In this document: positions 1-64,000 of the stretch, one piece after another | Numbering within the stretch: position 1 is the first letter of the stretch | How the letters are laid out: every line of letters begins with the position of its first letter | NCBI GenBank assembly: GCA_000092065.1 | Contig: CP000593.1 | Reading direction: 5' to 3' (one strand) | DNA length: 64,000 nucleotides | From: Ostreococcus lucimarinus | Lineage: Eukaryota | The notes under the pieces: model-generated | What the model saw: only the letters and a program-made list of their open reading frames with translations | What the model was told of the DNA's origin: nothing | Database searches by the model: none | Position numbers and translations under genes: made by a program

Positions 1-507
1 ACGAGGAATTTGACGCTCACGGTAGGCGACGCGTTCAACGACGATCAAACGTCGATATGGTACACGAGATTGCTCAGAGACGAGGTGCTCGCGGAGTGGC
101 GCGAGGACGGCTTGCACGTGTTTTGTCAGGTGAGCGCGAAGGAGGCTTGGTGGATACGATGGGCGGCGCCCCTTCGTTCGGTCGTGTTTCGTCAAAAATT
201 ACCGTTGGTGTTAGATACGTTGCGTTACGCCGAGAGAGAGCTACTGGCGACGTATCCAGAGTTGTTTGACAGTCCGGTGTACGTCAACTTTGGCTCCGCG
301 GACGGACCGGGGGACAAGGAGTATTGGGGAGATTTCAGAACGGCTGGATCGGAAGAGACGCGATCGAGTCGAGTGACGTGCGCGGATGGTGCAGGACTGG
401 ATCCCAGAATAGCAGACAATGTTAGAAACACGATAATCACAGGGCGTGGTTCTCGCGTCGAGGTCGGCGGAGTGATTTTGGAAAACTCCCCAGCGCCTCC
501 TCGCTAG
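1..507 (+). CDS. 3' part of a gene that begins upstream of the window; conserved-looking but unassigned protein (...YTRLLRDEVLAEWREDGLHVF...PVYVNFGSADGPGDKEYWGDF...)
   Basis: Open frame from nt 1 with no in-frame stop before 507. The ORF-track 'M' at 10 is TTG. Composition is coding-like and not Arg-rich junk. No family assigned. Confidence 0.4.
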   Translation, partial: TRNLTLTVGDAFNDDQTSIWYTRLLRDEVLAEWREDGLHVFCQVSAKEAWWIRWAAPLRSVVFRQKLPLVLDTLRYAERELLATYPELFDSPVYVNFGSADGPGDKEYWGDFRTAGSEETRSSRVTCADGAGLDPRIADNVRNTIITGRGSRVEVGGVILENSPAPPR

Positions 508-733
508 CGAATGCGTTTTGAAGACCACGTCGTCGTCGTGCCGGCGGGCGAGCGACGCGGTCGAGTTTAGGACTTTTTATTACCACCTTTCTCATTAGTA
601 CTCATCATTCTTCGCACGATTCGAGCGGTGCGAGGAGCCAACGAGAGCTCGCCGACTTCGCAGCCGCTCTTCTGCTCGCCCGACGAGTGACCGCAGACCG
701 CGCTTCGCACGCGCGTCTCGGTGCGTCGCTACC

Positions 734-2215
734 ATGCGACGCTCGGCGTGTTCGCGCCAACACCGCGAGCTCTGTGAGAATTTGTTCTCGTTCGCGCACA
801 GAGCGCGCGCACGAGCCCGCACATCGACCGCATTCGCGACGGTGGACGAAGCGTTGCGGGACTTCGTCAATCACGAAAAGAGCGGCGTCCCGCGAAACGC
901 TGGGACGGATACGACGGACGGATTCGATCTCGGACGCATGCATAGATTGTTGCGAGACTTTGACGATCCACACAGGGCGTATAACACGATACACGTGTCG
1001 GGAACGAAGGGGAAAGGAACGACGGTTTCCGTGCTCGCGAGCGTCCTGCGCGCCGCTGGATTACGAATCGGCACGTATAAGAGCCCTCACGTGTATACCG
1101 TGGCGGAAAGGATTCGGAGTAGCGAAAGTGATGCGTCTGCACAAGTTCTCGACGTACTGCGCGATTTAGAGCGAGAGATAAAGTCTGCACAACAGCGTGA
1201 GGGCGGTCAGTTGTCGTACTTTGAAGTCCTCACGGCGCTCGCCTTTGCATACTTTAAAAAGGCAAACGTCGATTTAGCGCTCGTGGAAGTCGGTCTCGGG
1301 GGAAGTCGAGACGCCACAAACGTACTCGCGGCAGAAAATCTAGAAGCAGCGGTGATCACACACATAGGTGAGGAACACCTCGAAGCGCTCGGCGGTTCGA
1401 TTGAGACAATCGTAGACGCAAAAGCTGGCATCGCGCATAAAGGTCGTCCGGTGTTTTGTGCCCCAAACGTGGACGAACGAATAACAACAATGTTGAAAAC
1501 TGCGCTCCGCGCGCGTGGGGCGAACGTTATCGATAACGTATGCGTAGACACGCGTCTCGTGCGGTATCACGTGGAAGACTCGATCGCTTCGCAGGACGTC
1601 GACATCGACATCAAAGTGGATGGTAAAATAGCGTCCACCCTTTCGAACGTTCGAATTCCTCTCGCTGGGCCGCACCAGCGCGAGAACATAAGTCTTGCGC
1701 TTCGTGTTCTGTGGTGGCTTCGCGCTCAAAACAAAATCGACGCATCTCTGGAAGATATTCGAAGAGGCTTGGAAACGACGCGCAGTCCGGGGAACTTTGA
1801 AGTATTTGAGACGAGTGGAGGGCCCACGATGATTGCTGATGGCGCGCACACCAAAGGTTCCGCTCGAGTTCTCGTGAACACGATTCGTGAGGTTTATCCC
1901 GACCGAAAACTTTTGTTCGTCGTAGCGATGGCGGACGACAAGGATCACGGAGGATTTATTGAAGAGCTGTACAGGGCGGATCCCGTCGGTGTGGTGTGCA
2001 CTCAAATGCAAGTCGCCGGCGCATCGTCTCGAACGACGCCCGCGAAGACGCTCGCGAAGGCTTATATCGGCCCAGCGCATGGTCCGACTCCCACCTCAGA
2101 AGATGATTTCGAGAAGGCCTTGAAAGGAGCGCTCTCGCGCGGCGACGACGAGATTGTCGTGGTCGTGACGGGATCACTTTACACGTTCAAAGCGCTTAGC
2201 AAGGCGTTACTGTAG
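734..2215 (+). CDS. FPGS: Folylpolyglutamate synthase / dihydrofolate synthase (Mur-ligase fold, FolC family)
   Basis: 493-aa ORF starting at ATG 734. Mur-ligase P-loop IHVSGTKGKGTT. FolC-type N-terminus (RDFDDPHRAYNTIHV) and C-terminal domain (VVTGSLY). Single exon. Confidence 0.88.
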   Translation: MRRSACSRQHRELCENLFSFAHRARARARTSTAFATVDEALRDFVNHEKSGVPRNAGTDTTDGFDLGRMHRLLRDFDDPHRAYNTIHVSGTKGKGTTVSVLASVLRAAGLRIGTYKSPHVYTVAERIRSSESDASAQVLDVLRDLEREIKSAQQREGGQLSYFEVLTALAFAYFKKANVDLALVEVGLGGSRDATNVLAAENLEAAVITHIGEEHLEALGGSIETIVDAKAGIAHKGRPVFCAPNVDERITTMLKTALRARGANVIDNVCVDTRLVRYHVEDSIASQDVDIDIKVDGKIASTLSNVRIPLAGPHQRENISLALRVLWWLRAQNKIDASLEDIRRGLETTRSPGNFEVFETSGGPTMIADGAHTKGSARVLVNTIREVYPDRKLLFVVAMADDKDHGGFIEELYRADPVGVVCTQMQVAGASSRTTPAKTLAKAYIGPAHGPTPTSEDDFEKALKGALSRGDDEIVVVVTGSLYTFKALSKALL

Positions 2216-2278
2216 AGACACCGTAGACGTAGACTAGCGTAGATTAAGTAGTTTAGTTACAGCCGCGTTAGACTAAAT

Positions 2279-4156
2279 CTAGAACTCAGCGCTACCCGGG
2301 TAACGGGGGAAAGGAATGGCGTCACGAATGTTCTCCACACCTGTGACGTACTGAACGAGGCGTTCAAAACCGAGGCCGAAACCGGCGTGCGGCTGCGAAC
2401 CGTATCGTCTCAAATCTAAGTACCACCAGTACGACTCCTTTTCCAAACCAACCTCTTCGATTCGGCGCTCCAAGACATCAAGGCGTTCTTCTCTTTGGCT
2501 ACCACCCATCAACTCACCAACGCGGGGCACCAAGACGTCCATTGCGGCGACGGTTTTGTTGTCGTCGTTGAGACGCATGTAGAACGCCTTGATATCTTTC
2601 GGATAATCGCGCACGATCACGGGGCGATCTTTGAAGACTTCTTCTGAGATGTACCGCTCGTGCTCGCTCTGAAGATCCGATCCCCATTCGATTGGGAACT
2701 CAAACTTCTTCTTCGCGTTCAACACGTGCTCGACGGCTTCGGTGTACGTGATGCGCGCAAACTCTTGCGACGCGACGTTTCGAAGTCGCTCTCTCAGGTT
2801 GTCTTTGGAGATGTTCTTCTCGAAGAATTCAAGATCTTCGTCGCAGTGCTCGAGGACGTGGTTCAGGCAATACTTCAAGTACGCTTCTGCGCAATCCATG
2901 TCGTCGTTCAAATCCGCGAACGCGAGTTCGGGCTCTACCATCCAAAACTCAGCCAGGTGGCGCGACGTGTTGCTATTCTCCGCGCGGAACGTCGGACCGA
3001 AGGTGTAGATGTCGTTGACCGCGCAAGCCATGATTTCACCGTTCAATTGCCCAGACACGGTCAAATAAGACGGTTTGCCGAAGAAGTCTTGAGAATAGTC
3101 GATGGAACCATCCTTATTCTTCGGCAAGTCGGACGACGGGCGATTGTTCTTCAGCGCCTCGACGCTCGCCTTGAGATCTAAAAGCTTCGCCACGGCCTCA
3201 TCAACTTGCTCTTTCGTCGCGTCTCCCGCTTTCTTCGCCTCCTTCAGGGCCTTCACCGCGTCACCCTGTGCCTTCACCATGGCTTCTTGCTCGTCCACGA
3301 CCGAGGCCGGCGTCGTCCACTCGCCGGCGCCGAAGCCGTTCAACAGCGTCGTCACTTGAAACTGTTCCCCAGCGCCTTCGCAATCCGACGCGGTGATGAT
3401 CGGCGTGTTGGCGTATAAAAACCCATGCTCTTGAAAGAACGTGTGCGTCGCGTACGCCAACTGATTGCGCACGCGAGCCACGGCGCCGATGGTGTTTGTG
3501 CGAGGTCGCAAGTGCGCGATGCTTCGAAGATATTCCAGCGTGTGTCGCTTCTTTTGCAGCGGATACGTCTCCGGATCCGCCGTTCCGATGACATCAATCT
3601 CCTCCACCGCCAATTCCGCCGCTTGCTTCCCTCCCGGACTCGCCACGAGTTTCCCCTTCACCCTGAGCGCCGCCCCCGTGGAGACGCCGCCCGCGTCGAG
3701 CGCGTCCCACGCCGCGCTTCCCTCGTTCACCACCGCTTGCATCCCCGAGATCGCGCTCCCATCGTTCAGGTCGATGAACGCCATTCCCTTCTGCGTCCGC
3801 ACCGATCGCGCCCACCCTCGCAGTTCCAACGCCTCGCCCACGCGCGACGCCCCCCCGTCGTTTCCCTTCACGCGCGCGATGCGCTCGGGTCGTCCGTACG
3901 TCGCCCGCGTCGCCACCGCGCGCGCGCTCCGCGCGTGTTTGATCGCTCCCGGCGTCGCTCTCGCCCGCATCGCGAGCGCACCGAGTCGCGCGCCGAGTCG
4001 CGCGCCGCGCACCGCGTCCACGGACGCGCGCGACATCATCGCGCCGTCGCCCGCGGGGACGTCCAGTGACGTCGCGCGCCCGTAATTCGTCGTCGGCAAA
4101 GGCGCGGTCGGTCGCCGAGACCATAAAATCGCGTTCGACGGCCACTTGCGAACCAT
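2279..4156 (-). CDS. Asparaginyl-tRNA synthetase, bacterial/organellar type, with an R/A-rich presequence and an inserted WHEP-like helix-turn-helix
   Basis: Class IIb motifs FRAENSNTSRHLAEFWMVEPE and GGSQREER. Anticodon-binding OB fold. The region ASDCEGAGEQF ... DFFGKPSYLTVSGQLNGE parallels E. coli AsnRS. ATG at 4156; alternative start MMSRAS at about 4039. Confidence 0.9.
   Translation of the reverse strand: MVRKWPSNAILWSRRPTAPLPTTNYGRATSLDVPAGDGAMMSRASVDAVRGARLGARLGALAMRARATPGAIKHARSARAVATRATYGRPERIARVKGNDGGASRVGEALELRGWARSVRTQKGMAFIDLNDGSAISGMQAVVNEGSAAWDALDAGGVSTGAALRVKGKLVASPGGKQAAELAVEEIDVIGTADPETYPLQKKRHTLEYLRSIAHLRPRTNTIGAVARVRNQLAYATHTFFQEHGFLYANTPIITASDCEGAGEQFQVTTLLNGFGAGEWTTPASVVDEQEAMVKAQGDAVKALKEAKKAGDATKEQVDEAVAKLLDLKASVEALKNNRPSSDLPKNKDGSIDYSQDFFGKPSYLTVSGQLNGEIMACAVNDIYTFGPTFRAENSNTSRHLAEFWMVEPELAFADLNDDMDCAEAYLKYCLNHVLEHCDEDLEFFEKNISKDNLRERLRNVASQEFARITYTEAVEHVLNAKKKFEFPIEWGSDLQSEHERYISEEVFKDRPVIVRDYPKDIKAFYMRLNDDNKTVAAMDVLVPRVGELMGGSQREERLDVLERRIEEVGLEKESYWWYLDLRRYGSQPHAGFGLGFERLVQYVTGVENIRDAIPFPRYPGSAEF
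3143..3295 (-). other. WHEP-TRS-like insertion inside the AsnRS catalytic domain
   Basis: EAMVKAQGDAVKALKEAKKAGDATKEQVDEAVAKLLDLKASVEAL matches the WHEP consensus (V.AQGD.VR.LKA.KA.K..VD.AV..LL.LKA). Confidence 0.6.
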
Positions 4157-4273
4157 TGAGTTGATCGTTTTTTTCTCGTGTGGACGACTTTTTCGCTCGA
4201 CGCGCGTCGTCCGTCGGGCGTCGCGGTCGACGCGCGCGACGGGACGGGAGACGGCGTCGGGGGCGTGACGCGC

Positions 4274-5398
4274 ATGCGGGACGAGATCGCGCTCGTCGAG
4301 CGCGCGCGCGTGGTCGTGGCGGACGACGGCGCGCGCGCGCGGCGAGACGCGGTCGCGCGGGCGACGACGCGACGGTTGATTTTGACGTTCGAGACGACGG
4401 CGACGGCGGCGGCGGCGGGGAGCGCGGCCGAGGGTGGGACGGTGATCGAGTACGACGACGTGGCGGCGTGCGAACGAGCGCAGGAGTCGCGGTCGACGCT
4501 GGGTGGGTTGTTCAGGAGGCGCGAGCGCGGGGTGGCGCTGGTTTTGACGAGCGGGAGACGGGTGACGATCGGCGCGCGAGGGGCGAGCGCGGAGGAGGTG
4601 TGCGGGAAAATCGAGAACGCGATCGTAAAGTATAAGAGACAGAAAGCGACGGCGGCGGTGGAGACGACGCGGGAGGATGCGAGGCGGCGGGCGAGCGGCG
4701 CGTCGGCGGCGACGGCGGGCGTCGGCGGCGCGGTGAATCGACAGCTCGAACGCGCGGAGGCGACGAATAAGACGATGGACGAGGCGTTTACCGATCTCAG
4801 AGCGCTCATGGCGAAGGCTGGAGAGATGGTGACGCTCGCCGAGCGGCTCGCGGAGTCGATGGACGGGAAAGGGGAAAGTTCAGAGCTTCAGCGTCTCGTG
4901 CTCAGTCTCGGGATTACGAGTCCGGTGACGCGCGCGAACGCGGGGGCAGAGTTTCATCGAGAATTAGGTAAACAATTAGCGGATTGGATAACGCCCGTGG
5001 TGCAAAAATCGAACGGCATCATTACCGTCACCGATGCGTTCTGTTTGTTCAATCGCGCGCGAGGCACGGAGTTAGTTTCCCCGCAAGACATGCTTCGCGC
5101 GAGCGAATCGTGGGAGTCGCTCGGGGTCGATTTGCACTTGCGTAAATTTGAAAGCGGAGTGATGGTGATTCATACCGTAGAACGCACAGACGAGGAAGCG
5201 TGCGCGCGATTGCTCGCGCGATTGCCGTCTTACGAGCATTCAATCGATTCGTACGAGGCGGCGCAAATATTAGCGACGACGCCCGAAATAGCGCTCGAGT
5301 ACCTCTACATGGCAGAAAGCCGAGGCGTTTTGTGTCGAGACGACGGACCTGCGCAGATGAGATTTTATGCAAACATGTTCGAGGCTAGATTGACGTAG
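4274..5398 (+). CDS. VPS36: ESCRT-II subunit Vps36/EAP45 (GLUE-like N-terminus plus tandem winged-helix C-terminus)
   Basis: The C-terminus (NRARGTELVSPQDMLRASESWESLGVDLHLRKFESGVMVIH ... CRDDGPAQMRFYANMFE) closely parallels the human EAP45 C-terminus (CLVNRARGMELLSPEDL...CRDDSVEGLRFYPNLF). The ORF-track start 4178 is GTG; the first ATG is 4274. Confidence 0.75.
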   Translation: MRDEIALVERARVVVADDGARARRDAVARATTRRLILTFETTATAAAAGSAAEGGTVIEYDDVAACERAQESRSTLGGLFRRRERGVALVLTSGRRVTIGARGASAEEVCGKIENAIVKYKRQKATAAVETTREDARRRASGASAATAGVGGAVNRQLERAEATNKTMDEAFTDLRALMAKAGEMVTLAERLAESMDGKGESSELQRLVLSLGITSPVTRANAGAEFHRELGKQLADWITPVVQKSNGIITVTDAFCLFNRARGTELVSPQDMLRASESWESLGVDLHLRKFESGVMVIHTVERTDEEACARLLARLPSYEHSIDSYEAAQILATTPEIALEYLYMAESRGVLCRDDGPAQMRFYANMFEARLT

Positions 5399-5469
5399 AT
5401 TTTTATTGAACAACTCACAAATTAGCCACGGGTGATTGATGATGCTACACAATTTTCAAGCGCGCGCGC

Positions 5470-5898
5470 TTAAATGTCATTAATGTCGTCGAAATCGAAG
5501 AAGTCATCGTTCTCGTCGCGCTCTTCTTCGAACGTATCCGTATCGTTCACGCGGAAAGTGTCCGGGAGTTCCCCGTACGCCTTCAACGAGCGCGCCTCGT
5601 CGGCCAAGTACTTCAAGATGACGTCCGCCTTTTCGTCTTGAAAGTCCCGCAAGCCCAACAGGATGATGTCCCCGGTGTTCACCCAAACCTTTTTCCGCAT
5701 TTTACCGCGAATGTGACACAAACGCTTCACCCCATCGATGCACTGCGCCTCTAAGCGCCCGTTCCCGAGCATGCGCAACACTTGCGCGTACTCTTGACCG
5801 TCCTCTTTGAAGATGAGTTCGCGCTTCTCGTCTTCGCCGCCCCCTTTCCCGCGACGACGGTTCTTCCCTCCCTTTCCCTTGGAGTTACTCTTCGGCAT
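5470..5898 (-). CDS. EIF1A: Translation initiation factor eIF1A
   Basis: 142 aa. Basic N-terminal tail ([14 protein letters not shown]), S1/OB core ([56 protein letters not shown]) and acidic tail ([11 protein letters not shown]). ATG verified. Confidence 0.95.
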
Positions 5899-6337
5899 CG
5901 TGCGTTTACGACGCTCGCGTGTCTAAAACTTTACGCAGTCCCTCGATCGAGGACGAGTCGCGGATGAATGCGATTTCGGCGTCGTTCAAACTGAAGACCC
6001 TAGAACTTTCTTCGCGCGTCCGTCGCGCGCGTCCGTGCGCGCGAGGCGTGCGGTGAATCGATCGAACGCGCGTGCGTGACGTTTACGTGCGTGGAGCGCG
6101 CGCAAAGATCGGCCGAGTCCGGGTCGTCGACGGCGGGGCGTCGAAAAGAGACGGATGGGCGCGGGCCGAGCTCGACGTCGTTCGAGCGAACGCGCGGCGA
6201 AATCGAACCCGACCCCGTGGGCCAGGGTTGATGCGAGCGTTCGTGACTCAAGGAGTGGGGACTCGATCGGCGCGCGCGCGCGCGTCGAGAGGAAGTCGGT
6301 CGCTCGGGCGCTCTACAATCGGCGACGACGCTATGAA

Positions 6338-9300
6338 CTATAAATACTTCAGCCCGACGATCTTCGCTCGACGCTGGAGGGTGTGCTGGGTGACGACGGC
6401 GATGAGACTGGTGAAGGCGAGCGCGCGCACGGAGGGAATTTTTGAAAGAAACGGCGCCACGACGGCGAGCGGGGCGGTCAAGATGAGCGTCATCCCGTCC
6501 GTGCGAACGCTCGTGGCGAGGTAGTGCACCAAATTGATGCTATTCACCGAAGCGAGGAGCAGACTCAACGCGTTGAGCGTCATCCACGGCAACTTGGAGG
6601 CGGTCGCGGCGAGAACGTGAACTCGGTTCGGGCCGGCGAGGATGGCGGCGACGGCGTCCCAGCACATCTTACCCACGATCATCGCGAGCGGTGGAGCGTA
6701 TCGTTGGCTGTCTTCCAGTATAGGAAATATCACCGAGTCTTGGTGAAGAAGAAGCAGAATGGGCGCGAGGACGAAGACCGAAAACGCGGAGCCATCGGCC
6801 AACTCATCGCTCAGCACCACGCACGCGAGAAAGGACGTGAGCGTGGCGATGTTCCCGATGATTGGCATCCAAGCGATCGCCTTTGCCTTGAGTTCTCTGT
6901 GCTCGTTTCTGCTCGCGACACCGCGGAAATATTCCGGACGACTGCGACCAGTGGCGGGAAGGAACGGTGAAGTACCGCCTTGACGTCGTCGATGTTGCAC
7001 GCTCTCCAGGCTCGTTTTGATTCTCAACTTCAGAGCAAACGCGATTTGCAGCGAAGTCCCGGCGAAAACGCCGACGACACCGAATTTTCCTTCCATTCTC
7101 GCCTGATGGTCGTCCACAGTCTCGTCTGAGCCACCCATTTGTGTGACGTACGCCAAGCCGAGAACGGAGACGAACGATAAATACACGTAAGGCAACCAGC
7201 GCGAAGACTTCGGCGAAGGGCTGTACGTGAAAGACAAGAACACTCCCACCAGCGCACACGCGACAAATAGTAGTGCCGTCAGCGCCACTTGCTGGACGAA
7301 GAATTCCAGCGCCATATATAAACCAACGCTCCCACCGCACACGGCGCTTAAGGCGATTCGAATCGTTGACGTTGATTTTGTCTGTTGTCGTGGAGACGAG
7401 ACGGCGAATATCGCGGTGAGCGCGGCTAACATCAGCAACCAGCTCGGCCATCCATGATGCGCGTTCTCGCGCACGCCGTACATTCTCGCTTCGTCTTCTT
7501 CAGAGTCGGGAACGTGTTCGGCGTCATACCACATGCCCACCTCGCCCTTCCAAGGCATCGGCGGTCGGAAGGTGATGAGAAAGACGCCACAGAAACTCAA
7601 GAGCATCATCAATCGTTTGCTAAACATGTCATCACCGTAACTTTGTCGCGTTACCACGGACGCCAAGCTCGCCCCCGTGATCAGGAGGAGTCCACCGAAG
7701 AGCGTCGCGTCCGTCGGTCGGTGACCCGAGAGTTCAAATATAACGTCAAACATCGCAAACCGAGCGAATACCAAAGAGAACACCAAAGCGACGCAATAAC
7801 CAACGCTCGCGCCCGGAGATAATTGAGTCATTCGCCGTGACATCGCGTGCGGAGCGGTGATGGCGAGCACGACCACCAAGACGCTGAACATTTCCTTCAA
7901 ACCGCGAACAAAGAGCATGGAGAGCTTTGCGCCGCACACGCTCTGCATCACCCAGCCAAATTCGCGACTGATTCTCCCGCTGATGACGAGGCCTCGACTC
8001 GCCAAGAAGCCGCTGATGGAAGTGACGATGACCAAATATGGTGGATAAATCAAAGAATCGTCGTCATGCGTCGCTTGACTCAGGATTTGTTCAATCGTTG
8101 CGAGCGCCGAGACGTAACAGACGACGAGGACGCCAACCGTCGGCGCGCGCGCGCTTTTCGTATTCAACACCGCTGGCAAAGCCAAAGCCGCCACGGCGAG
8201 GAGTAATATGGCGACACACAATTGTTTGACGTCGAAAGCTCCCACGCGCACATCGAGTGACCAGAAATTCTTCGAAAGAAACCACGAAAAGCATCCGACG
8301 CAACTCGCGGCAAACACGCCGTAATCCTTCGGCTCTCGGTCCTCGTAATAATATTTGACGAATGACGATGATCCGGCGATGGGGATCGGAATCATCCACA
8401 GAGGTGCACCCAAAGCACAAATTGCGGTCGACGTAGACAGAGCCAACGTCGCCTTCACCGCACCCGTCGGGACGCCGTCGCCGACGGCGTTTGCGTAGCA
8501 CGCGGCGAAAACTGCCAGCGCGCTGTGGACGGAAACCGTCACCATGATGTAATTCAAAGGAGCCATGATTTCGATGTACTCGGCAAATTCACTAAATATT
8601 ATTCCACCTTCAACGCTCACCGCAAATCCAGTGAGTGCGAAGAGGAGCACGGCGGTTTCCATCCTTTTCGACGCCACGTCGACGCCGCGCGCGCGCCACC
8701 ACAACGACTTCTCCGTGCCGGCGGCTATTAAATACAACACCGGGACCGTCACCAACGCCCCACACGCGAAGACGTGATCGAGGGACTTGAACAGTGTGTC
8801 GAGGTTCGTCCATAAATACAACGCGACGGGTAAGCCGAGCGTGGCCACGGTGGCGTACTCGGCGTCGCTCTCGGTCAACGCCGAGCGCTTGTCCGACGGA
8901 GGCCCGTTCGTCTTCGTCACCGCCGCGCACGCGCTCGCGCACGGAAACAAAAACATCCGATGCGTGATCAACGACACGACCGAGCCGTAAAACGCCGCTC
9001 TCTCAGCTCCCGCGCTCGCGCTCGCGAACGCCCACGTCAGAATCGTCGTCGTCGTCGGCGGACACAGCGCGAAAATCAAACGCTCGCACGTCGCCGCCGC
9101 GCCCGCGTGCGACTCGTGTATCCACCGAAATTGCAGCGTGCACCACGAGCAAAATAAAAACAAATTCACCCCATTCACCGCGAGCAGCGCGCACGACGTC
9201 CCGACCGTCGCGCTCGTCCGCCAGCTCCCTCTCGTCAGCAGCGTCCCGAGCGCCGCCGTCGCCGTCGTCCAAATCGCGCCCAGCGCCCCCTCTCCGTTCC

Positions 9301-9766
9301 CCATCGCGTCCATCCCGCGCGCCGCGCTCGCCCCGATCGCGACCACGGTCACCATCGTCTCCCCCCCGCTGCCGAGCGTGACGCACAGCGCCGGCGCGAG
9401 CGCCGTCAGCGCGCGCGTCGAGTGTCCCCAACGACATCCCGCGCGTCGTCGCGTCGCCTCCTCGCGCGCCCCCGTCGCGCGCTCGCGCCCGCGTCCGCGC
9501 GCGCGCATCCCGGACGCGCGCGCGCGTCGTTTCCTCGCCCGATTCGCGCGCGTCGTCACCGCATCGCCGCCGCGCGTCGCTCGATGGCGTCGTTCGTCGT
9601 CCGTCCGACCGCCCGCGCGCCCGCGCCGCCCGCGCTCGCGCCTTCCGTTCGACGAGACCGTCCGATTGAGACCGTCCTCGCGCGCGCGCCCTCGCGCGCG
9701 CGCCCTCCGCGCGCGCGCCGCGCCGCGCGGACCCCGAACGCGCGCGGACGCGACGCGTCGCGACAC
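6338..9766 (-). CDS. Very large multi-pass membrane protein (more than 20 predicted TM helices), family unassigned
   Basis: Continuous 1142-aa ORF. The first ~130 aa are Arg-rich, so the true start is probably downstream, near ...GSGGETMVTVVAIGA. Body composition is coding-like and hydrophobic segments recur throughout. No catalytic motif recognised. Confidence 0.6.
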   Translation of the reverse strand: MSRRVASARVRGPRGAARARRARARGRAREDGLNRTVSSNGRRERGRRGRAGGRTDDERRHRATRGGDAVTTRANRARKRRARASGMRARGRGRERATGAREEATRRRAGCRWGHSTRALTALAPALCVTLGSGGETMVTVVAIGASAARGMDAMGNGEGALGAIWTTATAALGTLLTRGSWRTSATVGTSCALLAVNGVNLFLFCSWCTLQFRWIHESHAGAAATCERLIFALCPPTTTTILTWAFASASAGAERAAFYGSVVSLITHRMFLFPCASACAAVTKTNGPPSDKRSALTESDAEYATVATLGLPVALYLWTNLDTLFKSLDHVFACGALVTVPVLYLIAAGTEKSLWWRARGVDVASKRMETAVLLFALTGFAVSVEGGIIFSEFAEYIEIMAPLNYIMVTVSVHSALAVFAACYANAVGDGVPTGAVKATLALSTSTAICALGAPLWMIPIPIAGSSSFVKYYYEDREPKDYGVFAASCVGCFSWFLSKNFWSLDVRVGAFDVKQLCVAILLLAVAALALPAVLNTKSARAPTVGVLVVCYVSALATIEQILSQATHDDDSLIYPPYLVIVTSISGFLASRGLVISGRISREFGWVMQSVCGAKLSMLFVRGLKEMFSVLVVVLAITAPHAMSRRMTQLSPGASVGYCVALVFSLVFARFAMFDVIFELSGHRPTDATLFGGLLLITGASLASVVTRQSYGDDMFSKRLMMLLSFCGVFLITFRPPMPWKGEVGMWYDAEHVPDSEEDEARMYGVRENAHHGWPSWLLMLAALTAIFAVSSPRQQTKSTSTIRIALSAVCGGSVGLYMALEFFVQQVALTALLFVACALVGVFLSFTYSPSPKSSRWLPYVYLSFVSVLGLAYVTQMGGSDETVDDHQARMEGKFGVVGVFAGTSLQIAFALKLRIKTSLESVQHRRRQGGTSPFLPATGRSRPEYFRGVASRNEHRELKAKAIAWMPIIGNIATLTSFLACVVLSDELADGSAFSVFVLAPILLLLHQDSVIFPILEDSQRYAPPLAMIVGKMCWDAVAAILAGPNRVHVLAATASKLPWMTLNALSLLLASVNSINLVHYLATSVRTDGMTLILTAPLAVVAPFLSKIPSVRALAFTSLIAVVTQHTLQRRAKIVGLKYL

Positions 9767-9792
9767 AACGCGACGACGCGAAGCACGACGCG

Positions 9793-10221
9793 ATGGCGAC
9801 GCCGCGCGCGATGACGATGACGCGCTCGCGCGCGCTCGTCGCGACGCGCGTGACGACGCGAAGAGGGACGGCGACGACGCGACGCGCGCGCGCGACGCGC
9901 CCGAAGATCGAAAGCCTCGGTGGGTTCGGGCCGAACATCGACGCGAAGGAGATTCAACGACGCATGGCGGAGAAGCAGCGAAAGATCGACGAGAACAAGC
10001 GCAAGGCGCGGGGCGCGAAGGAGGCGTCGACCGCGTTCGGGGCGCGAAGGGAGTTTCAGAGGACGATCTCGAGCGCGAGACCGTCGCGCGCGGGACGGAC
10101 GATGCCGGGGGGCGGCGTCGCCGCGGGGACGACGTCGAGCAAGACGAAGACGACGAGCGGGAAGGGCGGGAAGGGCGGGAAGGAGGAGGCGCCGAAGAAG
10201 AAACTGTTCGGATTGTTTTGA
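9793..10221 (+). CDS. Candidate small basic protein with a T/R-rich presequence (hypothetical)
   Basis: ATG at 9793. The mature part (KIESLGGFGPNIDAKEIQRRMAEKQRKIDENKRKARGAKEAS...KKKLFGLF) is not low-complexity GC junk. Lies upstream of and divergent from the big membrane gene. Confidence 0.3.
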   Translation: MATPRAMTMTRSRALVATRVTTRRGTATTRRARATRPKIESLGGFGPNIDAKEIQRRMAEKQRKIDENKRKARGAKEASTAFGARREFQRTISSARPSRAGRTMPGGGVAAGTTSSKTKTTSGKGGKGGKEEAPKKKLFGLF

Positions 10222-10495
10222 GCGACGACGACGGGCGCGAGTTTGTAACGAACGAGTCATTCTAATCGCTCGCGAGTCGACGCGACGACGCGAATGCGCG
10301 CGCGCGTCGACGCCACAATTCGACGACGTCTCGACGCGACGTCTCGACGCGATCGCGCGATCGCGATCGGTCGACGGCGAGAACGCGACGACGGCGCGAT
10401 CGCCGACGCGCGATCGGGCGTGAGTCGTCGCGACGGGCGCGCGGGGCGACGACGACCGACAACACGTGGCGCGATCGACGGTCGACGACGACGCG

Positions 10496-11378
10496 ATGAG
10501 CGCGCAGGCGACGCGAGATCAGCTGCGGACGGCGTTCGCGGAGTTAGAGTGCGTCGCGCGATGCGATGGGATGGGATTCGAGCGACGCGAGCGACGCGAC
10601 GAGACGGAATACGCGCGAGGGACGGGACTGACGGAGCGAGCTCGCGACGCGTCGGCGCAGGGACGGATTCAAGCGTAAGGACGTTCTCGAGAGCCGCGAG
10701 ACGTCGGTGTCGAGCGGACACTTGAAAAAGTTGACCAATAAAATGGCGGAGAGTAAAAAGCTGATCAAGGAGTTTGAGAGACGGGCGCTGAGCGAAGGGG
10801 CCATGGACGCGAACGCGTTGGCGGCGGCGAAGAAGGAATACGTGTCGAGGTTGAACAAGTTTGTGCAGATGAAGAAGGAGGCGCAGATTGCGATCGCGGA
10901 GAAACAAGAAGAGAGGAAGAGCGAGGTTGGTAGTCAGGGCGGGGAAGCGAGCACGTCGGGAGGGGTGACGACGTCGACGACGGCTACGTCGACGGCGTTT
11001 ACGTTGCCGGCGTTCCGGCCAAAGCCAAAGGGGGAGATTGTAGAGGATGAGCAGTTGCAACTCATGGAGGCTGGGGATTTGATTGATCACGGTAGGAACG
11101 TCATGGACCAAACGGATAAGAGCATCATGCGAAGCGAAGCGGTGGTTGAGGAGACGATTCAAATAGGGACGCAAACCGCCGAGGCGTTGCGCGGGCAGAC
11201 AAAACAACTGGAGAAAATCGTAGATGATCTCGATGAAATCCACTTTTCGTTGAAAAAGTCGTTTGGCGTGCTGAAGGACATCACCCGTGGGTTAGCGACG
11301 GATAAGTGCATCATGCTCTTGCTCTTTTTGGTCGTCGTCGGCGTAGTTGTGGTCATCATTACGAGGTTCGTGAAGTAG
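10496..11378 (+). CDS. NPSN-type Qb-SNARE (novel plant SNARE family), two exons: join(10496..10548,10661..11378)
   Basis: Exon 2 gives the SNARE motif and tail anchor (DLDEIHFSLKKSFGVLKDITRGLATDKCIMLLLFLVVVG), near-identical in pattern to plant NPSN11 (ELDSIHFSLKKASKLVKEIGRQVATDKCIMAFLFLIVIG). The ORF-track start 10707 lacks the N-terminal helix. Exon 1 (MSAQATRDQLRTAFAEL-E) joins in frame (phase 2) across a 112-nt GTGCGT...GCGCAG intron. Confidence 0.8.
10549..10660 (+). mobile_element. Introner-like element forming the SNARE intron (112 nt)
   Basis: GTGCGTCGCGCGATG...GACGCGAGCGACGCGACGAGACGG...GGGACTGACGGAGCGAGC...GTCGGCGCAG. Shares the donor, the CGACG repeats, the GGGACTGACGG box and the terminus with the other four introns. 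Confidence 0.75.
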
Positions 11379-11608
11379 CGCGTATCTAAATAAAAGAAGT
11401 TTCGCATCTTAAACATCGCGCGTCTACTTCATCGTCATCAGTTTAATTGCTGAAATTAAAAATTGGATATTCTTTCGCTCGGTAGCGTCGTCGTCGTCGT
11501 CGTCGTCATCTCGCAATCATCCCAGACCGCGGTTGTCATCCTTCGTCGTCGCCAGCGTCGTTTTTCCGAGCTCCATCGTTGTACAGTACAGTATGCTAGA
11601 ACATTCGT

Positions 11609-13486
11609 TTAGTTTTCGCGCATCGAATCAGGTTCAAAGTCGGCATCATCGTCGTCATCCTCTTCTGGCGCATCCGCAGCATCGACGAGCGCTCGAGACC
11701 ATCTCGCGAGATTTTCGCCGCGGTGGTCGTCGTCGCTATCGGTGCTCGCTTCGTCTTCATCGTCTTCATCCGTATCTTCTTCTTCCTCGTCATCTTCTTC
11801 GTCAAATCCCCAAGCGTCGTGTTCATCGCGCATGGGAGGGGTGCCGAGATGCACTCCACCATCACCAGCTTCGAAGACGCGCACGTGATTGTCTATACCG
11901 CAGCACACGATGGTCGGCAAGTGCGGGTGCGGCAAAACGGTGTTCACCACCTGACTGTCTGCTTGCATTTTGCACACGAGCTCGCACGTATCTTTGTGCC
12001 AGACGTATACGTTGCCATCGTCACCACCCGTCGTGACGTACTCATCGTCGCACATAAAAGCGACACCCTTTAAGAAGGTTTTCACATTTCTGCGTCCGAC
12101 GTACCTCTTCGCCGCCTGATGCGTGATCGGCATTTCCCACGGCACGGAGAACGACTTAAAAATACGTTCCTCAGAATTGATATTCGCCGCCGCTCGGCGA
12201 GTGTCCAACAGGTACACGTCGTCGCCTTTGCAGTTAATCGCGAGTTCGCCCTTGGACGAGTAAGCCAGGCCAGATATACCCTCAAAGCCCGGGCTTCGCA
12301 CGCCTCGACCGAGCTCGAGCGGACTGAGCATCATGACGCACGGAATGTCGTGATTCATCGAAGGCCGAGGCGATCTCAGAAACATCGGTTGACCCGTGGG
12401 CGACGTGCTCGGACTCGGTGCCGCTGGACATTCGCGCGCCGCTTCTCGCCGGTTACTCTTGACGTGTCTGAGATCAAACACGCGCACGTGAGGATCGTCC
12501 GAGCACGCGGCGAACGTCGTAGGCGCCGTCGGGTCGAACACGATTTCCGACGTCGGCCCGCACGCGCTCAAATCGACGACGATTTCGTGTGAGTTTCCTT
12601 CGAAACCACCGTGACTTTGCCTCAAGTCGAACAAACGAACGCGACCGTCTTGATGGCACGACAAAAACGTATTCGGTTCGTTCGGCACGAACGTCATGCC
12701 GAACCCCATCCCCGCGCCTCGACCGTGCCAGAGCGAGCGACTGCACTCGGAATTCGGTTGATTCGCCCCGCGCAGGCGATAACCGTAATGCGCGGGCGCG
12801 GGCCCTCGAAACCCACGCTCTAAATCCACCAACCGCACGTCTCCATCCGCGGACGTCGTGACGCAGTACGCGCTGTTCGATTGCGGCACGAATTCGCTCG
12901 CGAAGACGTTGTGCGTGTGCCCCGTGAACGCCGACCCCTTCAGCGGCATCTTCGCCCCGCACCCCCACACGCACACCGTCATATCATCGCTCCCAGAGAT
13001 CAACAGCGACGCATCGTCGTTCCAACTCACGCAATTCACGCACCCACCGTGCTTCTCCAGCGTCTCCCTCAGCCTCAATTCCTCCACGAAGCGCTTATTC
13101 GAGCACCGCAGCGCCGTCGCCCCCGTCTTCGCGCTCGCCGCGCCTCCCCGTCGCTCCCCGATCTGCCGCTCTCTGCACCACTGCCGTCGCTGCGCGTCGG
13201 CGAATATATTTCGACTCCGTCGCGCGAATCCTCCCGCGCCGTCCTCGTCCATCCGCGTCGTTCGCGTCGTCGTCGCCGCCCCGTCGTCGCGCGCCGCCTC
13301 CGCGCCTCGTCCCGCGCCGTCTTCGTCCTCGTCCCGCGCCGTCTTCGTCCGCGCTCTGGCGCGCGCGCTTCTCGCGCCGTCGTCCATCGACGTTCGCCTC
13401 GTCGCCTCGTCCCGTCGTCCCGTCGTCCCGTCGTCGCGCGTCGTCGCGCGTCCGTCCGTCCGTCCGTCCGTCCGTCCGTCAACCAC
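11609..13486 (-). CDS. WD40-repeat DDB1-CUL4 associated factor (DCAF8/WDTC1-like) with an acidic C-terminal tail
   Basis: ETLEKHGGCVNCVSWNDDASLLISGSDDMTVCVWG...FTGHTHNVFASEFVPQSNSAYCVTTSADGDVRLVDL parallels DCAF8 ([31 protein letters not shown]). Multiple WD repeats. The start is uncertain: the N-terminal ~80 aa are Arg/Asp-rich and include the translated (GTCC)n. Confidence 0.8.
   Translation of the reverse strand: MVDGRTDGRTDGRATTRDDGTTGRRDEATRRTSMDDGARSARARARTKTARDEDEDGAGRGAEAARDDGAATTTRTTRMDEDGAGGFARRSRNIFADAQRRQWCRERQIGERRGGAASAKTGATALRCSNKRFVEELRLRETLEKHGGCVNCVSWNDDASLLISGSDDMTVCVWGCGAKMPLKGSAFTGHTHNVFASEFVPQSNSAYCVTTSADGDVRLVDLERGFRGPAPAHYGYRLRGANQPNSECSRSLWHGRGAGMGFGMTFVPNEPNTFLSCHQDGRVRLFDLRQSHGGFEGNSHEIVVDLSACGPTSEIVFDPTAPTTFAACSDDPHVRVFDLRHVKSNRREAARECPAAPSPSTSPTGQPMFLRSPRPSMNHDIPCVMMLSPLELGRGVRSPGFEGISGLAYSSKGELAINCKGDDVYLLDTRRAAANINSEERIFKSFSVPWEMPITHQAAKRYVGRRNVKTFLKGVAFMCDDEYVTTGGDDGNVYVWHKDTCELVCKMQADSQVVNTVLPHPHLPTIVCCGIDNHVRVFEAGDGGVHLGTPPMRDEHDAWGFDEEDDEEEEDTDEDDEDEASTDSDDDHRGENLARWSRALVDAADAPEEDDDDDADFEPDSMREN
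13446..13474. repeat. (GTCC)n microsatellite
   Basis: gtccgtccgtccgtccgtccgtccgtc. Confidence 0.9.
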
Positions 13487-13678
13487 CGCGTCCGTCGCCC
13501 CGTCGGTCCTTCGTCGGTCGCCTCGCGTCGCGCCTCGCGTCGCGGCCGACGGTCCGCGTCAGCGCGCGCGTCGCGATCGCCCGGCCGACGCGCGCCGCCG
13601 ACTGCCGCGCGTCGCGCGCGTCCGCGTCCGCGTCGCGCGCGCTGACGCGGCCCGTCGGCCGGCGACCGCGCTGGACGT

Positions 13679-13800
13679 CGCCACACGAGGGTGTTTTTCG
13701 TCCGGGATCGCCATACGAGGGTATTTTTCGTCCGGGATCGCCACACGAGGGTGTTTTTCGTCCGTCCGGGATCGCCATACGAGGGTTGTTTTTCGTCGAG
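13679..13800. repeat. Tandem ~30-bp minisatellite (about 4 copies of CGCCAYACGAGGGTRTTTTTCGTCCGGGAT) in a bidirectional promoter
   Basis: Direct repeats are visible in the sequence. They sit between the divergent DCAF-like gene (minus strand) and Brf1 (plus strand, ATG 13923). The region is relatively T-rich in a GC-rich context. Confidence 0.85.
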
Positions 13801-13922
13801 TCGGCGCGGGACGATTGGGCGACGAGGATTGGGCTCGCGACGCGCGACGACGGGAGAGGACGGCGCGGTGCGCGCGGGACGCGAGGTGCGCGAGGTGCGC
13901 GAGGTGCGCGGTGCGGCGCGCG

Positions 13923-16199
13923 ATGGTGCACCGGTGGTGCGAGACGTGCGGGAAACGGGTCGCGGCGGAGACGAACGAGGCGAACGGGTTCACGTGCTGC
14001 ACGACGTGCGGGAAGATTTTAGACGAGCGCGCGGCGTTCAGCGCGGACGCGACGTTCGTGAAGAACGCGCAGGGAGCGTCCGTGCCGGATGGACACTACG
14101 TGCCGGAGAGCGGGGTGGCGCACGGGGTGATACGGGCGACGCGAGGCGGAAGACTGTACGGCGTGCAGTTGGACTCGCACGAGCGCACGCTGTATCGAGG
14201 GAAGCTGGAGATTAAACAGTTGGCGGATCGGTTGGGGATACGACCGAGGGAGGACGTCGTGGACGCGGCGCATCGGCTGTATAAGCTCGCGGTGCAGAGA
14301 AATTTTACGCGAGGGCGAAGGATTTCGCAAGTGGCGGGGGCGTGCATGTACATCATCTGTCGACAGGAATCGAGACCGTACATGTTGATTGATTTCGCGG
14401 ATATTTTACAGACGAACGTGTACGTTTTGGGGGGCGTGTTCTTACAGTTGTGTCGGTTGTTGCGACTGGAGCAGCATCCGCTCATGCAAAAGCCGATCGA
14501 TCCGAGTCTGTTCATTCATCGATTCGCGGACAAGTTGAACTTGGGACGACGGATGCACACCGTGGCGAACACGGCGCTGCGGCTCGTGGCGTCCATGAAG
14601 CGGGATTGGATGCAGACTGGTCGTCGTCCGAATGGAATTTGTGGTGCCGCGTTGTGGGTCGCCGCTCAAATTCATGGATTCAGTCCGAGCAAGCGCGATG
14701 TCGTGGCTGTGGTGCACGTCGGCGAATCGACGCTGAAGAAGCGTCTGAGCGAATTCGAAAACACGCCGAGCGCGGCGCTGTCGATCGAGGAGTTTGACAC
14801 GCAAGCTCGCACGTTTGAGGCTGAAGAAGAAGCGAATAAAAACACAAAATCGCTAGCGTCGAGCCCAATGTCGGTGCTGAGCTGTGTGCACAAAGACAAC
14901 GAAAACATTCCGCACTTTGCGCACGGAATGTGTCGCGCGTGTTACGTGGATTACGTTAGAATTTCGGGGGGTTCGGTGGGAGGCGCCGATCCGCCCGCGT
15001 TCATGCGCGCAGAAGCGAAGCGGAAAATCGATGCAAAACAAAAGCTTTTGTTGCCCGCGCTGTCGTCGGGCGAATTGGGAGACGAAGACGCGTTGACGCA
15101 AGAATTTAACTCGGCGCTCGAGCAAGACTTGAGCGCGCTGCTCGCGTCGCCTACGCCGTTGAATTCAGTTCAGCCCTTGGCCTTACCTTGCTCGTCGAAA
15201 CGCGCGACTTCGGCGAGGAATATGACGAAAAAGGGGCAAAAGCAGCAACAGCAACATCACGTTCAAACTAGTCGCCGCGAGCCGGTCGACGCTGATTTCT
15301 TGAGACGCGCCGAGGACGCCCTGCGCCTGCTCGTCGGATCTCGATGGGCCGAACTCGTTTGCTTACCGTTTACAAGCGATCTCTCCAAGGCGCGACTGTC
15401 GAAGATGCATATGTGTGAGCTCCATCCAAACTACGAAACCTTTGTGAACAACGAAGGTGAACGCATCGCGCAAGTGGACGCGCTGGTCTTACACTTTTTA
15501 ATAGCCGCGAAGTGTTTCGACGATTCAGCTCTGGCGCAGTTGGCAAAGCATTCGCCGCACGACGTCGAGGCTTTCCAAACGACGCCGTTCGATCCATCGC
15601 AAACGTCATCGAAGGCCGCGCTTGCGGTCGTTGAAAGCGACGGTCTCGTCGCCAAGGAGGATAACGAAGTCATCGATACGCTCTCGGACGTTGACGACGA
15701 TGAAATCGATTCGTACATTCACAACGAAAACGAAGTCAACCTTCGTCGTTTGGTTTGGTCTGAGATGAACAAGGAGTACTTGGAATTCCAAGCCTTGAAA
15801 GAGCAAGCCGCCAGCCGCACGAGCGCGCCGACGAAAAAGAAGCATAGAAAAGCCCCCGACACGCTGCCCGCGGAGACTCCCGCGGAAGCTGCGCGTCAAG
15901 TCTTAGCTAAAAAGAAGGGCAGCTCGAAAATCAACTACGAAGCGTTGGAAAATCTCTTCAAAGTTTCTGATGGTTCGCAGCCGCCTCCGAACTCAAAAGC
16001 GACGTCTGACGTCGAAAATGACGCTTCTCCGACAAAGTCTCCTCGCACGAGACGCGCGCGTCCCGCAGGCTTACCCTCGAGCGCTCCGATGTCGACGAAA
16101 TCAACCGCCAAGCGTCGCGGCTCGAGCGTCTCGACGCACGCGCCGTCGTCCGCGCGTCCGAGCGGTCTCGCGAAGAAGCCATCGGCGAAGAAAAAGTGA
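13923..16199 (+). CDS. BRF1: TFIIIB subunit Brf1 (TFIIB-related factor): Zn-ribbon, two cyclin folds, Brf1 homology region
   Basis: MVHRWCETCGK...FTCCTTCGKIL Zn ribbon. TFIIB cyclin repeats (RGRRISQVAGACMYIICRQESRPYMLIDFADIL). Long acidic/KR C-terminal extension. The first 355 codons of ORF 12858 are antisense shadow of the WD40 gene; the true ATG is at 13923. Confidence 0.85.
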   Translation: MVHRWCETCGKRVAAETNEANGFTCCTTCGKILDERAAFSADATFVKNAQGASVPDGHYVPESGVAHGVIRATRGGRLYGVQLDSHERTLYRGKLEIKQLADRLGIRPREDVVDAAHRLYKLAVQRNFTRGRRISQVAGACMYIICRQESRPYMLIDFADILQTNVYVLGGVFLQLCRLLRLEQHPLMQKPIDPSLFIHRFADKLNLGRRMHTVANTALRLVASMKRDWMQTGRRPNGICGAALWVAAQIHGFSPSKRDVVAVVHVGESTLKKRLSEFENTPSAALSIEEFDTQARTFEAEEEANKNTKSLASSPMSVLSCVHKDNENIPHFAHGMCRACYVDYVRISGGSVGGADPPAFMRAEAKRKIDAKQKLLLPALSSGELGDEDALTQEFNSALEQDLSALLASPTPLNSVQPLALPCSSKRATSARNMTKKGQKQQQQHHVQTSRREPVDADFLRRAEDALRLLVGSRWAELVCLPFTSDLSKARLSKMHMCELHPNYETFVNNEGERIAQVDALVLHFLIAAKCFDDSALAQLAKHSPHDVEAFQTTPFDPSQTSSKAALAVVESDGLVAKEDNEVIDTLSDVDDDEIDSYIHNENEVNLRRLVWSEMNKEYLEFQALKEQAASRTSAPTKKKHRKAPDTLPAETPAEAARQVLAKKKGSSKINYEALENLFKVSDGSQPPPNSKATSDVENDASPTKSPRTRRARPAGLPSSAPMSTKSTAKRRGSSVSTHAPSSARPSGLAKKPSAKKK

Positions 16200-16476
16200 A
16201 GCACGAGATGATCGTTCATTACCATTCCTGCACGTCGCCTCGCTCATTGTTGTTTGTATTCATCATGTACTGTACATTACATTAATTATTCGCCCACCGC
16301 CAGCCGCCAGCCGCGCCAACCGCGCCGGCGCGCTGCATTTCGCATTTCGCATTCCGCATTTCGCGTTCGTTTCATTGACGCGCGCTCAACATCGCCGTCT
16401 CATCGCCCCGAGCACCATCACGTTCACGAACGACGACGCGTAACACATCGACGAACACCACACGCCGACGCGCGCG

Positions 16477-16899
16477 ATGTCGTCCGCCAAGGTGCAGTTC
16501 ATGATCACGAACGCCATGCGCGCGATTTTGGTTGATGATTTGGATTATCTCGACGCCGAAGTCGACGTGATGCGACCCGAGATCGCGGCACAGCTCATCG
16601 AAACGCGAACGAAACGACCGTTTGGCGATCGCCCGATGCCGGAGGCGTGGAAACGAGGAGGGAACATGCCGCAGAGACGAGGGGGAGGGGCGCTGTCGAA
16701 TAATCTGGTAAAGCTGTTCCTCGCCGGCGTCTGTTGCCTGGGCGCGGCGGTGATGAGCGGGAGAGTGTCCGTGGGAACTCTTCTCGGTGGGGCGCCGCTG
16801 GGGAGGAAACCGTTGAAGAAACTTTCGAGCGAGATGAAGTCGACGAAGAAGCGGAAGAGTTCGTCGAAAAAGCGAAGAAAAAAAACGGCGGCGGCGTAA
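16477..16899 (+). CDS. Hypothetical small protein with one hydrophobic segment and a KR-rich tail
   Basis: ATG at 16477, 140 aa, LVKLFLAGVCCLGAAVMSG TM-like segment, C-terminus KKRKSSSKKRRKK. No family assigned. Confidence 0.35.
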   Translation: MSSAKVQFMITNAMRAILVDDLDYLDAEVDVMRPEIAAQLIETRTKRPFGDRPMPEAWKRGGNMPQRRGGGALSNNLVKLFLAGVCCLGAAVMSGRVSVGTLLGGAPLGRKPLKKLSSEMKSTKKRKSSSKKRRKKTAAA

Positions 16900-16949
16900 C
16901 GCGCAACGCGACTCGGGAAGGAAGTTGTTATATTAAACGTAGCATATAT

Positions 16950-19900
16950 CTAAATGTATCCTCGTCGATACGCCTGAATCGCGCCAACCATGATGAACAC
17001 GCTACCTTCACTCCAAACGTACCAGATGGCGATGATGGACCATATGATGGCTCGGCGTATGAAAGGAAGCGCGTCTTGCATCGTCGGCATGGCGGTGATG
17101 GTGTCGCGATAAGACGCGAACAAAATGTCCCTAGCGAAAATGAACAGCATGAGTTGATCCCAACCCACGGTACCGATGACGGATCCCGCGAGAATACCGA
17201 GCACCTTGTATCTAAAAGCGTCGTCCGGCATCGATACGAGTTGGAGCTTCTTGTTCAACCATGGGATGACTTCGAACGCGCACACGAAGGCGCCGATGAC
17301 CATAGACGCCATCGATCCCATGAGAGATTTGTTCTCCATCGCACCGAGCATGAACGGACGTCCTTTGTAGTTGACGAGCATGACACATACTCGCTGCACG
17401 GTGTCAACGAGGAACACGACGGTGTTCAGCAAGCACGGTTCAAAAGGCGGTCCCTGTTCCCAGAAGCTTCGCTGCGTTTCGTTCGCTGCTTTTTTAACCT
17501 CCTGACTCACCACAGCCACCTTTTCAGCAGTAGGGAAAGCAAGCTCTTCCCCAGTCACGGACTTAACAAGATGTACAGCGTAAACCATGGCGGCGAGGTG
17601 GATGACGAGTTGGCCAAAGAGGGACAAAAAGTTTGCCGGGTGGAAAATCGAGCGGAGAGGACGAACCTCGCTCAACGTGTGGACCGGTGTTGCGTACGAA
17701 AACGCAAGCCCGGCTACCGTGAGCGCGGTTCCAGCCGCCATCATTTGACTTTCGCTGTTGCGAACACCGTCCAAGTACAACACGGATAGAGAGTACGCGG
17801 AAATCAGGCAACTCAACATCAACACTTGCTGCATTTGAATGGCAGAGACGAGCGTGCATCGACCTTGACGGATGATATCAGCCGTGGCTTTAATGCTCGG
17901 GGCTCTGCTCGTGAAAGGTGCAGCCATGGAGGCGTCACCAAGCTTAACTTTCGGCACTTCCCCGTCCGTCTCTTCCAACTCTGCAAACACTTGCTGCAGC
18001 GACTGCCCAGTCCCAGCAACCTTTGATCTGGCAGCTTGTCTACGCTTTGCCTCTTGTACTAGTCGTTGCGTCGCCACTTTCATGGCGTTCAATTGAGCCC
18101 ACTTTTCTCCAGCTTCTAAGCGAACCTTCAACTCCTCTTCGTACCATTGAGTTTGAAGTACTTGTAATTCTGCACGGTCTGCCGCCTGCGCGAGCTTTTC
18201 CTTTTCCTTGTCCGCCTTTATCTTTTCGGCTTGCTCCTTGACGCGGGCCATCTTTTCGGCGAAAGTTTCCGTCTTTGTGGCAATTGTAGCGGCACCTTCC
18301 TGCTTCTTCGTGTTTGCACTACCAAATCCGCTCAACAAGGCGACGCCGACGTGCGCTTGCTTGAGTGCGCCGACATCGTTTGCGCCATCGCCGCACATCA
18401 GGGTATGTTTTCCTTGCGTCTTCAAACGTTTTAGAACTCTCTCCTTGTCGTCAGGAGACATACGAGCGTAAATGCTAATTTGATCCAGGTTATCCCAAAG
18501 TGTACCGGAAGCCGTGAGAGCGACGTTCAGGCTTTTACCGGTGACGCACAAACTGTACTCTTTCGCAAGTTCGCGAATGGATGTTTCTTCGTATGGGAAA
18601 ACTTTCATAGGCTTCATGTGCTCATCAACTCGAGCGCTCTGCCACTCCAATTTATCCAACTGGTCACGTGCTAATATCAACGCTCCATCGAGACCACCTC
18701 GAGCGATCCCAACTTCGTTACCGACGTGTAACGCCGTGAGCGTTGCGTCGCCTGTCGCCATCATCACATTATTAGAACTCGCCTGTAGTGCGTGAATGAT
18801 CTCAGCAGAGTCAGCGCGGACCTTGCAAGCGAACGCAAAAAATCCATCAAACACGAGATCTGATTCCGCTTCATCCCGAGTCAAAGGTGTGGACTGGGAG
18901 CCAACTCGAGCGCTCTCTTCGGCGCTCAATTCCTTGTGCGCCAGAGCAATCACTCTCATACCTTGCTCGGCCAAGCCGCGGTACGCGGCATCATAACCTT
19001 GCGGAACGTTCTTCAACAGTGATTTGATCATCTCTGGAGAACCCTTCACCAAAGACCATCGACTAACGGTTGAATTACTCGAGACGTCTGCAATGACGCT
19101 CATTCGCTGCAATGCTGACGCAAAGTGATTGCGCACCAAAATCTTCACAGAAGTGTTCTCAGCGCCAGTCCACGATCGAGTAATCTTATCATCAAGTTTT
19201 GGCGTTCCTAAGTGAGTGGCGGGATCGTACTTCCATTTGATTCCCAAAAGAGCAGCCTTTTCGAGAGGGTCGCCAAACGTTTTTCCGTCGATTTCAAGCA
19301 GTGCGTGACAACCACCGATGACAATGGATACGTTCTTGTCCGCTTCTACGGGTTGTTTAAGCGGAGCGCCCTTGGTCAAATCACTTAGGACTCCCTCGGC
19401 AACGAGACGGTCGCTCGTGATGGTGCCAGTCTTGTCGAATAAGCAGCAGTCCACCTTACCGGCGACGGGAACGCGGAACGGCTCTGTGCAGTAAACGGAA
19501 GCTTTCACCAAAGCAATGAGAGCCGTGTTTACCGCCATCGCTGTTTGCATCGGAAGATCCGGAGGCACAACACTTGTGACGATCATAATGCATCGCAGGA
19601 TGAGTTCATACTGACTCCGTTTCCCATCTGCAATGCCTTTGACGTAAACGTTGTAACTCGCCGCTAAAGCAAAGATGAGGAGAATGAAGAGTAAAACGAG
19701 CGTTTCCTTTGTGTCTCCAGTGACTTGCTCACTGCTAAATTCCATCATACGCATCAATTTACCTTGCGTAGACGCGAAACCCGTTTGAAGGACGTAGCAC
19801 AAGCATCCGCCATCCGGCGTGGTCACTTGGAGCGCCGACGATTCGCTTTCTGTCTTTGAGGTGTGTTGCATCAACGTCGTGCCGCTGTAGAGAATGTGTA

Positions 19901-21215
19901 CTTTGTGCAAGCCATTCATATCAAGTCTTTCATCCTTCGACACCTCCGGGTTGATGTGCTCTTTCATTTGCGGGACACTTTCGCCGGTCAAGCTCGCTTC
20001 GTTGACGACAGCTGATCCGGCAAGGAGCACGCAGTCGCAAGGAACCGGGACTTCTTCGCCTCCGTTACGCTTAATGGAAATGATATCGCCAGGGTACAGC
20101 TCTTCAGTTGAGTGATCTTCCCATACACCACCACGTCGCACAAGGATGCGCCCAGCTTTTTGACCCATACCCCGCAAAGTGGCGATGTTTCTCTGCCGCG
20201 AAAACGCCGTAGTGCCTTCAAAGATCAACAAGCTCAACGCGCTGAACAGGGCGTACTTCCAGTACTCATCCATGAGCCAAAGGAGTACGGTAAAGATTTG
20301 GAAAACAGTCACCGGACCCGTGAGTTGCTCTTTGTACAAGTTCCAAAACGTGGGAATGTTGACTTGGAGCGCGTTGTCGCCGTATCGTTCATGACTGTGG
20401 TGTACCTCTTCTCCGGAAAGACCTCTCGACTTGACGTAATGCGAAAGCGGTAAATCTTTTGGCGTCTCGATTTCGCGAAGTTCGCCTTGACCTTTGCCGC
20501 GAGCTTCGTCCCACTCAATCTCCACGTACTCGTACCGCTGGCGCTGAAACACGCACCAAAGCATTGTTCGTAAACTACCATCCGCGTCAAACACTCGTAA
20601 GCGCGACACCGGCACGATTTCCGGTTTCCCTTGATGCGCGTGCGGAGTAATGATAAAGTAAGACCCCTCGGTCACGCGGTTGATGGGTTTGTACTGCACG
20701 AAGCACCGAATACGAACGCTCCAATGTTGCGCGAAGAGCAACAACGCGTGCGCCGTCGCGATGGACGCGAACGCCAAAACCGTGGGAAAGTCCGGCAACC
20801 ATCGCGCGGGCAGCGTCGGCGGTACTTCATACTTGACCTCTTCATCCACCGTGGCCCCAGCGTCGTCCTCGCTCGCTTCCGGCTCCCCCGCGTCCCACGC
20901 CCCGCTCGCGTCGTCCCCGCCGTCCCCGCTCGTCCACTCGTCTCGCACTCGCCCTTCGCCAACCCGCGTCTTCTCCACCCCGACCGCATCGAACACCGCG
21001 GGATCGTATCCAGCGTCGATGTGATGCGCCAGCGCCGCCCTGTACGGGTTTCCAGACGTTTCGTAGCACTTTTTCAGCGAGATCGCGTAGAGCACGAAGA
21101 ACGGCAGATGAATCAATCCGACCGCGTTCGCGACGCGGTACCGCCGCGTTCGCGGTCGCGCGTCGTGCACGTGCGCGGGCACGCTCACGCGCAGGTTTCC
21201 ATCGCGCGGCGCCAT
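16950..21215 (-). CDS. P5A-type P-type ATPase (Spf1/ATP13A1 family, ER)
   Basis: 1421 aa. DKTGTIT phosphorylation site. MCGDGANDVGALKQAHVGVAL hinge. PPDLPMQTAMAVN P5A signature. Long P5A-specific insertion with coiled-coil. ATG verified at 21215. Confidence 0.95.
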   Translation of the reverse strand: MAPRDGNLRVSVPAHVHDARPRTRRYRVANAVGLIHLPFFVLYAISLKKCYETSGNPYRAALAHHIDAGYDPAVFDAVGVEKTRVGEGRVRDEWTSGDGGDDASGAWDAGEPEASEDDAGATVDEEVKYEVPPTLPARWLPDFPTVLAFASIATAHALLLFAQHWSVRIRCFVQYKPINRVTEGSYFIITPHAHQGKPEIVPVSRLRVFDADGSLRTMLWCVFQRQRYEYVEIEWDEARGKGQGELREIETPKDLPLSHYVKSRGLSGEEVHHSHERYGDNALQVNIPTFWNLYKEQLTGPVTVFQIFTVLLWLMDEYWKYALFSALSLLIFEGTTAFSRQRNIATLRGMGQKAGRILVRRGGVWEDHSTEELYPGDIISIKRNGGEEVPVPCDCVLLAGSAVVNEASLTGESVPQMKEHINPEVSKDERLDMNGLHKVHILYSGTTLMQHTSKTESESSALQVTTPDGGCLCYVLQTGFASTQGKLMRMMEFSSEQVTGDTKETLVLLFILLIFALAASYNVYVKGIADGKRSQYELILRCIMIVTSVVPPDLPMQTAMAVNTALIALVKASVYCTEPFRVPVAGKVDCCLFDKTGTITSDRLVAEGVLSDLTKGAPLKQPVEADKNVSIVIGGCHALLEIDGKTFGDPLEKAALLGIKWKYDPATHLGTPKLDDKITRSWTGAENTSVKILVRNHFASALQRMSVIADVSSNSTVSRWSLVKGSPEMIKSLLKNVPQGYDAAYRGLAEQGMRVIALAHKELSAEESARVGSQSTPLTRDEAESDLVFDGFFAFACKVRADSAEIIHALQASSNNVMMATGDATLTALHVGNEVGIARGGLDGALILARDQLDKLEWQSARVDEHMKPMKVFPYEETSIRELAKEYSLCVTGKSLNVALTASGTLWDNLDQISIYARMSPDDKERVLKRLKTQGKHTLMCGDGANDVGALKQAHVGVALLSGFGSANTKKQEGAATIATKTETFAEKMARVKEQAEKIKADKEKEKLAQAADRAELQVLQTQWYEEELKVRLEAGEKWAQLNAMKVATQRLVQEAKRRQAARSKVAGTGQSLQQVFAELEETDGEVPKVKLGDASMAAPFTSRAPSIKATADIIRQGRCTLVSAIQMQQVLMLSCLISAYSLSVLYLDGVRNSESQMMAAGTALTVAGLAFSYATPVHTLSEVRPLRSIFHPANFLSLFGQLVIHLAAMVYAVHLVKSVTGEELAFPTAEKVAVVSQEVKKAANETQRSFWEQGPPFEPCLLNTVVFLVDTVQRVCVMLVNYKGRPFMLGAMENKSLMGSMASMVIGAFVCAFEVIPWLNKKLQLVSMPDDAFRYKVLGILAGSVIGTVGWDQLMLFIFARDILFASYRDTITAMPTMQDALPFIRRAIIWSIIAIWYVWSEGSVFIMVGAIQAYRRGYI

Positions 21216-21492
21216 TCGTTGGCGCGCGAACGACGCGTCGATGTGACGCCTTCGCTGCTCCGCGACCTTTCGTCACAGCGCGACGGCGCCGCGCGCGAGA
21301 CGACGCGCGATGGCGTCTCTCGCGATTCGAGACGCCGTGCGCGCGCACGGCGCGCGCGCGCGACTCGCGCGCGCGCTCGCGCGACGGCGCGCGGGCGCGA
21401 CGACGGGCGCGCGCGGTGCGACGACGACGACAGCGACGGCGACGACGACGCGCGGTGCGCGCGATGGCGTGGACGCGCGACGGTGCCGAGGG

Positions 21493-22926
21493 ATGAACGA
21501 CGCGGCGAAGGCGGCGTTGGATGCGTCGGCGCGCGCGCGCGCGAGCGCGAGCGCGAGCGCGAGCGCGGGGCCGGTGGTGTACTGGTGCGACCGGGACAGG
21601 CGGTGCGCGAATAACGACGCGCTGGGACGAGCGATGGAATTGGCGAACGAAAGGCGCGTCCCGCTCGTCGTGGCGATGCACGTGGGGACAGATTTGAGCG
21701 GGAGCGGCATCGGAGGCGCGCGCAGGGCGGTGTTCGCGCTGAAGGGGTTGAAGGAATTGGATGAGGATTTGCGAGCGCGAGGAGTGTCGACGCGAACGAC
21801 GACGGGAAGCGACGTCGCGGGAGGAATCGTGGAGACGTGCGAGACGCTGAATGCGAGTGCGGTCGTGTGTGACTTTTCGCCGTTGCGAGAGGGGCGTGCG
21901 GCGAGGGAAGCGGTGGCGCGTGTGGTGGAGGTTCCGGTGATTGAAGTGGACGCGCACAACGTCGTGCCGGCGTGGGTGACGAGCGATAAGCAAGAGTACG
22001 CGGCGAGAACGATTCGGCCGAAGATTCATCGAAATCTCGGGGATTTTCTCACCGCACCGCAAGCGTTAGATGATCTCATCGCCGCGCCGGACGCGTTGAC
22101 GCCAAGTGAGACGGATTGGGACGCATTGATTGACACCGCGCGCGTCAAGGGCGCGCACGTCCCAGAGGTTGACTGGATCAAACCGGGTGAACGTGCCGCC
22201 TTAGCCGCGCTGCTCGATCCGAATGTCGACTCTTTCCTCCCACAGCGATTGACACTCTACGGGGAGCGAAACAAGCCGACGTCGCCGCGCGCCGTGTCTC
22301 GCCTCTCGCCGTACTTGAATCACGGCCAGCTGTCGCCACGTCGCGCCGCGTGGGAAGCTGCGCAACTTCGGGGAATCGTAGACGACGAGGCGATCGATAG
22401 CTACTTGGAAGAGCTCATCGTTCGAAGGGAATTATCAGACAACTATTGTCTCTTCAATCCGTATTACGACTCGTTGCAAGGAGCGAGTCAATGGGCGCAA
22501 GATTCACTGAGTTTGCACGCCCGCGACGTTCGCGAGTACGTGTACGATTACAAAACACTCGAGCGTGGCAACACGCACGACGAGCTTTGGAACGCGGCTC
22601 AGAAAGAATTATACCATCTCGGACGAATGCATGGGTTCATGAGAATGTACTGGGCGAAGAAGATTCTTGAGTGGACGCCGTCGCCGGAGGTGGCCCTGCA
22701 GACGGCGATTCAACTCAACGACGCTTACGCGTTAGACGGTCTCGATCCCAACGGCTACGTTGGTTGTATGTGGAGCATTGCCGGTGTGCACGATCAAGGA
22801 TGGAAAGAGCGCGCGGTGTTCGGTAAAGTGCGGTATATGAATTACGCCGGTTGCAAGAGAAAGTTTCAAATCCAAGATTACGTAGCGGCGGTCGACGCTG
22901 AGATAAGCGGAATAGGTCGCAAATAG
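21493..22926 (+). CDS. Class II CPD DNA photolyase
   Basis: The N-terminal alpha/beta domain (VVYWCDRDRRCANNDAL...RVPLVVAMHV) and the class II FAD-binding C-terminus (WAQDSLSLHARDVREYVYDYKTLERGNTHDELWNAAQKELYHLGRMHGFMRMYWAKKILEWT...YVGCMWSIAGVHDQGWKERAVFGKVRYMNY) match. ATG at 21493. Confidence 0.9.
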   Translation: MNDAAKAALDASARARASASASASAGPVVYWCDRDRRCANNDALGRAMELANERRVPLVVAMHVGTDLSGSGIGGARRAVFALKGLKELDEDLRARGVSTRTTTGSDVAGGIVETCETLNASAVVCDFSPLREGRAAREAVARVVEVPVIEVDAHNVVPAWVTSDKQEYAARTIRPKIHRNLGDFLTAPQALDDLIAAPDALTPSETDWDALIDTARVKGAHVPEVDWIKPGERAALAALLDPNVDSFLPQRLTLYGERNKPTSPRAVSRLSPYLNHGQLSPRRAAWEAAQLRGIVDDEAIDSYLEELIVRRELSDNYCLFNPYYDSLQGASQWAQDSLSLHARDVREYVYDYKTLERGNTHDELWNAAQKELYHLGRMHGFMRMYWAKKILEWTPSPEVALQTAIQLNDAYALDGLDPNGYVGCMWSIAGVHDQGWKERAVFGKVRYMNYAGCKRKFQIQDYVAAVDAEISGIGRK

Positions 22927-23011
22927 GACAGCAATCTTTGTTATTCTTAGAGATTTTAGGTAGAAACGTTACAATCACTAGCGACGTACTACTGACACAC
23001 GACGTACATAC

Positions 23012-24691
23012 TTACGGTGCGCCTTCGGCGGAGCAAAGGAAAGGATCTAAAGGCTTCCCAAGCGCATACACAATGAAACCAATGTCCTTCAACTTCTGGT
23101 GGTCCAAGATGAGGCGGCCGTCGAACACAAAGGCCGGCTTTTGCATGACGCCATAGATCGCTTCCCAGTCGTACGTCTTGAACTCGTCCCATTCCGTCAT
23201 AATGCACACGGCGTGCGCACCAGTCAAAGACTCAGTGTGAGTCTTGCAGCACGTGATGGATTTCATCGCTTCCTCGCCCATGTCCAACGCGATTTGCGCC
23301 GCAGCAACCTTCGGGTCATAAATATTGAGCTTCGCACCGTCTTCGATGAGGCCGTGACCGACGTCGATAGCCGGAGACTCACGAGTATCACCCGTATCTT
23401 TCTTAAAAGCGTAACCGAGCATTGAAATCTTCTTGCCGCTGATCGTGTTGAACATGGCGGAAATCATGCGCTTGACGAAGCGGCTCTTTTGGTAGTCGTT
23501 CATGCCGACAACGCTGTGCCAGTACTCCGCCACTTCCGGCAAGCCGTGGCACTCACAAATGTATGCCAAGTTTAAGATATCCTTTTGGAAGCACGAGCCA
23601 CCGAAACCGACCGAGGCGTTCAAAAATTTGGAGCCGATACGCGTGTCGGTGCCGATGGCGTGCGAAACTTGCTGGACATCCGCGCCGGTCGCTTCACAAA
23701 GCGCGCTCATGGCGTTGATGGAAGAAATGCGCTGCGCCAAGAATGCGTTCGCAGCGAGCTTTGAGAGCTCGGCAGACCACAAGTTAGCGGTCAGAATGTT
23801 CTCTTTCGGTACCCAGTTGGAGTACACGCCTACGAGCGCGTCCACCGCCGCTTGACCTTTGGCGTTTTCAATCTTACCCCCGATCAACACGCGATCGGGC
23901 GCATCCAAGTCTACAATGGCCGTACCTTCGGCCAAGAATTCTGGGTTGGACAAGATGTCGAATCGCACGCCGTCGTGCGGGCAGTTGCGCTGGAGCACCT
24001 TTTCAATGGCCTCCGCCGTTCGCACGGGCACCGTAGACTTCTCAACGATGATCTTATCACTCTCGGAGCACGCCGCGATGGTGCGCGCCGCCAACTCCCA
24101 GTACGTCAAATCCGCCGCCTTACCTTTTCCTAAACCAGTCTTCTTCGTCGGCGTGTTCACGGAGACGAAAATCATCTCGCAGTCTCGAATAGCCCCTTCG
24201 ACATCCGTCGAAAAGAACAAGTTCTTCCCTCTGCACTCGAACACGATCTCATCCAACCCGGGCTCATAAATCGGCAGCTCGCTCGAGTTCCACGCGTCGA
24301 TCCTCGGCTGCGAGATGTCCACCACCGTGACCGAGATCTGCGGGCACTTCTTCGCGATCATCGCCATCGTCGGCCCGCCCACGTATCCCGCGCCGATGCA
24401 ACATACTGCGTCGTCCCCGAAACCGCGCGCGTCGTCAGTCCTTCGTCCTCGCGCGCCTCCATTCGCACCGTCGCGCGCTCTCCCATCTTTCGCGCCCGTC
24501 CCAACGCTCTCCCGTCGCCGTCGTCGCGTCTCCGGTCGTCGCCGCGTCTCGCGGATGGTTTCCGGACATCTTTCCGACGACCGTCGCGATCGCCCTCGTC
24601 GCGTCGTCTCGCGCGTCGCGTCGTCTCGCGTCGCGTCGCGTCGCGTCGCTCGCGTCGTTCTTCACGCACTCGTCGTGATCGGCCTCGTCAT
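23012..24691 (-). CDS. UGDH: UDP-glucose 6-dehydrogenase, two exons: join(complement(23012..24405),complement(24670..24691))
   Basis: [19 protein letters not shown] catalytic motif and NAD-binding [12 protein letters not shown]. The ORF-track start is a GTG inside the Rossmann motif, with no in-frame ATG upstream. A 22-nt exon 1 (ATG ACG AGG CCG ATC ACG ACG A) plus a phase-1 264-nt intron gives [20 protein letters not shown]. Confidence 0.88.
24406..24669 (-). mobile_element. Introner-like element forming the UGDH intron (264 nt, longest copy)
   Basis: Minus-strand sequence: GTGCGTGAAGAACGACGCGAGCGACGCGACGCGACGCGACGCGAGACGACGCGACGCGCGAGACGACGCG...GGACTGACGACGCGCGCGGTTTCGGGGACGACGCAG. Confidence 0.85.
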
Positions 24692-25038
24692 GCCGCGATC
24701 GCGTCGCGTCGCGTCGTCGCGCGCGCGCGTGTGCGGGGCGACCGGATCGCGCGCGCCTCCGAGGCGTCGATGTCGTGTGGGTAAACAGTCCGACGTCGCG
24801 GTCGGTCGTGTATTGGCACCGCGCGCGGGTGTGATTTCGAATTCGATTTCGAAATCGACCTCGCGCGTCGCCGGCGCCGACCGACGCGCGGCGCGCGACA
24901 CCGACGCGCGCGATGGCGACGGCGACGACGACGACGACGGCGCGCGCGATGCCGTCGCGATGGCGCGCGCGCGCGACGACGCGAACGAACGCGAGGGCGA
25001 ACGCGAGGGCGAGCGCGGCGGCGGACGAGCGGTACGCG

Positions 25039-26190
25039 ATGCGCGGCGTGAGCGCGTCCAAGGAGGACGTGCACGCGGCGATAAAGAAGGTGGACAAGGG
25101 ATTGTTCCCGAAGGCGTTCTGTAAGATCGTGGAGGACATCGCTGGGGACGAGGCGTACTGCACGTGCATGCACGCGGACGGCGCGGGGACGAAGACGAGC
25201 CTGGCGTACGCGTACTGGAGAGAGACGGGAGATTTGGGAGTGTGGCGAGGAATCGCGCAGGATTCGATCGTGATGAACACGGATGATTTGTTGTGCGTCG
25301 GGTGCGTGGATAACATATTCGTCTCGAGCACGATCGGGAGGAATAAGGCTTTGATTCCGGGGGAGGTGCTGAGCGCGCTCATCAACGGGACGGAGGAGGT
25401 TTTGGAGACTTTGCGCGAGTGTGGGGTCGGGGTGAAGTCCACGGGAGGTGAAACCGCGGATTTGGGTGATTTAGTGCGCACGGTGGTGGTGGACACCACG
25501 GTCACGGCGCGCATGCGAAGAGACGCGGTGGTGAGTAACGACAACATTCGCGCCGGAGACGTCGTCGTCGGTTTGGCGTCGTTCGGTCAAGCGACGTACG
25601 AGAGCGAGTACAACGGCGGAATGGGAAGCAACGGATTGACGTCTGCTCGACACGACGTGTTTGCGAAGAATTTGGCGGAAAAATATCCGGAAACGTTCGA
25701 TCCGAACGTACCCGAATCGTTGGTGTACAGCGGCAAGTATCAGCTCACCGACGTCGAGCCGGAAACCGGCGTGACGGTTGGCAAGTTGGTGCTCAGTCCG
25801 ACGCGAACGTACGCCCCCGTGGTGAAAGCCGTGCTCGATGCCATGGACGTGAGGGATATTCACGGCATGGTGCACTGCAGCGGCGGCGCGCAGTCCAAGG
25901 TTGGACACTTTCTCCTCGACGGCTTGCGCGTCGTCAAGGATAACATGTTCCCCATTCCCCCGCTCTTCCGCTTGATCCAGGAGTGCTCCAACACCGAATG
26001 GAGCGAGATGTACAAAGTGTTCAACTGCGGACATCGTCTCGAGTTTTACTGCTCCCCCGAACACGCGCAAAAGATTATCGATATTAGCCAGAGCTTTAAC
26101 ATCGACGCCCGCGTCGTCGGCAGAGTCGAAGCCAAGGATGGCAAGTCTGAAGTCGTGGTGAAGAGTGAATACGGTGAGTTTACGTATTAA
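25039..26190 (+). CDS. PurM-family protein (AIR synthase-like N and C domains), stand-alone
   Basis: MHADGAGTKTSLAYAYW (cf. PurM DGVGTK), GGETADLGDLV (cf. GGETAEMPG), VHCSGGAQSKV and MYKVFNCGHRLEF (cf. MYRTFNCGVGM). ATG at 25039, preceded by junk in the ORF-track entry. Confidence 0.78.
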   Translation: MRGVSASKEDVHAAIKKVDKGLFPKAFCKIVEDIAGDEAYCTCMHADGAGTKTSLAYAYWRETGDLGVWRGIAQDSIVMNTDDLLCVGCVDNIFVSSTIGRNKALIPGEVLSALINGTEEVLETLRECGVGVKSTGGETADLGDLVRTVVVDTTVTARMRRDAVVSNDNIRAGDVVVGLASFGQATYESEYNGGMGSNGLTSARHDVFAKNLAEKYPETFDPNVPESLVYSGKYQLTDVEPETGVTVGKLVLSPTRTYAPVVKAVLDAMDVRDIHGMVHCSGGAQSKVGHFLLDGLRVVKDNMFPIPPLFRLIQECSNTEWSEMYKVFNCGHRLEFYCSPEHAQKIIDISQSFNIDARVVGRVEAKDGKSEVVVKSEYGEFTY

Positions 26191-26212
26191 TACGTAATAT
26201 AAAATCAAAAAT

Positions 26213-26932
26213 CTAAACCACCCCTTGTTTCGTCGTCCCCGTCGGGCGATCCTGCTTGCCCTCGGCGATTTCCTTTGCCTTGCGCGCGTCGCGCCGCGCT
26301 CGCAACTCTTCGATGCTCACCCCTCGAAGCTCGCGCCTGTAAAACAACAACCAATTCGCCACCTGCGCTCGACGCGTCATGTTCGGCGTCAACCCTTCCA
26401 TCTTAAACCCTTTCCATCCCAACGGCGTGAGCGTCGTCTTAATCCCTTGCTTGTGTTCCTCCGGCACCGACCGCGTCAACGCCGCGCACGCCACCTTCAC
26501 CGGCGCGTCAATCTTCGGATCGTACTTCCTCGTCACCCCGATCACGTCCGGTGGTTCGGGATAACTTTTCGCCCAATTCGGAAACACCTCATCCGGCGTC
26601 CACACCTCGTTCGCCGTGAGCGTCTCCGCGTCCAGCTCCACGCGCGAGCGATAGCCCAGCGCGTTCCACACCAGCCGGTTCACCTCCTCATCCGCGAGCT
26701 CCGAGCGCACGATCGACAGCAGCACCTCGTTCGACAGCGGGTCCGCCCCATCGCGCGCGTCGTCCCACGGCTTCGCGCCCCACTCGTCCTCACCAGCGCG
26801 CGTCTCGACGCGTCTTCGTCCCGAGGGCGTTCGCACCGCGGCGGCGCGTCGCGGCGTCGCGCGTCGCGTCGTCGTCGCGTCGCGCGTCGCGCGTCGCAGC
26901 GTCGTCGCGGACGTCGTCGTCGAGCTCGCCAT
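26213..26932 (-). CDS. Conserved hypothetical protein with a T/R-rich transit-peptide-like N-terminus (plastid-lineage type, unassigned)
   Basis: The C-terminal 180 aa are non-repetitive (NEVLLSIVRSELADEEVNRLVWNALGYR...GWKGFKMEGLTPNMTRRAQVANWLLFYRREL). The ORF-track start 27307 is Arg-rich shadow; a plausible ATG is at 26932 (MASSTTTSATTLRRATR...). Confidence 0.45.
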   Translation of the reverse strand: MASSTTTSATTLRRATRDATTTRRATPRRAAAVRTPSGRRRVETRAGEDEWGAKPWDDARDGADPLSNEVLLSIVRSELADEEVNRLVWNALGYRSRVELDAETLTANEVWTPDEVFPNWAKSYPEPPDVIGVTRKYDPKIDAPVKVACAALTRSVPEEHKQGIKTTLTPLGWKGFKMEGLTPNMTRRAQVANWLLFYRRELRGVSIEELRARRDARKAKEIAEGKQDRPTGTTKQGVV

Positions 26933-27062
26933 CGCGCGTCGTCGCTCGCGCGCGTCGTCGTCGAGCGGGCGCGTCGAGGTGTCCCGAGCCGTCCCGGCGC
27001 CGTCGCGACGCCGTCCGCACACGCGCGCGCGCGTCCGCGAGCGCACGTCGCGCGCTCGAGCG

Positions 27063-29150
27063 ATGGAGTGGACGACGCGCGACGTCGCCGCGGACCCGCG
27101 CGCGACGCGCGCGCGCTGGACGCGCTCGGCGGCGGAAACATCGTCCGGGAGCGGTGCGGACGATGGATTCTTCGCGTCGTGGTCGACGCCCGTGTTCGTC
27201 GTCGCGGCGTGCGTCGCGGCGCTCGCCGTGGCGCGATTCGCCGATCGTCGGGTCGGCGCGGCCGTGCGCGCGCACTGTTTCGTCGCGTGGACGCTGGCGC
27301 TGATCATGGTGGGGATCGTGCCGACGGATGTGACGGCGACGCTGCGCGCGGGAGAGGCGCCGCGCGGGTTGGACGCGACGTGGGACGTCGCGTACTGGAG
27401 TACGTACGCGCTGACGTGGATCGTGCTGCCGCTGCACCAGTGTTACGTGGACGCGGCGGATTTTTCGTCCGTGGGACGATTGAAGAGAGCGGCGCGGGAG
27501 AACGCGATGTTTTTGGGAATCGCGGCGACGGCGATGTTCGTGGGCGCGGCGGCGCTGTTGGCGACCGAGTCGCTGTCTTTGGACGCGATGCGCGCGTATG
27601 GGATCGTGGTGGCGAACGTGTGGGGTATTTCGACCGGGGTTTTACTCATGGGGTTTGGTTTGGTGGACGTGCCGCGGGCGATTTGGCGGCGAGCGGCGTT
27701 TAATAATCGTCTCACGCGGTCGTACAAGCGCGTCGCCGGAGTGTCGCGGGCGCTCGGTAACGCTCACGCGCGCTTGGCACGGCAAGTTGTGGCGGTAACG
27801 ACGACGAGTCGAGTGATGCCACGGCGACATAGTTTGCGTTGGGCGATGAGCGTCATCGAAAACGAGACGCCAGAGTTCTCAGAAATGCACCGAGGAAGCT
27901 TAGATGAAGCGTTGGACGCGACAGAGGAAGACGTGCTGGATTACGATTACGATGAGTTGAACGATTTAGTTGCGCTGCGTCGCGCGGTTCGCCGTTCGCT
28001 GAGGCAGTACGATCGCACTAAGGCGCAGTACGTGATAGCGGTGAAGGATGCGTTTGAAGCGGAAGCCGCCGAGCAATCGCGGGCATCGTCAACTCGACGA
28101 TTGCATCGCCCGCCAAACTCGGTATCTCGTAGCGGCTCGCTCGGAAAGTGTATGGATGATGTGCAGTACACGTGGTCGATCGTCATCGTGCCCGTCCTCT
28201 TGAGAGTCATCGCCACTGGTTTGGCCTTTTTTTCGGTATCCATCATCATCGCAGAGAGCAGTATTTGGATCGGGAAACTGTGGGAAGAGGCGGATCAGAT
28301 ATCTCTTTTGAGCGTGATGCTGGAAAACGCTGAAGATTCGACATCGGGTTTGACCTCCATGCACGTCGTCGTGGCGTTTCCGCTCGCTTACATGTGCCTT
28401 TGCACGTTTCATTCCCTCCACAAGCTGGGCATGTTTTCGTTTTACACGCTCGTGCCTCGACACACGGATGCGTTTTCGCTCTTGGTGAACGCGAGTCTGG
28501 TATGCCGTTACTCAGCGCCGCTGAGTTTCAACTTTCTCATGCTTTTGCCCATTATTCGCGCGAGTGGCAAGATGACAACCTTCTCACGGAAGATGGCCAA
28601 CAACGTCCCAGAGCTCGCGGGTGAGCTGAACATCATCGTGCCCACGTTTTTGGGCTTGTACTGCGTCGCCATCGCCCTCGGCTGGTTCGACCGCATCGCA
28701 CGCGTACTCAACGTGGAGGGGTTTAAATTCGATAGCGACAAAGACGTGAATGAGAGCACGGAAACTGGAAAGTCAATCGTAGACAGGGAACGCGCCGAAG
28801 TCATGGACGGCGCCGAAATCGGAAGCTCGCACGAATCTTTCGTCTCTGAGACTGCGCCTCGCGAGCAAAGGCTTCCGCCAATTGCTTCGAATAGTAACGA
28901 GTGGAACGACGTCGAGCACGACGCTCGAGGAGGTCTGCTATCGACCTATCCCGATCCGGAATCCGCGAGCGCACGGTGGGAGACGCAAAAAGCCCGTCTC
29001 GCCCAAGCCACGCAAGCGAGCGCCGCAAGAGCCGTACCGCGCGGGTCGCCGCTCTCGCGAACTGGTCGAGACAAAGTGAGCGAACTCGACTTCATGTTCT
29101 CGAACCTCGGTCGCCGCAGCAGCGGCGGTGAATCGTTCTCGGATGAATGA
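27063..29150 (+). CDS. LMBR1-domain multi-pass membrane protein (LMBRD2-like)
   Basis: TWDVAYWSTYALTWIVLPLHQCYVDAADFSSVGRLKRAARENAMFLGI resembles the LMBRD2 family signature (LPmmQsYedsGdFt..klk). Central coiled-coil loop, then further TM helices. ATG at 27063. Confidence 0.72.
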   Translation: MEWTTRDVAADPRATRARWTRSAAETSSGSGADDGFFASWSTPVFVVAACVAALAVARFADRRVGAAVRAHCFVAWTLALIMVGIVPTDVTATLRAGEAPRGLDATWDVAYWSTYALTWIVLPLHQCYVDAADFSSVGRLKRAARENAMFLGIAATAMFVGAAALLATESLSLDAMRAYGIVVANVWGISTGVLLMGFGLVDVPRAIWRRAAFNNRLTRSYKRVAGVSRALGNAHARLARQVVAVTTTSRVMPRRHSLRWAMSVIENETPEFSEMHRGSLDEALDATEEDVLDYDYDELNDLVALRRAVRRSLRQYDRTKAQYVIAVKDAFEAEAAEQSRASSTRRLHRPPNSVSRSGSLGKCMDDVQYTWSIVIVPVLLRVIATGLAFFSVSIIIAESSIWIGKLWEEADQISLLSVMLENAEDSTSGLTSMHVVVAFPLAYMCLCTFHSLHKLGMFSFYTLVPRHTDAFSLLVNASLVCRYSAPLSFNFLMLLPIIRASGKMTTFSRKMANNVPELAGELNIIVPTFLGLYCVAIALGWFDRIARVLNVEGFKFDSDKDVNESTETGKSIVDRERAEVMDGAEIGSSHESFVSETAPREQRLPPIASNSNEWNDVEHDARGGLLSTYPDPESASARWETQKARLAQATQASAARAVPRGSPLSRTGRDKVSELDFMFSNLGRRSSGGESFSDE

Positions 29151-29208
29151 ATATATTGTTGCAACATCGCTCGCGCGCCTAGATAAAATTACACCCCTCT
29201 ACGACAGC

Positions 29209-29673
29209 CTACTCCTCCGGCAACAGCGCCAGCGCGTGCCCATCGACGCACACCGTCCCACACTTCACTTTCCGCACCACCGTCTCGTACCGCGCCCTCG
29301 TTCCCGATCGTTTCACCAATTTCAACTCAATCTCCAGCTCCTCGTCCACGCGCACCGGTTCCCTGAATTTCAACTCTTGGCTCGCGTACACCGTCCCCGG
29401 CCTCGCGCGCGCCAGCAGCGCCCCGAACGCGCTCGCCGCCAGCATTCCGTGCACCGCGCGTCCTCGCAATCGATTCTCGCCGTCACCCACCGCGCCGTCG
29501 TCGAAGTGAATCGGATTCTCATCGCCCGTCAACCGCGCGAACGCCGCGCAATCGTCCGCCGTGAACGTCCTGCGCTCGCGCAGCGCGTCCGCGCGCGTCG
29601 ACGACGTCGCGGACATCCCGCGCCGCGCCGCGGACGACCGCGCGAGCGCGCGCGCGACGATTCGCGCGCGCAT
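29209..29673 (-). CDS. MaoC-like (R)-specific enoyl-CoA hydratase / hot-dog fold protein with a mitochondrial-type presequence
   Basis: FTADDCAAFARLTGDENPIHFDDGA...GRAVHGMLAASAFGALLA is a hot-dog dehydratase motif. The presequence MRARIVARALARSSAARRG starts at the ATG complementary to 29671-29673. The ORF-track start 29856 is further upstream. Confidence 0.72.
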   Translation of the reverse strand: MRARIVARALARSSAARRGMSATSSTRADALRERRTFTADDCAAFARLTGDENPIHFDDGAVGDGENRLRGRAVHGMLAASAFGALLARARPGTVYASQELKFREPVRVDEELEIELKLVKRSGTRARYETVVRKVKCGTVCVDGHALALLPEE

Positions 29674-29936
29674 CACCGTCGGTCGCGCGACACAGCGCCG
29701 CGCGCCGGCGTCTGCGGCGTCGCGCGATGTCCGCGTCGGTCGACGCGCGCGCGCGCGCGCCGACGACGCGGTGGACATCGCGCGCGACGACGCGCGCGGC
29801 GACGAACGGCGCGGCGCGCGCGCGGCGAAGGAGTCGCGAGGGAATCGCGCGGGCATTCAATTCCGGCGGCGGCTCGACGACGCGCCGCGGACGCGCGCTT
29901 CGCGTCGCTCGACGCGGTGCGGACGCGGACGACGCT

Positions 29937-30737
29937 ATGATGGACGACGACGACGACGACGACGCGAGCGCGAGCGCGTCGGGACGCGCGGCCGAGGACG
30001 CGCGGTGGCTGGACGAGGACGAGGCGCGACGCGCGCGAGGGGCGACGGCGTCGGCGTCGACGCGACAACGGCGAGCGGCGCGAAGGGAACCGCGAGAGCG
30101 ACGAAACGAGCGACGGGATCGAGGTGGAGCGCGACCGAACGTGCTGGTGCTGACGCAGCGGGATTACGAACGCGTGCTGCCCATCGCGGCGACGGGGGAG
30201 CAATACGGGTACTTTTGGGGGGATAACGATACCGCGTTTCAACGCGTGGGGTTGTCGCTGTTGACGACGGTGTTGACCGCGAATGCGGCGCCGGCGCTCG
30301 CCGTGCCCGCGAGCACGTTTTTTTTGTGGGCACCCGTGGCGTTAGCGGCGCGACGTAACTCAAAGGTGCGAAGCGCTAAATACGCGGGCCTGTGGCGCGC
30401 CAGAGTCATCTCAGTCGAGCCCGTGGAGACGCGCGGGACGTCGAGCGTAGATTGGATGTTTAACCTAGTCGTCGGAGATAGATCCGGGGCGCGAGTACCG
30501 CTGAAAGTTCCTTTAAAAGCGGAGTACGCGGATATCAACGTAGGCGACGACGTCGAGCTCATCGTGACATCAGACGACCCGTACTTTTACACGTTTCAAG
30601 CCGTTCGCGAGGCGTATTTTCCGTTCCTTAACGTCTGGGTGGGCGAGTATCCGTTCCTCGACCGTCGTGGGATGGTGAGCGTGAGCGATCGTTTAGCCGG
30701 GGAAGAGGAGGCGCGTCGCGCCAGGGCGAGAGGATAA
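29937..30737 (+). CDS. Hypothetical protein (poly-Asp N-terminus, conserved-looking C-terminal 200 aa), unassigned
   Basis: MMDDDDDDD...NVLVLTQRDYERVLPIAATGEQYGYFWGDN...DPYFYTFQAVREAYFPFLNVWVGEYPFLDRRGMV. Non-repetitive. No family recognised. Confidence 0.4.
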   Translation: MMDDDDDDDASASASGRAAEDARWLDEDEARRARGATASASTRQRRAARREPRERRNERRDRGGARPNVLVLTQRDYERVLPIAATGEQYGYFWGDNDTAFQRVGLSLLTTVLTANAAPALAVPASTFFLWAPVALAARRNSKVRSAKYAGLWRARVISVEPVETRGTSSVDWMFNLVVGDRSGARVPLKVPLKAEYADINVGDDVELIVTSDDPYFYTFQAVREAYFPFLNVWVGEYPFLDRRGMVSVSDRLAGEEEARRARARG

Positions 30738-30778
30738 ACTGATAAAAGCGCCGCACTTACACTGCAATAGAACACTAC

Positions 30779-31427
30779 TCACTTCTCGTCCAATTCGTCC
30801 ATCATCTTCTCCAGCTCGCTCGCCGGCATTTCTTCCAAACGCTTTTGCATCACCGCGTTTTCGTACTGTTTAACCATCGTCGAAACGAAACGTCTGAGCG
30901 TCAGTCTTCGGTTCGCGTTTTCTTTCTCCTTCGCGTTTCGTCTCGCGCTCTCGCCTCGTTCGCTTCGCACGCACATCCTTCAACTGCTTCGCGTAAGTCA
31001 TGTCCTTATTGAACACTCGCATGACGTACGACCCCACCCACGCGAGCGTCAATCCGAGCACGAACGTCAACTGCACCGCGTTGCCCGCCTTCGTCGAATC
31101 CATCCCCGCGAACGATTGCAACCCGTAGTACGCCGCGAATCCCGCGCCCGTGACCCCGGTCCCGATCAGCATCACGTCCGCGCGCGTGTACCCGAACGGC
31201 ACGTCGCCTTCATCGTCCGCGGGCGTCGCGCGCGTGCGCGTGGTCTTCCCGACGCGCGGCGATTCCAGCCTTCGCGTCGTCGTCATCGTCTTCGTCGTCG
31301 CGCGCGCGCGCGTCGCGCTCGACCGCGCGGCCGCGAACACGCCGCGCGCGCGTCGCGTCGTCGCGCGTCGCGTCGTCGCGCATCGCGCCGTCGTCGTCGT
31401 CGCGCGCGTCGTCGTCGCGAACGTCAT
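30779..31427 (-). CDS. Small two-TM membrane protein of cyanobacterial/plastid-lineage type (DUF3007-like, tentative), two exons: join(complement(30779..30865),complement(30975..31427))
   Basis: The ORF track splits it into two frames (30870..31427 and 30779..30976). A 109-nt intron with GTGCGT donor, CTGAC branch box and AACAG acceptor joins ...MTYAKQLKD to YENAVMQKRLEEMPASELEKMMDELDEK in phase 0. T/R-rich transit-like N-terminus. Confidence 0.65.
30866..30974 (-). mobile_element. Introner-like element forming the DUF3007-like gene intron (109 nt)
   Basis: Minus-strand sequence: GTGCGTGCGAAGCGAACGAGGCGAGAGCGCGAGACGAAACGCG...GAAGACTGACGCTCAGACGTTTCGTTTCGACGATGGTTAAACAG. Shares GTGCGTGCGA, GCGAACGA, GCGCGAGACGA, GACTGACG and CGATGGT with the other copies. 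Confidence 0.7.
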
Positions 31428-31699
31428 CGTCTCGATCGATGATGCGTCGACGAATGGCGCGACGCCGCAGAGCGCGCCTCGCCGCGGGCGCGATGCGCGC
31501 GACGCCGGCGACGCGCGCGAGCGGGGACTCCGAGCGCGGCGCGCGCGACGCGATCGCCGCCGCCGCCGCCGACGCGTCGGTCCCGACGGTCGATGACGCG
31601 AACGACGACGACGACGCGAACGATGTCGACGCCGACGCCGACGCGCGACGCCGACGCGCGGGCGACGACGCGAACGCGTCTCGAGCGACGCGCGCCTCG

Positions 31700-32989
31700 A
31701 TGACGCCGGCGCGCGCGCTGTACGCGCGCTTCGTCGCCGTGGGCGTGGGGACGCTGTTCCCGTGGAACGTCTTCATCACCGAGCGCGCGTACTTCGCGCG
31801 ACGGTTCGCGAACGATGGCGCGAACGATGGGTCGTTCTTCGCGGCGAATTTCGAAGGGACGTTCGCGAACGCGTACGCGCTGAGCAATCTGATCGGATGC
31901 GCGGGGTTGGTGAAATATGGGGACGCGCGCGGCGCGGCGACGGGTTCGCGAGCGACGGCGAGCGCGCTGGGAATCGCGGCGGTGGGGATATGGACGTGTG
32001 GGGTCGTCGCGGGCGTGGAACGGGTGAAAATGGACGTCGTATTCGCGCAGACGCTAGGGGTGATCGTGGTGGTCGGATTGGCGACGGCGGTGGCGCAGTC
32101 CGGGGGGTTCGCGCTCGCGAGTCGGTTGCCGCCCGAGTTCGCGCAGGGCGCGATGAGCGGGCAGGCGGTGAGTGGGGTGGTGGTTTCTTTGGTGGCGCTG
32201 GCGACGACTGCGTATGGTGGGGGATCAGTTTCGTCCTCGTCGTCCGCGAAAGGCGCACAGGCGTATTTTTACGTCGCCGCGGCGGTGGTGCTGGGTTGCG
32301 CGGCGACGGCGGCGCGATTGGACAAGACGCCCGCATTCGAAGAGCTCACTGGGGTCGAGCGGCATCGAGATGGGCGCCGGTCGGAGATGAACGCGCTCCT
32401 ACGGGATGATGACGTCGATGAGTACGACAGCGACGTCGAGGGCGCGCCGTTGAGAGCTTCCACAGGCGTGGAGGATTTCGGCGACGAGAGTCGCGATTAT
32501 AGACTCGCCGTCGCGTTGACGTTTATCGCCAGCCTCTGCGCGTTTCCGGCAATCACGAGCTCAATCGAGAGCTCGCACGGCGCAATGGGAGCGTTTTGGT
32601 CGCCGGTATTATTCTTACTCTTCAACTTGGGCGATTTTCTCGGCCGACATCTGGCTGGAATGTATCCCAAGACGCCGCCGAGAGGCGCGTCGTTGCGGCG
32701 CGCGGCGACGCTTCGATTCGCCTTCATCCCGTTTCTCGCCGCCTGCAACGTCACCACGCCGAACTGGCGCGTGCCCACCGTGTTTGCGTCCGACTTCTTC
32801 CCCTTCCTCTTCATATCCGCCCTCGCGGTGACGAATGGTTGGCTCGCGAGCGTCGCCATGATGCACGGCGCCAGCCGCGCGCCGCTCTCAAAACGTCAAG
32901 CCGAGGGCGTCGTCCTCAGCTTTGCCCTCGTCGCCGGTATATTCCTCGGCACTGCATTGTCTCTGTTCATTGTATTCATATTATCTTAG
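31700..32989 (+). CDS. Equilibrative nucleoside transporter (ENT/SLC29 family)
   Basis: LYARFVAVGVGTLFPWNVFITERAYF is the ENT TM1 signature, followed by 11 TM-like segments, a central loop and FIPFLAACNV near the C-terminus. The ORF-track start 31439 adds an Arg/Asp-rich 87-aa extension; ATG 31700 gives a typical ~430-aa ENT. Confidence 0.8.
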   Translation: MTPARALYARFVAVGVGTLFPWNVFITERAYFARRFANDGANDGSFFAANFEGTFANAYALSNLIGCAGLVKYGDARGAATGSRATASALGIAAVGIWTCGVVAGVERVKMDVVFAQTLGVIVVVGLATAVAQSGGFALASRLPPEFAQGAMSGQAVSGVVVSLVALATTAYGGGSVSSSSSAKGAQAYFYVAAAVVLGCAATAARLDKTPAFEELTGVERHRDGRRSEMNALLRDDDVDEYDSDVEGAPLRASTGVEDFGDESRDYRLAVALTFIASLCAFPAITSSIESSHGAMGAFWSPVLFLLFNLGDFLGRHLAGMYPKTPPRGASLRRAATLRFAFIPFLAACNVTTPNWRVPTVFASDFFPFLFISALAVTNGWLASVAMMHGASRAPLSKRQAEGVVLSFALVAGIFLGTALSLFIVFILS

Positions 32990-33121
32990 CGCGGTTGCGG
33001 CCAAATTGTAATAAATTGTATTCGCGATGATTGTCAGAGACTTTTTGACCTCACGGCCGCCAAAGCAATCGCGATCGAGTCGCCGCCGCACTCGCGCGCG
33101 CGCGACGGAACTTCCCTCGAA

Positions 33122-35338
33122 ATGGGTCGGGGTCGATTTAACAAGCGTCGAGGAGGCGGTGGTCGCGGGAACGGTCCTCAAAGCGGCGCCTTCGCGCGCG
33201 ACTTCAAGCGACAAAAACGCGACGGCGGCGGCGGCATGGATGCGCGAGGTGAACGAGGGAACGCGCACGACGGCTATCACGACATCCAGAAGACGAACAA
33301 AGCGTTTGAGACGTACTACAAAGCCCAGAATATCGTCCCGGAGAGCGAGTGGGAGACGTTTTTGGACTGCATGCGGTCGCCGTTGCCGATGACGTTTAGA
33401 ATCAATGGAAGTGGAAAGTTCGCGACGGATATGCGAGACCAATTGGAGGGGACACTGTTCGCGGAATTGCTCAAAGAGGAATTGAAAGATGAGGAACAAA
33501 ATGAATTACCGCCGCCGAAGCCGTTGGCGTGGTATCCCGAGCGATTGGCGTGGCAGTGTAGTTATACGCGAGCGCAGTTGCGACGGTTGCCGGCGCTGCA
33601 AGGAATTTTCGACTTCATCAAGAACGCTAACGAGCTCGGGTCGATCTCTAGGCAAGAGGCAGTATCGATGATTCCTCCGTTTTTCTTGGATGCGCAACCG
33701 CATCATCGAATTTTGGACATGTGCGCGTCGCCGGGAAGCAAGACGTTTCAGATTTTGGAACGCATGCACGGTGATTTTGACGGCAACACCAAGCTTCCCA
33801 CCGGAATCGTCGTCGCCAATGACGTCGATTTGAAGCGTTGCAACTTACTGACGCATCAAACGAAGCGAGCGAACTCACCGACGTTACTCGTGACCAATCA
33901 TGAAGCGCAAAACTATCCCATCATCAAAGGCCCAAAGGGTGAACTCTTCGACTTTGACGCCATCCTGTGCGACGTACCGTGCTCGGGCGACGCGACGATG
34001 CGCAAGGCACCGGATATCTGGAACAGATGGACTCCTGGTAATGGTAACGGTTTGCATACCTTACAGCTTAGAATCGCTGCTCGCGGTGCTCAGCTCCTCA
34101 AGGTGGGCGGTCGTCTCGTGTACAGCACGTGCTCGCTGAATCCGATTGAAAACGAAGCTGTCGTGGCGGCGTTGTTGAAGGAATGCGATGGTGCTTTGGA
34201 GCTTCTCGATGTGAGTGACGAATTGCCAGACTTGAAGCGTAGCCCTGGATTGCGCGATTGGCAAGTGTGGGATAAGTTTGGCTATCACCCAAGCTTTCGA
34301 GGCGAGGAGCAAATGTTCAAGCTCTGCGAGACGATGTTCTCCGACGAAGAGACGAAGAAACTGCCGTTGGAGCGATGTCTGCGACTTTTGCCTCATCATC
34401 AAGACACTGGTGGATTCTTTGTCGCCGTATTCCAGAAAGTTAAGCCCATGGAGATCAAAGAAGACGTGAACGCAAAGAAGCAAACTGTGAAGGAGCGTGT
34501 TCGCCTTTCGCTCAACGTGAACGCGAAGAACGAGATCGAGATGTCACATGAGGTGATCACGTTGGCCCGCAAGGGTCAGACTGCGTCTATACCTCCGGAA
34601 GTCGACGACAAAGGCGAGTATTTGCTCCCACACAGAGGCGCGACGGGTCCGAACGGGGGCAGTCGATGGCTCGGCATCGATCCTGTGCTTCCGGTGAACG
34701 ATCCGAAGGTGATCAATAGCATCTACAGTGTCTACGGTATCGAAAGCGATGACATTGCGTTACACAAAAATTGTGTCACACGCACTGCGGACACTTCACG
34801 ACCGAAGCGTGTGTACACCATCACCGACTCCTTGCGCCAGTACTTAGCGTGCGACGTCAACGAAAGTCTTCGCGTGACGTCGTGCGGGCTCAAGGCGTTC
34901 GAGCGCCAGGAAATCAAGGATGAAGTCAAAGAACAAGAAGAAACTTCTGGTGCGATGTGTGATTTCCGTCTCACGCAAGACGGAATACCGATGATGTTCC
35001 CGTTCGTGAGAAAGCGCATCATTCGCCCGACTTTTGACGACTTTAAAGCCATCCTTGAACGTCGCACGTTGGCGTTTGAGTACAGCGCAGAGGCGCCGCA
35101 ACGCGCCGTCATCTCTTGCGCCGAAACCAAAAAAGCCTTGCTCGATCTCACTTTGGGATGCTGCATTCTCGTTCCTCGCGATGAAGATCTGGCCGCCATC
35201 AACGTCAGCAAGGCGGACCTCGCCATCGCGTGCTGGCGCGGTCGCACGTCATGCAACTTGTTGGTCTCCAAAGCCGAAACAATTCACTTCATCGATAAAA
35301 TCAAAGTCAACGCGGCGGTGAAGATGGACACGTCGTGA
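33122..35338 (+). CDS. NSUN2: tRNA (cytosine-5)-methyltransferase NSUN2/Trm4 (NOL1/NOP2/Sun family)
   Basis: MGRGRFNKRRGG N-terminus. ILDMCASPGSKTFQ (motif I), DAILCDVPCSGDATMRKAPDIW (motif IV, TC dipeptide), VYSTCSLNPIENEAVV (motif VI) and ERCLRLLPHHQDTGGFFVAVF, all collinear with human NSUN2. Confidence 0.92.
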   Translation: MGRGRFNKRRGGGGRGNGPQSGAFARDFKRQKRDGGGGMDARGERGNAHDGYHDIQKTNKAFETYYKAQNIVPESEWETFLDCMRSPLPMTFRINGSGKFATDMRDQLEGTLFAELLKEELKDEEQNELPPPKPLAWYPERLAWQCSYTRAQLRRLPALQGIFDFIKNANELGSISRQEAVSMIPPFFLDAQPHHRILDMCASPGSKTFQILERMHGDFDGNTKLPTGIVVANDVDLKRCNLLTHQTKRANSPTLLVTNHEAQNYPIIKGPKGELFDFDAILCDVPCSGDATMRKAPDIWNRWTPGNGNGLHTLQLRIAARGAQLLKVGGRLVYSTCSLNPIENEAVVAALLKECDGALELLDVSDELPDLKRSPGLRDWQVWDKFGYHPSFRGEEQMFKLCETMFSDEETKKLPLERCLRLLPHHQDTGGFFVAVFQKVKPMEIKEDVNAKKQTVKERVRLSLNVNAKNEIEMSHEVITLARKGQTASIPPEVDDKGEYLLPHRGATGPNGGSRWLGIDPVLPVNDPKVINSIYSVYGIESDDIALHKNCVTRTADTSRPKRVYTITDSLRQYLACDVNESLRVTSCGLKAFERQEIKDEVKEQEETSGAMCDFRLTQDGIPMMFPFVRKRIIRPTFDDFKAILERRTLAFEYSAEAPQRAVISCAETKKALLDLTLGCCILVPRDEDLAAINVSKADLAIACWRGRTSCNLLVSKAETIHFIDKIKVNAAVKMDTS

Positions 35339-35592
35339 TCACAGCGCAGTCACGCCTAGTAGCGCCTCCGATGTGTGGGTGTCGTAATAAGTAGCTCTGT
35401 ATACTCGACGTGTGAATAGCGCCGCCCCGCACACGCGCGCGCGCACCGTCATCGCGGACGATGTCTCGCGTCCACGCGTGGCCGAAGCACACAGTGTCGT
35501 CATGCGCGTCTCCACGCGCGCGCGCGTCGACGAGCGCGCGCGCGCGGGCGTCGACGAGCGCGAAGGCGTCGACGAGCTCAAAGGACGACGAA

Positions 35593-36411
35593 ATGACTCC
35601 CGAGCGCGCGTTTCGCAGGATGTGGACCAAGGCGGACAAGTATCACACGCACGCGGTGTCGGGAACGTTATATACCGCGCTAGGGGCGGGAATGATGGGC
35701 CAGTGGGCGCTGGACGACGCGACGGCGCTGACGAGCGGTGGCGGCGCGACTCCGGGGCTGGACCCCGCGTTGACCGGCGTCGCGCTCACGCTGGCGACGG
35801 TGTGCGCGTTGAGTGGACTACCACTTTCAAAGAGCCGCGGTTGGCGGAAAACCGAGCTCAGCGCGCGATCGATCGCGTTTCAGTTCGTGTTGACGTGGGA
35901 GTGCGTTCGCTTCGCGGGCGTCGTCGATCCCGCGCTCAGAGTCCCCGGATTGGACACCCTTTGGTTGGCGTGGTTGCCATTCGTGTGGCAAACGATGACG
36001 TCGGCATACATCGTCCTGTTCACGAAGGACGACAAGCGCGCCGCGCTCGCGGTGTGGCTCGGCACGCTCGGTTTCGGAGCTCAAATTTTCCCGGCGCAGC
36101 GCGTCCTCGACGTCGCCTCCGTCGCCGCGCTCGAAGCCGCGAGACCCGGTCTCCCCACGATATGGGCTCACGGCACGTTTGGTTTGATTTGGCTCCTGAA
36201 CTGGTCCACGTTCGGCGCCTCACTTCGCGCGCGCGACGTCGTCTCGTCGGACGCCGACTACGTCCGCGCCTTTTTGACGCGTCCCAGCGCGTTTTGGTTC
36301 GCCTTATTCGCCCTCGACCTCGCCGTCGCGCGTCCGTTCGCGTCGATCGGCGATTATCTCGCCTCCGCCCTCGGCTCCGACGTCGCCGCCGCCCTCGCCT
36401 CGAGCGCGTGA
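35593..36411 (+). CDS. Hypothetical multi-pass membrane protein
   Basis: ATG at 35593 (MTPERAFRRMWTKADKYH...). Five or six hydrophobic helices. Coding-like composition. Overlapping ORF 35412..36545 is the alternative frame and is rejected. Confidence 0.4.
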   Translation: MTPERAFRRMWTKADKYHTHAVSGTLYTALGAGMMGQWALDDATALTSGGGATPGLDPALTGVALTLATVCALSGLPLSKSRGWRKTELSARSIAFQFVLTWECVRFAGVVDPALRVPGLDTLWLAWLPFVWQTMTSAYIVLFTKDDKRAALAVWLGTLGFGAQIFPAQRVLDVASVAALEAARPGLPTIWAHGTFGLIWLLNWSTFGASLRARDVVSSDADYVRAFLTRPSAFWFALFALDLAVARPFASIGDYLASALGSDVAAALASSA

Positions 36412-36584
36412 GTCCGCCTTCCCGTCCCGGCCCGGCGTCGCCGAGCGACCGACCGCCCACCGCGCCGCCGTCGGCTCGAAGATATTTTCAACGGGACGCA
36501 TCATTGCGGGAGATCCCTTTTGCATACCCTTCAACACGCGTGTAATACGTACATTTATCACACGTCTGCGAATATCCCGCGTTT

Positions 36585-36607
36585 CGCTTTTTCGCGGCGA
36601 AAAAGCG
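36585..36607. promoter_or_regulatory. Perfect 23-bp palindrome CGCTTTTTCGCGGCGAAAAAGCG ~230 bp upstream of the TOC1-like gene
   Basis: 11-bp arms around a central G, verified base by base. Adjacent GAATATCC (36570-36577) contains the AATATC core of the plant evening element. Confidence 0.5.
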
Positions 36608-36835
36608 TCGTCGAAAAGATTCGCTCGAGCCCCCCCGCGCCGGGTCGCGACTCGTCGATCGCGCGTCGCGCGCGCCCCGCATTCTCAGGCACACGACGCG
36701 CGCGACGATCGACGCGGCGGCGCGATCGACGCGCGGCGCGGCGCGGCGCGGCGCGGCGCGAAAACCAGCGTCCGTCGCGTCGTCCGGACCGCGCTCGACG
36801 ACGCGACGGAGGCGCGGCGACGGGCGCGAGCGACG

Positions 36836-38590
36836 ATGCGGGACGACGACGCGATGGGCGCGACGCGACTCGCGGACGCGCTCGCGGACGCGGTCGAGGA
36901 CGCGAGCGCGAGAAACGCGGGCGGGGGGGGGGGACGCGCGGGACGCGCGCGCGCGAAGACGAATGGGAAGAGCGCGCGACCGAGGTTGAACGACGCGGGC
37001 GCGCACTTGAGAGTGCTGCTGGCGACGGACGACGCGCACACGCGAAAGATGGTGGAATCGATGCTGCGCGAGCTCGGGGTGGAGGTGGTGGCGGCGACGA
37101 ATGGGAACGAAGTCTTGGACGTCTTGCGGGGGGCGCCGAAGAGCGCGAGGGAGGACACGTCGGTGGATATGATTTTGCTCGACGTGTTGATGCCCGAACT
37201 CGACGGGGAAGTCGAACTGGTGGAGGCGTGTAAGGCGAACGAAACCCTGCGCGGGGTGCCGATCGTCATCATGTCCACCGTGGACGAGCGCAAGGCGTGC
37301 AAGACGCGATTTGAAAATTCGGGCGCCGCCGGTTTCTTGACGAAACCGGTGAACCGCATCGAGTTGAAGGAGAGCTTGGCGCACACGCGGGCGTTAAAAA
37401 GCCACGAAAGTGGTAGCGTTGAAGGTGAGGGTTCGGGTTCGGGGAACTGCATGGATCCAAACGACAACGTCGGCGGGAGCGCAAAGTCGTCGCTCACCAA
37501 GCTCACGAGCAGGGAAAAAGTCGCGGGGGGCTCGGGCGGTGGGCAAAACGATTCGGGGAGCGATAATCAATACAACGAAAAACCGCTCACGAGACGCGCC
37601 GAAGCCGAAGCGATCGATCGATGGGCCAGTCGCGAGGGTGGGTCGGGAGACTGCGGCTCGGGCGGCTCGGGTCAAGGCACGGGAAGCGGTAGCGGCTCCC
37701 ACGAAGGCTCGGGGTCGGGCCAGCGTGATCCAAACGACGGCGAAAAGTTCCGCGGCTTGAGCGTGCAACTCATCAAGGCGCACGGTGGGGCAACGACTAT
37801 GCTCGAACTCTCTTTACCAGAGCACGCGTCTGAGCACGTCGTCGTTCGACGATCAAACTCGCGTTCGGCGTTCAAGGGGTTTCAAAACTACCTTAAGAAC
37901 GAAAACAAGGATACCGCGGTGCAAATGATGAGCGTTGACTTGACGCAGCAGCATCACTCGTTTTATGAAGCGTCTTCCATGATGCCACCGTCAGATTTCG
38001 CCAAATTTTACGGACCGATTATGCCGAAGATGGAAATGCCCGTGCCGCCGCCGATGCCGCCGTACGCCGATATGAACCAATTCTCCGCCGCCGCCGCCGC
38101 CGCCGCCGCGGTGGCGGCGTCTTCGGTCGACGCTTCAGTGATGGATCAATCGTATATGGCGAATCCGTTTTTCAACGTTTTACAAACTGCGGCCGATCAC
38201 ACCCAGCAGACGAGCTCGAGCCAAGCCGCCGAGCATCGCGCCGCGGCGATTCGACGCTTTTTGAAGAAGCGCAAGGAAAGGAACTTCGAAAAGAAAGTTC
38301 TTTACCCTTCGCGACAAAAGCTCTCGGAATCCCGTCCTCGCGTTCGCGGACAGTTCACTCGAAACAACGATGAAACGACGACGACGACGACGACGACTGA
38401 AAACGTCTCAAACGGATCGGACAACAAACCAAAGTCGAACGAAACCAACGCGAGCGAGGCGAACAAGGTCGGCGAAGTCGAAGGCAAGGGAGTGGACGAG
38501 TACGGTCACGGCTCGAACGAAGGTTCGAACGAAGGTTCGAAAGAAGGCTCCCGAAGTTCTTCCGGCGCCGAAGGCGAAGGCTCCAAGTAA
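36836..38590 (+). CDS. TOC1/PRR-like clock-type protein: N-terminal response-regulator receiver domain plus C-terminal CCT motif
   Basis: REC domain: LRVLLATDDAHTRKMV...DMILLDVLMPELDG...FLTKP. CCT: EHRAAAIRRFLKKRKERNFEKKVLYPSRQKLSESRPRVRGQFTR (cf. CONSTANS/TOC1 CCT R.RY.EKRK.R.F.K.IRY..RK..A..RPR.KGRF). Low-complexity Gly/Ser, poly-Ala and poly-Thr linkers. Confidence 0.85.
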   Translation: MRDDDAMGATRLADALADAVEDASARNAGGGGGRAGRARAKTNGKSARPRLNDAGAHLRVLLATDDAHTRKMVESMLRELGVEVVAATNGNEVLDVLRGAPKSAREDTSVDMILLDVLMPELDGEVELVEACKANETLRGVPIVIMSTVDERKACKTRFENSGAAGFLTKPVNRIELKESLAHTRALKSHESGSVEGEGSGSGNCMDPNDNVGGSAKSSLTKLTSREKVAGGSGGGQNDSGSDNQYNEKPLTRRAEAEAIDRWASREGGSGDCGSGGSGQGTGSGSGSHEGSGSGQRDPNDGEKFRGLSVQLIKAHGGATTMLELSLPEHASEHVVVRRSNSRSAFKGFQNYLKNENKDTAVQMMSVDLTQQHHSFYEASSMMPPSDFAKFYGPIMPKMEMPVPPPMPPYADMNQFSAAAAAAAAVAASSVDASVMDQSYMANPFFNVLQTAADHTQQTSSSQAAEHRAAAIRRFLKKRKERNFEKKVLYPSRQKLSESRPRVRGQFTRNNDETTTTTTTTENVSNGSDNKPKSNETNASEANKVGEVEGKGVDEYGHGSNEGSNEGSKEGSRSSSGAEGEGSK

Positions 38591-38737
38591 AGGACACAAT
38601 TTTCTCAATACGTCTCAAGATAACAGATTAATTGTACCACACACCACACACCACCTTCCACTGGACAATTTCACATTGGCGAGATTCTACTTTTTAATAA
38701 TATGTACGAGTACACAAGCTATACACTATTTCCTACG

Positions 38738-39814
38738 CTACGCTACGAATTTCAAATACTTGTCGTCGGGGTACAAGACGATGGTGAACACGGCGCCCAT
38801 CTTTGGCGCGCATGAGTCGCGCTCAATTTTCTTTCTCGGCTCACCTGTGAGTTCGCTCGGCATGTGTGCGAAAGCCCAAACAGTGACGACGGCCCACGGT
38901 GCGAGCCCATCGTTCACGATCCTTCGCGCGATATCAATCACGCGTCGAGTATCTGGATACAACATCAAACCTCGCCAGCGACGCGTCTCGACGATGTCGC
39001 CTCGGTCGTCCTCGGCGCCCTCCATGTAGGCGTCTCCTAGACTTATGCGCCCACAAAATTCTAAAATCCGATCTAAATCATCAACATCGATGTCCTTTTC
39101 CTCGCCTCTCATCGGTGGACTCGCAGACGCGAGTAACACGGCACTTTGACTCACCAAATTGACGCGAACTTGCGACGAAGTCTTGACGCTCTCTGCGCGC
39201 CTCGCCGCCGTCACTGTGCGTGGAAACTTGACCTCCTCGTGCGCACCACTCACCATGTACGCGCACAATACCTTTGACTTTCCCGTTCGCTGCTCAAACG
39301 CCCGCGCACACGCCCCGATTCGATCGTGAAACCAATTCCCCACCTTGAACTCTTCTCGCGTCAAATTCACGCTCGCGAGCGCCTTCCCGCGCGCGTCCTC
39401 CGTCGTTTGCATCCCCAAACTTTCCTTTGCGTCCGCCATGAGCGACGCAACGAATCGTCCCTTCGGCGTCACGCAAAAACAATCGTCCGAATCTACCTCG
39501 GCGTCGATCGTCGTCAGCCCAAACGTCGCGCCCGCGTCGCGCGTCTTCGTCTTCGCCGCCGTCCACCGTCGCACGTGTTCGTGCACGAAGTGCGGGTCCA
39601 GCGCGTCCGCGATCGACATCTCCGCCTCGAAATGTGTCCCGACGATCGCATTCGCGTCGTCGTCGAGCGCGCGCGCGATCGCGTCCTCGTCGTCGCGCCG
39701 TCCTCGCGGCACCGCCACCTCGACCGATTTCGCGAGCGCGAACGTCGTCGCGAGGGCGTCGTCGACGTCGCACTTCGCGTGCGCGAACGACCGCCACTGC
39801 GCGCGCCTCGCCAT
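38738..39814 (-). CDS. Hypothetical protein (about 360 aa), unassigned
   Basis: The long ORF 38738..40150 has a spurious first ~110 codons that are the antisense translation of the ACAD 5' introner. Start proposed at the ATG complementary to 39812-39814 (MARRAQWRSF...). The downstream sequence is non-repetitive and coding-like. Confidence 0.45.
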   Translation of the reverse strand: MARRAQWRSFAHAKCDVDDALATTFALAKSVEVAVPRGRRDDEDAIARALDDDANAIVGTHFEAEMSIADALDPHFVHEHVRRWTAAKTKTRDAGATFGLTTIDAEVDSDDCFCVTPKGRFVASLMADAKESLGMQTTEDARGKALASVNLTREEFKVGNWFHDRIGACARAFEQRTGKSKVLCAYMVSGAHEEVKFPRTVTAARRAESVKTSSQVRVNLVSQSAVLLASASPPMRGEEKDIDVDDLDRILEFCGRISLGDAYMEGAEDDRGDIVETRRWRGLMLYPDTRRVIDIARRIVNDGLAPWAVVTVWAFAHMPSELTGEPRKKIERDSCAPKMGAVFTIVLYPDDKYLKFVA

Positions 39815-39959
39815 CGGTGCTCGCGCCTCGCGTCCGCGTCCGCGTCGGCGTCGGCGTGTGTCGTCGCGTCGCGTCACTTCAAGCCGACGGCACAATCGAT
39901 CGAATCGTTCAATCATGACGACGCGCGAGCCGTTCGGCGAGGGCGTGCCTTTCGGCGAC

Positions 39960-40152
39960 GTGCGTGCGATGCGACGCGACGCGACGCGATCGGGCGCGCG
40001 GACGACGCGGACGCGCGCGACGAGACTGCCGCGAATCGATGGAATTCCGAGGACGGTTACTAACCCGACGGAACGAATGAATCGACGCGACGCGACGCGC
40101 GGACGACGCGACGCGGAGGACTGACGACGGTACGAATCGATGGTCATCACAG
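39960..40152 (+). mobile_element. Introner-like element in the 5' region of the acyl-CoA dehydrogenase gene (193 nt)
   Basis: GTGCGTGCGATGCGACGCGACGCGACGCGATCGG...TTACTAAC...GACGCGACGCGACGCGCGGACGACGCGACGCGGAGGACTGACGACGGTACGAATCGATGGTCATCACAG. A possible exon 1 (39915..39959, MTTREPFGEGVPFGD) joins in phase 0 to 40153, 13 codons upstream of ATG 40192. Confidence 0.65.
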
Positions 40153-40191
40153 CCGTCGTGGTACACGACGTTTAATTCGCCGTATTACACG

Positions 40192-41397
40192 ATGTCGCAC
40201 GCGAAGTTTCGAGACAAGGTGCGAGCGTTCGTGGAGCGGGACATCGCGCCGTACGTGCACGAGTGGGACGAGACGAAAACCATACCTCCAGAAGTGTACA
40301 GAGCGACGTACGCGGCTGGGATATTACCCGCGGTGGTTGGAAAACCGTGGCCGAAGGATTTGGTCCCCGAGTGCGAGGAACCGGAGCATTTTGATTACTT
40401 TCATGAGTTGATCGTCTTTGACGAATTCGCGCGGTGCGGGAGCGGCGGCGTACTTTGGGGACTACTGGAGGGCATACACATCGGTTTGCCACCAGTTTTG
40501 AACTTTGGGAGCGAAGATTTGCGACGAAGGGTAGGAGCTCCGTGCTTGCGAGGGGAAGGGATCATATGTCTGGCGATCACGGAGCCGTACGCCGGCAGCG
40601 ACGTGGCGAACATTCGGTGCGAGGCAAAGTTGGATCCGAGCGGGAAGTTTTATCGAGTGACGGGGGAGAAGAAATGGATCACGAATGGGATTTGGGCAGA
40701 TTATTTCACCGTCGCGGTGCGCACGGGTGGGCCGGGCATGGGTGGGATTTCGCTCCTAGTCATCGAGCGTTCGATGCCTGGCGTGGATTGTCGCCGCATG
40801 GACTGCATGGGCGTTTGGGCGAGCGGCACCACGTTCATCACCTTTGAAGACGTGAAAGTGCCAGTCGAGAATTTGATCGGCAAAGAAAACGAAGGCTTCA
40901 AGTATATCATGCACAACTTCAATCACGAACGTTGGGGGTTTGTGATTCAGGCGAATAGGTTTGCACGCGTGTGCTATGAGGAATCGTTCAAGTACGCGCA
41001 CCGTCGAAGAACGTTTGGTAAGAAACTCATCGAGCACCCAGTGATTCGACACAAACTCGCTGAGATGATTCGACAAGTCGAGGCGACGCATTACTTGCTA
41101 GAGACCATCACCTATCAAATGAATACCATGACGAAGGAAGAATCTTCGAAAGCGCTTGCGGGTATCACCGCGTTGGCCAAAGTGCAGAGCACCAAAGTGT
41201 TTGAATTTTGCGCCAGAGAAGCGGCTCAGGTGTTTGGTGGGGCCTCTTACGTCCGGGGAGGTCAAGGTGAAAAGATCGAGCGGCTCTACCGCGATGTTCG
41301 CGCTTATGCGATCCCGGGCGGGAGCGAGGAGATTATGCTCGATTTAGGTGTTAGACAGGCGATGAAGCAGTGGCAAGTTGCGCAATCGCGTCTCTAG
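40192..41397 (+). CDS. Acyl-CoA dehydrogenase (ACAD family)
   Basis: 401 aa. N-terminal helical domain (FRDKVRAFVERDIAPYVHEWDE), middle beta domain, and C-terminal motif YAIPGGSEEIMLDLGVRQAM typical of ACADs. Possibly extended 5' by the exon upstream of the introner. Confidence 0.9.
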   Translation: MSHAKFRDKVRAFVERDIAPYVHEWDETKTIPPEVYRATYAAGILPAVVGKPWPKDLVPECEEPEHFDYFHELIVFDEFARCGSGGVLWGLLEGIHIGLPPVLNFGSEDLRRRVGAPCLRGEGIICLAITEPYAGSDVANIRCEAKLDPSGKFYRVTGEKKWITNGIWADYFTVAVRTGGPGMGGISLLVIERSMPGVDCRRMDCMGVWASGTTFITFEDVKVPVENLIGKENEGFKYIMHNFNHERWGFVIQANRFARVCYEESFKYAHRRRTFGKKLIEHPVIRHKLAEMIRQVEATHYLLETITYQMNTMTKEESSKALAGITALAKVQSTKVFEFCAREAAQVFGGASYVRGGQGEKIERLYRDVRAYAIPGGSEEIMLDLGVRQAMKQWQVAQSRL

Positions 41398-41444
41398 CGC
41401 TGCGCTTGTAATTTACTATCTTTGCTATTCCTAACATTGCTATT

Positions 41445-42788
41445 CTACAATTCGCGCGCGGCTGAGATGAGCTCGCTTGACGACGGAATTTTGTTCTCTA
41501 CTTCTTCGTCGTTGGCTGCGTTTTGCTCGAGAAACGAAATCCACAAGTCTGCGACTGGTACTGGTTTGTTCTCGCCCGTAGCGCCCGTAACTTCGAGTGC
41601 GACGCCTATCGCACCAGCTGCAATGCTCACGGGCGCGCGCGCGATCGTTCCGAGCACACCTCGCTTTTTCTGTCGTCTCTTTAGAGCTTCCATCCGTGCC
41701 TTTTGTTTGTCGGTGAAGCCGAGCATTTTTGCGAGCAAATCGAGCACGTCCTCCGCTCGTTCGCGTTCGAGATAAGCGATGAATAAATCGCTCACTATGC
41801 GCTTATCCAACAATTTCTCACTCTCTACCATCATATCGCTGCTCTTTTGAAGGGCGTGATGGAGCGCTTTCCTGAGCTTACTCGCGTCGCTCGTGGCCTT
41901 GATGCATTCCTCCTTGGCGATTTTCAAGTGAGCCTCAAACTTAGTCAACCTTTCCTCCGCTTCCTTCGCCTTTTCTTTGGCTTCCATGCATGCTGCTCTA
42001 TCAGCAGTCGCCTGCGAGGTGAGTGCGGCTAGCTTTTGTCGTAGATTCGCCGACTCAATGCGCTGCGCGTCCGCGCTCTCGATTTCAGCGTAATATGCCC
42101 CGAGCGCCTTTTGTAAATTTTCCACCTCTTCGTCTCGAGCCTTTATCACCTCCCGCAACCTCGTGACCTCGGCATCGTTTCCACTCATGTTCTTCTTCAA
42201 GTCGCTTAAACGCCGTTCGTATTCTCGCCTTTCCTCCTCTCTCGCCTCGTCTATTTCTCGTTCCTGTTCCTCCGCCACCTCGTCCTCTTCGTCCTCCAGC
42301 GCCAACAAATGTGCCCTCAATTTCTTCAATTCCGTCGCCATCTTGTCGCGCTCACTCCTCAACGTCGCGATCTCTTTCTTGTGTTCGTCCTCCCTCGACG
42401 CATTCCTCGCTAGATCCATCCCCCGCATTCGTTCCGCCTCGCTCGCGCGCTCCGTCAACGCCGCCACCCTTTGCCGCAGTGCCCGCGCATCGTCTCCATC
42501 CGCGCCTTCCGTCGCCCCGCTTCCCTCGTTCATCGCTTCCACGATCGCCGCTGTCTTCGCTTGTTCTTTTTCGACCGCTCGCGCGACGGCCTCGCGCAGC
42601 TTCGCGTCGGCGTCGGCGCGAAACTCGGCGAGTTTTCGTTCAAAATCTATGGAAGCATCCGCGACCGTTTCCGCTTCTGTGGACGACCGCGCGGACGAGG
42701 ACGCGATTTGCGAGGTCTCGCGCGCTTTTTCTCGCTCGCTCACGACTTTCGCGCGAAGTGCGGCGATGCGATCCGCCGCCGACGCCAT
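41445..42788 (-). CDS. Long coiled-coil protein with a C-terminal GRIP-like segment (golgin-like, tentative)
   Basis: Heptad-rich E/K/R/A sequence over ~330 aa. C-terminal VSDLFIAYLERERAEDVLDLLAKMLGFTDKQKARM resembles the GRIP domain core (F.Y[LM].GRE...V[IL]..VL.F.D.Q...[IL]). Confidence 0.55.
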   Translation of the reverse strand: MASAADRIAALRAKVVSEREKARETSQIASSSARSSTEAETVADASIDFERKLAEFRADADAKLREAVARAVEKEQAKTAAIVEAMNEGSGATEGADGDDARALRQRVAALTERASEAERMRGMDLARNASREDEHKKEIATLRSERDKMATELKKLRAHLLALEDEEDEVAEEQEREIDEAREEERREYERRLSDLKKNMSGNDAEVTRLREVIKARDEEVENLQKALGAYYAEIESADAQRIESANLRQKLAALTSQATADRAACMEAKEKAKEAEERLTKFEAHLKIAKEECIKATSDASKLRKALHHALQKSSDMMVESEKLLDKRIVSDLFIAYLERERAEDVLDLLAKMLGFTDKQKARMEALKRRQKKRGVLGTIARAPVSIAAGAIGVALEVTGATGENKPVPVADLWISFLEQNAANDEEVENKIPSSSELISAAREL

Positions 42789-42901
42789 GGCGCCGAGTTA
42801 TGGCGCCGCGCGCGCCACGCGGCGCGGACGACTTTGGGGATTTCGTGATCCAGGGATGCGAATCGCCTAACACTAATGGGTCTTACATGAAACTTTGTCC
42901 G

Positions 42902-43705
42902 CTACGACGGACGCGGCGCGGACGCCAACACGTCCTCGCTCGAAAGACGCACGACGCGCTCGTCCAAAACAAACTCAAACGTGCCGCCGTCGATGAGCAC
43001 TTTGATCGGTTTCTCGCGCTTGCGCGCGACGAGCCAGAGACATCGCGACGAGATAAAAGCAACGACACCTTCGCGACCGACGAGATCGGGCGCGCGCGCG
43101 TGACGCACGACTTTGAGCACGCAACCGTGTAAGTCGAGCCCGCGCGTCAGTCGCGCCTCAGCCTCGCCGCGCTTCGCGTCCTTCACCAGCGCCCGCGCGT
43201 ACTTTTCCCACAGCCCGCGCAATTTCGAAAACGCGCTCCACGTACACTGTTCCGGCCTCAATCCGTACAATCCTTCCCTCTTTAATCGCGTTTTGCTCAT
43301 CATCGCTCTGCGCGCCTCGGCGAAGCGCTTCTCCCGCTCCCGCGCTCGCGCCTCCCCCGCGTCCACCACCCTCTCCCAATCATTCACGAGCACCAGCGCT
43401 TTATCCGCGCTCAGCTTCGCTCGCAAATCGTCCTCCGCGTCCGCGCTCGTCCCTCGTCGACGCGTCGCCAGCATTCGCCGCGCGTACGCCTCCGCGTACG
43501 CCCTCCGCGCCGCCGCCTCCTCGCGCGCCGTCGCCCGCGCGCCCGCGAACGTCTCCTCGTCCTCCCCGATCGACGGCGCGTAATACGACGTCGTCGGATC
43601 CGCGTCCGCGTCCCGCGCCGTCGTCGTCGCCGCGCTCGACGCCGTCTCGCGCGAAGCGCGCCCGCGCATTCGCGCCTCCAAATCCGCGATTCGCGACGCC
43701 TTCAT
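42902..43705 (-). CDS. POP4: RNase P/MRP protein subunit Rpp29/POP4
   Basis: The C-terminus (DLHGCVLKVVRHARAPDLVGREGVVAFISSRCLWLVARKREKPIKVLIDGGTFEFVL) matches the Rpp29 Sm-like core (DLhGa.i.V..S..p.lVG..GIVv.ET...f.Iit....k.IPK....F.F). The ORF-track start 43993 overlaps the next gene; ATG at 43705. Confidence 0.6.
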   Translation of the reverse strand: MKASRIADLEARMRGRASRETASSAATTTARDADADPTTSYYAPSIGEDEETFAGARATAREEAAARRAYAEAYARRMLATRRRGTSADAEDDLRAKLSADKALVLVNDWERVVDAGEARAREREKRFAEARRAMMSKTRLKREGLYGLRPEQCTWSAFSKLRGLWEKYARALVKDAKRGEAEARLTRGLDLHGCVLKVVRHARAPDLVGREGVVAFISSRCLWLVARKREKPIKVLIDGGTFEFVLDERVVRLSSEDVLASAPRPS

Positions 43706-43865
43706 CGCGCGCCTCGTCCTCGCCGTCGCCCCGTCGCTCGCCCGACCGCGCGTCGCGTCGCGTTCGTCGTCGTCGCCGCTCGAGCGTCGTCGAAGCCGCC
43801 GCACGCCGCGCTCTGCGGCGTCGATTCGATTCCATTCCAATCCGCTCGCCGCATTCGTCGTCGCG

Positions 43866-45977
43866 ATGCGTCGCGCGCGTCGCGCGCGGCGCCTCGCGCT
43901 CGGCGCCGCGCTGACCGCGCTCGCGCGCGTCGCGCTCGCGCGCGCCGACCGCGCGTCGATCGCCGTCGTGGGGAGCGTGAACGCCGACGTCATCGCGCGC
44001 GTCGGAACATCGGTCCCGCGCCGCGGAGAAACGCGCGCGGCGACGGCGGCGCGCGTCGAGCGCGCGTGCGGAGGGAAGGGAGCGAATCAAGCGGTCGCGG
44101 CGTCGCGATTGACGTGCGAGCGCGGCGGGAAGGCGGCGTTCGTGGGACGATTCGGGGAGGACGAGGCGGGGACGACGCTGCGACGCGCGCTGCGGCGAGA
44201 GACGGATGTGTCCGGGAGCGTCACGATGGCGCGAGGGAGCGGAATCGAGACGGGAATGGGGTTCGTGATGCTGACGGACGATGGATCGCCGAGCGCGGTG
44301 GTCGTGGGGGGGGCGAACGCGCTCGGATGGAACGCGGACGACGAGGCGCTGGCGAGCGAGTTTCGCGAGGCGCTGCGAGGCGCGAAGACGGTGATGCTGC
44401 AGCGGGAGGTGCCGGAACGCGTGAACGTGATAGCGGCGACGGTTGCGAGGGAAATCGGTGTGCGAACGATCGTGCTGGACGCGGGAGGCTCGTTTCACGC
44501 GGCGGATGAGGCGTTGTTGGCGCTCGTGGATTACGTCGCGCCGAACGAGAGCGAACTCGCGGGAATGGCGGGAATGCGCGTGGAGGAGGTTTCTTCTGGG
44601 GACGAAGCGGTCGTTAAGGCGGCGAGAATCGTCGCAGGAACGTCGCGCGTCGCCGTTCTGTGCACGCTGGGGAGTCGAGGATCGTTGCTCGTGAGAGGCG
44701 AAGACGTCACGAGAGTCGAATCGATGGAACTTCCGGCCGGCGCCAAAGAAGTGGACGCCACCGCGGCTGGTGATGCGTTTCGCGCCGCGTTCGCGGTGGC
44801 GATGGCTGAAAATAAAAACGAGCGCGACGCCATGAAGTTCGCCAGCGCCGCGGGGGCTTTGGCGGTGACGAAGTTGGGTGCGATGCCAAGCCTTCCATTT
44901 CGGAGCGACGTGGATGAATTTCTTGGCGTTTCAGATCCGTGCCGAACGTCCCCTATCTCGTCGTCTTCGTCGTCCAGTGAGGCGGCGATCGAGGCACTTC
45001 GATTTGCCAGTAGATTGAATAGCATGAAATCTCGCGCAGACTTATTCACGGATGCCGAACCGGACGTTCCGGAAGTCTTCAACCTCATAAAGCGCATGGG
45101 ACGCGTTCAGGGCGTGCATTCGGTGTTTCTCAACTACCCCGAACATTTCATCGGACCAGACGGCAACGAGCTCGCGGCAGTGGAATTGCGAGACAAGATT
45201 CTTGCCGCGAAGTTGCGCCCTGGCGCCGTATGCGTGCGATTTCCCGAGGAGCCGTTTCGATTGGGCGCGTTCTCGAATCCCGATGGCGTGATTCGCGAAC
45301 ACGCGGCGACTTTGGCACGCAAGGCGTGCGCGACTGCGACCGCACTCGACGCAGACGAAGTCGTCATATGGCCTCGCTACGATGGATACGATTACAATCT
45401 CCAAGCGGATTACGCCACGGCGTGGGAGGACATGATTGTCGGTTACAAAGCAGTGGCCTCGAGCGAAGAGTGTCGCTCGCTCAAGTTGAGCGTCGAATTC
45501 AAGCCGACGGACGAAAAGAGCCGTTTCAGCTTCATCCCCACCACAGGTGCCGCACTCCTACTCGTCGACGCCGTGGGCGAGCCCAACTTCGGCCTGACAC
45601 TGGACGTCGGCCACGCGCTCGCCGCGGGCGAGAATCCAGCCCAGTCCATCGCGATGGCGGCTTCGAGAAACGCTCTGTTCGGCGTCCAACTCGGCGACGG
45701 TCACACCCGTCTCGGCGCCGAAGACGGTTTGATGTTCGCCTCCGTCCATCCTCACGCCGCCATGGAATTAGTCCGCGCGCTACGTCGCATATCCTACGCC
45801 GGCGTGCTCTACTTTGACACCTTCCCTCTCAACGAAGATCCGGTGGCGGAAGCCGAGCGAAACGCCCGCGTCTTCCGCGACTTCTACGCCCGCATCGTCG
45901 ACGTCGAGGTCGAAATCGAAGATGCCATCGCCAGTCGAGACGCCATTCGAGCTCTCGACGCCGCATCACGGATGTGA
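43866..45977 (+). CDS. Fusion protein: N-terminal pfkB/ribokinase-family sugar kinase plus C-terminal xylose-isomerase-like TIM-barrel (sugar isomerase/epimerase) domain
   Basis: Kinase: AVVGSVNADV...GGKGANQAVAA...DATAAGDAFRAAFAVAM (ribokinase DTxGAGD). Ser-rich linker. TIM barrel: LSVEFKPTDEKSRF, LDVGHALAAGENP, GVQLGDGHTRLGAEDGL. Confidence 0.78.
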   Translation: MRRARRARRLALGAALTALARVALARADRASIAVVGSVNADVIARVGTSVPRRGETRAATAARVERACGGKGANQAVAASRLTCERGGKAAFVGRFGEDEAGTTLRRALRRETDVSGSVTMARGSGIETGMGFVMLTDDGSPSAVVVGGANALGWNADDEALASEFREALRGAKTVMLQREVPERVNVIAATVAREIGVRTIVLDAGGSFHAADEALLALVDYVAPNESELAGMAGMRVEEVSSGDEAVVKAARIVAGTSRVAVLCTLGSRGSLLVRGEDVTRVESMELPAGAKEVDATAAGDAFRAAFAVAMAENKNERDAMKFASAAGALAVTKLGAMPSLPFRSDVDEFLGVSDPCRTSPISSSSSSSEAAIEALRFASRLNSMKSRADLFTDAEPDVPEVFNLIKRMGRVQGVHSVFLNYPEHFIGPDGNELAAVELRDKILAAKLRPGAVCVRFPEEPFRLGAFSNPDGVIREHAATLARKACATATALDADEVVIWPRYDGYDYNLQADYATAWEDMIVGYKAVASSEECRSLKLSVEFKPTDEKSRFSFIPTTGAALLLVDAVGEPNFGLTLDVGHALAAGENPAQSIAMAASRNALFGVQLGDGHTRLGAEDGLMFASVHPHAAMELVRALRRISYAGVLYFDTFPLNEDPVAEAERNARVFRDFYARIVDVEVEIEDAIASRDAIRALDAASRM

Positions 45978-46151
45978 TCGATGTAATAACGACGCGCGCC
46001 GCGACGCGCTCGCCGTCCCGTCCCTCGCGCAGTTCCACAGGCGCGGCGCGCCCGGCGTCGTCAGTCGCAGACGCGCGTCCGTCGTCGCGCCCCTCGCGCG
46101 CGACGAAGCGACGCGCTCGCGCGCGTCGCTCGCGCGCGTCTGTCGCGCGCG

Positions 46152-47876
46152 ATGTCGCTCGACGACGACGCCGCGCTCGTTCGGACGCCGCGCCGCAGTT
46201 TCGACACGACGACGGAATCGACGCCGACGGACGCGGGAAAGGGCGCGGACGACCGCGCGACGAGTCCGATGAGCGCGCTATCCGCGCGATCGTCAGCGCA
46301 GAGCTCTCGCGAGGGTCTCGGGCAGGCGGGACAGGAGGCGTCGGAGGGCGCAAAGCTCGCCTGGACGGCGACGCTGATCGGCGACGCGCGCGCGAGTCGG
46401 AGGTTGACGCCGAGTGAGCTGAGAGCGAATGGAAAAGAGGATGGAACGTGGATAGGGAGTTCGCTCGATGCGGACGACGACCGGGACGACGATGCGACGA
46501 GGTCGGGACGGTTGTCGGAGACGAGCGCGTCGAGCTCGCAGAGCGGGACGTTTAGGAGCGCGTTGGGGGCGGTCCCGGAGGAATGGGACGCAGATCCCGA
46601 CCCGCTGGGAATGGCGAAACCAGAGGACGTGTTGAATGCGTCGATGTTCGGGTGGAGATTTCGCCTGGAGGATTTTCAGCTCGTCAACGTCATCGGTCGC
46701 GGGCGATATTCCGTGGTATACAAGGCGTTTTATCGCAGGATGAACTTTGAAGTGGCGCTGAAGTGCTACATCAAGGCAAAGTTGAAACTGCACGTGTACG
46801 AACAGATTGCGCACGAAATTGCGGTGCATCATAGCATGGAACACTCGGCCATCGTGGGATTTTTTGGTTCGTTCATCGACACTTCGACTGGGAACTATTA
46901 TTTAATACACGAGCTTCACAACCGGGGCGACGTTTTCAACGCTTTGGCGCGAGTTGGAGGAAAGTTTAGTGAAAGCCGAGCAGTGACGGGAGTTATGAAA
47001 TGGGTCATCAAAGCCGTCGCGCACATGCACGCGATGAACGTCATACACCGAGATATCAAGCCTGAAAATGTCGTACTCACCGATGACGGCAGAGCGAAGC
47101 TGACGGATTTCGGCTTTGCGTTACATTTGGAGTGGTTCAAACCGCTCGGGCGTTTGGGAACGACGGATTACATGGCGCCGGAGGTTGTACGCTGCGATAA
47201 AGAGTTTCGAGAACGATACCTCCGATTGAATCGCGCTGGGTACGGCAAGGCTGTGGATTTATGGGCCATCGGCGCTTTGGCGTTTGAGCTCGTCGTCGGG
47301 TTTCCGCCGTTTCAGTCGACGAGTCGACAGCAAGCGTACGATATGATTCTCCAAGGTTCGTTCAAGATCCCTGCATTCGTCAGCGAACACGGCGCCGATT
47401 TCATCCGCAAATGCCTCGTTCTCGACCCGAGCGCGAGATTGAAGCCGGAAGAAATGTTAGAGCATCCTTGGATTGTCTCGCTCGGTTCGTCTGGGGAACC
47501 GCGCGCGAACGCGCCGAGAAGCGTTCTCGATTTCGACGCTAACTTCATGAAAAGAGCGCTGTCAGCCGCGCCGGCGACAAAACGCGCGCCAAACAGCCTG
47601 TCATCTAAATTTGCTGCGGCAAATATTTCGCGAGAAGCGCTCGATTCGATCAAGGACGAATTAGATTGGCAGTATGCGGCGAACAACGTTGAGCTCATCA
47701 GCAGTGGACGAGCCGAGACGACGGTGAACCGATCTGCCACCGCCTTTGCGGTTTCAACGGACGTGAACGCGCCTGATTCTACCGCAGTCGTTTTAAGCAC
47801 GCGCTCTTTCAGTCTCAGTCATAGAATTCGAAGGATGGGATCGAATTTTGTGCGTCGCTTCCGAACGCGAGATTAG
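46152..47876 (+). CDS. Aurora-like Ser/Thr protein kinase with a ~170-aa disordered N-terminus
   Basis: IGRGRYSVVYKA, VALK, HRDIKPENVVL, DFGFA, GTTDYMAPE, DLWAIGALAFELVVGFPPF and LEHPWI are collinear with Aurora kinases. Confidence 0.85.
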   Translation: MSLDDDAALVRTPRRSFDTTTESTPTDAGKGADDRATSPMSALSARSSAQSSREGLGQAGQEASEGAKLAWTATLIGDARASRRLTPSELRANGKEDGTWIGSSLDADDDRDDDATRSGRLSETSASSSQSGTFRSALGAVPEEWDADPDPLGMAKPEDVLNASMFGWRFRLEDFQLVNVIGRGRYSVVYKAFYRRMNFEVALKCYIKAKLKLHVYEQIAHEIAVHHSMEHSAIVGFFGSFIDTSTGNYYLIHELHNRGDVFNALARVGGKFSESRAVTGVMKWVIKAVAHMHAMNVIHRDIKPENVVLTDDGRAKLTDFGFALHLEWFKPLGRLGTTDYMAPEVVRCDKEFRERYLRLNRAGYGKAVDLWAIGALAFELVVGFPPFQSTSRQQAYDMILQGSFKIPAFVSEHGADFIRKCLVLDPSARLKPEEMLEHPWIVSLGSSGEPRANAPRSVLDFDANFMKRALSAAPATKRAPNSLSSKFAAANISREALDSIKDELDWQYAANNVELISSGRAETTVNRSATAFAVSTDVNAPDSTAVVLSTRSFSLSHRIRRMGSNFVRRFRTRD

Positions 47877-48299
47877 TTCGCGAACCGCCTCGCTCTTGTA
47901 CACTTCTTGTATATTCATTCTTTCTTGTTTTCTTGTAATTCGAGGTACAACTGGTGCGAAAGTAACATTAAAAGAACATCAAAGAATCGTCTCGAAGCTA
48001 CTCATGGTCTTGAGATGCGCGCGAGCGCTCACGAATTCTTGCCGGACTCAACAGCCGCGACACCGCGCGACTTCGCCCCAAACTCCGGTGGGAACGTATT
48101 TACACCACTCGGCGCACTGCCCTAGGGTAGATAACACGATCAGCGCGATGTAAGCGAAGCGTTGATTGTGTTGATTGACGATAAAAGCCATGATTTGGTT
48201 TGAAGCGTGAAGCGAGCGTGCGTGCGTCAAAATGAGGTCACATGGTTCGTACACCGTTGCATCGTCTTCCGATGCTCTCCTACAAACATTGCCTATGCG

Positions 48300-49340
48300 C
48301 TACGCGAGTTCTTGGCAACGTGCGAGCACGCGCGCAAACTTCTCGCCCTCTTCTATGTCTACAATTAATTCACCACAATCTTCTCCTCGCCAAGGCGTGG
48401 CGCTCGGCGGAAGCACGATACCAGTGGCCCACAGAAACAAGCCGTCCTCGTGAGCGCGCGACGCGTAATCGTACTTGACGTCGCCGAGGATGGGAGCGCA
48501 GAGCGCTTTGGCGTGGCGCCGAAGCTGATGCGTGCGCCCAGTTTTCGGGAAAAAATCAATCAACGTCAAGATACCGCCGTATTCCTCGCTTTCGTACTCG
48601 CGCACGACGCTATATTCGGTGAGCGCCTCCAGACCGCCGAGCGGGACGTCGACCACCCCCTTCTTCGATTCGACGCGTCCTCGCAGCACCGCCCGATACC
48701 TTTTCCGCACTTCTCGCTTCTCGAACGCCGCCGACAGCGCCGTCATCGCCATCCGCGTCTTCGCGCACACCAGCAATCCTCCCGTGAGTTCGTCCAACCG
48801 ATGCACCGGCCGAGGCCTCGACAACGCGCCTTCGACGCCCTCCGGCGTCGGCGTCAGCGCCGTCGCGCACAGCCGCTCCGCGCTCCACTTCATCGGATCG
48901 CTTCCCTTCCCCACGCTCACGCAGTCATCCGGCTTCACCATGATCGCAAAGTGTGGGTCGTCCCGCGCCAGCGCGACGGCTCTCTCGCCCGCTCTGTGCG
49001 CCGCCGCAACCGGCGAGGACGGTCGAATCCGCGCCAGCACCTCGACCACGTCCCCGTCCGCGACCGCGTCCCCGACCGAGCGCACCGTTCCGTTCACGAG
49101 CACATTCTTCCGTCGTATCTCTCGCTTCGCGCTCGTCGCGCTCGCGTATTCGCTCGGCAGGTGCGCGCGCAGCGCGTCGCTCAGCGCGACCGTCGCCCCG
49201 CGCTCGCCCGCGCCGGCGTCCACGCGCGCGACGAACGTCCGCGCGACGCCGTACGCGCTTCGCGAGGGCGCGCGCGCGCGCGCGTTCGTCGCGTTCGTCG
49301 CGCGCGTCGCGTTCGTCGCGGCGCGCGCGCCGCGAAGCAT
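48300..49340 (-). CDS. RluA-family pseudouridine synthase with an R/A/T-rich presequence
   Basis: VHRLDELTGGLLVCAKT (catalytic Asp motif HRLD..TSG.L) and FFPKTGRTHQLRRHAKALCAPILGDVKYD (motif III). S4-like segment before the catalytic domain. Confidence 0.8.
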   Translation of the reverse strand: MLRGARAATNATRATNATNARARAPSRSAYGVARTFVARVDAGAGERGATVALSDALRAHLPSEYASATSAKREIRRKNVLVNGTVRSVGDAVADGDVVEVLARIRPSSPVAAAHRAGERAVALARDDPHFAIMVKPDDCVSVGKGSDPMKWSAERLCATALTPTPEGVEGALSRPRPVHRLDELTGGLLVCAKTRMAMTALSAAFEKREVRKRYRAVLRGRVESKKGVVDVPLGGLEALTEYSVVREYESEEYGGILTLIDFFPKTGRTHQLRRHAKALCAPILGDVKYDYASRAHEDGLFLWATGIVLPPSATPWRGEDCGELIVDIEEGEKFARVLARCQELA

Positions 49341-49456
49341 CGGCGCGACGCGCGCGAGAGTGCGGCGTCGTCACGACTCGGCGCGCGCGCGGCGCGGCGC
49401 GCGGCGAGCGAATCGACGTCGGCGCGCGAATCGACGTCGCGCGCGGGACGCGAGGC

Positions 49457-51577
49457 ATGCCGTTCGCGCGGCTGAGGAGCGCGGCGACGGCGGCGACGAC
49501 GGCGACGACGGGGACGATCGGGAATTCTGCATCGGCGCGAGCGATGGCGAAGCGCGCGGCGATGGAAGCGACGAAAGGCGCGGCGACGATGACGGTGGAC
49601 GCGAAGACGAGCGTGACGTCGAACGCGACGGTGCGCGCGCTGGAATTCGTCGTGAAAGCGGTGCGGTGGTTGATTCGGGCGACGACGACGCAAATCGCGG
49701 TGGCGACGGCGACGACGGCGATCGGATTCGTCCTCGGGGCGATGCTCACGGTGTGGAGTAAGCGCACGAGGGATAAAGACTACGTGAGACGAGTGCTGAT
49801 AAGTCGTCGCAGGCGAAAGGATGCGGATGCATCGCCCTCGTTGACGTGGTTGGAGAGCGTGCGAGCGAAGAAGGAGTTGGAGACGAACGAACAGGATCAG
49901 ATACACTTTAAGGATGAATTTAAGACGTTATTCAACACGTATTCGCCGAAATGGACGGAAGACGCGTCGTTCAATCGCGTGCATTGGCTCAATCGAGTGA
50001 TCGACGCGGCTTGGCCGAACATTGACACCGGGGTGAGCAAGACGGTGAAGGAGAGTGTCGAGCCGATTTTACGCGACATGCTTCCCGAGAGCGTGACTTG
50101 GATTGGTTTTGAGAAATTTACACTCGGTCCGCGCGCACCGACGCTTTGTGGGATTCGCTCGCACTCGTCTCACATGGAGAATTCCATCTTGGACATCGAG
50201 CTCACGTGGGCTTCGTCGTGCGAAATCATCGTCACGTTGTACGCGTTTGGGATACGATTTCCGGTGTCTTTACGCCAGCTTCAGCTGAAGTGCTTGGTGC
50301 AAGTGACTTTTGATCCGTTGGTAGATATCATTCCATGTCTCGGTGCGATCGAAGCTTGCTTGATGGGTATGCCTGAGATTTTGGACTTTGGATTGTTCCT
50401 TCCGGGCGGAATCGATCTCATGGCGCTCCCCTTCATGCACGGTTTCGTCAAGCGCACCGTGAAATCGTCCATCGAGAAGATGCTCTTATATCCTTATAAA
50501 CTGCACATACCCATAATGGAGGCCAGCGGTATCGAGGAGTCTTCGACGGGGATGATGCGAATTAGATTCCTGAAGGGAAATGCGTTCTACAAGCGACGCA
50601 ACTATAGCCGCCTCTCGCGCAAGAAAGGCAAGGCTTCTTCGCTGATGCGAAACATGCTCAAATCGGACAATTACTTTATCAAGTATTGGACTCGCGAGCA
50701 GCGCCAGCTGAGTACACCACCGCGTTTAGGAGACGCACCGAGCTGGGATGGCGTCGAAGACTCGTTTGTGTTGTGCGATCGAGAAACTCCCTTGACGTTC
50801 CGCCTCCTTAAACAGGGCGCCGAGCGTATCTCCAACTATGGCGAGGCATCGATCACGTGCGGAGAAATCGCCGATCGCGGGCCAGGTCCGATTGTTCTCG
50901 AACTCCCTTTCATCGATCCAACGTACTACAAGAAAGAGTGCCCACTCGAGTATTTCGCCGCCGCCGACGGCTACACGCACGAACAAATCATGACTCGCAG
51001 CAACGAAATCACCGAGTGGCACAAAAAAAGCGAAGAAGAAGCGGATGAGGCGCGCATGAAATACTTTTACCGATGCATCGAGGAACAGAACAAGACGAAA
51101 ACACCTGGTGGGAAAAAGTTCATGCACCCGACGATGACAGTCGAGCTCGAGTACATCGACACCGGCGCTCCGGATGAATTCGATGAGGATTACGAGCAAG
51201 GTTTGCTCACCGTCGAACTTCTCGAAGGTCGCAATTTGCTTCGTGTCAAGGACTTGCCGCCGAATCCCATGGCTCACGTGTCTTGTGCAAAGCAAACGTA
51301 CACGAGTGCGCGCAAATTGAAGACTTCGCAGCCCAAGTTCAACGAACGTTTCGTCTTTTACAACGTCATTCCAGACGTCGACCCGCTCAGAATCGAAATC
51401 AGAGGTTTTGAAGTCTCGCTCGGCTTTGTGGAGATCGACGTCTCACTCGTCCGCCAAAACGTCATAATGAAGGACGTTTTCAAGCTTCAAGGCGTAGCCA
51501 AGGGTGAGATCGAACTTTTGCTCCAGTACGCTCCGATGTCCACGAAAAACGCGGTCCACCGCATCCCGGTCTTGTAA
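49457..51577 (+). CDS. Extended-synaptotagmin/tricalbin-like lipid-transfer protein (TM anchor, SMP domain, C2 domain)
   Basis: SMP: FNRVHWLNRVIDAAWPNIDTGVSKTVKESVEPILRDMLPESVTWIGFEKFTLGPRAPTLCGIRSH...LQLKCLVQVTFDPLVDIIPCLGAIEA. C2: GLLTVELLEGRNLLRVKDL...PKFNERFVFYNV. The first ~168 codons of ORF 48953 are antisense shadow of the RluA gene; ATG at 49457. Confidence 0.8.
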   Translation: MPFARLRSAATAATTATTGTIGNSASARAMAKRAAMEATKGAATMTVDAKTSVTSNATVRALEFVVKAVRWLIRATTTQIAVATATTAIGFVLGAMLTVWSKRTRDKDYVRRVLISRRRRKDADASPSLTWLESVRAKKELETNEQDQIHFKDEFKTLFNTYSPKWTEDASFNRVHWLNRVIDAAWPNIDTGVSKTVKESVEPILRDMLPESVTWIGFEKFTLGPRAPTLCGIRSHSSHMENSILDIELTWASSCEIIVTLYAFGIRFPVSLRQLQLKCLVQVTFDPLVDIIPCLGAIEACLMGMPEILDFGLFLPGGIDLMALPFMHGFVKRTVKSSIEKMLLYPYKLHIPIMEASGIEESSTGMMRIRFLKGNAFYKRRNYSRLSRKKGKASSLMRNMLKSDNYFIKYWTREQRQLSTPPRLGDAPSWDGVEDSFVLCDRETPLTFRLLKQGAERISNYGEASITCGEIADRGPGPIVLELPFIDPTYYKKECPLEYFAAADGYTHEQIMTRSNEITEWHKKSEEEADEARMKYFYRCIEEQNKTKTPGGKKFMHPTMTVELEYIDTGAPDEFDEDYEQGLLTVELLEGRNLLRVKDLPPNPMAHVSCAKQTYTSARKLKTSQPKFNERFVFYNVIPDVDPLRIEIRGFEVSLGFVEIDVSLVRQNVIMKDVFKLQGVAKGEIELLLQYAPMSTKNAVHRIPVL

Positions 51578-51649
51578 ATCACCATAATCGCGTCATTCCG
51601 CGCCTCCTCGACGACGCTCGCGCTCGTCGCGCCCCGCTAGCCGCGCGTC

Positions 51650-52693
51650 ATGCCTCCGACGATGCGTTTCGAGCACTCGAGCCCGACCGCGCGGCTATTT
51701 CACTCTCCCGCGACGGTGAAACCGAGCACGTGGTCGACGGGGGAAAGAACGCTTGACGATTCATCTTCAACCGCCGTCGACGAACTCGACGCCGCGTCCT
51801 ACGCCCGCGTGCTCGAACGAAGAATCGCGGAGCTGGAAGAAATCGTGGAAAAAACGCGAAATACCACCGGTGATGGGAAGTACGCGGCGATGGAGGCGAA
51901 GTGCGCGGCGTTGCGGGCGGAGAATGCGAGGCTCAAGGCGACGACGTCGACCGCGGCGCCGCTCCGAGACGTGACGAACGGCTCGCGAGCGCGGGAATCG
52001 ACGCCGATGCGAGCGTTGAAGAGTCGATTGAGTGAATCCACGGCGGCGATGGCGGTCGAGAACGAACTGCGGGTGGAGTTGGCGAAGGCGAAATCGACGG
52101 CGGCGGCGGAGAGCGCCCGCGCGGAGAAGCGGTTTAATAAAGCTTTGGAGACGGCGTCTGAAAACGAAGAGTGGCTGGCGAGCGCGCTTCGAGCAAAATG
52201 TGATGAAGTTGAAAAGAGTGAGGCGAAGAGGCGAGGCATGGACGCGAGAATGGGCGAATTACAAGACGCCTTGCGCGTCAGCGAATCGCGTCTTCGCGAG
52301 GCGTTGAACAACCTCGATGAATATCGCGCAGAGGTCAAATCGTCCATCAAACGCGAGAAAAAGCACGCAAAAATCATGCACGACAAGTATAAGGCGTGTA
52401 AGCGTGAAAGAGCGCAGCTTGAAGCGGAAGTTGACGCGCTGCGTGAACTCGCGTCGACGCCTCCGCCGGATGCGACGCCCGGGTCGGTTTCCTACACCCG
52501 CGCCGCGGAATCCGCCGTCAAAATCGCATCATTCGCGATGGAATTCGCGATGGAGTACCCTTCCCCATTCGCCGCTTTCGCCGTGGCTTTATTCCACGCC
52601 TTATCTTGGCTCTTTCTTCGCCGCGGACCTTCCAGTGTCCTCGCGCCCCCCGAGCGCTTCGACGTCTCCGGCTTCCTCACCGTTTTCCCTTAG
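51650..52693 (+). CDS. Coiled-coil protein with a C-terminal hydrophobic tail-anchor-like segment (hypothetical)
   Basis: Long alpha-helical E/K/R/A heptads (RIAELEEIVEKTRN...KCAALRAENARLKA...). C-terminal FAAFAVALFHALSWLFL. Confidence 0.45.
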   Translation: MPPTMRFEHSSPTARLFHSPATVKPSTWSTGERTLDDSSSTAVDELDAASYARVLERRIAELEEIVEKTRNTTGDGKYAAMEAKCAALRAENARLKATTSTAAPLRDVTNGSRARESTPMRALKSRLSESTAAMAVENELRVELAKAKSTAAAESARAEKRFNKALETASENEEWLASALRAKCDEVEKSEAKRRGMDARMGELQDALRVSESRLREALNNLDEYRAEVKSSIKREKKHAKIMHDKYKACKRERAQLEAEVDALRELASTPPPDATPGSVSYTRAAESAVKIASFAMEFAMEYPSPFAAFAVALFHALSWLFLRRGPSSVLAPPERFDVSGFLTVFP

Positions 52694-52830
52694 TCTCTCT
52701 CTTCCTATCTCCCTCGTGTCGTCGCATTCATTATTAATTTATATCCTTTCGAACGCGCGTCGTCGTCCCTCGCGCGTCGTCGTCCCTCGCGACGTCCCGC
52801 TCGCGCGGCCTCGCCTCGCGTCCCGAGGGC

Positions 52831-52848
52831 TGACGTCAGCCGACGTCA
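52831..52848. promoter_or_regulatory. Tandem TGACGTCA / GACGTCA (CRE/C-box-like, bZIP-type) motifs ~65 bp upstream of the 52909 gene
   Basis: gggcTGACGTCAgccGACGTCAcgc. Confidence 0.35.
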
Positions 52849-52908
52849 CGCATCCACCGCGCGCTTCACAATCCGTCGCGCGCCGCGAACGCGCCCGACG
52901 CCGATCGA

Positions 52909-53877
52909 ATGCACGCCGCGATGACGCACGCGATGACGCGCGCGATGCCGCCCGCGCGCGCGGCGCCCGCGCGTCGCGCGACGACGACGACGACGACGGC
53001 GCGTCGCGTCTTATCCGCTCGGTCCGCCGTCCGCGCGCGCGCGAGCGCGGCGATCGCGAGCCCGGACGCGCGCGCGAAGGAGGCGCAGGCGTGGATCGAC
53101 GCGTGGAAGAGCGGCGCGAGCGCGGGCGCGGCGGGCGCGGCGGGCGCGGCGGCGGCGGCGACGACGACGACGTTTGAGCTGCGCCGCGGGTCTCGAAAGG
53201 TGTCCGACGAAAAGGAAGCCGCGCTGCTGAGCACGACGTCGTTCGGCACGATCGGTCTGAGCGTTGGATTGCCTCTGCTGCTGTACGGGTTCTGCGCGTA
53301 CTTTTCGTTCCTGCCGGGGGCGGACATCTCGGCGTTGATGTTGATTTACGGCTTTCCGATTTCGCTCATCGGCTTCGCGCTGAAGTACGCCGAGTTGGAA
53401 CCGTTGAAGCTCGTGACGTACGAGGACGCTTTGAAAGTGCGGGAGGAACAAACGACGCCGATCTTGACTCAAGTGCGAGGGGACGTGACGCGATACAGAT
53501 ACGGAGATGAGCAACATTTGGAGGAGGCGCTGAAGATTATTTTCCGCTTCAACCGACCGGGCGGTTTGCGAAGAAACCAAGCCCCCGAGCTCGTGGGGTT
53601 GTCCGAACAGATCATCAACGATCGTTACGCGTTGTGCCTCGAGTTCGATTCGCCCAAGATGGACTTCACCGAGTGGACCGATCGCGTGAGCAAGATTACG
53701 ACGTTTTTCGGTCCGGGCGTCATCGCCGCGGCGACGCGCATCGACGGCGACGAGCACAAGGTTGAGATCGCGTTGATCACCACCGGCGAGGGCGGCGGGG
53801 AGATGCAAGACATGGAAGTCTTACCTCCGCTCGCCCCTGGACAACCCGCTCGATACGTCAAGCGCGGTACCGCGTAA
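52909..53877 (+). CDS. Two-TM protein with a transit-peptide-like N-terminus and a conserved soluble C-terminal domain (plastid-lineage type, unassigned)
   Basis: T/R/A-rich N-terminus, then GLSVGLPLLLYGFCAYFSFLPGADISALMLIYGFPISLIGFALKYAELEPL, then a non-repetitive C-terminus (RFNRPGGLRRNQAPELVGLSEQIINDRYALCLEFDSPKMDFTEW). Confidence 0.5.
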   Translation: MHAAMTHAMTRAMPPARAAPARRATTTTTTARRVLSARSAVRARASAAIASPDARAKEAQAWIDAWKSGASAGAAGAAGAAAAATTTTFELRRGSRKVSDEKEAALLSTTSFGTIGLSVGLPLLLYGFCAYFSFLPGADISALMLIYGFPISLIGFALKYAELEPLKLVTYEDALKVREEQTTPILTQVRGDVTRYRYGDEQHLEEALKIIFRFNRPGGLRRNQAPELVGLSEQIINDRYALCLEFDSPKMDFTEWTDRVSKITTFFGPGVIAAATRIDGDEHKVEIALITTGEGGGEMQDMEVLPPLAPGQPARYVKRGTA

Positions 53878-53944
53878 TAAAATCCTTTGTAGTACACGAC
53901 ACCGATTCGCCTCGACTCGCCGCAGACGCCGCCTCGCGCGCGCG

Positions 53945-55546
53945 ATGACCGCGCCCGATCTCTCCCGCTTCGACGAAGGCTCGAGCGATGAGGACGATTT
54001 CATCGCTCGCGTGCGCGCGCGCGAGCTCGCCGAGGGCGCCGACGACGCGAGCGCCGCCGCCGACGCGTCGCCGCCGACGACGAGCGGCGGCGGCGGCGAC
54101 GATAAAACCGACGCCGACGCGCGCGTGAGCGCGAATCGCGCGTCCAAGCTCGAACGCGCGCGAGAAAAGAAGCGCAAGGCCAAGCAAGCGCGCGCAAAAC
54201 GGCGTAAACTGGAAGAGGGACGACCGCGAGGAACGGACGAGACGGAAGGCGGCGGCGACGCGGCGAACGCCGACGACGAAGACAAGGTGTTCCACGGCAC
54301 GTTTAACGTCGAGGGCGTGGTGATGAACGACGAATTAGTGCTCGTGGATAAAAAGTCTAAAGCCGTGTACTCGAGCACGGAGCGTACGGCGAATGGGGAA
54401 CACGTCAGGATCGGGACGTGGGACGACGCGACGCAGAGCTATACGTATTGGAAACCGGCGGAGAAGAAAAAGGATGAGAGAAAAGAGAAAGGGGCGGTTT
54501 TGAACGAGCGTGGGGAGACGATACCGGCGATCTTTAAGGGGAACGCGAAGTTAGCGGAAGAATTTAAGGCGCCGGCGGAGGTAGAGCATCCGTTCGAGAC
54601 GGACGCGGACGACCACTGCGAGACGTCGCCTGAGGCGCACGAAAACGTAGCGAATTTCTTAAAGGCGGCGTGCGGGCGCTTGAATAAAACGCCCGCCGAC
54701 CTGGTGATTTATGACCCTTACTACTGCGCCGGAGGTACGCGAAGGAACTTGGCTTTGATTGGATTCACGAACGTCATCAATCGCAACGAAGATTTTTACA
54801 AAGTCATCGAAGAGGGGCGCGTGCCCGAGCACGACGTCTTCCTGACAAATCCACCGTACTCTGCTGACCACATAGAGAAGTGCGTGACGTTTGCGGCAGA
54901 AAATCTTGCTGCACACGGCCGTCCGTACATGCTGCTCTTGCCCTCGTACGTCATTCACAAGGATTACTACCTGCCCGCGTTGCTCACGGGCGGCTCGCGA
55001 GGGAAGGAAAAGGCGAAATCGCTCGAGCTTCAGCGCAAAGACGAGGAAAACAACGAAGATGACGTCGAGGAGAATGACGATGGTATCAAGCGTCACGGTG
55101 GTGGTGCCGCTCGAGCGCAAATCTTGCCATTCTACATCGCGCCGAAGAAGCGTTATTATTATTGGACACCCAAGGCGATGGTGAAGGCGCGCGCCGCCAA
55201 AGGTCAAAGCGAAGAAAGCGCCAAGGCGCGTCGCAAGCGAACGCACATAGGCGCCCTGGGTGAACGTACCTCACCGTTTCTGTCGTTCTGGTACTGCTGT
55301 TTCGGGTCGATGCAGCGCGATGTGTTGGCGTGGCACAAAAAGTTGCCTCGTAGCGAAGTTTGGGGGTACGTGGTGGCGCGACACCCGAACGATTTGCCGC
55401 TCGCCGTGCTAGACGAATGGGATCCGCGCAGGATCGCCGCCATGGAAAAAGCCAAGGCTGATGGAGTGGAAATCCCGCAGCTTAGTTCGTACGCCGGTTT
55501 TACCGGCGCCGCGCAATCCCCAGCCAAGAAGAAATTCTACAAATGA
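53945..55546 (+). CDS. Putative amino-group (N6-adenine/N2-guanine class) methyltransferase-like protein with acidic/KR-rich flanks
   Basis: DLVIYDPYYCAGGT (DPxCGxG-like motif I) followed 43 aa later by FLTNPPYS (motif IV NPPY). N-terminus has nuclear-localisation-like KKRKAKQARAKRRK. Function is inferred only from these motifs. Confidence 0.5.
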   Translation: MTAPDLSRFDEGSSDEDDFIARVRARELAEGADDASAAADASPPTTSGGGGDDKTDADARVSANRASKLERAREKKRKAKQARAKRRKLEEGRPRGTDETEGGGDAANADDEDKVFHGTFNVEGVVMNDELVLVDKKSKAVYSSTERTANGEHVRIGTWDDATQSYTYWKPAEKKKDERKEKGAVLNERGETIPAIFKGNAKLAEEFKAPAEVEHPFETDADDHCETSPEAHENVANFLKAACGRLNKTPADLVIYDPYYCAGGTRRNLALIGFTNVINRNEDFYKVIEEGRVPEHDVFLTNPPYSADHIEKCVTFAAENLAAHGRPYMLLLPSYVIHKDYYLPALLTGGSRGKEKAKSLELQRKDEENNEDDVEENDDGIKRHGGGAARAQILPFYIAPKKRYYYWTPKAMVKARAAKGQSEESAKARRKRTHIGALGERTSPFLSFWYCCFGSMQRDVLAWHKKLPRSEVWGYVVARHPNDLPLAVLDEWDPRRIAAMEKAKADGVEIPQLSSYAGFTGAAQSPAKKKFYK

Positions 55547-55701
55547 AATCGTTTTACAAGCCTGCGTTTTATAATGCACAAATGCCTATAGATAGAATAC
55601 AACACGAACACATTATCACTCGTTCTCCATGCCACACGCGTACACGAGCATCGCTGCGCGCGTAGAGCGTGGAAAACCACCGGAGGTGAGTCTATGAACC
55701 G

Positions 55702-56461
55702 TTAAGCTTTGAACCTTCGAGTCGCGAAAACGAGCGCCTCTACACGCGAAGAATGGTTAGAAACAAACGCCGTTCGACGACGAACGCGCGCGCGCGCGAC
55801 GACAACACACGCACCTTGCACCGACATCGGAAGCTCTGAAATATCGACCGAGATATCTTCCGCGAAGATCGGCAAATCGCACAGCGTGAAGAGCAAATTT
55901 GGTTCCTCTGAGATCGCGTAAATCGTATCCTCGTCGCTCTCCGAAGCCCAAATCCGCGTGATGCACGCTTGCGTGCGCCGTATGCGATCTTCCAAATCGT
56001 CACACATCAACAGTTTCGGACAATCCATCACCATGGCGCTAATCTTTCCCACCTTAAACGCCCCTCGCAGCGTCAACAAGTTCGCCGTCGCCCTCGCGAT
56101 GTCGCACGTCGCCACCTCCGTGCACCGCCCCACGAGCGCGCCCACGTTCATTCCCGGCACCCCTCCCAGCGCGCGCTCCAACCGATCGAACTGCACCATC
56201 AACTTTTCGACGTCTTGAAAGTACGCGTCCCCGATGTACAGCTCCCTCGCCGCGCGCTCCGCGTCGAGCGTTCGCGCGCCCTTCCCCTTCAAAAACTCCT
56301 CCACCCGCACGCACTCGAACGCCGCGCCGCGTCCGTCGCCCGCGTCGAACGTTCGCGCGAGCTCCGCGCGCGCCTGTTCGTTCGCCATTCGCGCGGCCTC
56401 GGCGAGGATCTCTCTCGCTTCGTCGATCGCCGCGCGCAGTTCGTCCTCTCGCATGCGTCCA

Positions 56462-56493
<32 letters not shown>

Positions 56494-56604
56494 CGCGCGC
56501 GCGCGCGCGACGCGCGTCGCTCGACGACCGCCCTTTCGCGCGCGTCGCCTCGCGCGCGCGCGCGTCGGCGCCGCCGCGGCCGCGCGTCCGCGCGCGCGCG
56601 ACAT
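55702..56604 (-). CDS. mTERF-domain protein (organellar transcription termination factor family) with presequence and a poly-Asp tract
   Basis: Repeated mTERF-like modules (GMNVGALVGRCTEVATCDIARATANLLTLRGAFKVGKISAMVMDCPKLLMCDDLEDRIRRTQACITRIW). 11 Asp encoded by (GTC)11 at 56463-56493. The start is ambiguous; candidates are the ATGs complementary to 56604 or 56454. Confidence 0.55.
56463..56493. repeat. (GTC)n/(GAC)n microsatellite encoding poly-Asp
   Basis: gtcgtcgtc... with about 10-11 units. Confidence 0.9.
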
Positions 56605-56677
56605 CGTGCGGCGTCGCGCTTCGCGGCGTCGCACTTCGCGGCGCGCGCGCGGACGATCGACGCGCGCGACGCGCGCC

Positions 56678-58388
56678 ATGGCGAGCGACGCGAGCGAGGG
56701 CGCGAGCGACGCGCCGGGCGCGCCGTCGGCGTACCCCACGAACGCGTCGGCGTACGAGCTGCTCGAGGAGATCGGGCACGGCGTGAGCGCGACGGTGCGC
56801 GCGAGGCGAACGACGCGACGCGACGCGACGCGACGCGACGACGACGCGCGAGACGACGCGCGCGCGATGACGCGAGACGGACGCGGGACTGACGGGCGAG
56901 CGATGGTGTCGGCGCGCGACGCAGGTGTGGCGAGCGCGATGCGCGACGAACGACGAAGTCGTCGCGGTGAAGGTTTTGGATCTCGAGGAACACGAGCCGG
57001 AACACCTGGACGAGATCCGACGCGAGGCGCAGACGATGAGCATGCTGAGTCATCCGAATTTGGTGAAATATTATAGCTCGTTCGTGAACGAGGCGTCGCT
57101 TTGGGTGGTGATGCCGTATCTCGCGGGGGGATCGGCGCTGAATTTGATGAAGTGGTCGCATCCGGGAGGTTTCGAGGAACCCGTCATCGCGTGCATCGTC
57201 AAGGCGGCGCTCAAGGCGCTGGATTACTTTCATCGTAATGGGAATATTCATCGAGACATCAAGGCTGGGAACATTTTGGTGGATGAGAACGGGGCGGTGA
57301 AGCTGGCCGATTTCGGCGTGAGCGCTTCGTGTTGGGGTTCGGGAGGCCGACCGCGGTCGCACCAGACTTTTGTCGGCACGCCGTGCTGGATGGCGCCAGA
57401 GGTGATGGAGCAAGAGAACGGGTACGATTTTCACGCCGACATTTGGTCGCTCGGGATCACGGTGCTGGAGTTGTGCCACGGGCACGCGCCGTTTTCCAAG
57501 TTTCCGCCGATGAAGGTGCTCTTGATGACGCTTCAAAACCCAGCGCCGACGCTCGAAGAGCAACCCGAAGACGGTCGGCATTTCTCTCGCGCCCTTCGCG
57601 AGTTCGTCAGTCTTTGCCTGCAAAAGGATCCGTCCAAGCGCCCGCCGGCGAGCAAGCTTTTGGAGCACAAATTTTTGAAGGAGGCGAAGAAAGCCGATTG
57701 GCTCGCGAAGACGTTGCTCGAAAACATCCCTTCTCTGGGCGATCGCACGCGCATGCTCGCCGAACGCGAGGCGAAACGGCGCGCGGAATCGAACGCCGTG
57801 GGTGAGGCGCAAGCGGAAGCCGCTTCGAACGAAGCTTACAAGCACGGGGTGTCTAATTGGAATTTTGACGTCGACGAATTGAAGGCGCAGGCGGCGGCGA
57901 TGGACGATCCCGCGGTGGCTGAATCCAACGCCATCGCCGCGGCGAACGCGCTCGAAAACATGCACATGGGCGAAAAGAGGAGCATCGAGAAGAAAGGCCG
58001 ATTCGAAATCATCACCGAAGACGCGCCCGAGTCGTCGGCGACGTCGCAAACGGTGCAGCGACGAGGACGGTTTGACATCATCGAGGACAACCAGCGCGGC
58101 AGCCGAAGCACGTCTCCCACGCCCGCGAGCTCACCCGCGCCGGGCGTTTCGCGCACAAAGAAGGCGGTACAAAAAGGTCGATTCACCGTGCACTCCGAAG
58201 CCGGCGCGGACGACATGGGCGTGGATCTACGCTACTTTTCCGAAGTCGCGCAATCCGCCGCCTCCGTCTCCGCCGCCCTCCGCGATCTCTACGCCCAAGC
58301 CCAAGCCCAAGCGACCGCCATCGCCGAGCTTCGCGACGAGAACGCCCGTCTCCGCGCCCGCGTCGCCGAGCTCTCCGAACGCGCCTAG
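56678..58388 (+). CDS. OSR1/SPAK/Fray-like STE20 Ser/Thr kinase, two exons: join(56678..56794,56925..58388)
   Basis: Exon 1 supplies MASD...YELLEEIGHGVSAT (glycine loop). Exon 2 starts with GTG: V-WRARCATNDEVVAVKVLDL..., then HRDIKAGNILVDENGAVKLADFGVS, TFVGTPCWMAPEV, and is collinear with OSR1 through FPPMKVLLMTLQN and CLQKDPSKRP. Phase-0 130-nt intron. Confidence 0.87.
56795..56924 (+). mobile_element. Introner-like element forming the OSR1-like kinase intron (130 nt)
   Basis: GTGCGCGCGAGGCGAACGACGCGACGCGACGCGACGCGACGCGACGACGACGCGCGAGACGACGCGCGCGCGATGACGCGAGACGGACGCGGGACTGACGGGCGAGCGATGGTGTCGGCGCGCGACGCAG. Looks like an internally deleted version of the UGDH copy. Confidence 0.85.
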
Positions 58389-58453
58389 ACGCGCGCTTCA
58401 CATCGACTCTGTAACATCACCCGACGCCGCCTCGCGTCCCGAACCCGTCGTCC

Positions 58454-58801
58454 TCACTCCCCCGGAATCATCTCGTACGACCACCCGCGCGCGCCTCGCG
58501 CCGTCATCCACATCACCGTCGTCGCGTACCCTCCCGCCAGCGCGCACATCCCTCCCACCACCGTCAGCGCCGTCGTCGTCCCTCGCGCCGCGTGCGCGTC
58601 CGCCTCGATCGCGCCCAGCGCGAAGAGCGCGCGCGTCCCGAGCATCGCCGTCCCCAGCGCGAGCAGCGTCGGTCCCAGGCACTTCGTCTTCGTCGGCAGT
58701 CGCGCCCACGCCCGCGCCCGCGCCCGCGCGTCCATCTCGTCGTCGTCGTCGTCGTCGTCCTCGTCCTCGCGCGCGGGATCGCGGAACTGGTCGGCGTGCA
58801 T
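58454..58801 (-). CDS. Candidate small two-TM protein (hypothetical)
   Basis: MHADQFRDPAREDEDDDDDDDEMDARARARAWARLPTKTKCLGPTLLALGTAMLGTRALFALGAI...TTALTVVGGMCALAGGYATTVMWMTARG... GC3-rich codons typical of real genes here. Embedded in an otherwise Arg-rich intergenic stretch. Confidence 0.3.
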   Translation of the reverse strand: MHADQFRDPAREDEDDDDDDDEMDARARARAWARLPTKTKCLGPTLLALGTAMLGTRALFALGAIEADAHAARGTTTALTVVGGMCALAGGYATTVMWMTARGARGWSYEMIPGE

Positions 58802-59298
58802 CGCGCGCGCGCGTCGCTCGACGATCCTGTGCCGCATGCGTCGCGCGCGCGTCGACGACGACGCGCGAATGCGCGGCGCGCGCGCGGGACGGTCGAGCGA
58901 CGCGCGACGCCGCGTCGATCGCGACGCGTCGTCGTCGACGCGCGCGCGAGGCGGTCGTCGACGCGCGGCGCGGTGACGGCCGCGTCGAACGACGTAACAG
59001 CGTTCGTTGTTACGGGCGCGCTTCCCGCGCGCGCGTCGTCGGGGAGGCGAAGCGCCGAAAATAGAAGTCGGCGAAGCGACGCATCGCGACGCATCGCGAC
59101 GCATCGCGACGCGCGGAGAGCGGTGAACGAACGCGATGGAGGGCGAAACGAACGCGAGGACGCGGCGCGCGGTGGAGTGCGTGACTCTGGCGAATCTTCC
59201 GGGGATGATTGGAACGCCGACGGTGCGTCGTCGCGCGCGGATGGCGGCCGTCGCGCGCGCGCGAAGACTCGACTCGAACGACTCACGACGGAGCGTCG

Positions 59299-60741
59299 AT
59301 GCGTCGTCGCGCGCAGGCATCGATGAAACCGAAGACGCAATCGCTGAGTTTTGTGAATGGCTACGCGATTCCTCGAGACTCGGACGGCGAGGTCGATGTG
59401 TTCGACGCGAACGCGTTCGCGGACGCGCCCGCGCGCGGCGAGGCGAAGGCGTACGCGCCCGAGTACGTTAAATTGCACGGGCTCGTCTTGCGATTTAACG
59501 CGTATTTTGATGAAACCGTCGAAAACGGTCAAAAGGAGAGCGCGAGATGCCGGAAATGCGTCATTTACTTTTTCCTCGAGGACGGATCGATCAAAATCAC
59601 GGAACCGCGCGTGGAGAACAGCGGCATGCCCCAAGGCGCGTTTCTCAAGCGTCACGTCGTGCGCGGCGTGACTTTGGGAGATTTAAACGTTGGCAAAGCG
59701 GTAACGATCTACGGGTTCGAGTTTAAAATTTATCGCTGCGATGGATTCACGCGCGATTACCTCGGACGCGTCGGCGTCGATGTCCCGAATGATGAGCGCG
59801 AACCCGACGGCGTCGGTCCGTCGTGGGAGGAGGTTCGGCTCGCGCGTCGCGCCGCGCGTTCTACGAAGAAGGATGCTCGAGGGAAATTTCTCACGCACGA
59901 CAAGCAAGTGCTTCGCTTCTACTGCGTTTGGGACGACAGGTCGAAATTCGGCGACAGGCGAAGATTTGTTCTGACGTTCTTTCTCATCGACGACACCGTC
60001 GCCATCACCGAAGTCGAAGCGAACAAATCGGGGCGAGGAAGCGGGATGTCTTCGACGCTTCTGCACAGGTCCAGATTACCTCTGCGCGATGAAGATGCGA
60101 ACGCCAGAGGTCTAGCGAACGATGATTTCGATTATGTCACCGCGGAAGACTTGCACGTCGGGGACACGATTCGAGTGTACAAGAGAGATTTCTTCATCTA
60201 CGACTGCGACGAATTCACGAAGTCGTGGTACCTGACGAAATTCCCGGGCGAGTTGACGGAGGCTGCTTTCGAGCCGCACGACGTCACCGAGCCCGAGGAT
60301 ACTGTTCCAGCGCATCGCATACCTGAGCACACAGGTCTCGCCATCGGGAGCGAAGAGGACAGCTTGCAAAACTGCATTTCGCTCATTCCCAAGCCGCCGC
60401 GCAAGGACGTCGCGAAGGATGACGAAATCGTTTTGCAGTTTCGCGCCGAAATGGTCCCGATCAGCGACGCTGATGAAGTGTGCGAATTCGATGCTTCGCG
60501 TCGTTTTGTGGTCTCGTTCCACGTCGGTGACAAGACGTTGTCAATTTTCGAACAAGCGTCAAAGGACAGTTGCTCGAGCAAGTTTCTGGAGCGCGCCAGA
60601 GTCAGGAAGCGCGACGAGACGGGCGCGTTTTACGACTTGCGCGACATGCGCGTGGGTTCGGTGCTCGAAATTCACTCTCGCGCTTTCAAGCTCGGCGAGA
60701 GCGACGAATTCACGCGCAAGTACCTCGAAAACGCGGTGTGA
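59299..60741 (+). CDS. EFHC1/Rib72-like flagellar microtubule inner protein (three DM10 domains, no EF-hand tail)
   Basis: SLSFVNGYAIPRD (cf. human EFHC1 SYRNGYAIVRR). Three DM10 repeats (VLRFNAYFDE...IYFFLEDGSIKITEP, VLRFYCVWDD...FVLTFFLIDDTVAITE, VLQFRAEMVP...FVVSFHVGDKTLSIFEQ). SLQNCISLIPKPPRKDV (cf. SAQNCFALIPKAPKKDV). Confidence 0.85.
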   Translation: MRRRAQASMKPKTQSLSFVNGYAIPRDSDGEVDVFDANAFADAPARGEAKAYAPEYVKLHGLVLRFNAYFDETVENGQKESARCRKCVIYFFLEDGSIKITEPRVENSGMPQGAFLKRHVVRGVTLGDLNVGKAVTIYGFEFKIYRCDGFTRDYLGRVGVDVPNDEREPDGVGPSWEEVRLARRAARSTKKDARGKFLTHDKQVLRFYCVWDDRSKFGDRRRFVLTFFLIDDTVAITEVEANKSGRGSGMSSTLLHRSRLPLRDEDANARGLANDDFDYVTAEDLHVGDTIRVYKRDFFIYDCDEFTKSWYLTKFPGELTEAAFEPHDVTEPEDTVPAHRIPEHTGLAIGSEEDSLQNCISLIPKPPRKDVAKDDEIVLQFRAEMVPISDADEVCEFDASRRFVVSFHVGDKTLSIFEQASKDSCSSKFLERARVRKRDETGAFYDLRDMRVGSVLEIHSRAFKLGESDEFTRKYLENAV

Positions 60742-60784
60742 GCGCGTGATTGCTGACGCGTGAATATATGTAATGCATTGCTCG

Positions 60785-61891
60785 CTATTGATACGTTTCC
60801 ACGAGGGGTATGTGTTCGGCGCCAAACATCGTCTGGAAATCCGTGATGCAATCACCGCGCTTGAGGTGATGTCCCGCACCACTGCTAATTCCAGCGACGC
60901 CAACTCCACCCAACTTAGCCTTGGTGTAATACATCAAACTTGCCGGCACGTACACGGGCGCCTCGCGCGTAATCGAGGAGATTAAAAATTGCATCGCGAT
61001 GTCCTCGCAATTCCCCCCCCCCTTGTCGATGTATTCCCGCACACCGTCGGGTAAATGCTCCTTATACAGTTTTAAATATTTTTGATCCATGAACGCCGCC
61101 TTGGTGAGGATGATACTGTACTTCCCACTCCACCAAAGTTGAAACTCGTTCGCGACGTATCTCCACGAGCACCCGTCGCTCGGCTTCTTCGCCGGCGCAT
61201 AATTCCTCGCGTAATACCCCACCAACGCGTCAGGGTGCTTCTGCCACGCCTTAAATCCTCTATATAAAGTCTCACACGGAATTCTCACGTCCTCATCCAC
61301 GTTAAACACCGCCCTGGTGCGCAAATCATCCAACGGTTCAAATCTATTCTGTATGCTCGTCGATTCCGCGTGCGCGTCGTATCGCACCAATCCCGGCTTC
61401 TTCTTCACAAAGTATCCATCCTCCGCCGTCCCCTCTCGCGGTGCGTCGCGTTTTTCGCTCCACACCACGCGTATCTCCTCCACGCCTCGGCATTTCCCGT
61501 AGTGTCTCAGCGCCGTCTTCAACAAATCCGGTCTTTCAAACGTATTCAGCAGCACCGCGAACCCATCCGCGCGCATCGCCTCGCTCTCTGCCGTCAGCGC
61601 CCGCGCCCGCGCTCGCGCCGCGTCGACGTCCCACTTCCCCGGCGTCTCCTCGCACCGTCCGCTTCGATCGCGGTGCGCGTTGAGCGTCGGCGCGAACGCG
61701 CGAGACGTCGCGCGCGCCAAGTGCGCCATCGCCCAAATCCCCAAAACCGTCCCCGCGACGCGCGCGACGACGCGCGGCGCCCCTCCTCGCGCGCGCATCG
61801 CGTGCGTCGATCCGCGCCGCGCCGCCGCGGACGCGTGCGTCGCCGCGCGCGCGCTCGACGCCGTCGCCATCGCGGACGGGCGAACGCGCAT
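60785..61891 (-). CDS. GT64-family glycosyltransferase (EXTL-type / plant GINT1-EPC1-like), type II membrane topology
   Basis: GFAVLLNTFERPDLLKTALRHYGKCRGVEEIRVVWS...NRFEPLDDLRTRAVFNVDEDV...GGGNCEDIAMQFLISSITREAPVYV match the GT64 pattern. Signal anchor VLGIWAMAHLARA. Alternative ATG giving a shorter N-terminus at 61798. Confidence 0.8.
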   Translation of the reverse strand: MRVRPSAMATASSARAATHASAAARRGSTHAMRARGGAPRVVARVAGTVLGIWAMAHLARATSRAFAPTLNAHRDRSGRCEETPGKWDVDAARARARALTAESEAMRADGFAVLLNTFERPDLLKTALRHYGKCRGVEEIRVVWSEKRDAPREGTAEDGYFVKKKPGLVRYDAHAESTSIQNRFEPLDDLRTRAVFNVDEDVRIPCETLYRGFKAWQKHPDALVGYYARNYAPAKKPSDGCSWRYVANEFQLWWSGKYSIILTKAAFMDQKYLKLYKEHLPDGVREYIDKGGGNCEDIAMQFLISSITREAPVYVPASLMYYTKAKLGGVGVAGISSGAGHHLKRGDCITDFQTMFGAEHIPLVETYQ

Positions 61892-61911
61892 GCGTCACAC
61901 AGTGCCGCGTC

Positions 61912-62676
61912 ATGTCGCGCGCCGACGACGACGCGCGCGCGCGCGCGCTCGACGGCGCGATCGAGGCGTTGGGAAAGCGGTCGACGTTCAGCGACGGCGC
62001 GCGCGCGATCGAGCGCGCGGCGAGGGCGCGAGACGAAGGCGACGCGCGCGTGAGCGTCGCGCTGGCTCGCGCGGGACGGCGCGTCGCGACGACGCTGAAG
62101 AGTCGATACGGCGATGCGCGCGCGGAGGCGTGGGACGTCGGCGTGCGCGCGATCGAGGCGTGTCGCGACGCGGTCGGTGGGAGCGATCGGGAGGCGCTGG
62201 TGGCGGCGTTGGCGACGTTGGCCGAGACGCGCGAGGCGACGGCGACGGCGCCGCGCGAGGACGAGACGGCACCGAAGACGAAGACGAAGACGAAGGACGA
62301 GACGATGGATGAGAACGTCGATGGTGTCGTGAACGAGGCGCTGCGTTTGATTTTAGCCGCGCGCCGACGATCTCTTGAAAGTCTCGTCGACGGTTTAGAA
62401 CGAGACTTTGACGAGAGCGAAGGTTCGCGCGCGGCGGCGTCCACGGTGAGCGTGGAAGCGCTGAGATATCGTAAACCACGCGATGACGAAGTAGGGATGA
62501 AGTGTTCAATTTGTTTCGATTGCTACGCGACGGATGAAGTGGTCGTGGCGATGCCGTGCAGCGCTTCGCACGTGTTTCACGAGCGCTGCGTGAAGGAGTG
62601 GCTGGCGCGAGACGATTCGTGTCCGTTGTGTCGCAGTTCGTTGCCGGTGTGGCTCGGTCGGCCTCAGTATTCGTAG
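61912..62676 (+). CDS. RING-H2 finger E3 ubiquitin ligase-like protein
   Basis: C-terminal CSICFDCYATDEVVVAMPCSASHVFHERCVKEWLARDDSCPLCRSSL (C3H2C3 RING-H2). N-terminal helical Ala/Arg-rich region. Confidence 0.8.
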   Translation: MSRADDDARARALDGAIEALGKRSTFSDGARAIERAARARDEGDARVSVALARAGRRVATTLKSRYGDARAEAWDVGVRAIEACRDAVGGSDREALVAALATLAETREATATAPREDETAPKTKTKTKDETMDENVDGVVNEALRLILAARRRSLESLVDGLERDFDESEGSRAAASTVSVEALRYRKPRDDEVGMKCSICFDCYATDEVVVAMPCSASHVFHERCVKEWLARDDSCPLCRSSLPVWLGRPQYS

Positions 62677-62748
62677 TCTTTAGTATTCGTAGTCGGTATT
62701 TGTAGATTCGTTGTGATGTTATTGCATGTAAAAGTAGTTGGAACTAGT

Positions 62749-63630
62749 CTAGGCGCCCGCCGTGGCCGTGGCGGCGTACCCAACGCGGAATGTCTTCACC
62801 GCCTGAGCCGCTTCGTCCTCGGAACGGAAATAACCCAACTGTTTCGATTTACCCTCAACCTTAACTTCGGCACGCCATTTGACAGTCTTCTTACCGCTCT
62901 TCCAGGTGTGTTCGTACTTGCGTACACCCTCGTGCTTGCTCGTACAACGGGATCGAGAGGTACCTTGTCTTCGAATCTTGATGTGTAAGCTCGCTCTATA
63001 TTTGTCTAAATCACCCGCAAAATGGTCTAAATGCGCGAGTTGGTACTCCTGCCGATCGAAGTTCGTCACGGCCAATCCGCCGAGACACACTATAGCCGCT
63101 TGATCGTACGTCCTCGCGGCGTCCTCCTCCTTTGCGTGCACTCCCAAGCTAAACTTTTTACCGTTGTGTTCAATCTCGCTCCGATATCGTCCCGTTCGCG
63201 AGCACCGGTGCACGCCTCTATACACGCTCATACTCTTCGACTTATCCGGCGCCCTATCGCTCGTCATCCTTCGCAACGCTTGTATGTTCCCGTTCAACTT
63301 TGAGAGCTCGTCCAACTCAAATTCATACCGATTCGACGTCGCGAAATTCTTCGGTTGCCTCCCGAGCACGATGCTCGCCCGGTCGAACGCCATCGCCGCC
63401 GCCTCGACGTCGCTAAACACGCCCAGCCCGTACGTCTTGCCCTCGCTATTGATCATCGCGCGGTATTTTCCATTTTTCCACTTGTACACGCCTCGGTACT
63501 TGCCGAGCGATTCGCCGCTCACTTCCTTTGTTTTCTTCGCGCGCGGTTGCGTGCCGGGCAAGCCATCGACCGCGTGCGCGCTTTCGCTCGTCGGCGTTCG
63601 CGCGCGGCTCGCTCGGAGCGCGGTCGGCAT
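62749..63630 (-). CDS. AP2/ERF-domain transcription factor with three AP2 domains
   Basis: YRGVYKWKNGKYRAMINSEGKTYGLGVFSDVEAAAMAFDRASIV; YRGVHRCSRTGRYRSEIEHNGKKFSLGVHAKEEDAARTYDQAAIVCLGGLAVTNF; HEGVRKYEHTWKSGKKTVKWRAEVKVEGKSKQLGYFRSEDEAAQAV. Confidence 0.85.
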   Translation of the reverse strand: MPTALRASRARTPTSESAHAVDGLPGTQPRAKKTKEVSGESLGKYRGVYKWKNGKYRAMINSEGKTYGLGVFSDVEAAAMAFDRASIVLGRQPKNFATSNRYEFELDELSKLNGNIQALRRMTSDRAPDKSKSMSVYRGVHRCSRTGRYRSEIEHNGKKFSLGVHAKEEDAARTYDQAAIVCLGGLAVTNFDRQEYQLAHLDHFAGDLDKYRASLHIKIRRQGTSRSRCTSKHEGVRKYEHTWKSGKKTVKWRAEVKVEGKSKQLGYFRSEDEAAQAVKTFRVGYAATATAGA

Positions 63631-63808
63631 CGCGCACGAGTCGCGATTTGACCGATTGCGAATGCGCGATTCGAAAGAATTGCCCGGTGACTGTCCCCGC
63701 CGGGACGCGCGCGGGTAAAGTCTGTCGGCGATCGAGACGCGTGGGAGGGGTCGTGGAATTGTGCGCTAGCGGTAAATGAGATATACAATGAACGATTCGC
63801 GCGCGAGT

Positions 63809-64000
63809 TAGGCGTCGTTGACGTCTTCGTCGTCGGAATTCATGGCTTCGCGAACGCTGCGCAGGGCGAGCGCGGCGGCGCACAGGGCGAGCGAGACGCC
63901 CAGAGACGCGGCAAAGTTGGATGACTCCAACGCGTCGTCGGATTCGCGCACGGATTTGTGCCTGGAGTGACGCGATGGATGCACGAGGCGAGACGAAGCG
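63809..64000 (-). CDS. 3' end of a gene that starts beyond the window (membrane-protein-like tail)
   Basis: In-frame ...SNFAASLGVSLALCAAALALRSVREAMNSDDEDVNDA, then a TAA complementary to 63809-63811. Not in the ORF track because it has no start within the window. Confidence 0.3.

What the first reader, a model, noticed from the sequence alone, without database searches (positions are those of the whole stretch)
3143..3295. WHEP-type helix-turn-helix inserted into a bacterial-type asparaginyl-tRNA synthetase
Between ASDCEGAGEQF and DFFGKPSYLTVSGQLNGE, where E. coli AsnRS has a short loop, this enzyme carries ~50 aa matching the WHEP-TRS consensus (AQGDAVKALKEAKKAGDATKEQVDEAVAKLLDLKASVEAL). WHEP domains are classically appended to metazoan GluProRS, TrpRS, HisRS, GlyRS and MetRS. 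Finding one internal to an organelle-type AsnRS with a presequence is unusual and suggests independent domain capture.
Basis: partly seen in the sequence, partly recalled or inferred. Interest (0 to 1): 0.55.

Follow-up and report, generated by a model that had tools for sequence, protein, structure and literature searches.

The report
WHEP domain inside algal asparaginyl-tRNA synthetase
The Ostreococcus asparaginyl-tRNA synthetase really does carry a small WHEP helix-turn-helix domain inside its catalytic core, but this is an old, green-lineage-wide feature first described in land plants in 2020, and the only new points are that green algae combine it with an organelle-targeting-like leader and that the public gene model wrongly removes it as an intron.

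Summary
ORF 2279..4156 (-) encodes a bacterial-type AsnRS. Residues 292-337 (nt 3146..3283) match Pfam WHEP-TRS above the curated cutoff (40.3 vs 32.5 bits). The best PDB sequence hits to the insert are human HisRS, EPRS, TrpRS and MetRS WHEP domains, and AlphaFold predicts a helix-turn-helix.

The insert replaces a loop of about 23-33 residues found in bacterial AsnRS and in plant organellar AsnRS (SYNO). It is coding sequence under purifying selection (dN/dS about 0.07).

A WHEP inserted between motifs 1 and 2 of plant AsnRS was published by Saga et al. 2020 (PMC7564348). The algal insert sits at the same site and is homologous to the one in Vitis cytosolic AsnRS (SYNC1). Homologous same-site inserts occur across Chlorophyta. 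So this is an ancient shared trait of green plants, not a local capture.

Three points are modestly new:
- In chlorophytes the WHEP-bearing enzyme also carries a basic, presequence-like N-terminus, and its core groups with SYNO. This contradicts the published "cytosolic forms only" rule.
- The public O. lucimarinus gene model splices the WHEP out as a false intron.
- The alga's WHEP is more canonical than the land-plant one.

Localisation and WHEP function remain inferred. Interest is low to moderate.

The parts
2279..4039 (-). Most likely CDS of the asparaginyl-tRNA synthetase, from M40 to the stop codon, 586 aa. The open frame continues upstream to 4156.
   Evidence: ORF. NCBIfam AsnRS equivalogs at 637.6 and 612.3 bits. 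The start is placed at M40/M41 because orthologues such as P0036 begin there, and because the 99%-identical P0001 has an unrelated, different-frame N-terminus upstream of 'MMSRASVD'.
3899..4039 (-). Presequence-like N-terminal extension (residues 40-86): Arg/Ala/Ser/Thr-rich and almost free of acidic residues.
   Evidence: Composition over residues 41-87: 47 aa, R9 K1 D1 E0, net +9. It evolves fast, with dN/dS 0.6-1.1 against 0.03-0.13 for the core. Bacterial AsnRS lack it. Arabidopsis SYNO has a similar extension (+8) and Vitis SYNC1 an acidic one (-4). No targeting predictor was available.
3587..3823 (-). OB-fold anticodon-binding domain (residues 112-190).
   Evidence: Pfam PF01336, 40.2 bits against a cutoff of 27.
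3347..3544 (-). First part of the class II catalytic domain (about residues 205-270): motif 1 region (GFLYANTPIITASD) and the CEGAGEQF loop.
   Evidence: Pfam tRNA-synt_2 is split in two stretches. This part aligns to 6pqh residues up to 187. Residues are invariant across Mamiellales.
3134..3346 (-). Whole insertion relative to bacterial AsnRS (residues 271-341): a variable Gly/Ala linker, the WHEP, then a short variable linker.
   Evidence: Gap in the 6pqh alignment. Insert lengths: 91 here, about 23 in bacteria, 28-33 in SYNO.
3146..3283 (-). WHEP-TRS domain proper (residues 292-337), a helix-turn-helix.
   Evidence: PF00458, 40.3 bits (45.6 alone) against a cutoff of 32.5. Top PDB sequence hits are the human HisRS, EPRS, TrpRS and MetRS WHEP domains. 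AF2 gives helix 20-46, turn, helix 52-74 at pLDDT about 82-85. Foldseek top hits are 2djv, 8yor_E (rmsd 0.7 A, 45% id), 1x59 and 6o76. Q297, G298, V301, K305, G311, K315, L325 and K329 are invariant in Mamiellales.
3119..3277 (-). The 159-nt segment (V294-K346) that the public O. lucimarinus gene model removes as a GT..AG intron. It is really coding and makes up most of the WHEP.
   Evidence: P0096 is 100% identical to the window protein where aligned but lacks these 53 residues. The borders are not conserved in sister clades. dN/dS is 0.07-0.08 between two other Ostreococcus clades. Transcript-derived orthologues (MMETSP P0101, P0393, P0395) retain the segment.
2282..3133 (-). Second part of the catalytic domain (residues 342-625), with motif 2 (FRAENSNTSRHLAEFWMVEPE) and motif 3 (GFGLGFERLV).
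   Evidence: Pfam PF00152, 215 bits. Aligns to 6pqh 191-490 at 382 bits. dN/dS 0.03-0.04.

Best explanation
This is the nuclear gene for the bacterial/organelle-type asparaginyl-tRNA synthetase of Ostreococcus lucimarinus.

The protein is made with a basic N-terminal extension that looks like an organellar presequence. It carries a canonical WHEP helix-turn-helix of about 46 residues spliced into a surface loop of the catalytic domain. That loop lies after motif 1 and the CEGAGEQF loop and before motif 2.

The insertion is not a local event. It is the same insertion seen in land-plant cytosolic AsnRS (SYNC1-3), and homologous same-site inserts occur across Chlorophyta. It therefore dates to before the chlorophyte-streptophyte split.

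The most parsimonious history has three steps:
- The ancestral green-plant AsnRS had both the presequence and the WHEP.
- Chlorophytes keep that state.
- Streptophytes duplicated the gene. One copy (SYNC) kept the WHEP and lost the presequence. The other (SYNO) kept the presequence and lost the WHEP.

Functionally (inferred, not shown), the WHEP acts as in other eukaryotic synthetases, as an auxiliary RNA-binding (tRNA-affinity) or protein-docking module next to the active site. In streptophytes only the cytosolic copy retained it, and in Mamiellales it is under strong purifying selection. The algal enzyme therefore probably works in the cytosol as well as in the organelles.
For: Shown:
- AsnRS identity.
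- WHEP identity by profile, PDB sequence hits and predicted fold.
- Insertion site between motifs 1 and 2, replacing a loop of about 23-33 aa.
- Coding status and constraint: WHEP dN/dS 0.07-0.08, presequence 0.6-1.1.
- Same-site homologous insert in Vitis 'asparagine--tRNA ligase, cytoplasmic 1': a single continuous phmmer stretch at 59% identity and hhalign 99%.
- Same-site inserts of 87-103 aa in Ulva, Tetraselmis, Botryococcus, Trebouxia, Tetradesmus, Micromonas and Bathycoccus.
- Homology of those inserts: hhalign 98.1%, E=1.3e-13 against the core-chlorophyte inserts alone. Seven of 10 core-chlorophyte inserts hit PF00458 at E<=1, best 1.9e-11.
- Basic N-terminal extensions (net +3 to +9) in every chlorophyte model scored: two Ostreococcus, Micromonas, Bathycoccus, Ulva, Tetraselmis, Botryococcus, Trebouxia and one unnamed.
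- The SYNO group (Arabidopsis OVA8, Klebsormidium, Chara and others) has no WHEP.
- In a core-only NJ tree SYNO sits within the chlorophyte sequences that carry the same-site insert (bootstrap 60-63 for the joint clade, 83 for SYNO+Mamiellales), with SYNC1 outside.
- An O. tauri orthologue is annotated 'chloroplast/mitochondrial precursor'.

Prior description in plants: PMC7564348.
Against: - Localisation was not tested and no targeting predictor was available. The presequence call rests on composition and fast evolution only.
- I could not scan a whole Mamiellales genome, so a second AsnRS (for example a eukaryote-type cytosolic one) is not excluded.
- The tree is neighbour-joining on 418 columns, with only one named SYNC sequence and modest deep support (22-63%). 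SYNC may sit outside through long-branch effects, so 'WHEP lost in SYNO' versus 'chlorophytes are SYNC orthologues that kept or regained a presequence' is not resolved.
- The full-length AlphaFold model was poor (pLDDT 51), so the position of the WHEP relative to the tRNA acceptor arm is unknown.
- Foldseek E-values for the 98-residue model are not significant (0.6-2.4), and generic alpha-hairpins such as MexA also match.
- Three of 10 core-chlorophyte inserts give no Pfam WHEP hit. The Tetradesmus model has a long Q-rich N-terminus rather than a presequence-like one.
- No experiment defines what any AsnRS WHEP does. Saga et al. state its role is unknown.
Confidence: 0.7

Rival explanations
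1. The enzyme is organelle-only. The WHEP-bearing protein serves only chloroplast and mitochondrion, a separate cytosolic AsnRS is encoded elsewhere in the genome, and the WHEP therefore has a function inside organelles.
For: Presequence-like N-terminus in the Mamiellales and the named core-chlorophyte orthologues scored. The core groups with SYNO. An O. tauri orthologue is annotated 'chloroplast/mitochondrial precursor'.
Against: In streptophytes the organellar copy is precisely the one without a WHEP. That argues the domain is dispensable in organelles and valuable in the cytosol. Among the 150 best 50%-identity cluster representatives, no named chlorophyte cluster without the insert was found. 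The named eukaryotic clusters without WHEP belong to haptophytes, dinoflagellates and stramenopiles. From my own knowledge of Peeters et al. 2000, green plants replaced the eukaryote-type cytosolic AsnRS with the organelle-derived one. None of this is a whole-genome test.
Confidence: 0.25
2. Independent domain capture in this alga or in the Mamiellales. The WHEP entered this AsnRS separately from the one in land-plant cytosolic AsnRS.
For: In the core tree the algal enzyme groups with WHEP-less SYNO rather than with WHEP-bearing SYNC1. Taken alone, that could suggest two insertions. The same loop also hosts unrelated inserts in other lineages (P0213, P0215, P0198, P0224), so it is an insertion hot spot.
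Against: Same loop position, the same flanks (QVTTL... / ...P..DG.IDY), similar length and alignable sequence in Vitis SYNC1 and throughout Chlorophyta. One ancient insertion plus one loss is simpler than many parallel captures of the same 50-residue domain at one site.
Confidence: 0.05
3. The segment is an intron, or an optionally spliced in-frame 'exitron', as in the public O. lucimarinus gene model, so the mature enzyme lacks the WHEP.
For: The NCBI model P0096 removes exactly 159 nt with GT..AG borders.
Against: The frame stays open. dN/dS is 0.07-0.08 in this segment between sister clades. The GT and AG are absent at the homologous positions in those clades. Transcript-derived proteins from Micromonas and Tetraselmis include the domain. 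The same model also starts inside the OB fold, so it is unreliable.
Confidence: 0.02
4. The insert is only a generic Lys/Ala/Glu-rich coiled-coil or low-complexity spacer that happens to resemble WHEP.
For: The composition is K/A/E-rich. Foldseek also returns unrelated alpha-hairpins with similar E-values. Weak Pfam side hits to OEP and DUF2570. Some chlorophyte inserts are degenerate and Ala-rich.
Against: The Pfam score is above the curated cutoff. The four best PDB sequence hits are all WHEP domains, with the QG..V..LK...K..V...V..LL.LK signature aligned. The model superposes on the HisRS WHEP at 0.6-0.7 A with 44-45% identity. Signature residues are invariant across Mamiellales.
Confidence: 0.03

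Closest known systems
Land-plant cytosolic AsnRS SYNC1/2/3 (Arabidopsis At5g56680, At3g07420, At1g70980) with an internal WHEP; Saga et al. 2020, Genes 11:1056 (PMC7564348)
   Same: Bacterial/organelle-derived AsnRS core. WHEP inserted between motifs 1 and 2 at the same loop position. The insert is homologous (Vitis SYNC1: 59% identity over one continuous alignment, hhalign 99%).
   Different: SYNC proteins have a short acidic N-terminus and are cytosol-only. The algal protein has a basic presequence-like extension. Its core is closer to SYNO (68.9% to Arabidopsis SYNO against 63.9% to Vitis SYNC1 on 418 columns). Its WHEP is more canonical (40.3 bits against 26.7 bits for Vitis). The paper states that only cytosolic forms carry the insert, and its main text and held supplements do not mention green algae in connection with AsnRS.
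Plant organellar AsnRS SYNO / OVA8 (Arabidopsis At4g17300), dual-targeted to chloroplast and mitochondrion
   Same: N-terminal basic extension. Core sequence groups with it (bootstrap 83 with Mamiellales). An O. tauri orthologue is annotated after it.
   Different: SYNO has a 28-33-residue loop and no WHEP in any streptophyte sampled, from Klebsormidium to Arabidopsis.
Metazoan WHEP-TRS domains of HisRS, GluProRS, TrpRS, GlyRS and MetRS (PDB 1x59, 1fyj, 1r6t, 2djv)
   Same: Same Pfam family, the same signature residues and the same predicted helix-turn-helix.
   Different: Those are N- or C-terminal appendages or inter-enzyme linkers. Here the domain is internal to the catalytic domain, and it has a turn four residues longer (KKAGDATKE against K-ASAE). 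The 2024 AARS Online domain table does not list AsnRS among WHEP carriers.
Bacterial AsnRS (e.g. Elizabethkingia 6pqh, Thermus 5zg8)
   Same: Full-length homology (495 bits to 6pqh), the same OB fold and the same class IIb catalytic core.
   Different: No presequence. Only about 23 residues between the two flanking motifs where the alga has 91.

Membership tests
Asparaginyl-tRNA synthetase, class IIb (TIGR00457 / NF003037) | Full-length match to the curated equivalog model above its cutoff | tested here: met
   NF003037 637.6 bits (cutoff 414). TIGR00457 612.3 bits (cutoff 342.6). AspRS and LysRS models fall far below their cutoffs.
Asparaginyl-tRNA synthetase, class IIb (TIGR00457 / NF003037) | N-terminal OB-fold anticodon-binding domain plus class II catalytic domain with motifs 1, 2 and 3 | tested here: met
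   PF01336 40.2 bits and PF00152 215 bits. The motif sequences are visible and invariant in the alignments.
Asparaginyl-tRNA synthetase, class IIb (TIGR00457 / NF003037) | Asparaginylation of tRNA-Asn | not testable with these tools
   Needs an enzyme assay.
WHEP-TRS domain (Pfam PF00458) | Profile match above Pfam's gathering score | tested here: met
   40.3 bits in the whole protein and 45.6 bits on the insert, against 32.5.
WHEP-TRS domain (Pfam PF00458) | Helix-turn-helix of about 50 residues resembling solved WHEP domains | tested here: met
   AF2 helices 20-46 and 52-74, pLDDT about 82-85. Foldseek top hits are WHEP domains, with rmsd 0.6-0.7 A to the HisRS WHEP. E-values are not significant for so small a fold.
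WHEP-TRS domain (Pfam PF00458) | RNA or protein binding by the domain | not testable with these tools
   Inferred from other synthetases only. Conserved lysines K305, K315 and K329 are compatible with it.
Plant AsnRS with internal WHEP (Saga et al. 2020) | [quoted passage not shown] | tested here: met
   Alignment with Vitis SYNC1 and bacterial references. hhalign 99%.
Plant AsnRS with internal WHEP (Saga et al. 2020) | [quoted passage not shown] | tested here: not met
   The algal protein and the other chlorophyte orthologues scored carry basic extensions of 30-92 residues, net +3 to +9, like SYNO (+8) and unlike SYNC1 (-4). Actual localisation was not tested.
Organellar AsnRS, SYNO/OVA8 type | N-terminal transit presequence | tested here: inconclusive
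   Composition and rapid evolution fit. No predictor or experiment was available.
Organellar AsnRS, SYNO/OVA8 type | Core sequence groups with SYNO | tested here: met
   NJ bootstrap 83 for Mamiellales+SYNO. 68.9-70.3% core identity to Arabidopsis and Klebsormidium SYNO, against 63.9% to SYNC1. The method is crude.
Organellar AsnRS, SYNO/OVA8 type | Short loop, no WHEP | tested here: not met
   91-residue insert with a WHEP, against 28-33 residues in SYNO.

The most novel reading that the evidence does not exclude
In chlorophyte green algae a single WHEP-bearing, presequence-bearing AsnRS is the only AsnRS and serves cytosol, chloroplast and mitochondrion. This is the ancestral green-plant state. 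The organellar SYNO of streptophytes lost the WHEP secondarily after gene duplication. The internal WHEP would then be the 'eukaryotising' adaptation that let an endosymbiont-derived synthetase take over cytosolic duty. It is a cytosol-directed module carried along into organelles, not a marker of cytosol-only isoforms as published.
Probability: 0.4. Interest if true: 0.45.

Novelty: new member of a known kind. Interest (0 to 1): 0.3.

Why it matters
The headline feature, a WHEP inside AsnRS, is already published for land plants and is visible in precomputed Pfam annotation, so it is not a discovery.

The algal data still refine the picture in three ways:
- They push the insertion back to before the chlorophyte-streptophyte split.
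- They contradict the generalisation that only cytosolic isoforms carry it.
- They give a natural experiment. After duplication, the WHEP was kept in the cytosolic copy and is absent from the organellar copy. That points to a cytosolic role for a domain whose function in AsnRS is unknown.

Practically, the public O. lucimarinus gene model is wrong. It is truncated at the N-terminus and the WHEP is removed as an intron. Homology-guided gene callers may make the same error elsewhere.

Tried and rejected
- **Full-length AlphaFold model.** Built on a 20-sequence Mamiellales alignment, it reached only mean pLDDT 51 and the catalytic domain did not fold. It could not place the WHEP relative to the active site or tRNA.
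- **Foldseek on the insert model.** WHEP domains ranked first but E-values were not significant, so this is supportive only.
- **AsnRS gene number in green algae.** Literature searches for gene counts or multi-compartment targeting in Ostreococcus or Chlamydomonas found nothing specific.
- **Direct search for a second Mamiellales AsnRS.** The homology tools list only the best 120-150 hits and no eukaryotic genome collection can be scanned. The indirect result was that no named chlorophyte cluster without the insert appeared among the 150 best representatives.
- **Intron reading of the public model.** Rejected on dN/dS, non-conserved borders and transcript evidence.
- **Low-complexity reading.** Rejected on the Pfam cutoff and the PDB hits.
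- **Choanoflagellate same-site insert.** Tested for WHEP homology with hhalign. Probability 2%, so no support.
Full report
**What is there**

The finding lies inside a 625-codon open frame on the minus strand, 2279..4156. The quoted flanks are present.

Pfam finds three domains:
- an OB-fold anticodon-binding domain (residues 112-190)
- a class II D/K/N catalytic domain split in two
- a WHEP-TRS domain between the two halves (PF00458, residues 292-337), at 40.3 bits against a curated cutoff of 32.5, or 45.6 bits when the insert is scanned alone

NCBIfam identifies the protein as asparagine--tRNA ligase at 612-638 bits, well above cutoff. AspRS and LysRS models fall far below theirs.

Against solved structures the best match is a bacterial AsnRS, 6pqh. 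Its alignment breaks exactly at the insert: query 111-270 and 342-625 correspond to chain 30-187 and 191-490. About 70 residues (271-341, nt 3134..3346) are therefore extra.

**Is it really a WHEP?**

Several lines agree.
- A sequence search of the 81-residue insert region against all PDB chains returns the WHEP domains of human HisRS (1x59, 8yor), GluProRS (1fyj) and TrpRS (1r6t) as the top hits, and that of MetRS (2djv) further down the list. The QG..V..LK / K..V...V..LL.LK signature is aligned, with a turn four residues longer.
- AlphaFold on the insert with 13 Mamiellales homologues gives two helices (20-46, 52-74) joined by a short turn, at pLDDT about 82-85. The same two helices appear in the otherwise poor full-length model.
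- Foldseek puts WHEP domains at ranks 1-3 and 7. The HisRS WHEP superposes at 0.6-0.7 A with 44-45% identity. E-values are not significant for so small a fold, and generic alpha-hairpins such as MexA also score.
- Q297, G298, V301, K305, G311, K315, L325 and K329 are invariant across Mamiellales.

**Organism, gene model and coding status**

The NCBI protein 'predicted protein [Ostreococcus lucimarinus CCE9901]' (P0096, 448 aa) is 100% identical to the window protein wherever they align. The window is therefore from that genome.

That public model is wrong in two ways.
- It starts at M124, inside the OB fold.
- It omits V294-K346 (nt 3119..3277, 159 nt, GT..AG). That segment is most of the WHEP.

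The segment is coding, for four reasons.
- The frame is open.
- Between two other Ostreococcus clades (loci L001 and L003) it shows 13 synonymous against 4 non-synonymous differences, giving dN/dS 0.07-0.08.
- The GT and AG are absent at the homologous positions in those clades.
- Transcript-derived orthologues from MMETSP keep the domain.

The first 39 codons of the long ORF are probably not translated. A 99%-identical metagenomic orthologue has an unrelated, different-frame N-terminus up to 'MMSRASVD', and other orthologues start at that methionine. The likely CDS is 2279..4039.

Gene order is conserved in other Ostreococcus: eIF1A, EAP30, AsnRS, folylpolyglutamate-synthase-like.

**Is it known?**

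Yes. Saga et al. [quoted passage not shown] They find it in the three cytosolic forms SYNC1-3 and not in the organellar SYNO. They state that it is conserved among plants, seen only in plants, and that its role is unknown. Neither the main text nor the held supplements mention green algae in connection with AsnRS.

Public annotation already shows PF00458 on nearly all Mamiellales orthologues. The O. tauri orthologue is named 'S15/NS1, RNA-binding', which to my recollection is the InterPro superfamily that contains WHEP.

The feature remains obscure, however. [quoted passage not shown]

**Distribution and history**

An exhaustive search of 50%-identity cluster representatives, followed by measuring the distance between the flanking motifs, gave this pattern:
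- bacterial AsnRS have about 23 residues there
- Vitis 'asparagine--tRNA ligase, cytoplasmic 1' (P0191; 59% identical, one continuous alignment) has 93
- several unnamed clusters have 89-145

A second search from one of those unnamed clusters brought in named chlorophytes: Tetradesmus, Ulva, Tetraselmis, Botryococcus and Trebouxia. All have an insert of 87-103 residues at the same site. All except Tetradesmus, a 1,040-residue model with a long Q-rich N-terminus, also have an N-terminal extension of about 95-120 residues before the OB fold.

Profile-profile comparison supports homology of the inserts.
- Mamiellales insert against core-chlorophyte inserts alone: 98.1%, E=1.3e-13.
- Against the Vitis insert with flanks: 99%.
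- Seven of 10 core-chlorophyte inserts hit PF00458 at E<=1, best 1.9e-11.

The Vitis WHEP itself scores only 26.7 bits, below Pfam's cutoff. The algal copy is the more canonical.

A third search from the Chara protein showed it belongs to the SYNO/OVA8 'chloroplastic/mitochondrial' group. That group runs from Klebsormidium to Arabidopsis, and none of its members has a WHEP.

I built a neighbour-joining tree of the core only (418 columns, insert and N-termini removed, 300 bootstraps).
- SYNO falls within the chlorophyte sequences that carry the same-site insert (bootstrap 60-63 for the joint clade).
- SYNO is sister to Mamiellales (bootstrap 83).
- Vitis SYNC1 lies outside, with a choanoflagellate sequence and an unnamed one (bootstrap 95).

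This is a crude tree with a single named SYNC sequence, so the topology is a lead and not a result. Every reading of it places the insertion before the chlorophyte-streptophyte split.

**The presequence**

From M41 to the conserved YGRPERIA there are 47 residues: 9 Arg, 1 Lys, 1 Asp and no Glu. The other chlorophyte models scored (a second Ostreococcus clade, Micromonas, Bathycoccus, Ulva, Tetraselmis, Botryococcus, Trebouxia and one unnamed) carry extensions of net charge +3 to +9. Arabidopsis SYNO has +8, Vitis SYNC1 has -4, and bacteria have none. The region evolves almost neutrally, with dN/dS 0.6-1.1, as transit peptides do.

The combination 'WHEP plus presequence-like leader' is thus the rule in the Chlorophyta sampled here. 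It contradicts the published statement that only cytosolic forms carry the insert. Localisation itself was not tested.

**How it most likely works**

Shown:
- It is a complete AsnRS with all class II motifs under strong constraint (dN/dS 0.03-0.13).
- It has a constrained WHEP helix-turn-helix in a surface loop after motif 1 and the CEGAGEQF loop.
- It has a fast-evolving basic leader.

Inferred from established knowledge of WHEP domains in GluProRS, MetRS, HisRS, TrpRS and GlyRS: the WHEP adds non-specific RNA (tRNA) affinity or a protein-docking surface next to the active site.

After duplication in streptophytes only the cytosolic copy carries the WHEP, so its selective value seems to lie in the cytosol. 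Its strong conservation in Mamiellales therefore suggests that the algal enzyme also works in the cytosol. If so, one gene may serve up to three compartments. A review notes that the indirect Asn-tRNA pathway does not operate in mitochondria, so an imported AsnRS is needed there.

Whether the alga has another AsnRS could not be tested. Among the 150 best cluster representatives, the named eukaryotic clusters without WHEP belong to haptophytes, dinoflagellates and stramenopiles, not chlorophytes.

**Verdict**

The novelty claim is not. This is a known, conserved feature of green-plant AsnRS.

The residual value is threefold:
- an extension of the known distribution to chlorophytes, with the unexpected pairing with a presequence
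- a plausible ancestral-state scenario in which SYNO lost the WHEP
- a clear error in the public gene model

Interest is 0.3. I classify it as a new member of a known kind.

Noticed in passing
window 3119..3277 and 3785..4039 (- strand): The public NCBI model of this gene (O. lucimarinus CCE9901 'predicted protein', 448 aa) starts at internal M124, inside the OB fold. It also removes the WHEP as a 159-nt GT..AG intron. Both features look like artefacts of gene prediction (possibly guided by bacterial AsnRS, which lack the insert, though I did not check how the model was made).
   Followed up: yes
window 4040..4156 (- strand): The first 39 codons of the long ORF are probably 5' UTR or intergenic. 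A 99%-identical orthologue (P0001) reads this stretch in another frame, and other orthologues start at the methionine equivalent to M40. The divergently transcribed EAP30-like gene starts about 235 nt away.
   Followed up: partly
P0212 (Diaphanoeca grandis, EukProt EP00040): A choanoflagellate transcriptome encodes a bacterial-type AsnRS with a Lys-rich helical N-terminal appendage and a 91-residue helical insert at exactly the same loop. It groups with Vitis SYNC1 in the core tree (bootstrap 95 for the trio with P0204). The insert is not detectably WHEP (hhalign 2%). Possible explanations are algal gene transfer, contamination or convergence.
   Followed up: partly
P0396 / P0193 (Phaeomonas parva, MMETSP1163): A stramenopile bacterial-type AsnRS carries an N-terminal GST_C domain above Pfam cutoff (30.5 bits against 24.9) and no WHEP. 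This is a different way of adding a eukaryotic appendage to the same enzyme. The AARS Online GST table does not list AsnRS.
   Followed up: partly
P0213, P0215, P0198, P0224 (representative clusters): The same loop between the CEGAGE.F and FFG..LTVSGQL motifs holds unrelated inserts of 99-172 residues in other lineages. The two largest (P0213, P0215) have no Pfam match. The loop appears to be an insertion hot spot in AsnRS.
   Followed up: no
P0191 (Vitis SYNC1) vs window 3146..3283: The land-plant AsnRS WHEP scores below Pfam's gathering cutoff (26.7 bits) while the Ostreococcus one passes (40.3 bits). Standard domain annotation will therefore miss the feature in many plants and find it in prasinophytes.
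   Followed up: partly
window 734..2215 (+), 4178..5398 (+), 5470..5898 (-); loci L001-L004: Gene order eIF1A / EAP30 (ESCRT-II-like) / AsnRS / Mur-ligase-type folylpolyglutamate synthase is conserved between this window and two other Ostreococcus clades assembled from marine metagenomes.
   Followed up: partly
P0201 (unnamed, 667 aa): A WHEP-bearing AsnRS (19 bits) whose N-terminus begins with a hydrophobic, signal-peptide-like stretch followed by a basic region. It groups with unnamed chlorophyte-like sequences. It might come from an alga with a secondary green plastid.
   Followed up: no

What the first reader, a model, noticed from the sequence alone, without database searches (positions are those of the whole stretch)
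10496..10660. NPSN SNARE regains its N-terminal helix via an upstream micro-exon and a 112-nt introner
ORF 10707..11378 starts mid-protein relative to plant NPSN11. An upstream ATG at 10496 encodes MSAQATRDQLRTAFAEL-E. A GTGCGT donor at 10549 and a GCGCAG acceptor at 10658-10660 join it in phase 2 to 10661 (DGFKRKDVLESRE...). The joined sequence aligns with the NPSN11 N-terminal region (..FRALSNGFQKLEKIKD..). The intron carries the family GGGACTGACGG box.
Basis: partly seen in the sequence, partly recalled or inferred. Interest (0 to 1): 0.7.

Follow-up and report, generated by a model that had tools for sequence, protein, structure and literature searches.

The report
Ordinary first intron of Ostreococcus NPSN SNARE
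The short upstream exon and the 112-base intron are real and are spliced as proposed, giving a full-length 256-residue plant-type (NPSN) membrane-fusion protein, but the intron is an ordinary, ancient one that grasses share, not a mobile "introner", and the gene model is already in public data.

Summary
The ATG is at 10496, exon 1 is 10496-10548, the GTGCGT donor is at 10549, the acceptor CAG ends at 10660 (112 nt, phase 2), and exon 2 runs from 10661 in frame with ORF 10707-11378. Seven assembled transcript contigs lack exactly these 112 nt. One comes from an O. lucimarinus CCE9901 RNA-seq run and carries a poly(A) tail. The exact 256-aa product is already in the public protein collection, a near-identical MMETSP transcript is in UniRef, and the O. 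tauri orthologue is annotated with the same start. The protein is an NPSN-type Qb-SNARE: it matches Pfam V-SNARE_C and Sec20, and it is 33% identical to Brachypodium "novel plant SNARE 13" over residues 9-245. The "introner" reading fails. The same phase-2 intron sits at the same codon in four related prasinophyte lineages, in a more distant relative (probably Micromonas) and in two grasses. The intron has no other copy in the window, and none was found in metagenomes. The "GGGACTGACGG box" is the published extended branch-point consensus (GACTGACG) of canonical Ostreococcus introns. Nothing was "regained"; a plain ORF scan simply misses exon 1. This is ordinary and already known.

The parts
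10246..10495 (+). 5' UTR. This is the minimum extent: the longest single-gene transcript contig, L009, begins at 10246, and five other contigs begin at 10312-10368.
   Evidence: blastn of L009-L015 against the window; sequence
10496..10548 (+). Coding part of exon 1: ATG plus MSAQATRDQLRTAFAEL plus the first two bases (GA) of codon 18. It encodes most of N-terminal helix a.
   Evidence: conserved peptide R-D-x-L-R-T-A-F-A-E-L in orthologues; predicted helix 3-20 with pLDDT about 80
10549..10660 (+). Canonical spliceosomal intron, 112 nt, phase 2, GC 71%
   Evidence: Precisely absent from 7 transcript contigs; present in 6 genomic metagenome contigs
10549..10554 (+). 5' splice site GTGCGT, the Mamiellophyceae consensus donor
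   Evidence: consensus AG|GTGCGT in PMC3879977
10624..10634 (+). Branch-point box GGGACTGACGG. It contains the extended Ostreococcus branch consensus GACTGACG. The branch A is at 10631, 29 nt before the 3' splice site.
   Evidence: PMC3879977 citing Irimia and Roy 2008
10658..10660 (+). 3' splice site CAG
10661..11378 (+). Coding part of exon 2: the third base of codon 18, then DGFKRKDVL... to stop TAG at 11376-11378
11106..11288 (+). Qb-type SNARE motif (residues 167-227)
   Evidence: Pfam V-SNARE_C 1.1e-09 and Sec20 9.2e-09; matches Vti1-like 1 (1gl2_C) and the N-terminal SNARE motif of SNAP-25
11304..11372 (+). C-terminal transmembrane anchor (residues 233-255), after the invariant TDKCI motif
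   Evidence: alignment invariants; predicted helix 233-255
11379..11415 (+). 3' UTR with AATAAA at 11389-11394. Poly(A) is added after about 11415.
   Evidence: L009 and L014 end in A-runs after window 11415 and 11413

Best explanation
This is the single-intron gene for the NPSN-type Qb-SNARE of Ostreococcus lucimarinus (CCE9901 or a near-identical strain). The pre-mRNA starts at or upstream of about 10312-10368. A canonical 112-nt phase-2 intron (10549-10660) is removed using the standard Mamiellophyceae signals: GTGCGT donor, GACTGACG branch point 29 nt from the acceptor, and CAG acceptor. The mRNA is polyadenylated about 37 nt after the stop codon. The 256-aa product has a predicted N-terminal three-helix region (helices about 3-28, 32-63 and 68-109; exon 1 encodes the first 17 residues). 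A disordered linker follows, then a Qb SNARE helix and a C-terminal membrane anchor. By homology with Arabidopsis NPSN11, it is inferred to supply the Qb helix of a four-helix Qa/Qb/Qc/R complex that fuses secretory vesicles at or near the plasma membrane or division plane. The intron is ancestral: it has the same codon and phase in other Mamiellophyceae and in grass NPSN genes. Shown here: the gene model, splicing, polyadenylation, family assignment and intron conservation. Inferred: the cellular role and partner SNAREs.
For: Sequence and frame. Transcripts: seven contigs skip exactly 10549/50-10660/61, and two have poly(A) tails. L009 is from SRR847308, which is O. lucimarinus CCE9901 RNA-seq, and is 100% identical over exon 2. 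The exact 256-aa protein is in the collection (P0106). MMETSP transcript P0112 (UniRef A0A7R9XQ64, 'type:complete') differs by 2 residues. The O. tauri annotated orthologue CEG00121.1 begins MASARALSDRLRTAFAELEDGFKRRDVL. Family: Pfam V-SNARE_C and Sec20. BLASTP against Brachypodium 'novel plant SNARE 13' gives E = 4e-35 and 33% identity over residues 9-245, including the exon-1 residues. A source names the O. tauri cluster 'novel plant SNARE'. The nearest solved sequences are Qb helices. Structure: predicted helices 3-20, 23-28, 32-63, 68-109, 155-229 and 233-255. Intron conservation: syntenic loci L001, L005 and L006, the probable Micromonas locus L019, Zizania L016 and Brachypodium L018 all have a phase-2 intron in the codon after the conserved L and before x-G-F. 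Signals match the published canonical consensus. NPSN11 is a Qb-SNARE in the KNOLLE/NPSN11/SYP71/VAMP721,722 complex: PMC3655819.
Against: No functional data exist for the algal protein. The structure model has only moderate confidence (mean pLDDT 66, pTM 0.33). No phylogeny against the other Qb families (VTI1, GOS1, MEMB1, SEC20) was built. The exonic -2/-1 bases are GA, not the consensus AG. Ostreococcus has no phragmoplast or cell plate, so the plant cytokinesis role cannot be carried over literally. The Myrmecia bisecta (Trebouxiophyceae) homologue lacks this intron, so 'ancestral' requires loss in that lineage.
Confidence: 0.95

Rival explanations
1. The intron is an introner element: a recently inserted member of a mobile, repeated intron family marked by the GGGACTGACGG box.
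For: Other putative introns in the window carry GTGCGT and a GACTGACG-like box at a similar distance from the CAG. They also share (GCGAC)n runs, which gives weak local similarity (z up to 4.1 against i24406). Introner elements do exist in the related genus Micromonas.
Against: The same phase-2 intron position occurs in four Ostreococcus/Bathycoccaceae-like lineages, in a probable Micromonas locus and in two grasses. It is therefore not a recent insertion. blastn of the intron against the 64-kb window finds only low-complexity GCGACG matches. The interiors of the putative introns are mostly no more alike than shuffles. A 20-mer from the intron interior hits 12 metagenome contigs: six are this same locus at over 99.7% identity, and six have unrelated flanks. 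The box is the published canonical branch-point consensus and occurs only twice in the window, at chance level. No terminal inverted repeats or target-site duplications stand out above the CG-rich background.
Confidence: 0.02
2. Exon 1 is not used for protein. The SNARE starts inside the long ORF, at ATG 10743 (M46; 211 aa) or GTG 10707 (223 aa), as prokaryote-style gene callers report.
For: Many database entries are 211 or 223 aa. Some transcripts that start upstream of 10294 carry an upstream ATG whose 90-codon uORF overlaps ATG 10496.
Against: Those shorter entries are ORF calls on unspliced genomic or metagenomic DNA. All seven transcript contigs contain ATG 10496 and the spliced junction. 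The exon-1 peptide is conserved across orthologues while the intron is not. It aligns with the plant NPSN N-terminus and is predicted to be helical. ATG 10496 is the first ATG in five of the seven contigs.
Confidence: 0.02
3. The protein is a Qb-SNARE of another family (VTI1-, SEC20- or GOS/MEMB-like) rather than NPSN.
For: The Pfam hits are to the generic V-SNARE_C and Sec20 models. The nearest solved sequence is Vti1-like 1. No tree was built.
Against: The full-length matches in land plants include a cluster that contains a protein named NPSN13. The juxtamembrane TDKCI motif is invariant from alga to grass. The first-intron position and phase are shared with grass NPSN genes. The Vti1 match is weak (E = 1e-3) and limited to the SNARE helix.
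Confidence: 0.03

Closest known systems
Land-plant NPSN Qb-SNAREs (Arabidopsis NPSN11-13; Brachypodium 'novel plant SNARE 13', XP_003557845.1)
   Same: Same domain order: N-terminal helical region, linker, Qb SNARE motif, TDKCI motif and C-terminal anchor. Identity is 33% over residues 9-245. The first intron has the same position and phase.
   Different: The algal protein has a longer, Ser/Thr-rich disordered linker (about residues 108-151). It lacks the short luminal tail (..NPHNKNI..PG..RRLL..) that follows the anchor in plants and in Myrmecia. The plant role in cell-plate fusion (PMC3655819) cannot be assumed for a 1-micrometre alga without a phragmoplast.
O. tauri orthologue CEG00121.1 / XP_022840212.1 ('Target SNARE coiled-coil domain', 261 aa) and MMETSP Ostreococcus transcript UniRef A0A7R9XQ64 (256 aa)
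   Same: Same two-exon product. The O. tauri N-terminus is MASARALSDRLRTAFAELEDGFKRRDVL. The MMETSP protein differs from the window product at 2 residues.
   Different: Only strain- or species-level substitutions. The O. tauri cluster is about 66% identical (P0015).
Canonical Mamiellophyceae spliceosomal introns (Verhelst et al. 2013, PMC3879977; Irimia and Roy 2008 as cited there)
   Same: GTGCGT donor, GACTGACG extended branch point, CAG acceptor, high GC and excision confirmed by transcripts.
   Different: The exonic bases before the donor are GA rather than AG. The branch A is 29 nt from the acceptor, whereas 43-52 nt is reported for Micromonas canonical introns. The other putative introns in this window lie at 22-35 nt.
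Micromonas introner elements (IE-A to IE-D)
   Same: Both are functional spliceosomal introns in a Mamiellophyceae genome. IE-C of RCC299 carries the same GACTGACG branch motif.
   Different: Introners are repeated hundreds to thousands of times with sequence similarity along their length, and they are lineage-specific. This intron is single-copy and positionally ancient.

Membership tests
NPSN (novel plant SNARE) Qb-SNARE family | Qb-type SNARE coiled-coil motif | tested here: met
   Pfam V-SNARE_C (38.8 bits, cutoff 27.1) and Sec20 (35.6 bits, cutoff 27) on residues 167-253. The nearest PDB sequences are Vti1-like 1 and the N-terminal (Qb) motif of SNAP-25.
NPSN (novel plant SNARE) Qb-SNARE family | Full-length similarity to named land-plant NPSN proteins, N-terminal region included | tested here: met
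   BLASTP against Brachypodium NPSN13 (P0130): E = 4e-35, residues 9-245 aligned. Plant hits cover 93-96% of the query. A source names the O. tauri cluster 'novel plant SNARE'.
NPSN (novel plant SNARE) Qb-SNARE family | C-terminal transmembrane anchor after the SNARE motif (tail-anchored) | tested here: met
   A hydrophobic stretch after the invariant TDKCI motif; predicted helix 233-255
NPSN (novel plant SNARE) Qb-SNARE family | N-terminal helical (Habc-like) regulatory region | tested here: inconclusive
   AlphaFold2 predicts helices 3-20, 23-28, 32-63 and 68-109 with block pLDDT of 59-84, but pTM is 0.33. Packing into a three-helix bundle was not verified.
NPSN (novel plant SNARE) Qb-SNARE family | Glutamine at the zero ionic layer | tested here: inconclusive
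   Q197 and Q200 are invariant in the 21-sequence alignment. The heptad register was not assigned, so the layer-0 residue was not formally identified.
NPSN (novel plant SNARE) Qb-SNARE family | Groups with NPSN, and not with VTI1, GOS1, MEMB1 or SEC20, in a Qb-SNARE phylogeny | not tested
   No tree was built. Support is indirect only: the named hit and the shared intron position.
NPSN (novel plant SNARE) Qb-SNARE family | Forms a Qa/Qb/Qc/R complex with syntaxin, SYP7-type and VAMP7-type partners | not testable with these tools
   Known for Arabidopsis NPSN11 (PMC3655819); needs biochemistry in the alga.
Introner elements | Many copies with sequence similarity along their length in unrelated genes of the same genome | tested here: not met
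   No second copy in 64 kb. Interiors of the putative introns are mostly no more alike than shuffles, apart from (GCGAC)n runs. Metagenome hits to an interior 20-mer are either this same locus or unrelated. A whole-genome test was not possible.
Introner elements | Recent, lineage-specific insertion that is absent from orthologues | tested here: not met
   The same position and phase occur in L001, L005, L006, L019, Zizania L016 and Brachypodium L018.
Introner elements | Transposon hallmarks (terminal inverted repeats, target-site duplication) in the DNA-transposon type | tested here: not met
   Only short CG-rich matches of the kind expected in this low-complexity sequence. No terminal pair frames the intron.
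Canonical Mamiellophyceae spliceosomal intron | GTGCGT donor, NCTGAC (extended GACTGACG) branch point and YAG acceptor | tested here: met
   GTGCGT 10549-10554, GACTGACG 10626-10633 and CAG 10658-10660; published consensus.
Canonical Mamiellophyceae spliceosomal intron | Excised from mature mRNA | tested here: met
   Seven transcript contigs lack it, two of them with poly(A) tails.

The most novel reading that the evidence does not exclude
This phase-2 first intron has stayed at the same codon since the common ancestor of prasinophytes and land plants, in genomes that have lost most of their introns. That could mean it is kept for a function. Examples would be splicing-dependent expression, or control by intron retention: the unspliced message stops at TAA 10676-10678 after 60 codons. 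It could act together with the upstream ATG at 10294. A more modest novel reading is that the O. lucimarinus reference annotation may lack exon 1, which would make this a gene-model correction.
Probability: 0.12. Interest if true: 0.3.

Novelty: already known. Interest (0 to 1): 0.1.

Why it matters
It matters little beyond correct annotation. The finding shows that ORF-only reading of Ostreococcus DNA removes the N-terminal 33-45 residues of this SNARE. It also shows that shared GTGCGT and GACTGACG motifs in this genome are splicing signals, so other 'introner' calls in this window that rest on the same box deserve the same scepticism. The one mildly interesting by-product is a clear case of an intron position and phase conserved between Mamiellophyceae and grasses in a plant-lineage SNARE. 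This is consistent with NPSN and its first intron predating the split between chlorophytes and streptophytes.

Tried and rejected
An exact look-up of the 223-aa ORF product (GTG 10707) found nothing on record. A literature search for NPSN + Ostreococcus + SNARE returned no paper, and one search failed on syntax. Global alignment of the orthologous introns gave 'identities' of 75-87 columns for every pair regardless of relatedness. With CG-rich low-complexity sequence and cheap gaps this is uninformative, so I did not use it as evidence of intron orthology; position and phase carry that argument. I considered the alternative donor GTGAGT at 10420. It lies in the 5' UTR and no transcript contig uses it. 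The structure prediction gave only moderate confidence, so I did not run a fold search on it. I could not find out whether the official O. lucimarinus CCE9901 annotation already holds the 256-aa model. No NCBI-named O. lucimarinus entry appeared among the 40 of 60 cluster members that were read.

Full report
**1. The observation**

The sequence is as described.
- ATG 10496 is the first ATG after an in-frame stop.
- Seventeen codons (MSAQATRDQLRTAFAEL) plus 'GA' end at 10548.
- GTGCGT starts at 10549 and GGGACTGACGG lies at 10624-10634.
- ..GCGCAG ends at 10660. The interval is 112 nt and phase 2.
- Joining gives GA+G = Glu, then DGFKRKDVLESRETSVSSGHLKK..., in frame with ORF 10707-11378. The product is 256 aa.
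- Without splicing, the frame from 10496 stops at TAA 10676-10678.

**2. Transcript evidence**

- The exact 256-aa sequence is already in the public protein collection as P0106.
- Its source contig L009 (1,079 nt) comes from run SRR847308. A preprint identifies that run as RNA-seq of O. lucimarinus CCE9901 (bioRxiv 10.1101/2025.04.21.649811).
- L009 aligns to window 10246-10549 with one mismatch, and then to 10661-11415 at 100% identity.
- Six further contigs from other runs (L010-L015, which encode P0114) show the same jump.
- All seven read ...GCGGAGTTAGAG^GACGGATTCAAG... at the junction.
- L009 and L014 end in poly(A) after about 11415, 20-25 nt downstream of an AATAAA at 11389-11394. They are therefore mature mRNAs.
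- By contrast, six metagenomic DNA contigs of the same locus, over 99.7% identical, retain the intron.
- The window is thus O. lucimarinus CCE9901 or a near-identical strain, and the intron is excised exactly as proposed.

**3. What the protein is**

- Pfam gives V-SNARE_C (E = 1.1e-09) and Sec20 (E = 9.2e-09) on residues 167-253.
- The nearest solved sequences are Qb helices: Vti1-like 1 in 1GL2, and the N-terminal motif of SNAP-25.
- The homologue search returned 105 proteins. They include a cluster that a source names 'novel plant SNARE' and grass proteins that cover 93-96% of the query.
- One of those grass clusters contains Brachypodium 'novel plant SNARE 13', XP_003557845.1.
- Pairwise BLASTP against that protein gives E = 4e-35 and 33% identity over residues 9-245. 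QLRTAFAELEDGFKRKD aligns with EIQDIFRALQNGFQKMD.
- T231-D232-K233-C234-I235 before the membrane anchor are invariant from alga to grass.
- An AlphaFold2 model (mean pLDDT 66, moderate) predicts helices 3-20, 23-28, 32-63 and 68-109, a disordered linker at 108-151, a long SNARE helix at 155-229 and an anchor helix at 233-255. Exon 1 therefore encodes most of the first helix.
- In Arabidopsis, NPSN11 is the Qb-SNARE of the KNOLLE/NPSN11/SYP71/VAMP721,722 complex (PMC3655819). A Qb role in a four-helix fusion complex is inferred for the alga. Its cellular site is not known.

**4. The gene model is already known**

- The O. tauri orthologue is annotated as CEG00121.1 / XP_022840212.1 (261 aa). It begins MASARALSDRLRTAFAELEDGFKRRDVL.
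- An MMETSP Ostreococcus transcript (UniRef A0A7R9XQ64, 256 aa, 'type:complete') differs from the window product at two residues.
- The many 211- and 223-aa database entries are ORF calls on unspliced DNA.

**5. Is the intron an introner? No.**

(a) Position. A phase-2 intron sits in the codon after the conserved Leu and immediately before x-Gly-Phe in every locus below.

| Locus | Relation to the window gene | Sequence across the intron (^) | Donor | Intron length |
|---|---|---|---|---|
| L001 | syntenic, protein 75% identical | AFAEL^EDGFKRR | GTGCGT | 112 nt |
| L005 | syntenic | LFAEL^DDGFKRQ | GTACGT | 129 nt |
| L006 | syntenic | LFEEL^EAGFKKK | GTGCGT | 121 nt |
| L019 | more distant, probably Micromonas | IYAQL^EVGFKQT | GTGCGT | 175 nt |
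| L016 | Zizania (grass) | FRAL^QNGF | not tabulated | 171 nt |
| L018 | Brachypodium NPSN13 (grass) | FRAL^QNGF | not tabulated | 1,165 nt |

- The trebouxiophyte Myrmecia bisecta lacks this intron.
- The simplest reading is an ancestral Viridiplantae intron that Myrmecia lost, not a recent insertion.
- Mis-annotated grass entries (P0097, P0098, P0102) also break exactly before NGF or skip that exon. This is consistent with the same boundary.

(b) Copy number.
- blastn of the intron against the window finds nothing beyond GCGACG low-complexity matches.
- A scan for the canonical signals finds five or six putative introns in the window: 10549 (+), 24406 (-), 30866 (-), 39960 (+), about 56795 (+) and 1185 (-).
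- Their interiors are mostly no more alike than shuffles. The exceptions trace to (GCGAC)n runs, which also fill the intergenic DNA.
- An interior 20-mer hits 12 metagenome contigs. Six are this locus and six have unrelated flanks.

(c) The 'family box'.
- GGGACTGACGG occurs twice in the window, at chance level.
- Verhelst et al. 2013 (PMC3879977) state that canonical Mamiellophyceae introns favour AG|GTGCGT and an NCTGAC branch point. They also state that GACTGACG is the extended branch-point sequence of canonical Ostreococcus introns, citing Irimia and Roy 2008.
- In this intron the branch A lies 29 nt from the acceptor. The other putative introns in the window lie at 22-35 nt.

(d) Transposon hallmarks. 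No terminal inverted repeats or target-site duplication stand out.

**6. Verdict**

It is wrong on 'introner' and 'regains'.
- This is an ordinary, already documented gene with a canonical and evolutionarily old first intron.
- Interest is low. The practical value is as a caution about ORF-only reading, and about treating Ostreococcus splice signals as a repeat family.

Noticed in passing
window 10280-10480, 24600-24660, 39965-39990, 56800-56850: Introns and intergenic spacers are filled with (GCGAC)n-type pentanucleotide runs. They are richer in GC (about 66-76%) than the window as a whole (60%). On the sense strand the putative introns are purine-rich, with almost no T and no polypyrimidine tract before the acceptor. 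This shared low complexity probably made the introns look like a 'family'.
   Followed up: partly
window 10294-10548 plus 10661-10678: An upstream ATG at 10294 opens a uORF of about 90 codons in the spliced mRNA. It overlaps the main start at 10496 and ends at TAA 10676-10678. Transcript contigs L009 (from 10246) and L010 (from 10073) contain it. The five contigs that start at 10312-10368 do not. This could be translational control linked to alternative start sites, or just read-through from the upstream gene.
   Followed up: no
window 11465 onward; L010, L012, L013: Three environmental transcript contigs are 99.75% identical to the window up to 11465. They then diverge completely, into sequence that encodes an OTU/ankyrin protein on the opposite strand instead of the WD40 gene. 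This is either a strain-level rearrangement just past the SNARE 3' end or a chimeric assembly. L011, in contrast, is colinear with the window through 13378, across the convergent WD40 gene.
   Followed up: partly
window 9793-10221 (+): The upstream 142-aa ORF ends in ...KKKLFGLF*. The same C-terminal KLFGLF-stop is conserved at the syntenic position in L001, L005 and L006. It is a small, basic, conserved protein that I did not identify.
   Followed up: no
window 6338-9766 (-), 11609-13486 (-), 12858-16199 (+): The gene order is a large multi-pass membrane protein, the small basic protein, the SNARE, a WD40 protein (convergent) and a BRF1/TFIIB-like protein. This order is conserved in the related loci L001 and L006.
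   Followed up: partly
window 10551-10558 and 10643-10650: A perfect 8-nt complement (GCGTCGCG / CGCGACGC) lies just inside the two ends of the intron. It could bring the splice sites together, but in this CG-rich sequence it is probably chance.
   Followed up: no
L001 2807-2918: The orthologous intron in a species whose protein is only about 75% identical is also exactly 112 nt long and has GGGACTGAC at nearly the same offset. This may be coincidence or mild length constraint.
   Followed up: no

Follow-up and report, generated by a model that had tools for sequence, protein, structure and literature searches.

Where does the UDP-glucose dehydrogenase (UGDH) gene of Ostreococcus lucimarinus begin, and what kind of intron parts its start codon from the rest of the enzyme? 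In the window analysed here (the whole 64-kb stretch of O. lucimarinus DNA) the gene occupies the minus strand, and its long open reading frame has no in-frame ATG upstream. The earlier note, made from the bare sequence, had proposed that the UGDH start is hidden behind a 264-nt introner; of this proposal the gene structure stands, while the introner label falls (the intron position is ancestral and no copy family was found in the window or in metagenomes). We are highly confident that the 5' end of UGDH consists of a 22-nt exon followed by an ordinary, ancestral and single-copy canonical intron, which is no mobile introner, and that this structure is already annotated.

The features at the 5' end of the gene were placed by reading and translating the minus strand, and by comparison with a transcript-like Logan contig (SRR17229554_21929, 1825 nt; hereafter L001):

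24691..24670, minus strand: coding exon 1, 22 nt, ATGACGAGGCCGATCACGACGA (sequence read and translated; contiguous with exon 2 in L001)
24669..24406, minus strand: intron, 264 nt, 70% GC, GT..AG, phase 1 (absent from L001, its position kept in 8 lineages)
24669..24663, minus strand: 5' splice site GTGCGTG, in which GTGCGT is 24669..24664 (sequence read; equal to the published O. lucimarinus consensus)
24440..24433, minus strand: branch-point motif GACTGACG (sequence read; equal to the extended O. lucimarinus consensus)
24408..24406, minus strand: 3' splice site CAG (sequence read and L001 junction)
24405..23012, minus strand: coding exon 2, starting TATGTTGCATCGGC (completes the Ile codon with its last two bases and codes for the remainder of the 471-aa enzyme, stop included)

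Exon 1 codes for MTRPITT and supplies the first base of an Ile codon (split A|TA by the intron), and the spliced reading frame amounts to 1416 nt (471 aa and the stop). Without splicing, the frame opened by the ATG at 24691 ends after nine codons (MTRPITTSA*); in the translation no in-frame ATG was found between this stop and the Rossmann motif, and the next methionine (MAMIAKK) lies downstream of the GxGxxG loop. A purine-rich, (GACGC)n-like tract makes up the 5' third of the intron, whose 3' end reads ...GACGACGCAG, with 24406 as the last base. The branch A is found at 24435 (30 nt from the intron 3' end), within a branch site that is missing from the earlier note. The coordinates given there (i.e. 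those of the 22-nt exon, the GTGCGT donor, the acceptor and the 264-nt phase-1 intron) proved exact to the base when the minus strand was read and translated, and the translation, L001 and the GenBank product all bear out a long open reading frame that lacks an upstream in-frame ATG and whose start codon is hidden behind an intron. The pre-mRNA carries a 22-nt coding exon followed by a 264-nt U2-type spliceosomal intron, whose phase-1 removal inside the Ile codon joins MTRPITT-I to exon 2 and completes the stretch that precedes the GxGxxG NAD-binding loop.

L001 encodes the identical protein in an uninterrupted frame (45-1460). BLAST against the window places its positions 31-66 at 24705..24670 and its positions 67-1825 at 24405..22647 (BLAST lets the second piece begin at position 60 already, owing to a GACGACG microhomology), and the junction is 24670|24405, with exon 1 joined to exon 2 without the intron. 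This junction cannot slide: the last base of exon 1 is A but that of the intron is G, and the first base of the intron is G but that of exon 2 is T. Because the intron is missing, we infer that L001 comes from RNA; taken as such, it provides junction evidence of the cDNA type for the splice. Its 5' end does not map downstream of 24405, and no other exon takes the place of the 22-nt one. Two further features stem from the L001 alignment:

24705..24692, minus strand: proximal 5' UTR, at least 14 nt, GACGCGATCGCGGC (L001 31-44, match 100%)
23011..22647, minus strand: 365 nt of 3' sequence beyond the UGDH stop (L001 1461-1825)

The 3' part of the contig overlaps the last ~280 nt (22647-22926) of a convergent photolyase open reading frame (21310..22926, plus strand); this may mean that the two convergent genes have 3' UTRs which truly overlap, or that two transcripts were merged during assembly.

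An exact-sequence look-up matched the spliced 471-aa product, residue for residue, to ABO99397.1 / XP_001421104.1 (O. lucimarinus CCE9901, 'predicted protein'), so the claim that splicing yields MTRPITT-I and a complete UGDH N-terminus was correct. As the product is identical to XP_001421104.1, the gene model is already part of the public annotation, and the start codon, the 22-nt exon and the intron must match those annotated; no difference between the CCE9901 model and the window gene was detected. The UGDH gene structure is correct but already known, having been deposited with the O. lucimarinus genome. The same look-up returned the identical 471-aa sequence under ABP01209.1 / XP_001422850.1, i.e. 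there are two accession pairs for one UGDH sequence in O. lucimarinus, which suggests that the genome holds two identical UGDH copies (a segmental duplication), of which the window carries one or the other.

Homologues of the spliced protein comprise UGDHs of Mamiellales (80-94% identity) and of plants (66-68%), and precomputed matches to Pfam PF03721, PF00984 and PF03720 are present on the identical product and on all homologues. The match to human UGDH (3tdk; E=1.6e-181) aligns from residue 5: residues 5-20 of the window UGDH align with the N-terminal segment of the human enzyme, with the ITT of exon 1 and the split Ile lying against its IKKI. The GxGxxG NAD-binding loop and the hydrophobic stretch that precedes it form a whole motif only once the transcript is spliced. 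The translated product also contains the catalytic-cysteine motif, aligned with that of the human enzyme, and we take the Cys in this motif to be the catalytic residue of the UDPG/MGDP dehydrogenase family. Judged by its similarity to the plant and human UGDHs, the enzyme is predicted to convert UDP-glucose to UDP-glucuronate with the reduction of 2 NAD+.

The antiquity of the intron was assessed in eight lineages: the window, O. tauri (L002), three Ostreococcus-like metagenome lineages (L003/4, L005/6 and L007/8), two more distant Mamiellales metagenome lineages (L009 and L010) and Bathycoccus prasinos (L011). All eight have an ATG with a 19- or 22-nt exon 1, followed by a phase-1 intron in the Ile codon that precedes CC. 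The donor GT[GA][CA]G[TC], a CTRAY branch motif and a YAG acceptor recur at every compared locus, and in all orthologues CTRAY is located 20-43 nt from the intron 3' end. The first exons of the orthologues encode M..(I/V)(T/K)(T/K/S/N), with the following predicted N-termini:

O. tauri (L002): MVTVTK-I-CC
Ostreococcus-like lineage L003/4: MTREIKK-I-CC
Ostreococcus-like lineage L005/6: MVEIKK-I-CC
Ostreococcus-like lineage L007/8: MVKEIKN-I-CC
More distant Mamiellales lineage L009: MVKVAS-I-CC
More distant Mamiellales lineage L010: MVKITT-I-CC
Bathycoccus (L011): MVKITK-I-CC

The annotated O. tauri protein starts with MVTVTKICC (469 aa, encoded by an annotated gene 1610 nt long), and the spliced N-termini MVKITTICC and ...MVKVASICC were found on transcript-sized contigs. 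Set beside its orthologues, the spliced N-terminus from the window agrees with MVKITTICC, MVKITKICC and MVTVTKICC. Gene order (AIR synthase / UGDH / photolyase) is common to the window, O. tauri and the three Ostreococcus-like lineages. Considering that the intron occupies the same codon, in the same phase, across Ostreococcus, the distant Mamiellales and Bathycoccus, it predates their divergence. Among the orthologous introns, length varies between 159 and 286 nt and GC content between 42 and 74%, and their comparison revealed no alignable sequence except for the splice signals and a CGGAA/TTCCG region.

In Bathycoccus (GCA_964199525.1, L011 1501-4814) the annotated 692-aa 'UGDH' (P0009) consists of the enzyme with ~220 unrelated residues fused in front of it. 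The DNA of this locus shows an ATG with a 19-nt exon and a 270-nt intron, and MVKITKICC is internal to P0009. It is likely, from the arrangement of the locus, that the Bathycoccus UGDH starts at MVKITKICC and that the 692-aa model is a gene-fusion annotation error.

The UGDH ATG is 221 bp from the ATG of a divergent AIR-synthase (purM-like) gene at 24913 (plus strand); this spacing makes it likely that the two genes share a compact promoter, and transcription of UGDH would start in the 221-bp divergent region common to both. Mid-intron, a near-palindrome, CGGAA-N4-TTCCG (e.g., CGGAAGATTTTCCG), stands out in the three Ostreococcus-like lineages within introns that are otherwise unalignable. Its copies, together with a degenerate one recognised in the window by comparison with CGGAA-N4-TTCCG, are located as follows:

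L003 1399-1412: CGGAA-N4-TTCCG
L004 1400-1413: CGGAA-N4-TTCCG
L005/L006 1429-1442: CGGAA-N4-TTCCG
L007/L008 1251-1264: CGGAA-N4-TTCCG
Window 24561..24576: degenerate near-palindrome copy CGGAAAGATGTCCG (minus strand)

CGGAA-N4-TTCCG is absent from the first intron in O. tauri, at the two more distant Mamiellales loci and in Bathycoccus. The element could be bound by a dimeric factor, or it could fold as RNA into a 5-bp hairpin. That the intron has been retained at its position for regulation, with the palindrome acting as a downstream promoter/enhancer site for UGDH/purM or as a splicing hairpin, is an idea that we hold to be improbable.

In our judgement it is very unlikely that the 22-nt exon is preceded by another non-coding exon farther upstream, or by a leader that is trans-spliced or alternative, which would leave a first exon of 22 nt plus a short UTR incomplete. 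What speaks for it is the first 30 nt of L001 (GGTGCCAAGTCCCCTGAATTGGCAAAGAAG), which found no match in the 64-kb window, either by short-word BLAST or when as many as 3 mismatches were allowed. However, at the break (24706/24705) the genome reads GC, not AG, just upstream of 24705, and there is therefore no canonical acceptor at this place; moreover, the divergent purM-like gene only 221 bp upstream leaves little room. The foreign stretch measures exactly 30 nt; if the Logan assembler used k = 31, this would equal k-1, a length that graph tips and chimeric joins typically leave behind. We consider the 30-nt leader of L001 to be probably an assembly tip, a chimera or an adapter. Apart from these 30 nt, L001 follows the window upstream of the ATG as far as 24705, which sets a lower bound on the 5' UTR.

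Returning to the intron itself, its features are those of the canonical Mamiellophyceae class. EST-confirmed O. lucimarinus introns outside chromosome 2 have the atypical donor consensus GTGCGTG, and carry ACTGAC in 87% and the extended GACTGACG in 66.5% of cases (Irimia & Roy 2008, PMC2483917); the donor and branch site of the UGDH intron are exactly equal to GTGCGTG and GACTGACG. Verhelst et al. 2013 (PMC3879977), a further source for the lineage donor consensus GTGCGT(G), place canonical Mamiellophyceae introns mostly in the 5' region of genes. The UGDH intron shows the lineage donor with GT..AG ends, the branch motif and removal (in the presumably RNA-derived L001), and it is a singleton at a shared position. 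It thereby resembles the canonical (i.e. non-BOC, non-introner) Mamiellophyceae introns in its GTGCGTG donor, its branch motif, its GC-richness, its site at the extreme 5' end, its unique sequence and its shared position. Its length of 264 nt exceeds both the median of 111 and the mean of 168 for O. lucimarinus (from the table in PMC2483917, with the column order inferred), but stays within the ordinary range.

The arrangement has a parallel outside the green algae. Intron-poor genomes offer examples of a short first coding exon followed by a 5'-proximal intron, the ribosomal-protein genes of yeast among them. The likeness consists in the start and a few codons being cut off by the gene's only intron, and in consensus-like splice signals; the UGDH case differs from the yeast genes in its lineage and in the consensus sequences themselves.

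Could the intron nevertheless be an introner, i.e. a member of a recently mobilised, near-identical family such as that of Micromonas pusilla CCMP1545? Introners are repeat introns of conserved sequence that occur at novel positions and favour the middle of genes, as characterised in PMC3879977 and PMC4540971, which also document them in the sister genus Micromonas. In common with the Micromonas introners (IE-A/B/D of CCMP1545; IE-C of RCC299), the UGDH intron functions as a GT..AG intron and lies in GC-rich sequence of a Mamiellales genome, and IE-C of RCC299 has the same GACTGACG branch motif. The (GACGC)n 5' third of the UGDH intron, in addition, is 80-92% identical, over 30-70 nt, to several other GC-rich parts of the window, and three other candidate introns with the same purine-rich composition were found there. 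These are stretches of the form GTGCGT...(G)ACTGAC(G)...YAG (YAG 12-50 nt downstream of (G)ACTGAC(G)) that carry the full set of signals:

10549-10660, plus strand: full-signal candidate intron
39960-40152, plus strand: full-signal candidate intron
30866-30974, minus strand: full-signal candidate intron

The four full-signal candidates (UGDH and these three) share only their sense-strand purine-rich (GACGC)n composition, and all of the short matches of 80-92% identity lie inside the (GACGC)n tract (intron positions 12-90). Copies of the intron were sought in the 64-kb window and by an exact 18-mer scan of metagenomes. Permissive BLAST against the window returned only matches of ~60-77% identity to low-complexity sequence, and the best full-length match (68% identical) scored 81 bits, against 71 +/- 6 bits (maximum 88) for dinucleotide shuffles, 5 of 60 of which scored as high or higher. 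The 18-mer, taken from the non-repetitive core of the intron, occurred in 28 metagenome stretches, with extended similarity in three, all of them the UGDH locus; the remaining 25 were unrelated chance matches without extended similarity. A repeat search of 24350-24750 found neither terminal (inverted) repeats nor a target-site duplication at the intron ends, the ACGACG near both ends being part of the local low complexity. Nor can the orthologous introns be aligned beyond their splice signals.

Position weighs against an introner as well. The intron has the same position and phase in every locus that we fetched (in Ostreococcus, the distant Mamiellales and Bathycoccus), and is thus ancestral rather than a recent insertion, whereas introners by definition occupy novel positions (PMC3879977, which also describes repeat introns as unique to Micromonas within the Mamiellophyceae). 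By the same account, Micromonas introners number from tens to thousands of conserved copies at novel, mid-gene positions; the UGDH intron, by contrast, is single-copy, positionally ancient and placed at the first codons of its gene. With an ancestral position, with no copy family in the window or in the metagenome 18-mer scan and with no terminal repeats, the term 'introner' used in the earlier note is not sustained, and the probability that it applies is, in our estimate, minimal. Introner identity was rejected as a candidate class, since no copy family turned up in the window or in the metagenome scan, and a novel position and transposon-type termini were lacking.

The notion that UGDH is N-terminally truncated or starts downstream (at MAMIAKK..., 451 aa), the upstream ATG and GT..AG being coincidental, has next to no probability: prokaryote-style gene callers do report the 451-aa product, the truncated form from which the earlier note set out, on 12 metagenome contigs (JGI, Logan, ENA, Tara), and 'MAMIA...' models of 449-450 aa abound in related clusters, but this form would lose the GxGxxG-loop segment present in the eukaryotic UGDHs compared, L001 and the curated eukaryotic annotation both have the spliced form, and the short exon is kept in 8 lineages.

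Public metagenome catalogues hold many mis-called UGDHs, of two kinds (clusters P0002, P0003, P0005, P0013, P0015 and their relatives). The first are MAMIA truncations of 449-451 aa; the second are read-through models whose N-termini translate the intron 3' end (e.g., MCWIDSWLFSRVVCC, MITRSDDTDDEFSRAVCC, MVKVASSTFPACAF...ATVCC). A separate oddity is the metagenome contig L036 (JACLAB010000568.1), in which, at 2297-2362, window 26824..24465 is joined to 21420..23461 in inverted orientation; the two pieces meet, at window 24465 and 21420, in a microhomology of 13 nt (CGCGCGACGGTGC) that falls within the UGDH intron. Either the contig is a chimeric assembly, or it reflects an inversion in a wild strain that would split UGDH exon 1 from exon 2.

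We reason that the lesson of this locus concerns annotation, as prokaryote-style gene calling on marine metagenomes fills the catalogues with wrong versions of UGDH. Reading the bare sequence can recover the 22-nt exon correctly, and yet overcall an 'introner' from low-complexity composition alone. The biological weight of the finding is small, given that the gene model was already deposited and that the intron is a typical member of the canonical class of its lineage. If the regulatory reading of the near-palindrome were true, the first intron of UGDH would be a conserved regulatory module and no passive relic.

What the first reader, a model, noticed from the sequence alone, without database searches (positions are those of the whole stretch)
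30779..31427. Frame-split small plastid-type membrane protein repaired by a 109-nt introner
Two overlapping minus-strand ORFs in different frames (30870..31427 and 30779..30976) look like one gene. Exon 1 ends ...AKQLKD at a GTGCGT donor. The AACAG acceptor joins YENAVMQKRLEEM...ELDEK in phase 0. My recollection is that the (Y)AKQLKDYE...QKRLEEL pattern is typical of a small cyanobacterial/plant DUF3007-type protein. The family name is from memory and needs confirmation.
Basis: partly seen in the sequence, partly recalled or inferred. Interest (0 to 1): 0.55.

Follow-up and report, generated by a model that had tools for sequence, protein, structure and literature searches.

The report
Ordinary intron in an Ostreococcus CPLD38/DAC gene
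The two out-of-frame ORFs are one real gene for a small thylakoid-type membrane protein (DUF3007, the CPLD38/DAC family) in Ostreococcus lucimarinus, split by a normal single-copy 109-nt spliceosomal intron rather than a mobile "introner", and this splice is already in the public annotation.

Summary
The minus-strand ORFs 30870..31427 and 30779..30976 join across a 109-nt GT-AG intron (30866..30974) in phase 0. The product is 179 aa.

Splicing raises the Pfam DUF3007 score from 83.6 to 117.9 bits. It restores eight residues that are invariant across green algae and plants.

The window is Ostreococcus lucimarinus CCE9901, not Micromonas. The same junction is already in RefSeq: XP_001421107.1 is exactly the spliced product read from Met48.

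The family is CPLD38 (Chlamydomonas) / DAC (Arabidopsis), thylakoid proteins needed for cytochrome b6f accumulation.

The "introner" label is not supported:
- The intron has the standard Mamiellophyceae signals (GTGCGT, GACTGACG, CAG).
- No second copy was found in the 64-kb window.
- Exact 26-mer scans found only the orthologous locus in metagenomes and nothing in viral contigs.
- It has no terminal inverted repeats, no target-site duplication and no unusual fold.

What is mildly interesting is the intron's history. It is present in three related O. lucimarinus-type lineages, with lengths of 109 to 132 nt that cover all three reading-frame classes. It is precisely absent from O. tauri, Bathycoccus, M. 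pusilla, other Ostreococcus-like lineages and Marchantia. That pattern points to one lineage-specific gain.

The RefSeq start at Met48 may be too short. Overall this is ordinary and low interest.

The parts
30975..31427 (-). Exon 1 of the DUF3007 (CPLD38/DAC-type) gene, read from the first ATG (Met1). It encodes residues 1-151 and ends ...MTYAKQLKD.
   Evidence: Pfam DUF3007 match begins at residue 81.
31284..31286 (-). Alternative start codon Met48. This is the start used by the RefSeq model XP_001421107.1 (132 aa).
   Evidence: The 132-aa spliced product read from this ATG is an exact match to XP_001421107.1/ABO99400.1. The Met1 version (179 aa) is not in the protein collection.
31203..31427 (-). 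N-terminal presequence region, residues 1-75. It is T/R/A-rich (23 T, 15 R, 14 A; 17 basic and 5 acidic residues) and predicted disordered. It is a putative plastid/thylakoid targeting sequence.
   Evidence: Composition. AlphaFold pLDDT is below 50 for residues 14-76. Orthologues carry 42-99 aa presequences before VPFGYTR. Targeting itself was not tested.
31107..31184 (-). Predicted helix 1, residues 82-107 (first transmembrane helix).
   Evidence: AlphaFold2 model helix H82-107. Hydropathy peak around residue 94.
31011..31079 (-). Hydrophobic part of predicted helix 2, residues about 117-139 (second transmembrane helix). The helix continues to residue 163 across the splice junction.
   Evidence: Model helix H111-163. 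Hydropathy peak at residues 123-131.
30866..30974 (-). 109-nt phase-0 spliceosomal intron, GC 55% against 69% in exon 1. The 5' two-thirds is purine-rich and the sequence is single-copy.
   Evidence: No other copy in the window. All 5 metagenome hits are the orthologous locus. Natural length variants are 109, 110, 111 and 132 nt.
30969..30974 (-). 5' splice site GTGCGT.
   Evidence: It matches the canonical Micromonas donor consensus AG|GTGCGT (PMC3879977).
30899..30906 (-). Branch-point motif GACTGACG. The branch A is at 30901, 35 nt before the last intron base.
   Evidence: [quoted passage not shown]
30866..30868 (-). 3' splice site CAG.
30779..30865 (-). Exon 2: 28 codons (YENAVMQKRLEEMPASELEKMMDELDEK) plus the TGA stop (30779..30781). 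It encodes the acidic C-terminal helix.
   Evidence: The peptide is conserved in all intron-bearing lineages. The tail has 9 D+E against 4 K+R.

Best explanation
This is the nuclear gene for the Ostreococcus lucimarinus orthologue of CPLD38 (Chlamydomonas) / DAC (Arabidopsis At3g17930). These are small DUF3007 membrane proteins with an N-terminal targeting presequence, two transmembrane helices and a conserved acidic C-terminal helix. In Chlamydomonas and Arabidopsis the protein sits in the thylakoid membrane and is needed for normal accumulation of the cytochrome b6f complex.

The coding sequence is interrupted after codon 151 by one ordinary U2-type spliceosomal intron of 109 nt (GTGCGT ... 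GACTGACG ... CAG). Removing it joins KQLKD to YENAVMQKRLEE in phase 0 and completes the conserved C-terminal helix. Without splicing the protein would end in an unconserved basic tail.

The intron is single-copy, not a repeated or mobile introner. It was most likely gained once in the ancestor of the O. lucimarinus group, after that group split from the other Ostreococcus lineages. It has since drifted by substitutions and purine-tract slippage.

Shown here: ORF geometry, splice signals, family membership, identity with the RefSeq model, presence/absence across lineages, and absence of other copies. Inferred: actual splicing in vivo, plastid targeting, the b6f-related function, and gain rather than repeated loss.
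For: Family. Pfam PF11460 scores 117.9 bits spliced against 83.6 unspliced, with profile coverage 2-95/96 against 2-78/96. Exon 2 supplies 8 invariant residues. The AlphaFold2 model has one helix, 111-163, running through the junction. Chlamydomonas CPLD38 is annotated DUF3007 (PMC8448359). CPLD38/DAC function comes from PMC3591612.

Organism and prior annotation. There are exact matches to O. lucimarinus CCE9901 XP_001420969.1 and XP_001420957.1. The Met48 spliced product equals XP_001421107.1.

The intron is non-coding. Natural variants are 109, 110, 111 and 132 nt long, so all three frame classes occur. The read-through tails differ between variants, while the exon-2 peptide is conserved. 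Against lineage L002, the intron is 88% identical with 10 gaps, and the flanking exons are 96-97% identical with none. Against lineage L006, the intron is 62% identical with 37 gaps, and the exons are 86% and 92% identical.

Canonical signals. GTGCGT, GACTGACG and CAG are present, as described for Mamiellophyceae. Three other candidate introns in the window use the same signals and restore ORFs, but are otherwise unrelated in sequence.

Single copy. Only the self-hit is significant in the window. A metagenome scan for the 3' 26-mer followed by a non-orthologous base gave 0 hits. An interior 26-mer gave 5 hits, all flanked by DUF3007 exons. Viral contigs gave 0.

History. The intron is precisely absent (AAGGAT|TACGA contiguous) in O. 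tauri, Bathycoccus, M. pusilla and metagenomic lineages L007/L009. The gene tree groups the three intron-bearing lineages together. Marchantia has no intron at this site.
Against: No RNA evidence was available, so splicing is inferred from conservation and signals. The RefSeq model is itself a prediction.

The complete 13-Mb genome could not be scanned. The test for extra copies rests on 64 kb of genome plus exact-match scans of metagenome and viral collections, so a diverged low-copy family could be missed.

The gene tree uses only about 309 nt of one gene, and the lineages behind loci L006, L007 and L009 are unnamed.

The start codon (Met1 or Met48) is unresolved. Plastid targeting was not predicted with a dedicated tool.
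Confidence: 0.9

Rival explanations
1. The intron is an introner: a copy of a repeated, mobile intron-generating element like the Micromonas IE families or transposon-type introners, which inserted into this gene.
For: The position is lineage-specific and absent from close relatives, as expected for introner insertions. It carries the GACTGACG branch motif, which is also conserved in Micromonas IE-C.
Against: The host is Ostreococcus, not Micromonas. No Ostreococcus introners are mentioned in the papers read. No second copy was found in 64 kb by blastn-short, nhmmer or profile nhmmer. Exact-match scans gave 0 non-orthologous copies in metagenomes and 0 hits in viral contigs. There are no terminal inverted repeats (7/20 matches) and no target-site duplication. 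There is no 5'ss-complementary hexamer. The fold z-score is 0.01. The GACTGACG motif is also the canonical Ostreococcus branch site. At 109 nt it is longer than the IE-C average of 67 nt.
Confidence: 0.04
2. There is no splicing. The gene makes the 185-aa read-through protein with a basic tail (...KQLKDVRAKRTRRERETKREGERKREPKTDAQTFRFDDG), or the frame split is a sequencing error or a pseudogene.
For: Prokaryote-style gene callers on metagenome contigs report the read-through ORF many times (P0001, P0227 and others). Intron retention at some level cannot be excluded.
Against: The same 109-nt sequence occurs in independent metagenome assemblies, so it is not a sequencing error. The read-through tail has no homologues and changes frame and length between natural variants. 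The downstream, out-of-frame exon-2 peptide is conserved and holds invariant family residues. Splice signals are perfect. Read-through loses 17 of 96 profile positions.
Confidence: 0.02
3. The intron is ancestral to Mamiellophyceae or older. It was retained only in the O. lucimarinus group and lost independently everywhere else, rather than gained.
For: Intron loss is common in these compact genomes. An older intron position (K|VPFGYT, phase 0), shared by M. pusilla and Marchantia, has indeed been lost in Ostreococcus and Bathycoccus.
Against: This needs at least four independent precise losses (the L007/L009 lineage, O. tauri, Bathycoccus, M. pusilla) against one gain. Marchantia has no intron at this site; its nearest one is 7 codons downstream at VMQ|KRL.
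Confidence: 0.1

Closest known systems
RefSeq XP_001421107.1 / GenBank ABO99400.1, predicted protein (UniRef: 'Transmembrane protein'), Ostreococcus lucimarinus CCE9901
   Same: It is the same locus with exactly the same splice junction. The 132-aa sequence is identical to the window's spliced product read from Met48.
   Different: The annotated start is Met48. The longest ORF starts 47 codons upstream at Met1, giving a 75-aa presequence that is closer in length to most orthologues (42-99 aa). Which start is used is unknown.
CPLD38 (Chlamydomonas Cre01.g000850) / DAC (Arabidopsis At3g17930), thylakoid proteins required for cytochrome b6f accumulation
   Same: Same Pfam family, DUF3007. Same architecture: presequence, two transmembrane helices, and a conserved acidic C-terminal helix.
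   Different: No function has been tested in Ostreococcus. The Chlamydomonas and Arabidopsis sequences were not aligned directly here; the link runs through Pfam and land-plant homologues.
Ostreococcus tauri XP_003082649.2 'Protein of unknown function DUF3007' (172 aa)
   Same: It is the orthologue. Of the flanking genes, the unnamed ORF, MaoC and LMBR1 on one side keep their order; the gene on the other side is not the ENT transporter. The mature domain is about 80% identical at the nucleotide level.
   Different: It is intronless, with a contiguous 519-nt CDS. AAGGAT is followed directly by TACGAG.
Canonical (singleton) Mamiellophyceae spliceosomal introns
   Same: GTGCGT donor, GACTGACG branch motif, CAG acceptor, and no similarity to other introns.
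   Different: The donor context is GAT|GT rather than AG|GT. The motif lies 41 nt from the acceptor, against 43-52 nt reported for Micromonas. [quoted passage not shown]
Micromonas introner elements (IE-A/D-IE, IE-C/ABC-IE)
   Same: Short sense-strand introns at lineage-specific positions, with strong splice signals.
   Different: Those are repeated tens to thousands of times per genome with high mutual identity. This one is single-copy and sits in a genus for which the papers read mention no introners.

Membership tests
DUF3007 / CPLD38 / DAC protein family (Pfam PF11460) | Significant match to the PF11460 profile above the gathering score | tested here: met
   117.9 bits against a cut-off of 25, E = 2.4e-34, profile positions 2-95 of 96.
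DUF3007 / CPLD38 / DAC protein family (Pfam PF11460) | Two transmembrane helices followed by a conserved acidic C-terminal helix | tested here: met
   AlphaFold2 helices 82-107, 111-163 and 166-178. Hydropathy peaks at about 94 and 123-131, and a tail with 9 D+E against 4 K+R. The architecture is as described for CPLD38.
DUF3007 / CPLD38 / DAC protein family (Pfam PF11460) | Family-invariant residues present, including the KQLKDYE..VM.KR.E motif | tested here: met
   All 31 invariant columns of alignment A1 are present in the spliced product. Eight of them lie in exon 2.
DUF3007 / CPLD38 / DAC protein family (Pfam PF11460) | N-terminal plastid transit peptide and thylakoid localisation | tested here: inconclusive
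   The presequence is T/R/A-rich, basic and predicted disordered, which is consistent with targeting. No targeting predictor or localisation data were available.
DUF3007 / CPLD38 / DAC protein family (Pfam PF11460) | Required for cytochrome b6f accumulation | not testable with these tools
   Known only from Chlamydomonas and Arabidopsis mutants (PMC3591612).
Introner elements / introners | Many copies in the same genome with clear sequence similarity to one another | tested here: not met
   Only the self-hit in the 64-kb window. No non-orthologous copies in exact 26-mer scans of metagenome contigs, and no hits in viral contigs. Limit: the whole genome was not searchable.
Introner elements / introners | Transposon hallmarks (terminal inverted repeats, target-site duplication) or a 5'ss-complementary segment | tested here: not met
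   Ends match 7/20 as inverted repeats. There is no duplication of 2-8 nt at the boundaries and no [AG][CT]GC[AG]C hexamer. Fold z-score is 0.01.
Introner elements / introners | Intron at a position not shared with orthologues in related species | tested here: met
   Absent in O. tauri, Bathycoccus, M. pusilla, L007/L009 and Marchantia. This feature is not specific to introners.
Canonical Mamiellophyceae spliceosomal intron | GT-AG boundaries with a GTGCGT donor and an NCTGAC/GACTGACG branch motif a few tens of nt before the acceptor | tested here: met
   GTGCGT at 30974..30969, GACTGACG at 30906..30899 (41 nt from the acceptor), CAG at 30868..30866. The consensus is from PMC3879977.
Canonical Mamiellophyceae spliceosomal intron | Actually removed from the mRNA | not testable with these tools
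   No RNA data were available. Indirect support: the RefSeq model uses this junction, frameshifting intron variants coexist with a conserved exon 2, and invariant residues are restored.

The most novel reading that the evidence does not exclude
The intron is a datable, recent gain inside the genus Ostreococcus, on the branch to the O. lucimarinus group. It could be the lone survivor or first detected member of an unrecognised low-copy intron-generating element in a genus thought to lack introners. Alternatively it arose by a non-transposon route. A stretch of the intron interior, GAAGGAGAAAGAAAACGCG, weakly resembles the spliced junction GAAGGAT|TACGAAAACGCG (16/19 identical), but the alignment score is not significant (p about 0.13).
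Probability: 0.05. Interest if true: 0.45.

Novelty: already known. Interest (0 to 1): 0.1.

Why it matters
It matters little. The gene, its splice junction and its family are already in public databases, and the family's role in cytochrome b6f accumulation is published for Chlamydomonas and Arabidopsis.

Three minor points have some value:
1. The reference model may start 47 codons too late, which would affect targeting predictions.
2. This is a clean presence/absence case of a single-copy intron among closely related Ostreococcus lineages. Natural length polymorphism of 109 to 132 nt makes it usable as a marker or as a small case study of intron gain without introners.
3. Prokaryote-style gene calls on marine metagenomes systematically report a truncated read-through version of this protein.

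Tried and rejected
- **Introner hypothesis.** I searched for other copies with blastn-short and nhmmer, the repeat finder, profile nhmmer built from five intron variants, two metagenome scans and one viral scan. Only the orthologous locus turned up.
- **Transposon features.** Terminal inverted repeats, target-site duplication and a 5'ss-complementary segment are all absent.
- **Non-coding RNA inside the intron.** Rfam gave nothing significant (best hit mir-598, E = 0.16, outside the intron). The fold z-score is 0.01.
- **Origin by local duplication.** Small repeats exist between the intron interior and the exon junction, but the alignment score is not significant against random window segments or shuffles (p about 0.13).
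- **Ancient intron shared with plants.** The nearest Marchantia intron is 7 codons downstream, so the position is not shared.
- **Micromonas pusilla as the source.** Rejected. The CCMP1545 orthologue is only 72% identical and has no intron at this site.
- **Other databases.** NCBIfam gave no match. PDB gave no significant match; weak PsaK hits at E about 0.07 are treated as chance.
- **Locating XP_001421107.1 on its contig.** The protein is not on record in the position index.

Full report
**1. The observation**

One search lists the two minus-strand ORFs exactly as reported: 30870..31427 (185 aa) and 30779..30976 (65 aa). Reading the minus strand and cutting it in silico gives three pieces:
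- Exon 1 is 31427..30975 (453 nt, a multiple of 3) and ends AAG GAT (K D).
- The intron is 30974..30866 (109 nt). It starts GTGCGT and ends AACAG.
- Exon 2 is 30865..30779. It starts TAC GAA AAC and ends with TGA.

**2. Is the join real?**

Against Pfam, the spliced product matches DUF3007 (PF11460) at 117.9 bits (E = 2.4e-34) over profile positions 2-95 of 96. The read-through ORF scores 83.6 bits and stops at profile position 78.

I aligned 25 homologues from prasinophytes, bryophytes and angiosperms. Eight invariant columns (Y152, E153, V156, M157, K159, R160, E162, E168) lie in exon 2.

An AlphaFold2 model built from that alignment has mean pLDDT 60.5, with 67-87 over the membrane domain. 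It shows helices at 82-107, 111-163 and 166-178, so the junction (151|152) lies inside one continuous helix. Residues 14-76 are disordered.

The spliced tail is acidic (9 D+E, 4 K+R). The read-through tail is basic (13 K+R).

**3. Population evidence that the 109 nt are non-coding**

Close relatives recovered from metagenomes carry an intron at the same site. Their lengths are 109, 109 (a different internal arrangement), 110, 111 and 132 nt, which covers all three classes modulo 3. The differences come mainly from slippage in a purine tract.

The read-through peptides therefore differ in frame and length. Examples are ...KEKERKKENANAKTDAQTFRFDDG...KEKEKKERKRERED, and a 217-aa in-frame version. 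In every case the exon-2 peptide stays YEN/DAVMQKRLEEMP.SELEKMM..LDEK.

| Comparison with the window | Intron identity | Intron gaps | Last 300 nt of exon 1 | Exon 2 |
|---|---|---|---|---|
| Lineage L002 | 88% | 10 | 96% | 97% |
| Lineage L006 | 62% | 37 | 86% | 92% |

No RNA data were available, so splicing in vivo remains inferred.

**4. Organism and prior annotation**

Exact-sequence look-ups show that ORFs of the window equal RefSeq proteins of Ostreococcus lucimarinus CCE9901. For example, 53945..55543 equals XP_001420969.1 and 27063..29147 equals XP_001420957.1. So the window is Ostreococcus, not Micromonas.

The Micromonas pusilla CCMP1545 orthologue is only 72% identical.

The spliced product read from Met48 (132 aa) is exactly XP_001421107.1 / ABO99400.1. 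The junction is therefore already in the reference annotation. The full-length Met1 version is not in the collection.

Orthologues have 42-99 residues before the conserved VPFGYTR. That fits Met1 (75 residues) better than Met48 (28 residues), but the start remains open.

The divergent ENT transporter ORF starts only 11 nt from Met1. Its conserved part begins near its Met88, so there is no real conflict.

**5. What the protein is**

Chlamydomonas CPLD38 (Cre01.g000850) is annotated DUF3007 (PMC8448359).

According to PMC3591612, CPLD38 has a transit peptide and signal sequence, two transmembrane helices and a conserved acidic coiled-coil C-terminus. It is found in thylakoid membranes and is encoded next to ndhL in most cyanobacteria. 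Its loss cuts cytochrome b6f by about 85%.

The Arabidopsis orthologue DAC (At3g17930) behaves similarly and interacts with PetD.

The Ostreococcus protein has the same architecture. Its function is inferred by homology only.

Part of the gene order is conserved with O. tauri (the unnamed ORF, MaoC, LMBR1). The full order (NSUN2, ENT, DUF3007, unnamed ORF, MaoC, LMBR1) is shared with several metagenomic Ostreococcus-like lineages.

No solved structure and no NCBIfam model matches.

**6. Is the intron an introner?**

Published Micromonas introner elements are repeated introns. There are thousands in CCMP1545 and about 200 IE-C/ABC-IE copies averaging 67 nt in RCC299. Canonical introns, by contrast, are singletons with an AG|GTGCGT donor and an NCTGAC branch motif. 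GACTGACG is the extended branch sequence of canonical Ostreococcus introns (PMC3879977 and PMC4540971).

The intron here has GTGCGT, GACTGACG (branch A 35 nt from the 3' end) and CAG.

Searches for further copies gave the following:
- blastn-short and nhmmer found only the self-hit in the window.
- A profile built from five natural variants also found only itself (E = 4.8e-32; next best E = 0.2).
- The repeat finder returned only GC-rich low-complexity families.
- A metagenome scan for the last 26 nt followed by any base other than the orthologous T found nothing.
- A scan with an interior 26-mer found five contigs, all flanked by the DUF3007 exons.
- Viral contigs gave nothing.

The intron also lacks mobile-element features. 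It has no terminal inverted repeats, no target-site duplication and no 5'ss-complementary hexamer. Its fold is no better than shuffles (z = 0.01), and Rfam finds nothing.

Three other candidate introns in the window share the same signals, and each restores an ORF after a short first exon. They are + 10549..10660, + 39960..40152 and - 24406..24669. They resemble this intron only in low-complexity GCGACGCGA runs.

The large introner survey I read does not mention Ostreococcus in its main text. In the two supplement passages displayed, Ostreococcus appears only in a list of TARA MAGs; 7 occurrences were counted and the stored file is cut.

The introner label is therefore not supported. The limit of this test is that the whole genome could not be searched.

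**7. History of the intron**

The site is contiguous (AAGGAT|TACGA) in five lineages:
- O. tauri, with a 519-nt intronless CDS.
- Bathycoccus, with a 441-nt intronless CDS.
- M. pusilla CCMP1545.
- Two metagenomic Ostreococcus-like lineages, L007 and L009.

No flanking base is changed in any of them.

A neighbour-joining tree of the mature-domain CDS groups the three intron-bearing lineages (CCE9901, L002, L006). Next out are L007/L009, then O. tauri, then Bathycoccus. M. pusilla was set as the outgroup. One gain explains this pattern; retention would need at least four precise losses.

Marchantia has three phase-0 introns in its orthologue, and none is at this site. The nearest is 7 codons downstream at VMQ|KRL.

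The tree rests on about 309 nt of one gene, so this history is likely rather than proven.

A short stretch inside the intron resembles the spliced junction (16/19 identical), but the score is not significant (p about 0.13).

**8. Verdict**

The mobile-element interpretation is wrong and rests on a mistaken genus. The gene model, apart from its start, already exists in RefSeq, and the family has published functional data.

What remains is a tidy but ordinary example of a lineage-specific canonical intron in a compact green-algal genome.

Noticed in passing
window 10549-10660 (+), 39960-40152 (+), 24406-24669 (-): Three more candidate canonical introns with GTGCGT ... GGACTGACG ... CAG. Each restores an ORF after a very short first exon: MSAQATRDQLRTAFAEL|EDGFKRKD..., MTTREPFGEGVPFGD|PSWYTTFNSPYY..., and MTRPITT|[13 protein letters not shown]... 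(the last looks like UDP-glucose dehydrogenase).
   Followed up: partly
window-wide, e.g. 53945-55543 and 27063-29147: Every CCE9901 protein matched in this window carries two GenBank/RefSeq accession pairs (ABO99xxx and ABP01xxx; XP_0014209xx and XP_0014229xx) and is seen on 2 contigs. The region appears to be deposited twice or duplicated in the assembly.
   Followed up: no
window 31439-32989 (+), 33122-35338 (+), 29727-30737 (+): RefSeq models are shorter than the longest ORFs: ENT nucleoside transporter 319 aa against 516, NSUN2-type methyltransferase 700 against 738, and the unnamed convergent neighbour 198 aa (partial) against 336. The ENT ORF's first ~87 codons are probably spurious upstream extension. 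If they were real, its ATG would lie 11 nt from the DUF3007 Met1.
   Followed up: partly
L012 (M. pusilla CCMP1545, gene at 4001-4867) and L016 (Marchantia polymorpha): The M. pusilla orthologue has a 285-nt phase-0 intron at DEEK|VPFGYT that contains an assembly gap. Marchantia intron 1 (SDEK|IPFGYT) has the same position and phase. This looks like an old intron at the presequence/mature-domain boundary, lost in Ostreococcus and Bathycoccus.
   Followed up: partly
window 30737-30781: The stop codons of the DUF3007 gene (30779-30781, minus strand) and the convergent 336-aa ORF (ends 30737, plus strand) are only 41 nt apart, so their 3' UTRs must be very short or overlap.
   Followed up: no
window 36836-38590 (+): A 584-aa ORF that JGI names CheY-like or pseudo-response regulator 1. 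By my recollection this is probably the TOC1-like clock component of Ostreococcus.
   Followed up: no
L001-L005, L017-L023 (metagenome contigs): Prokaryote-style gene calling on marine metagenomes repeatedly reports the truncated or read-through version of this eukaryotic protein. Two clusters hold 34 and 13 variants, so protein catalogues carry a wrong C-terminus for it.
   Followed up: yes
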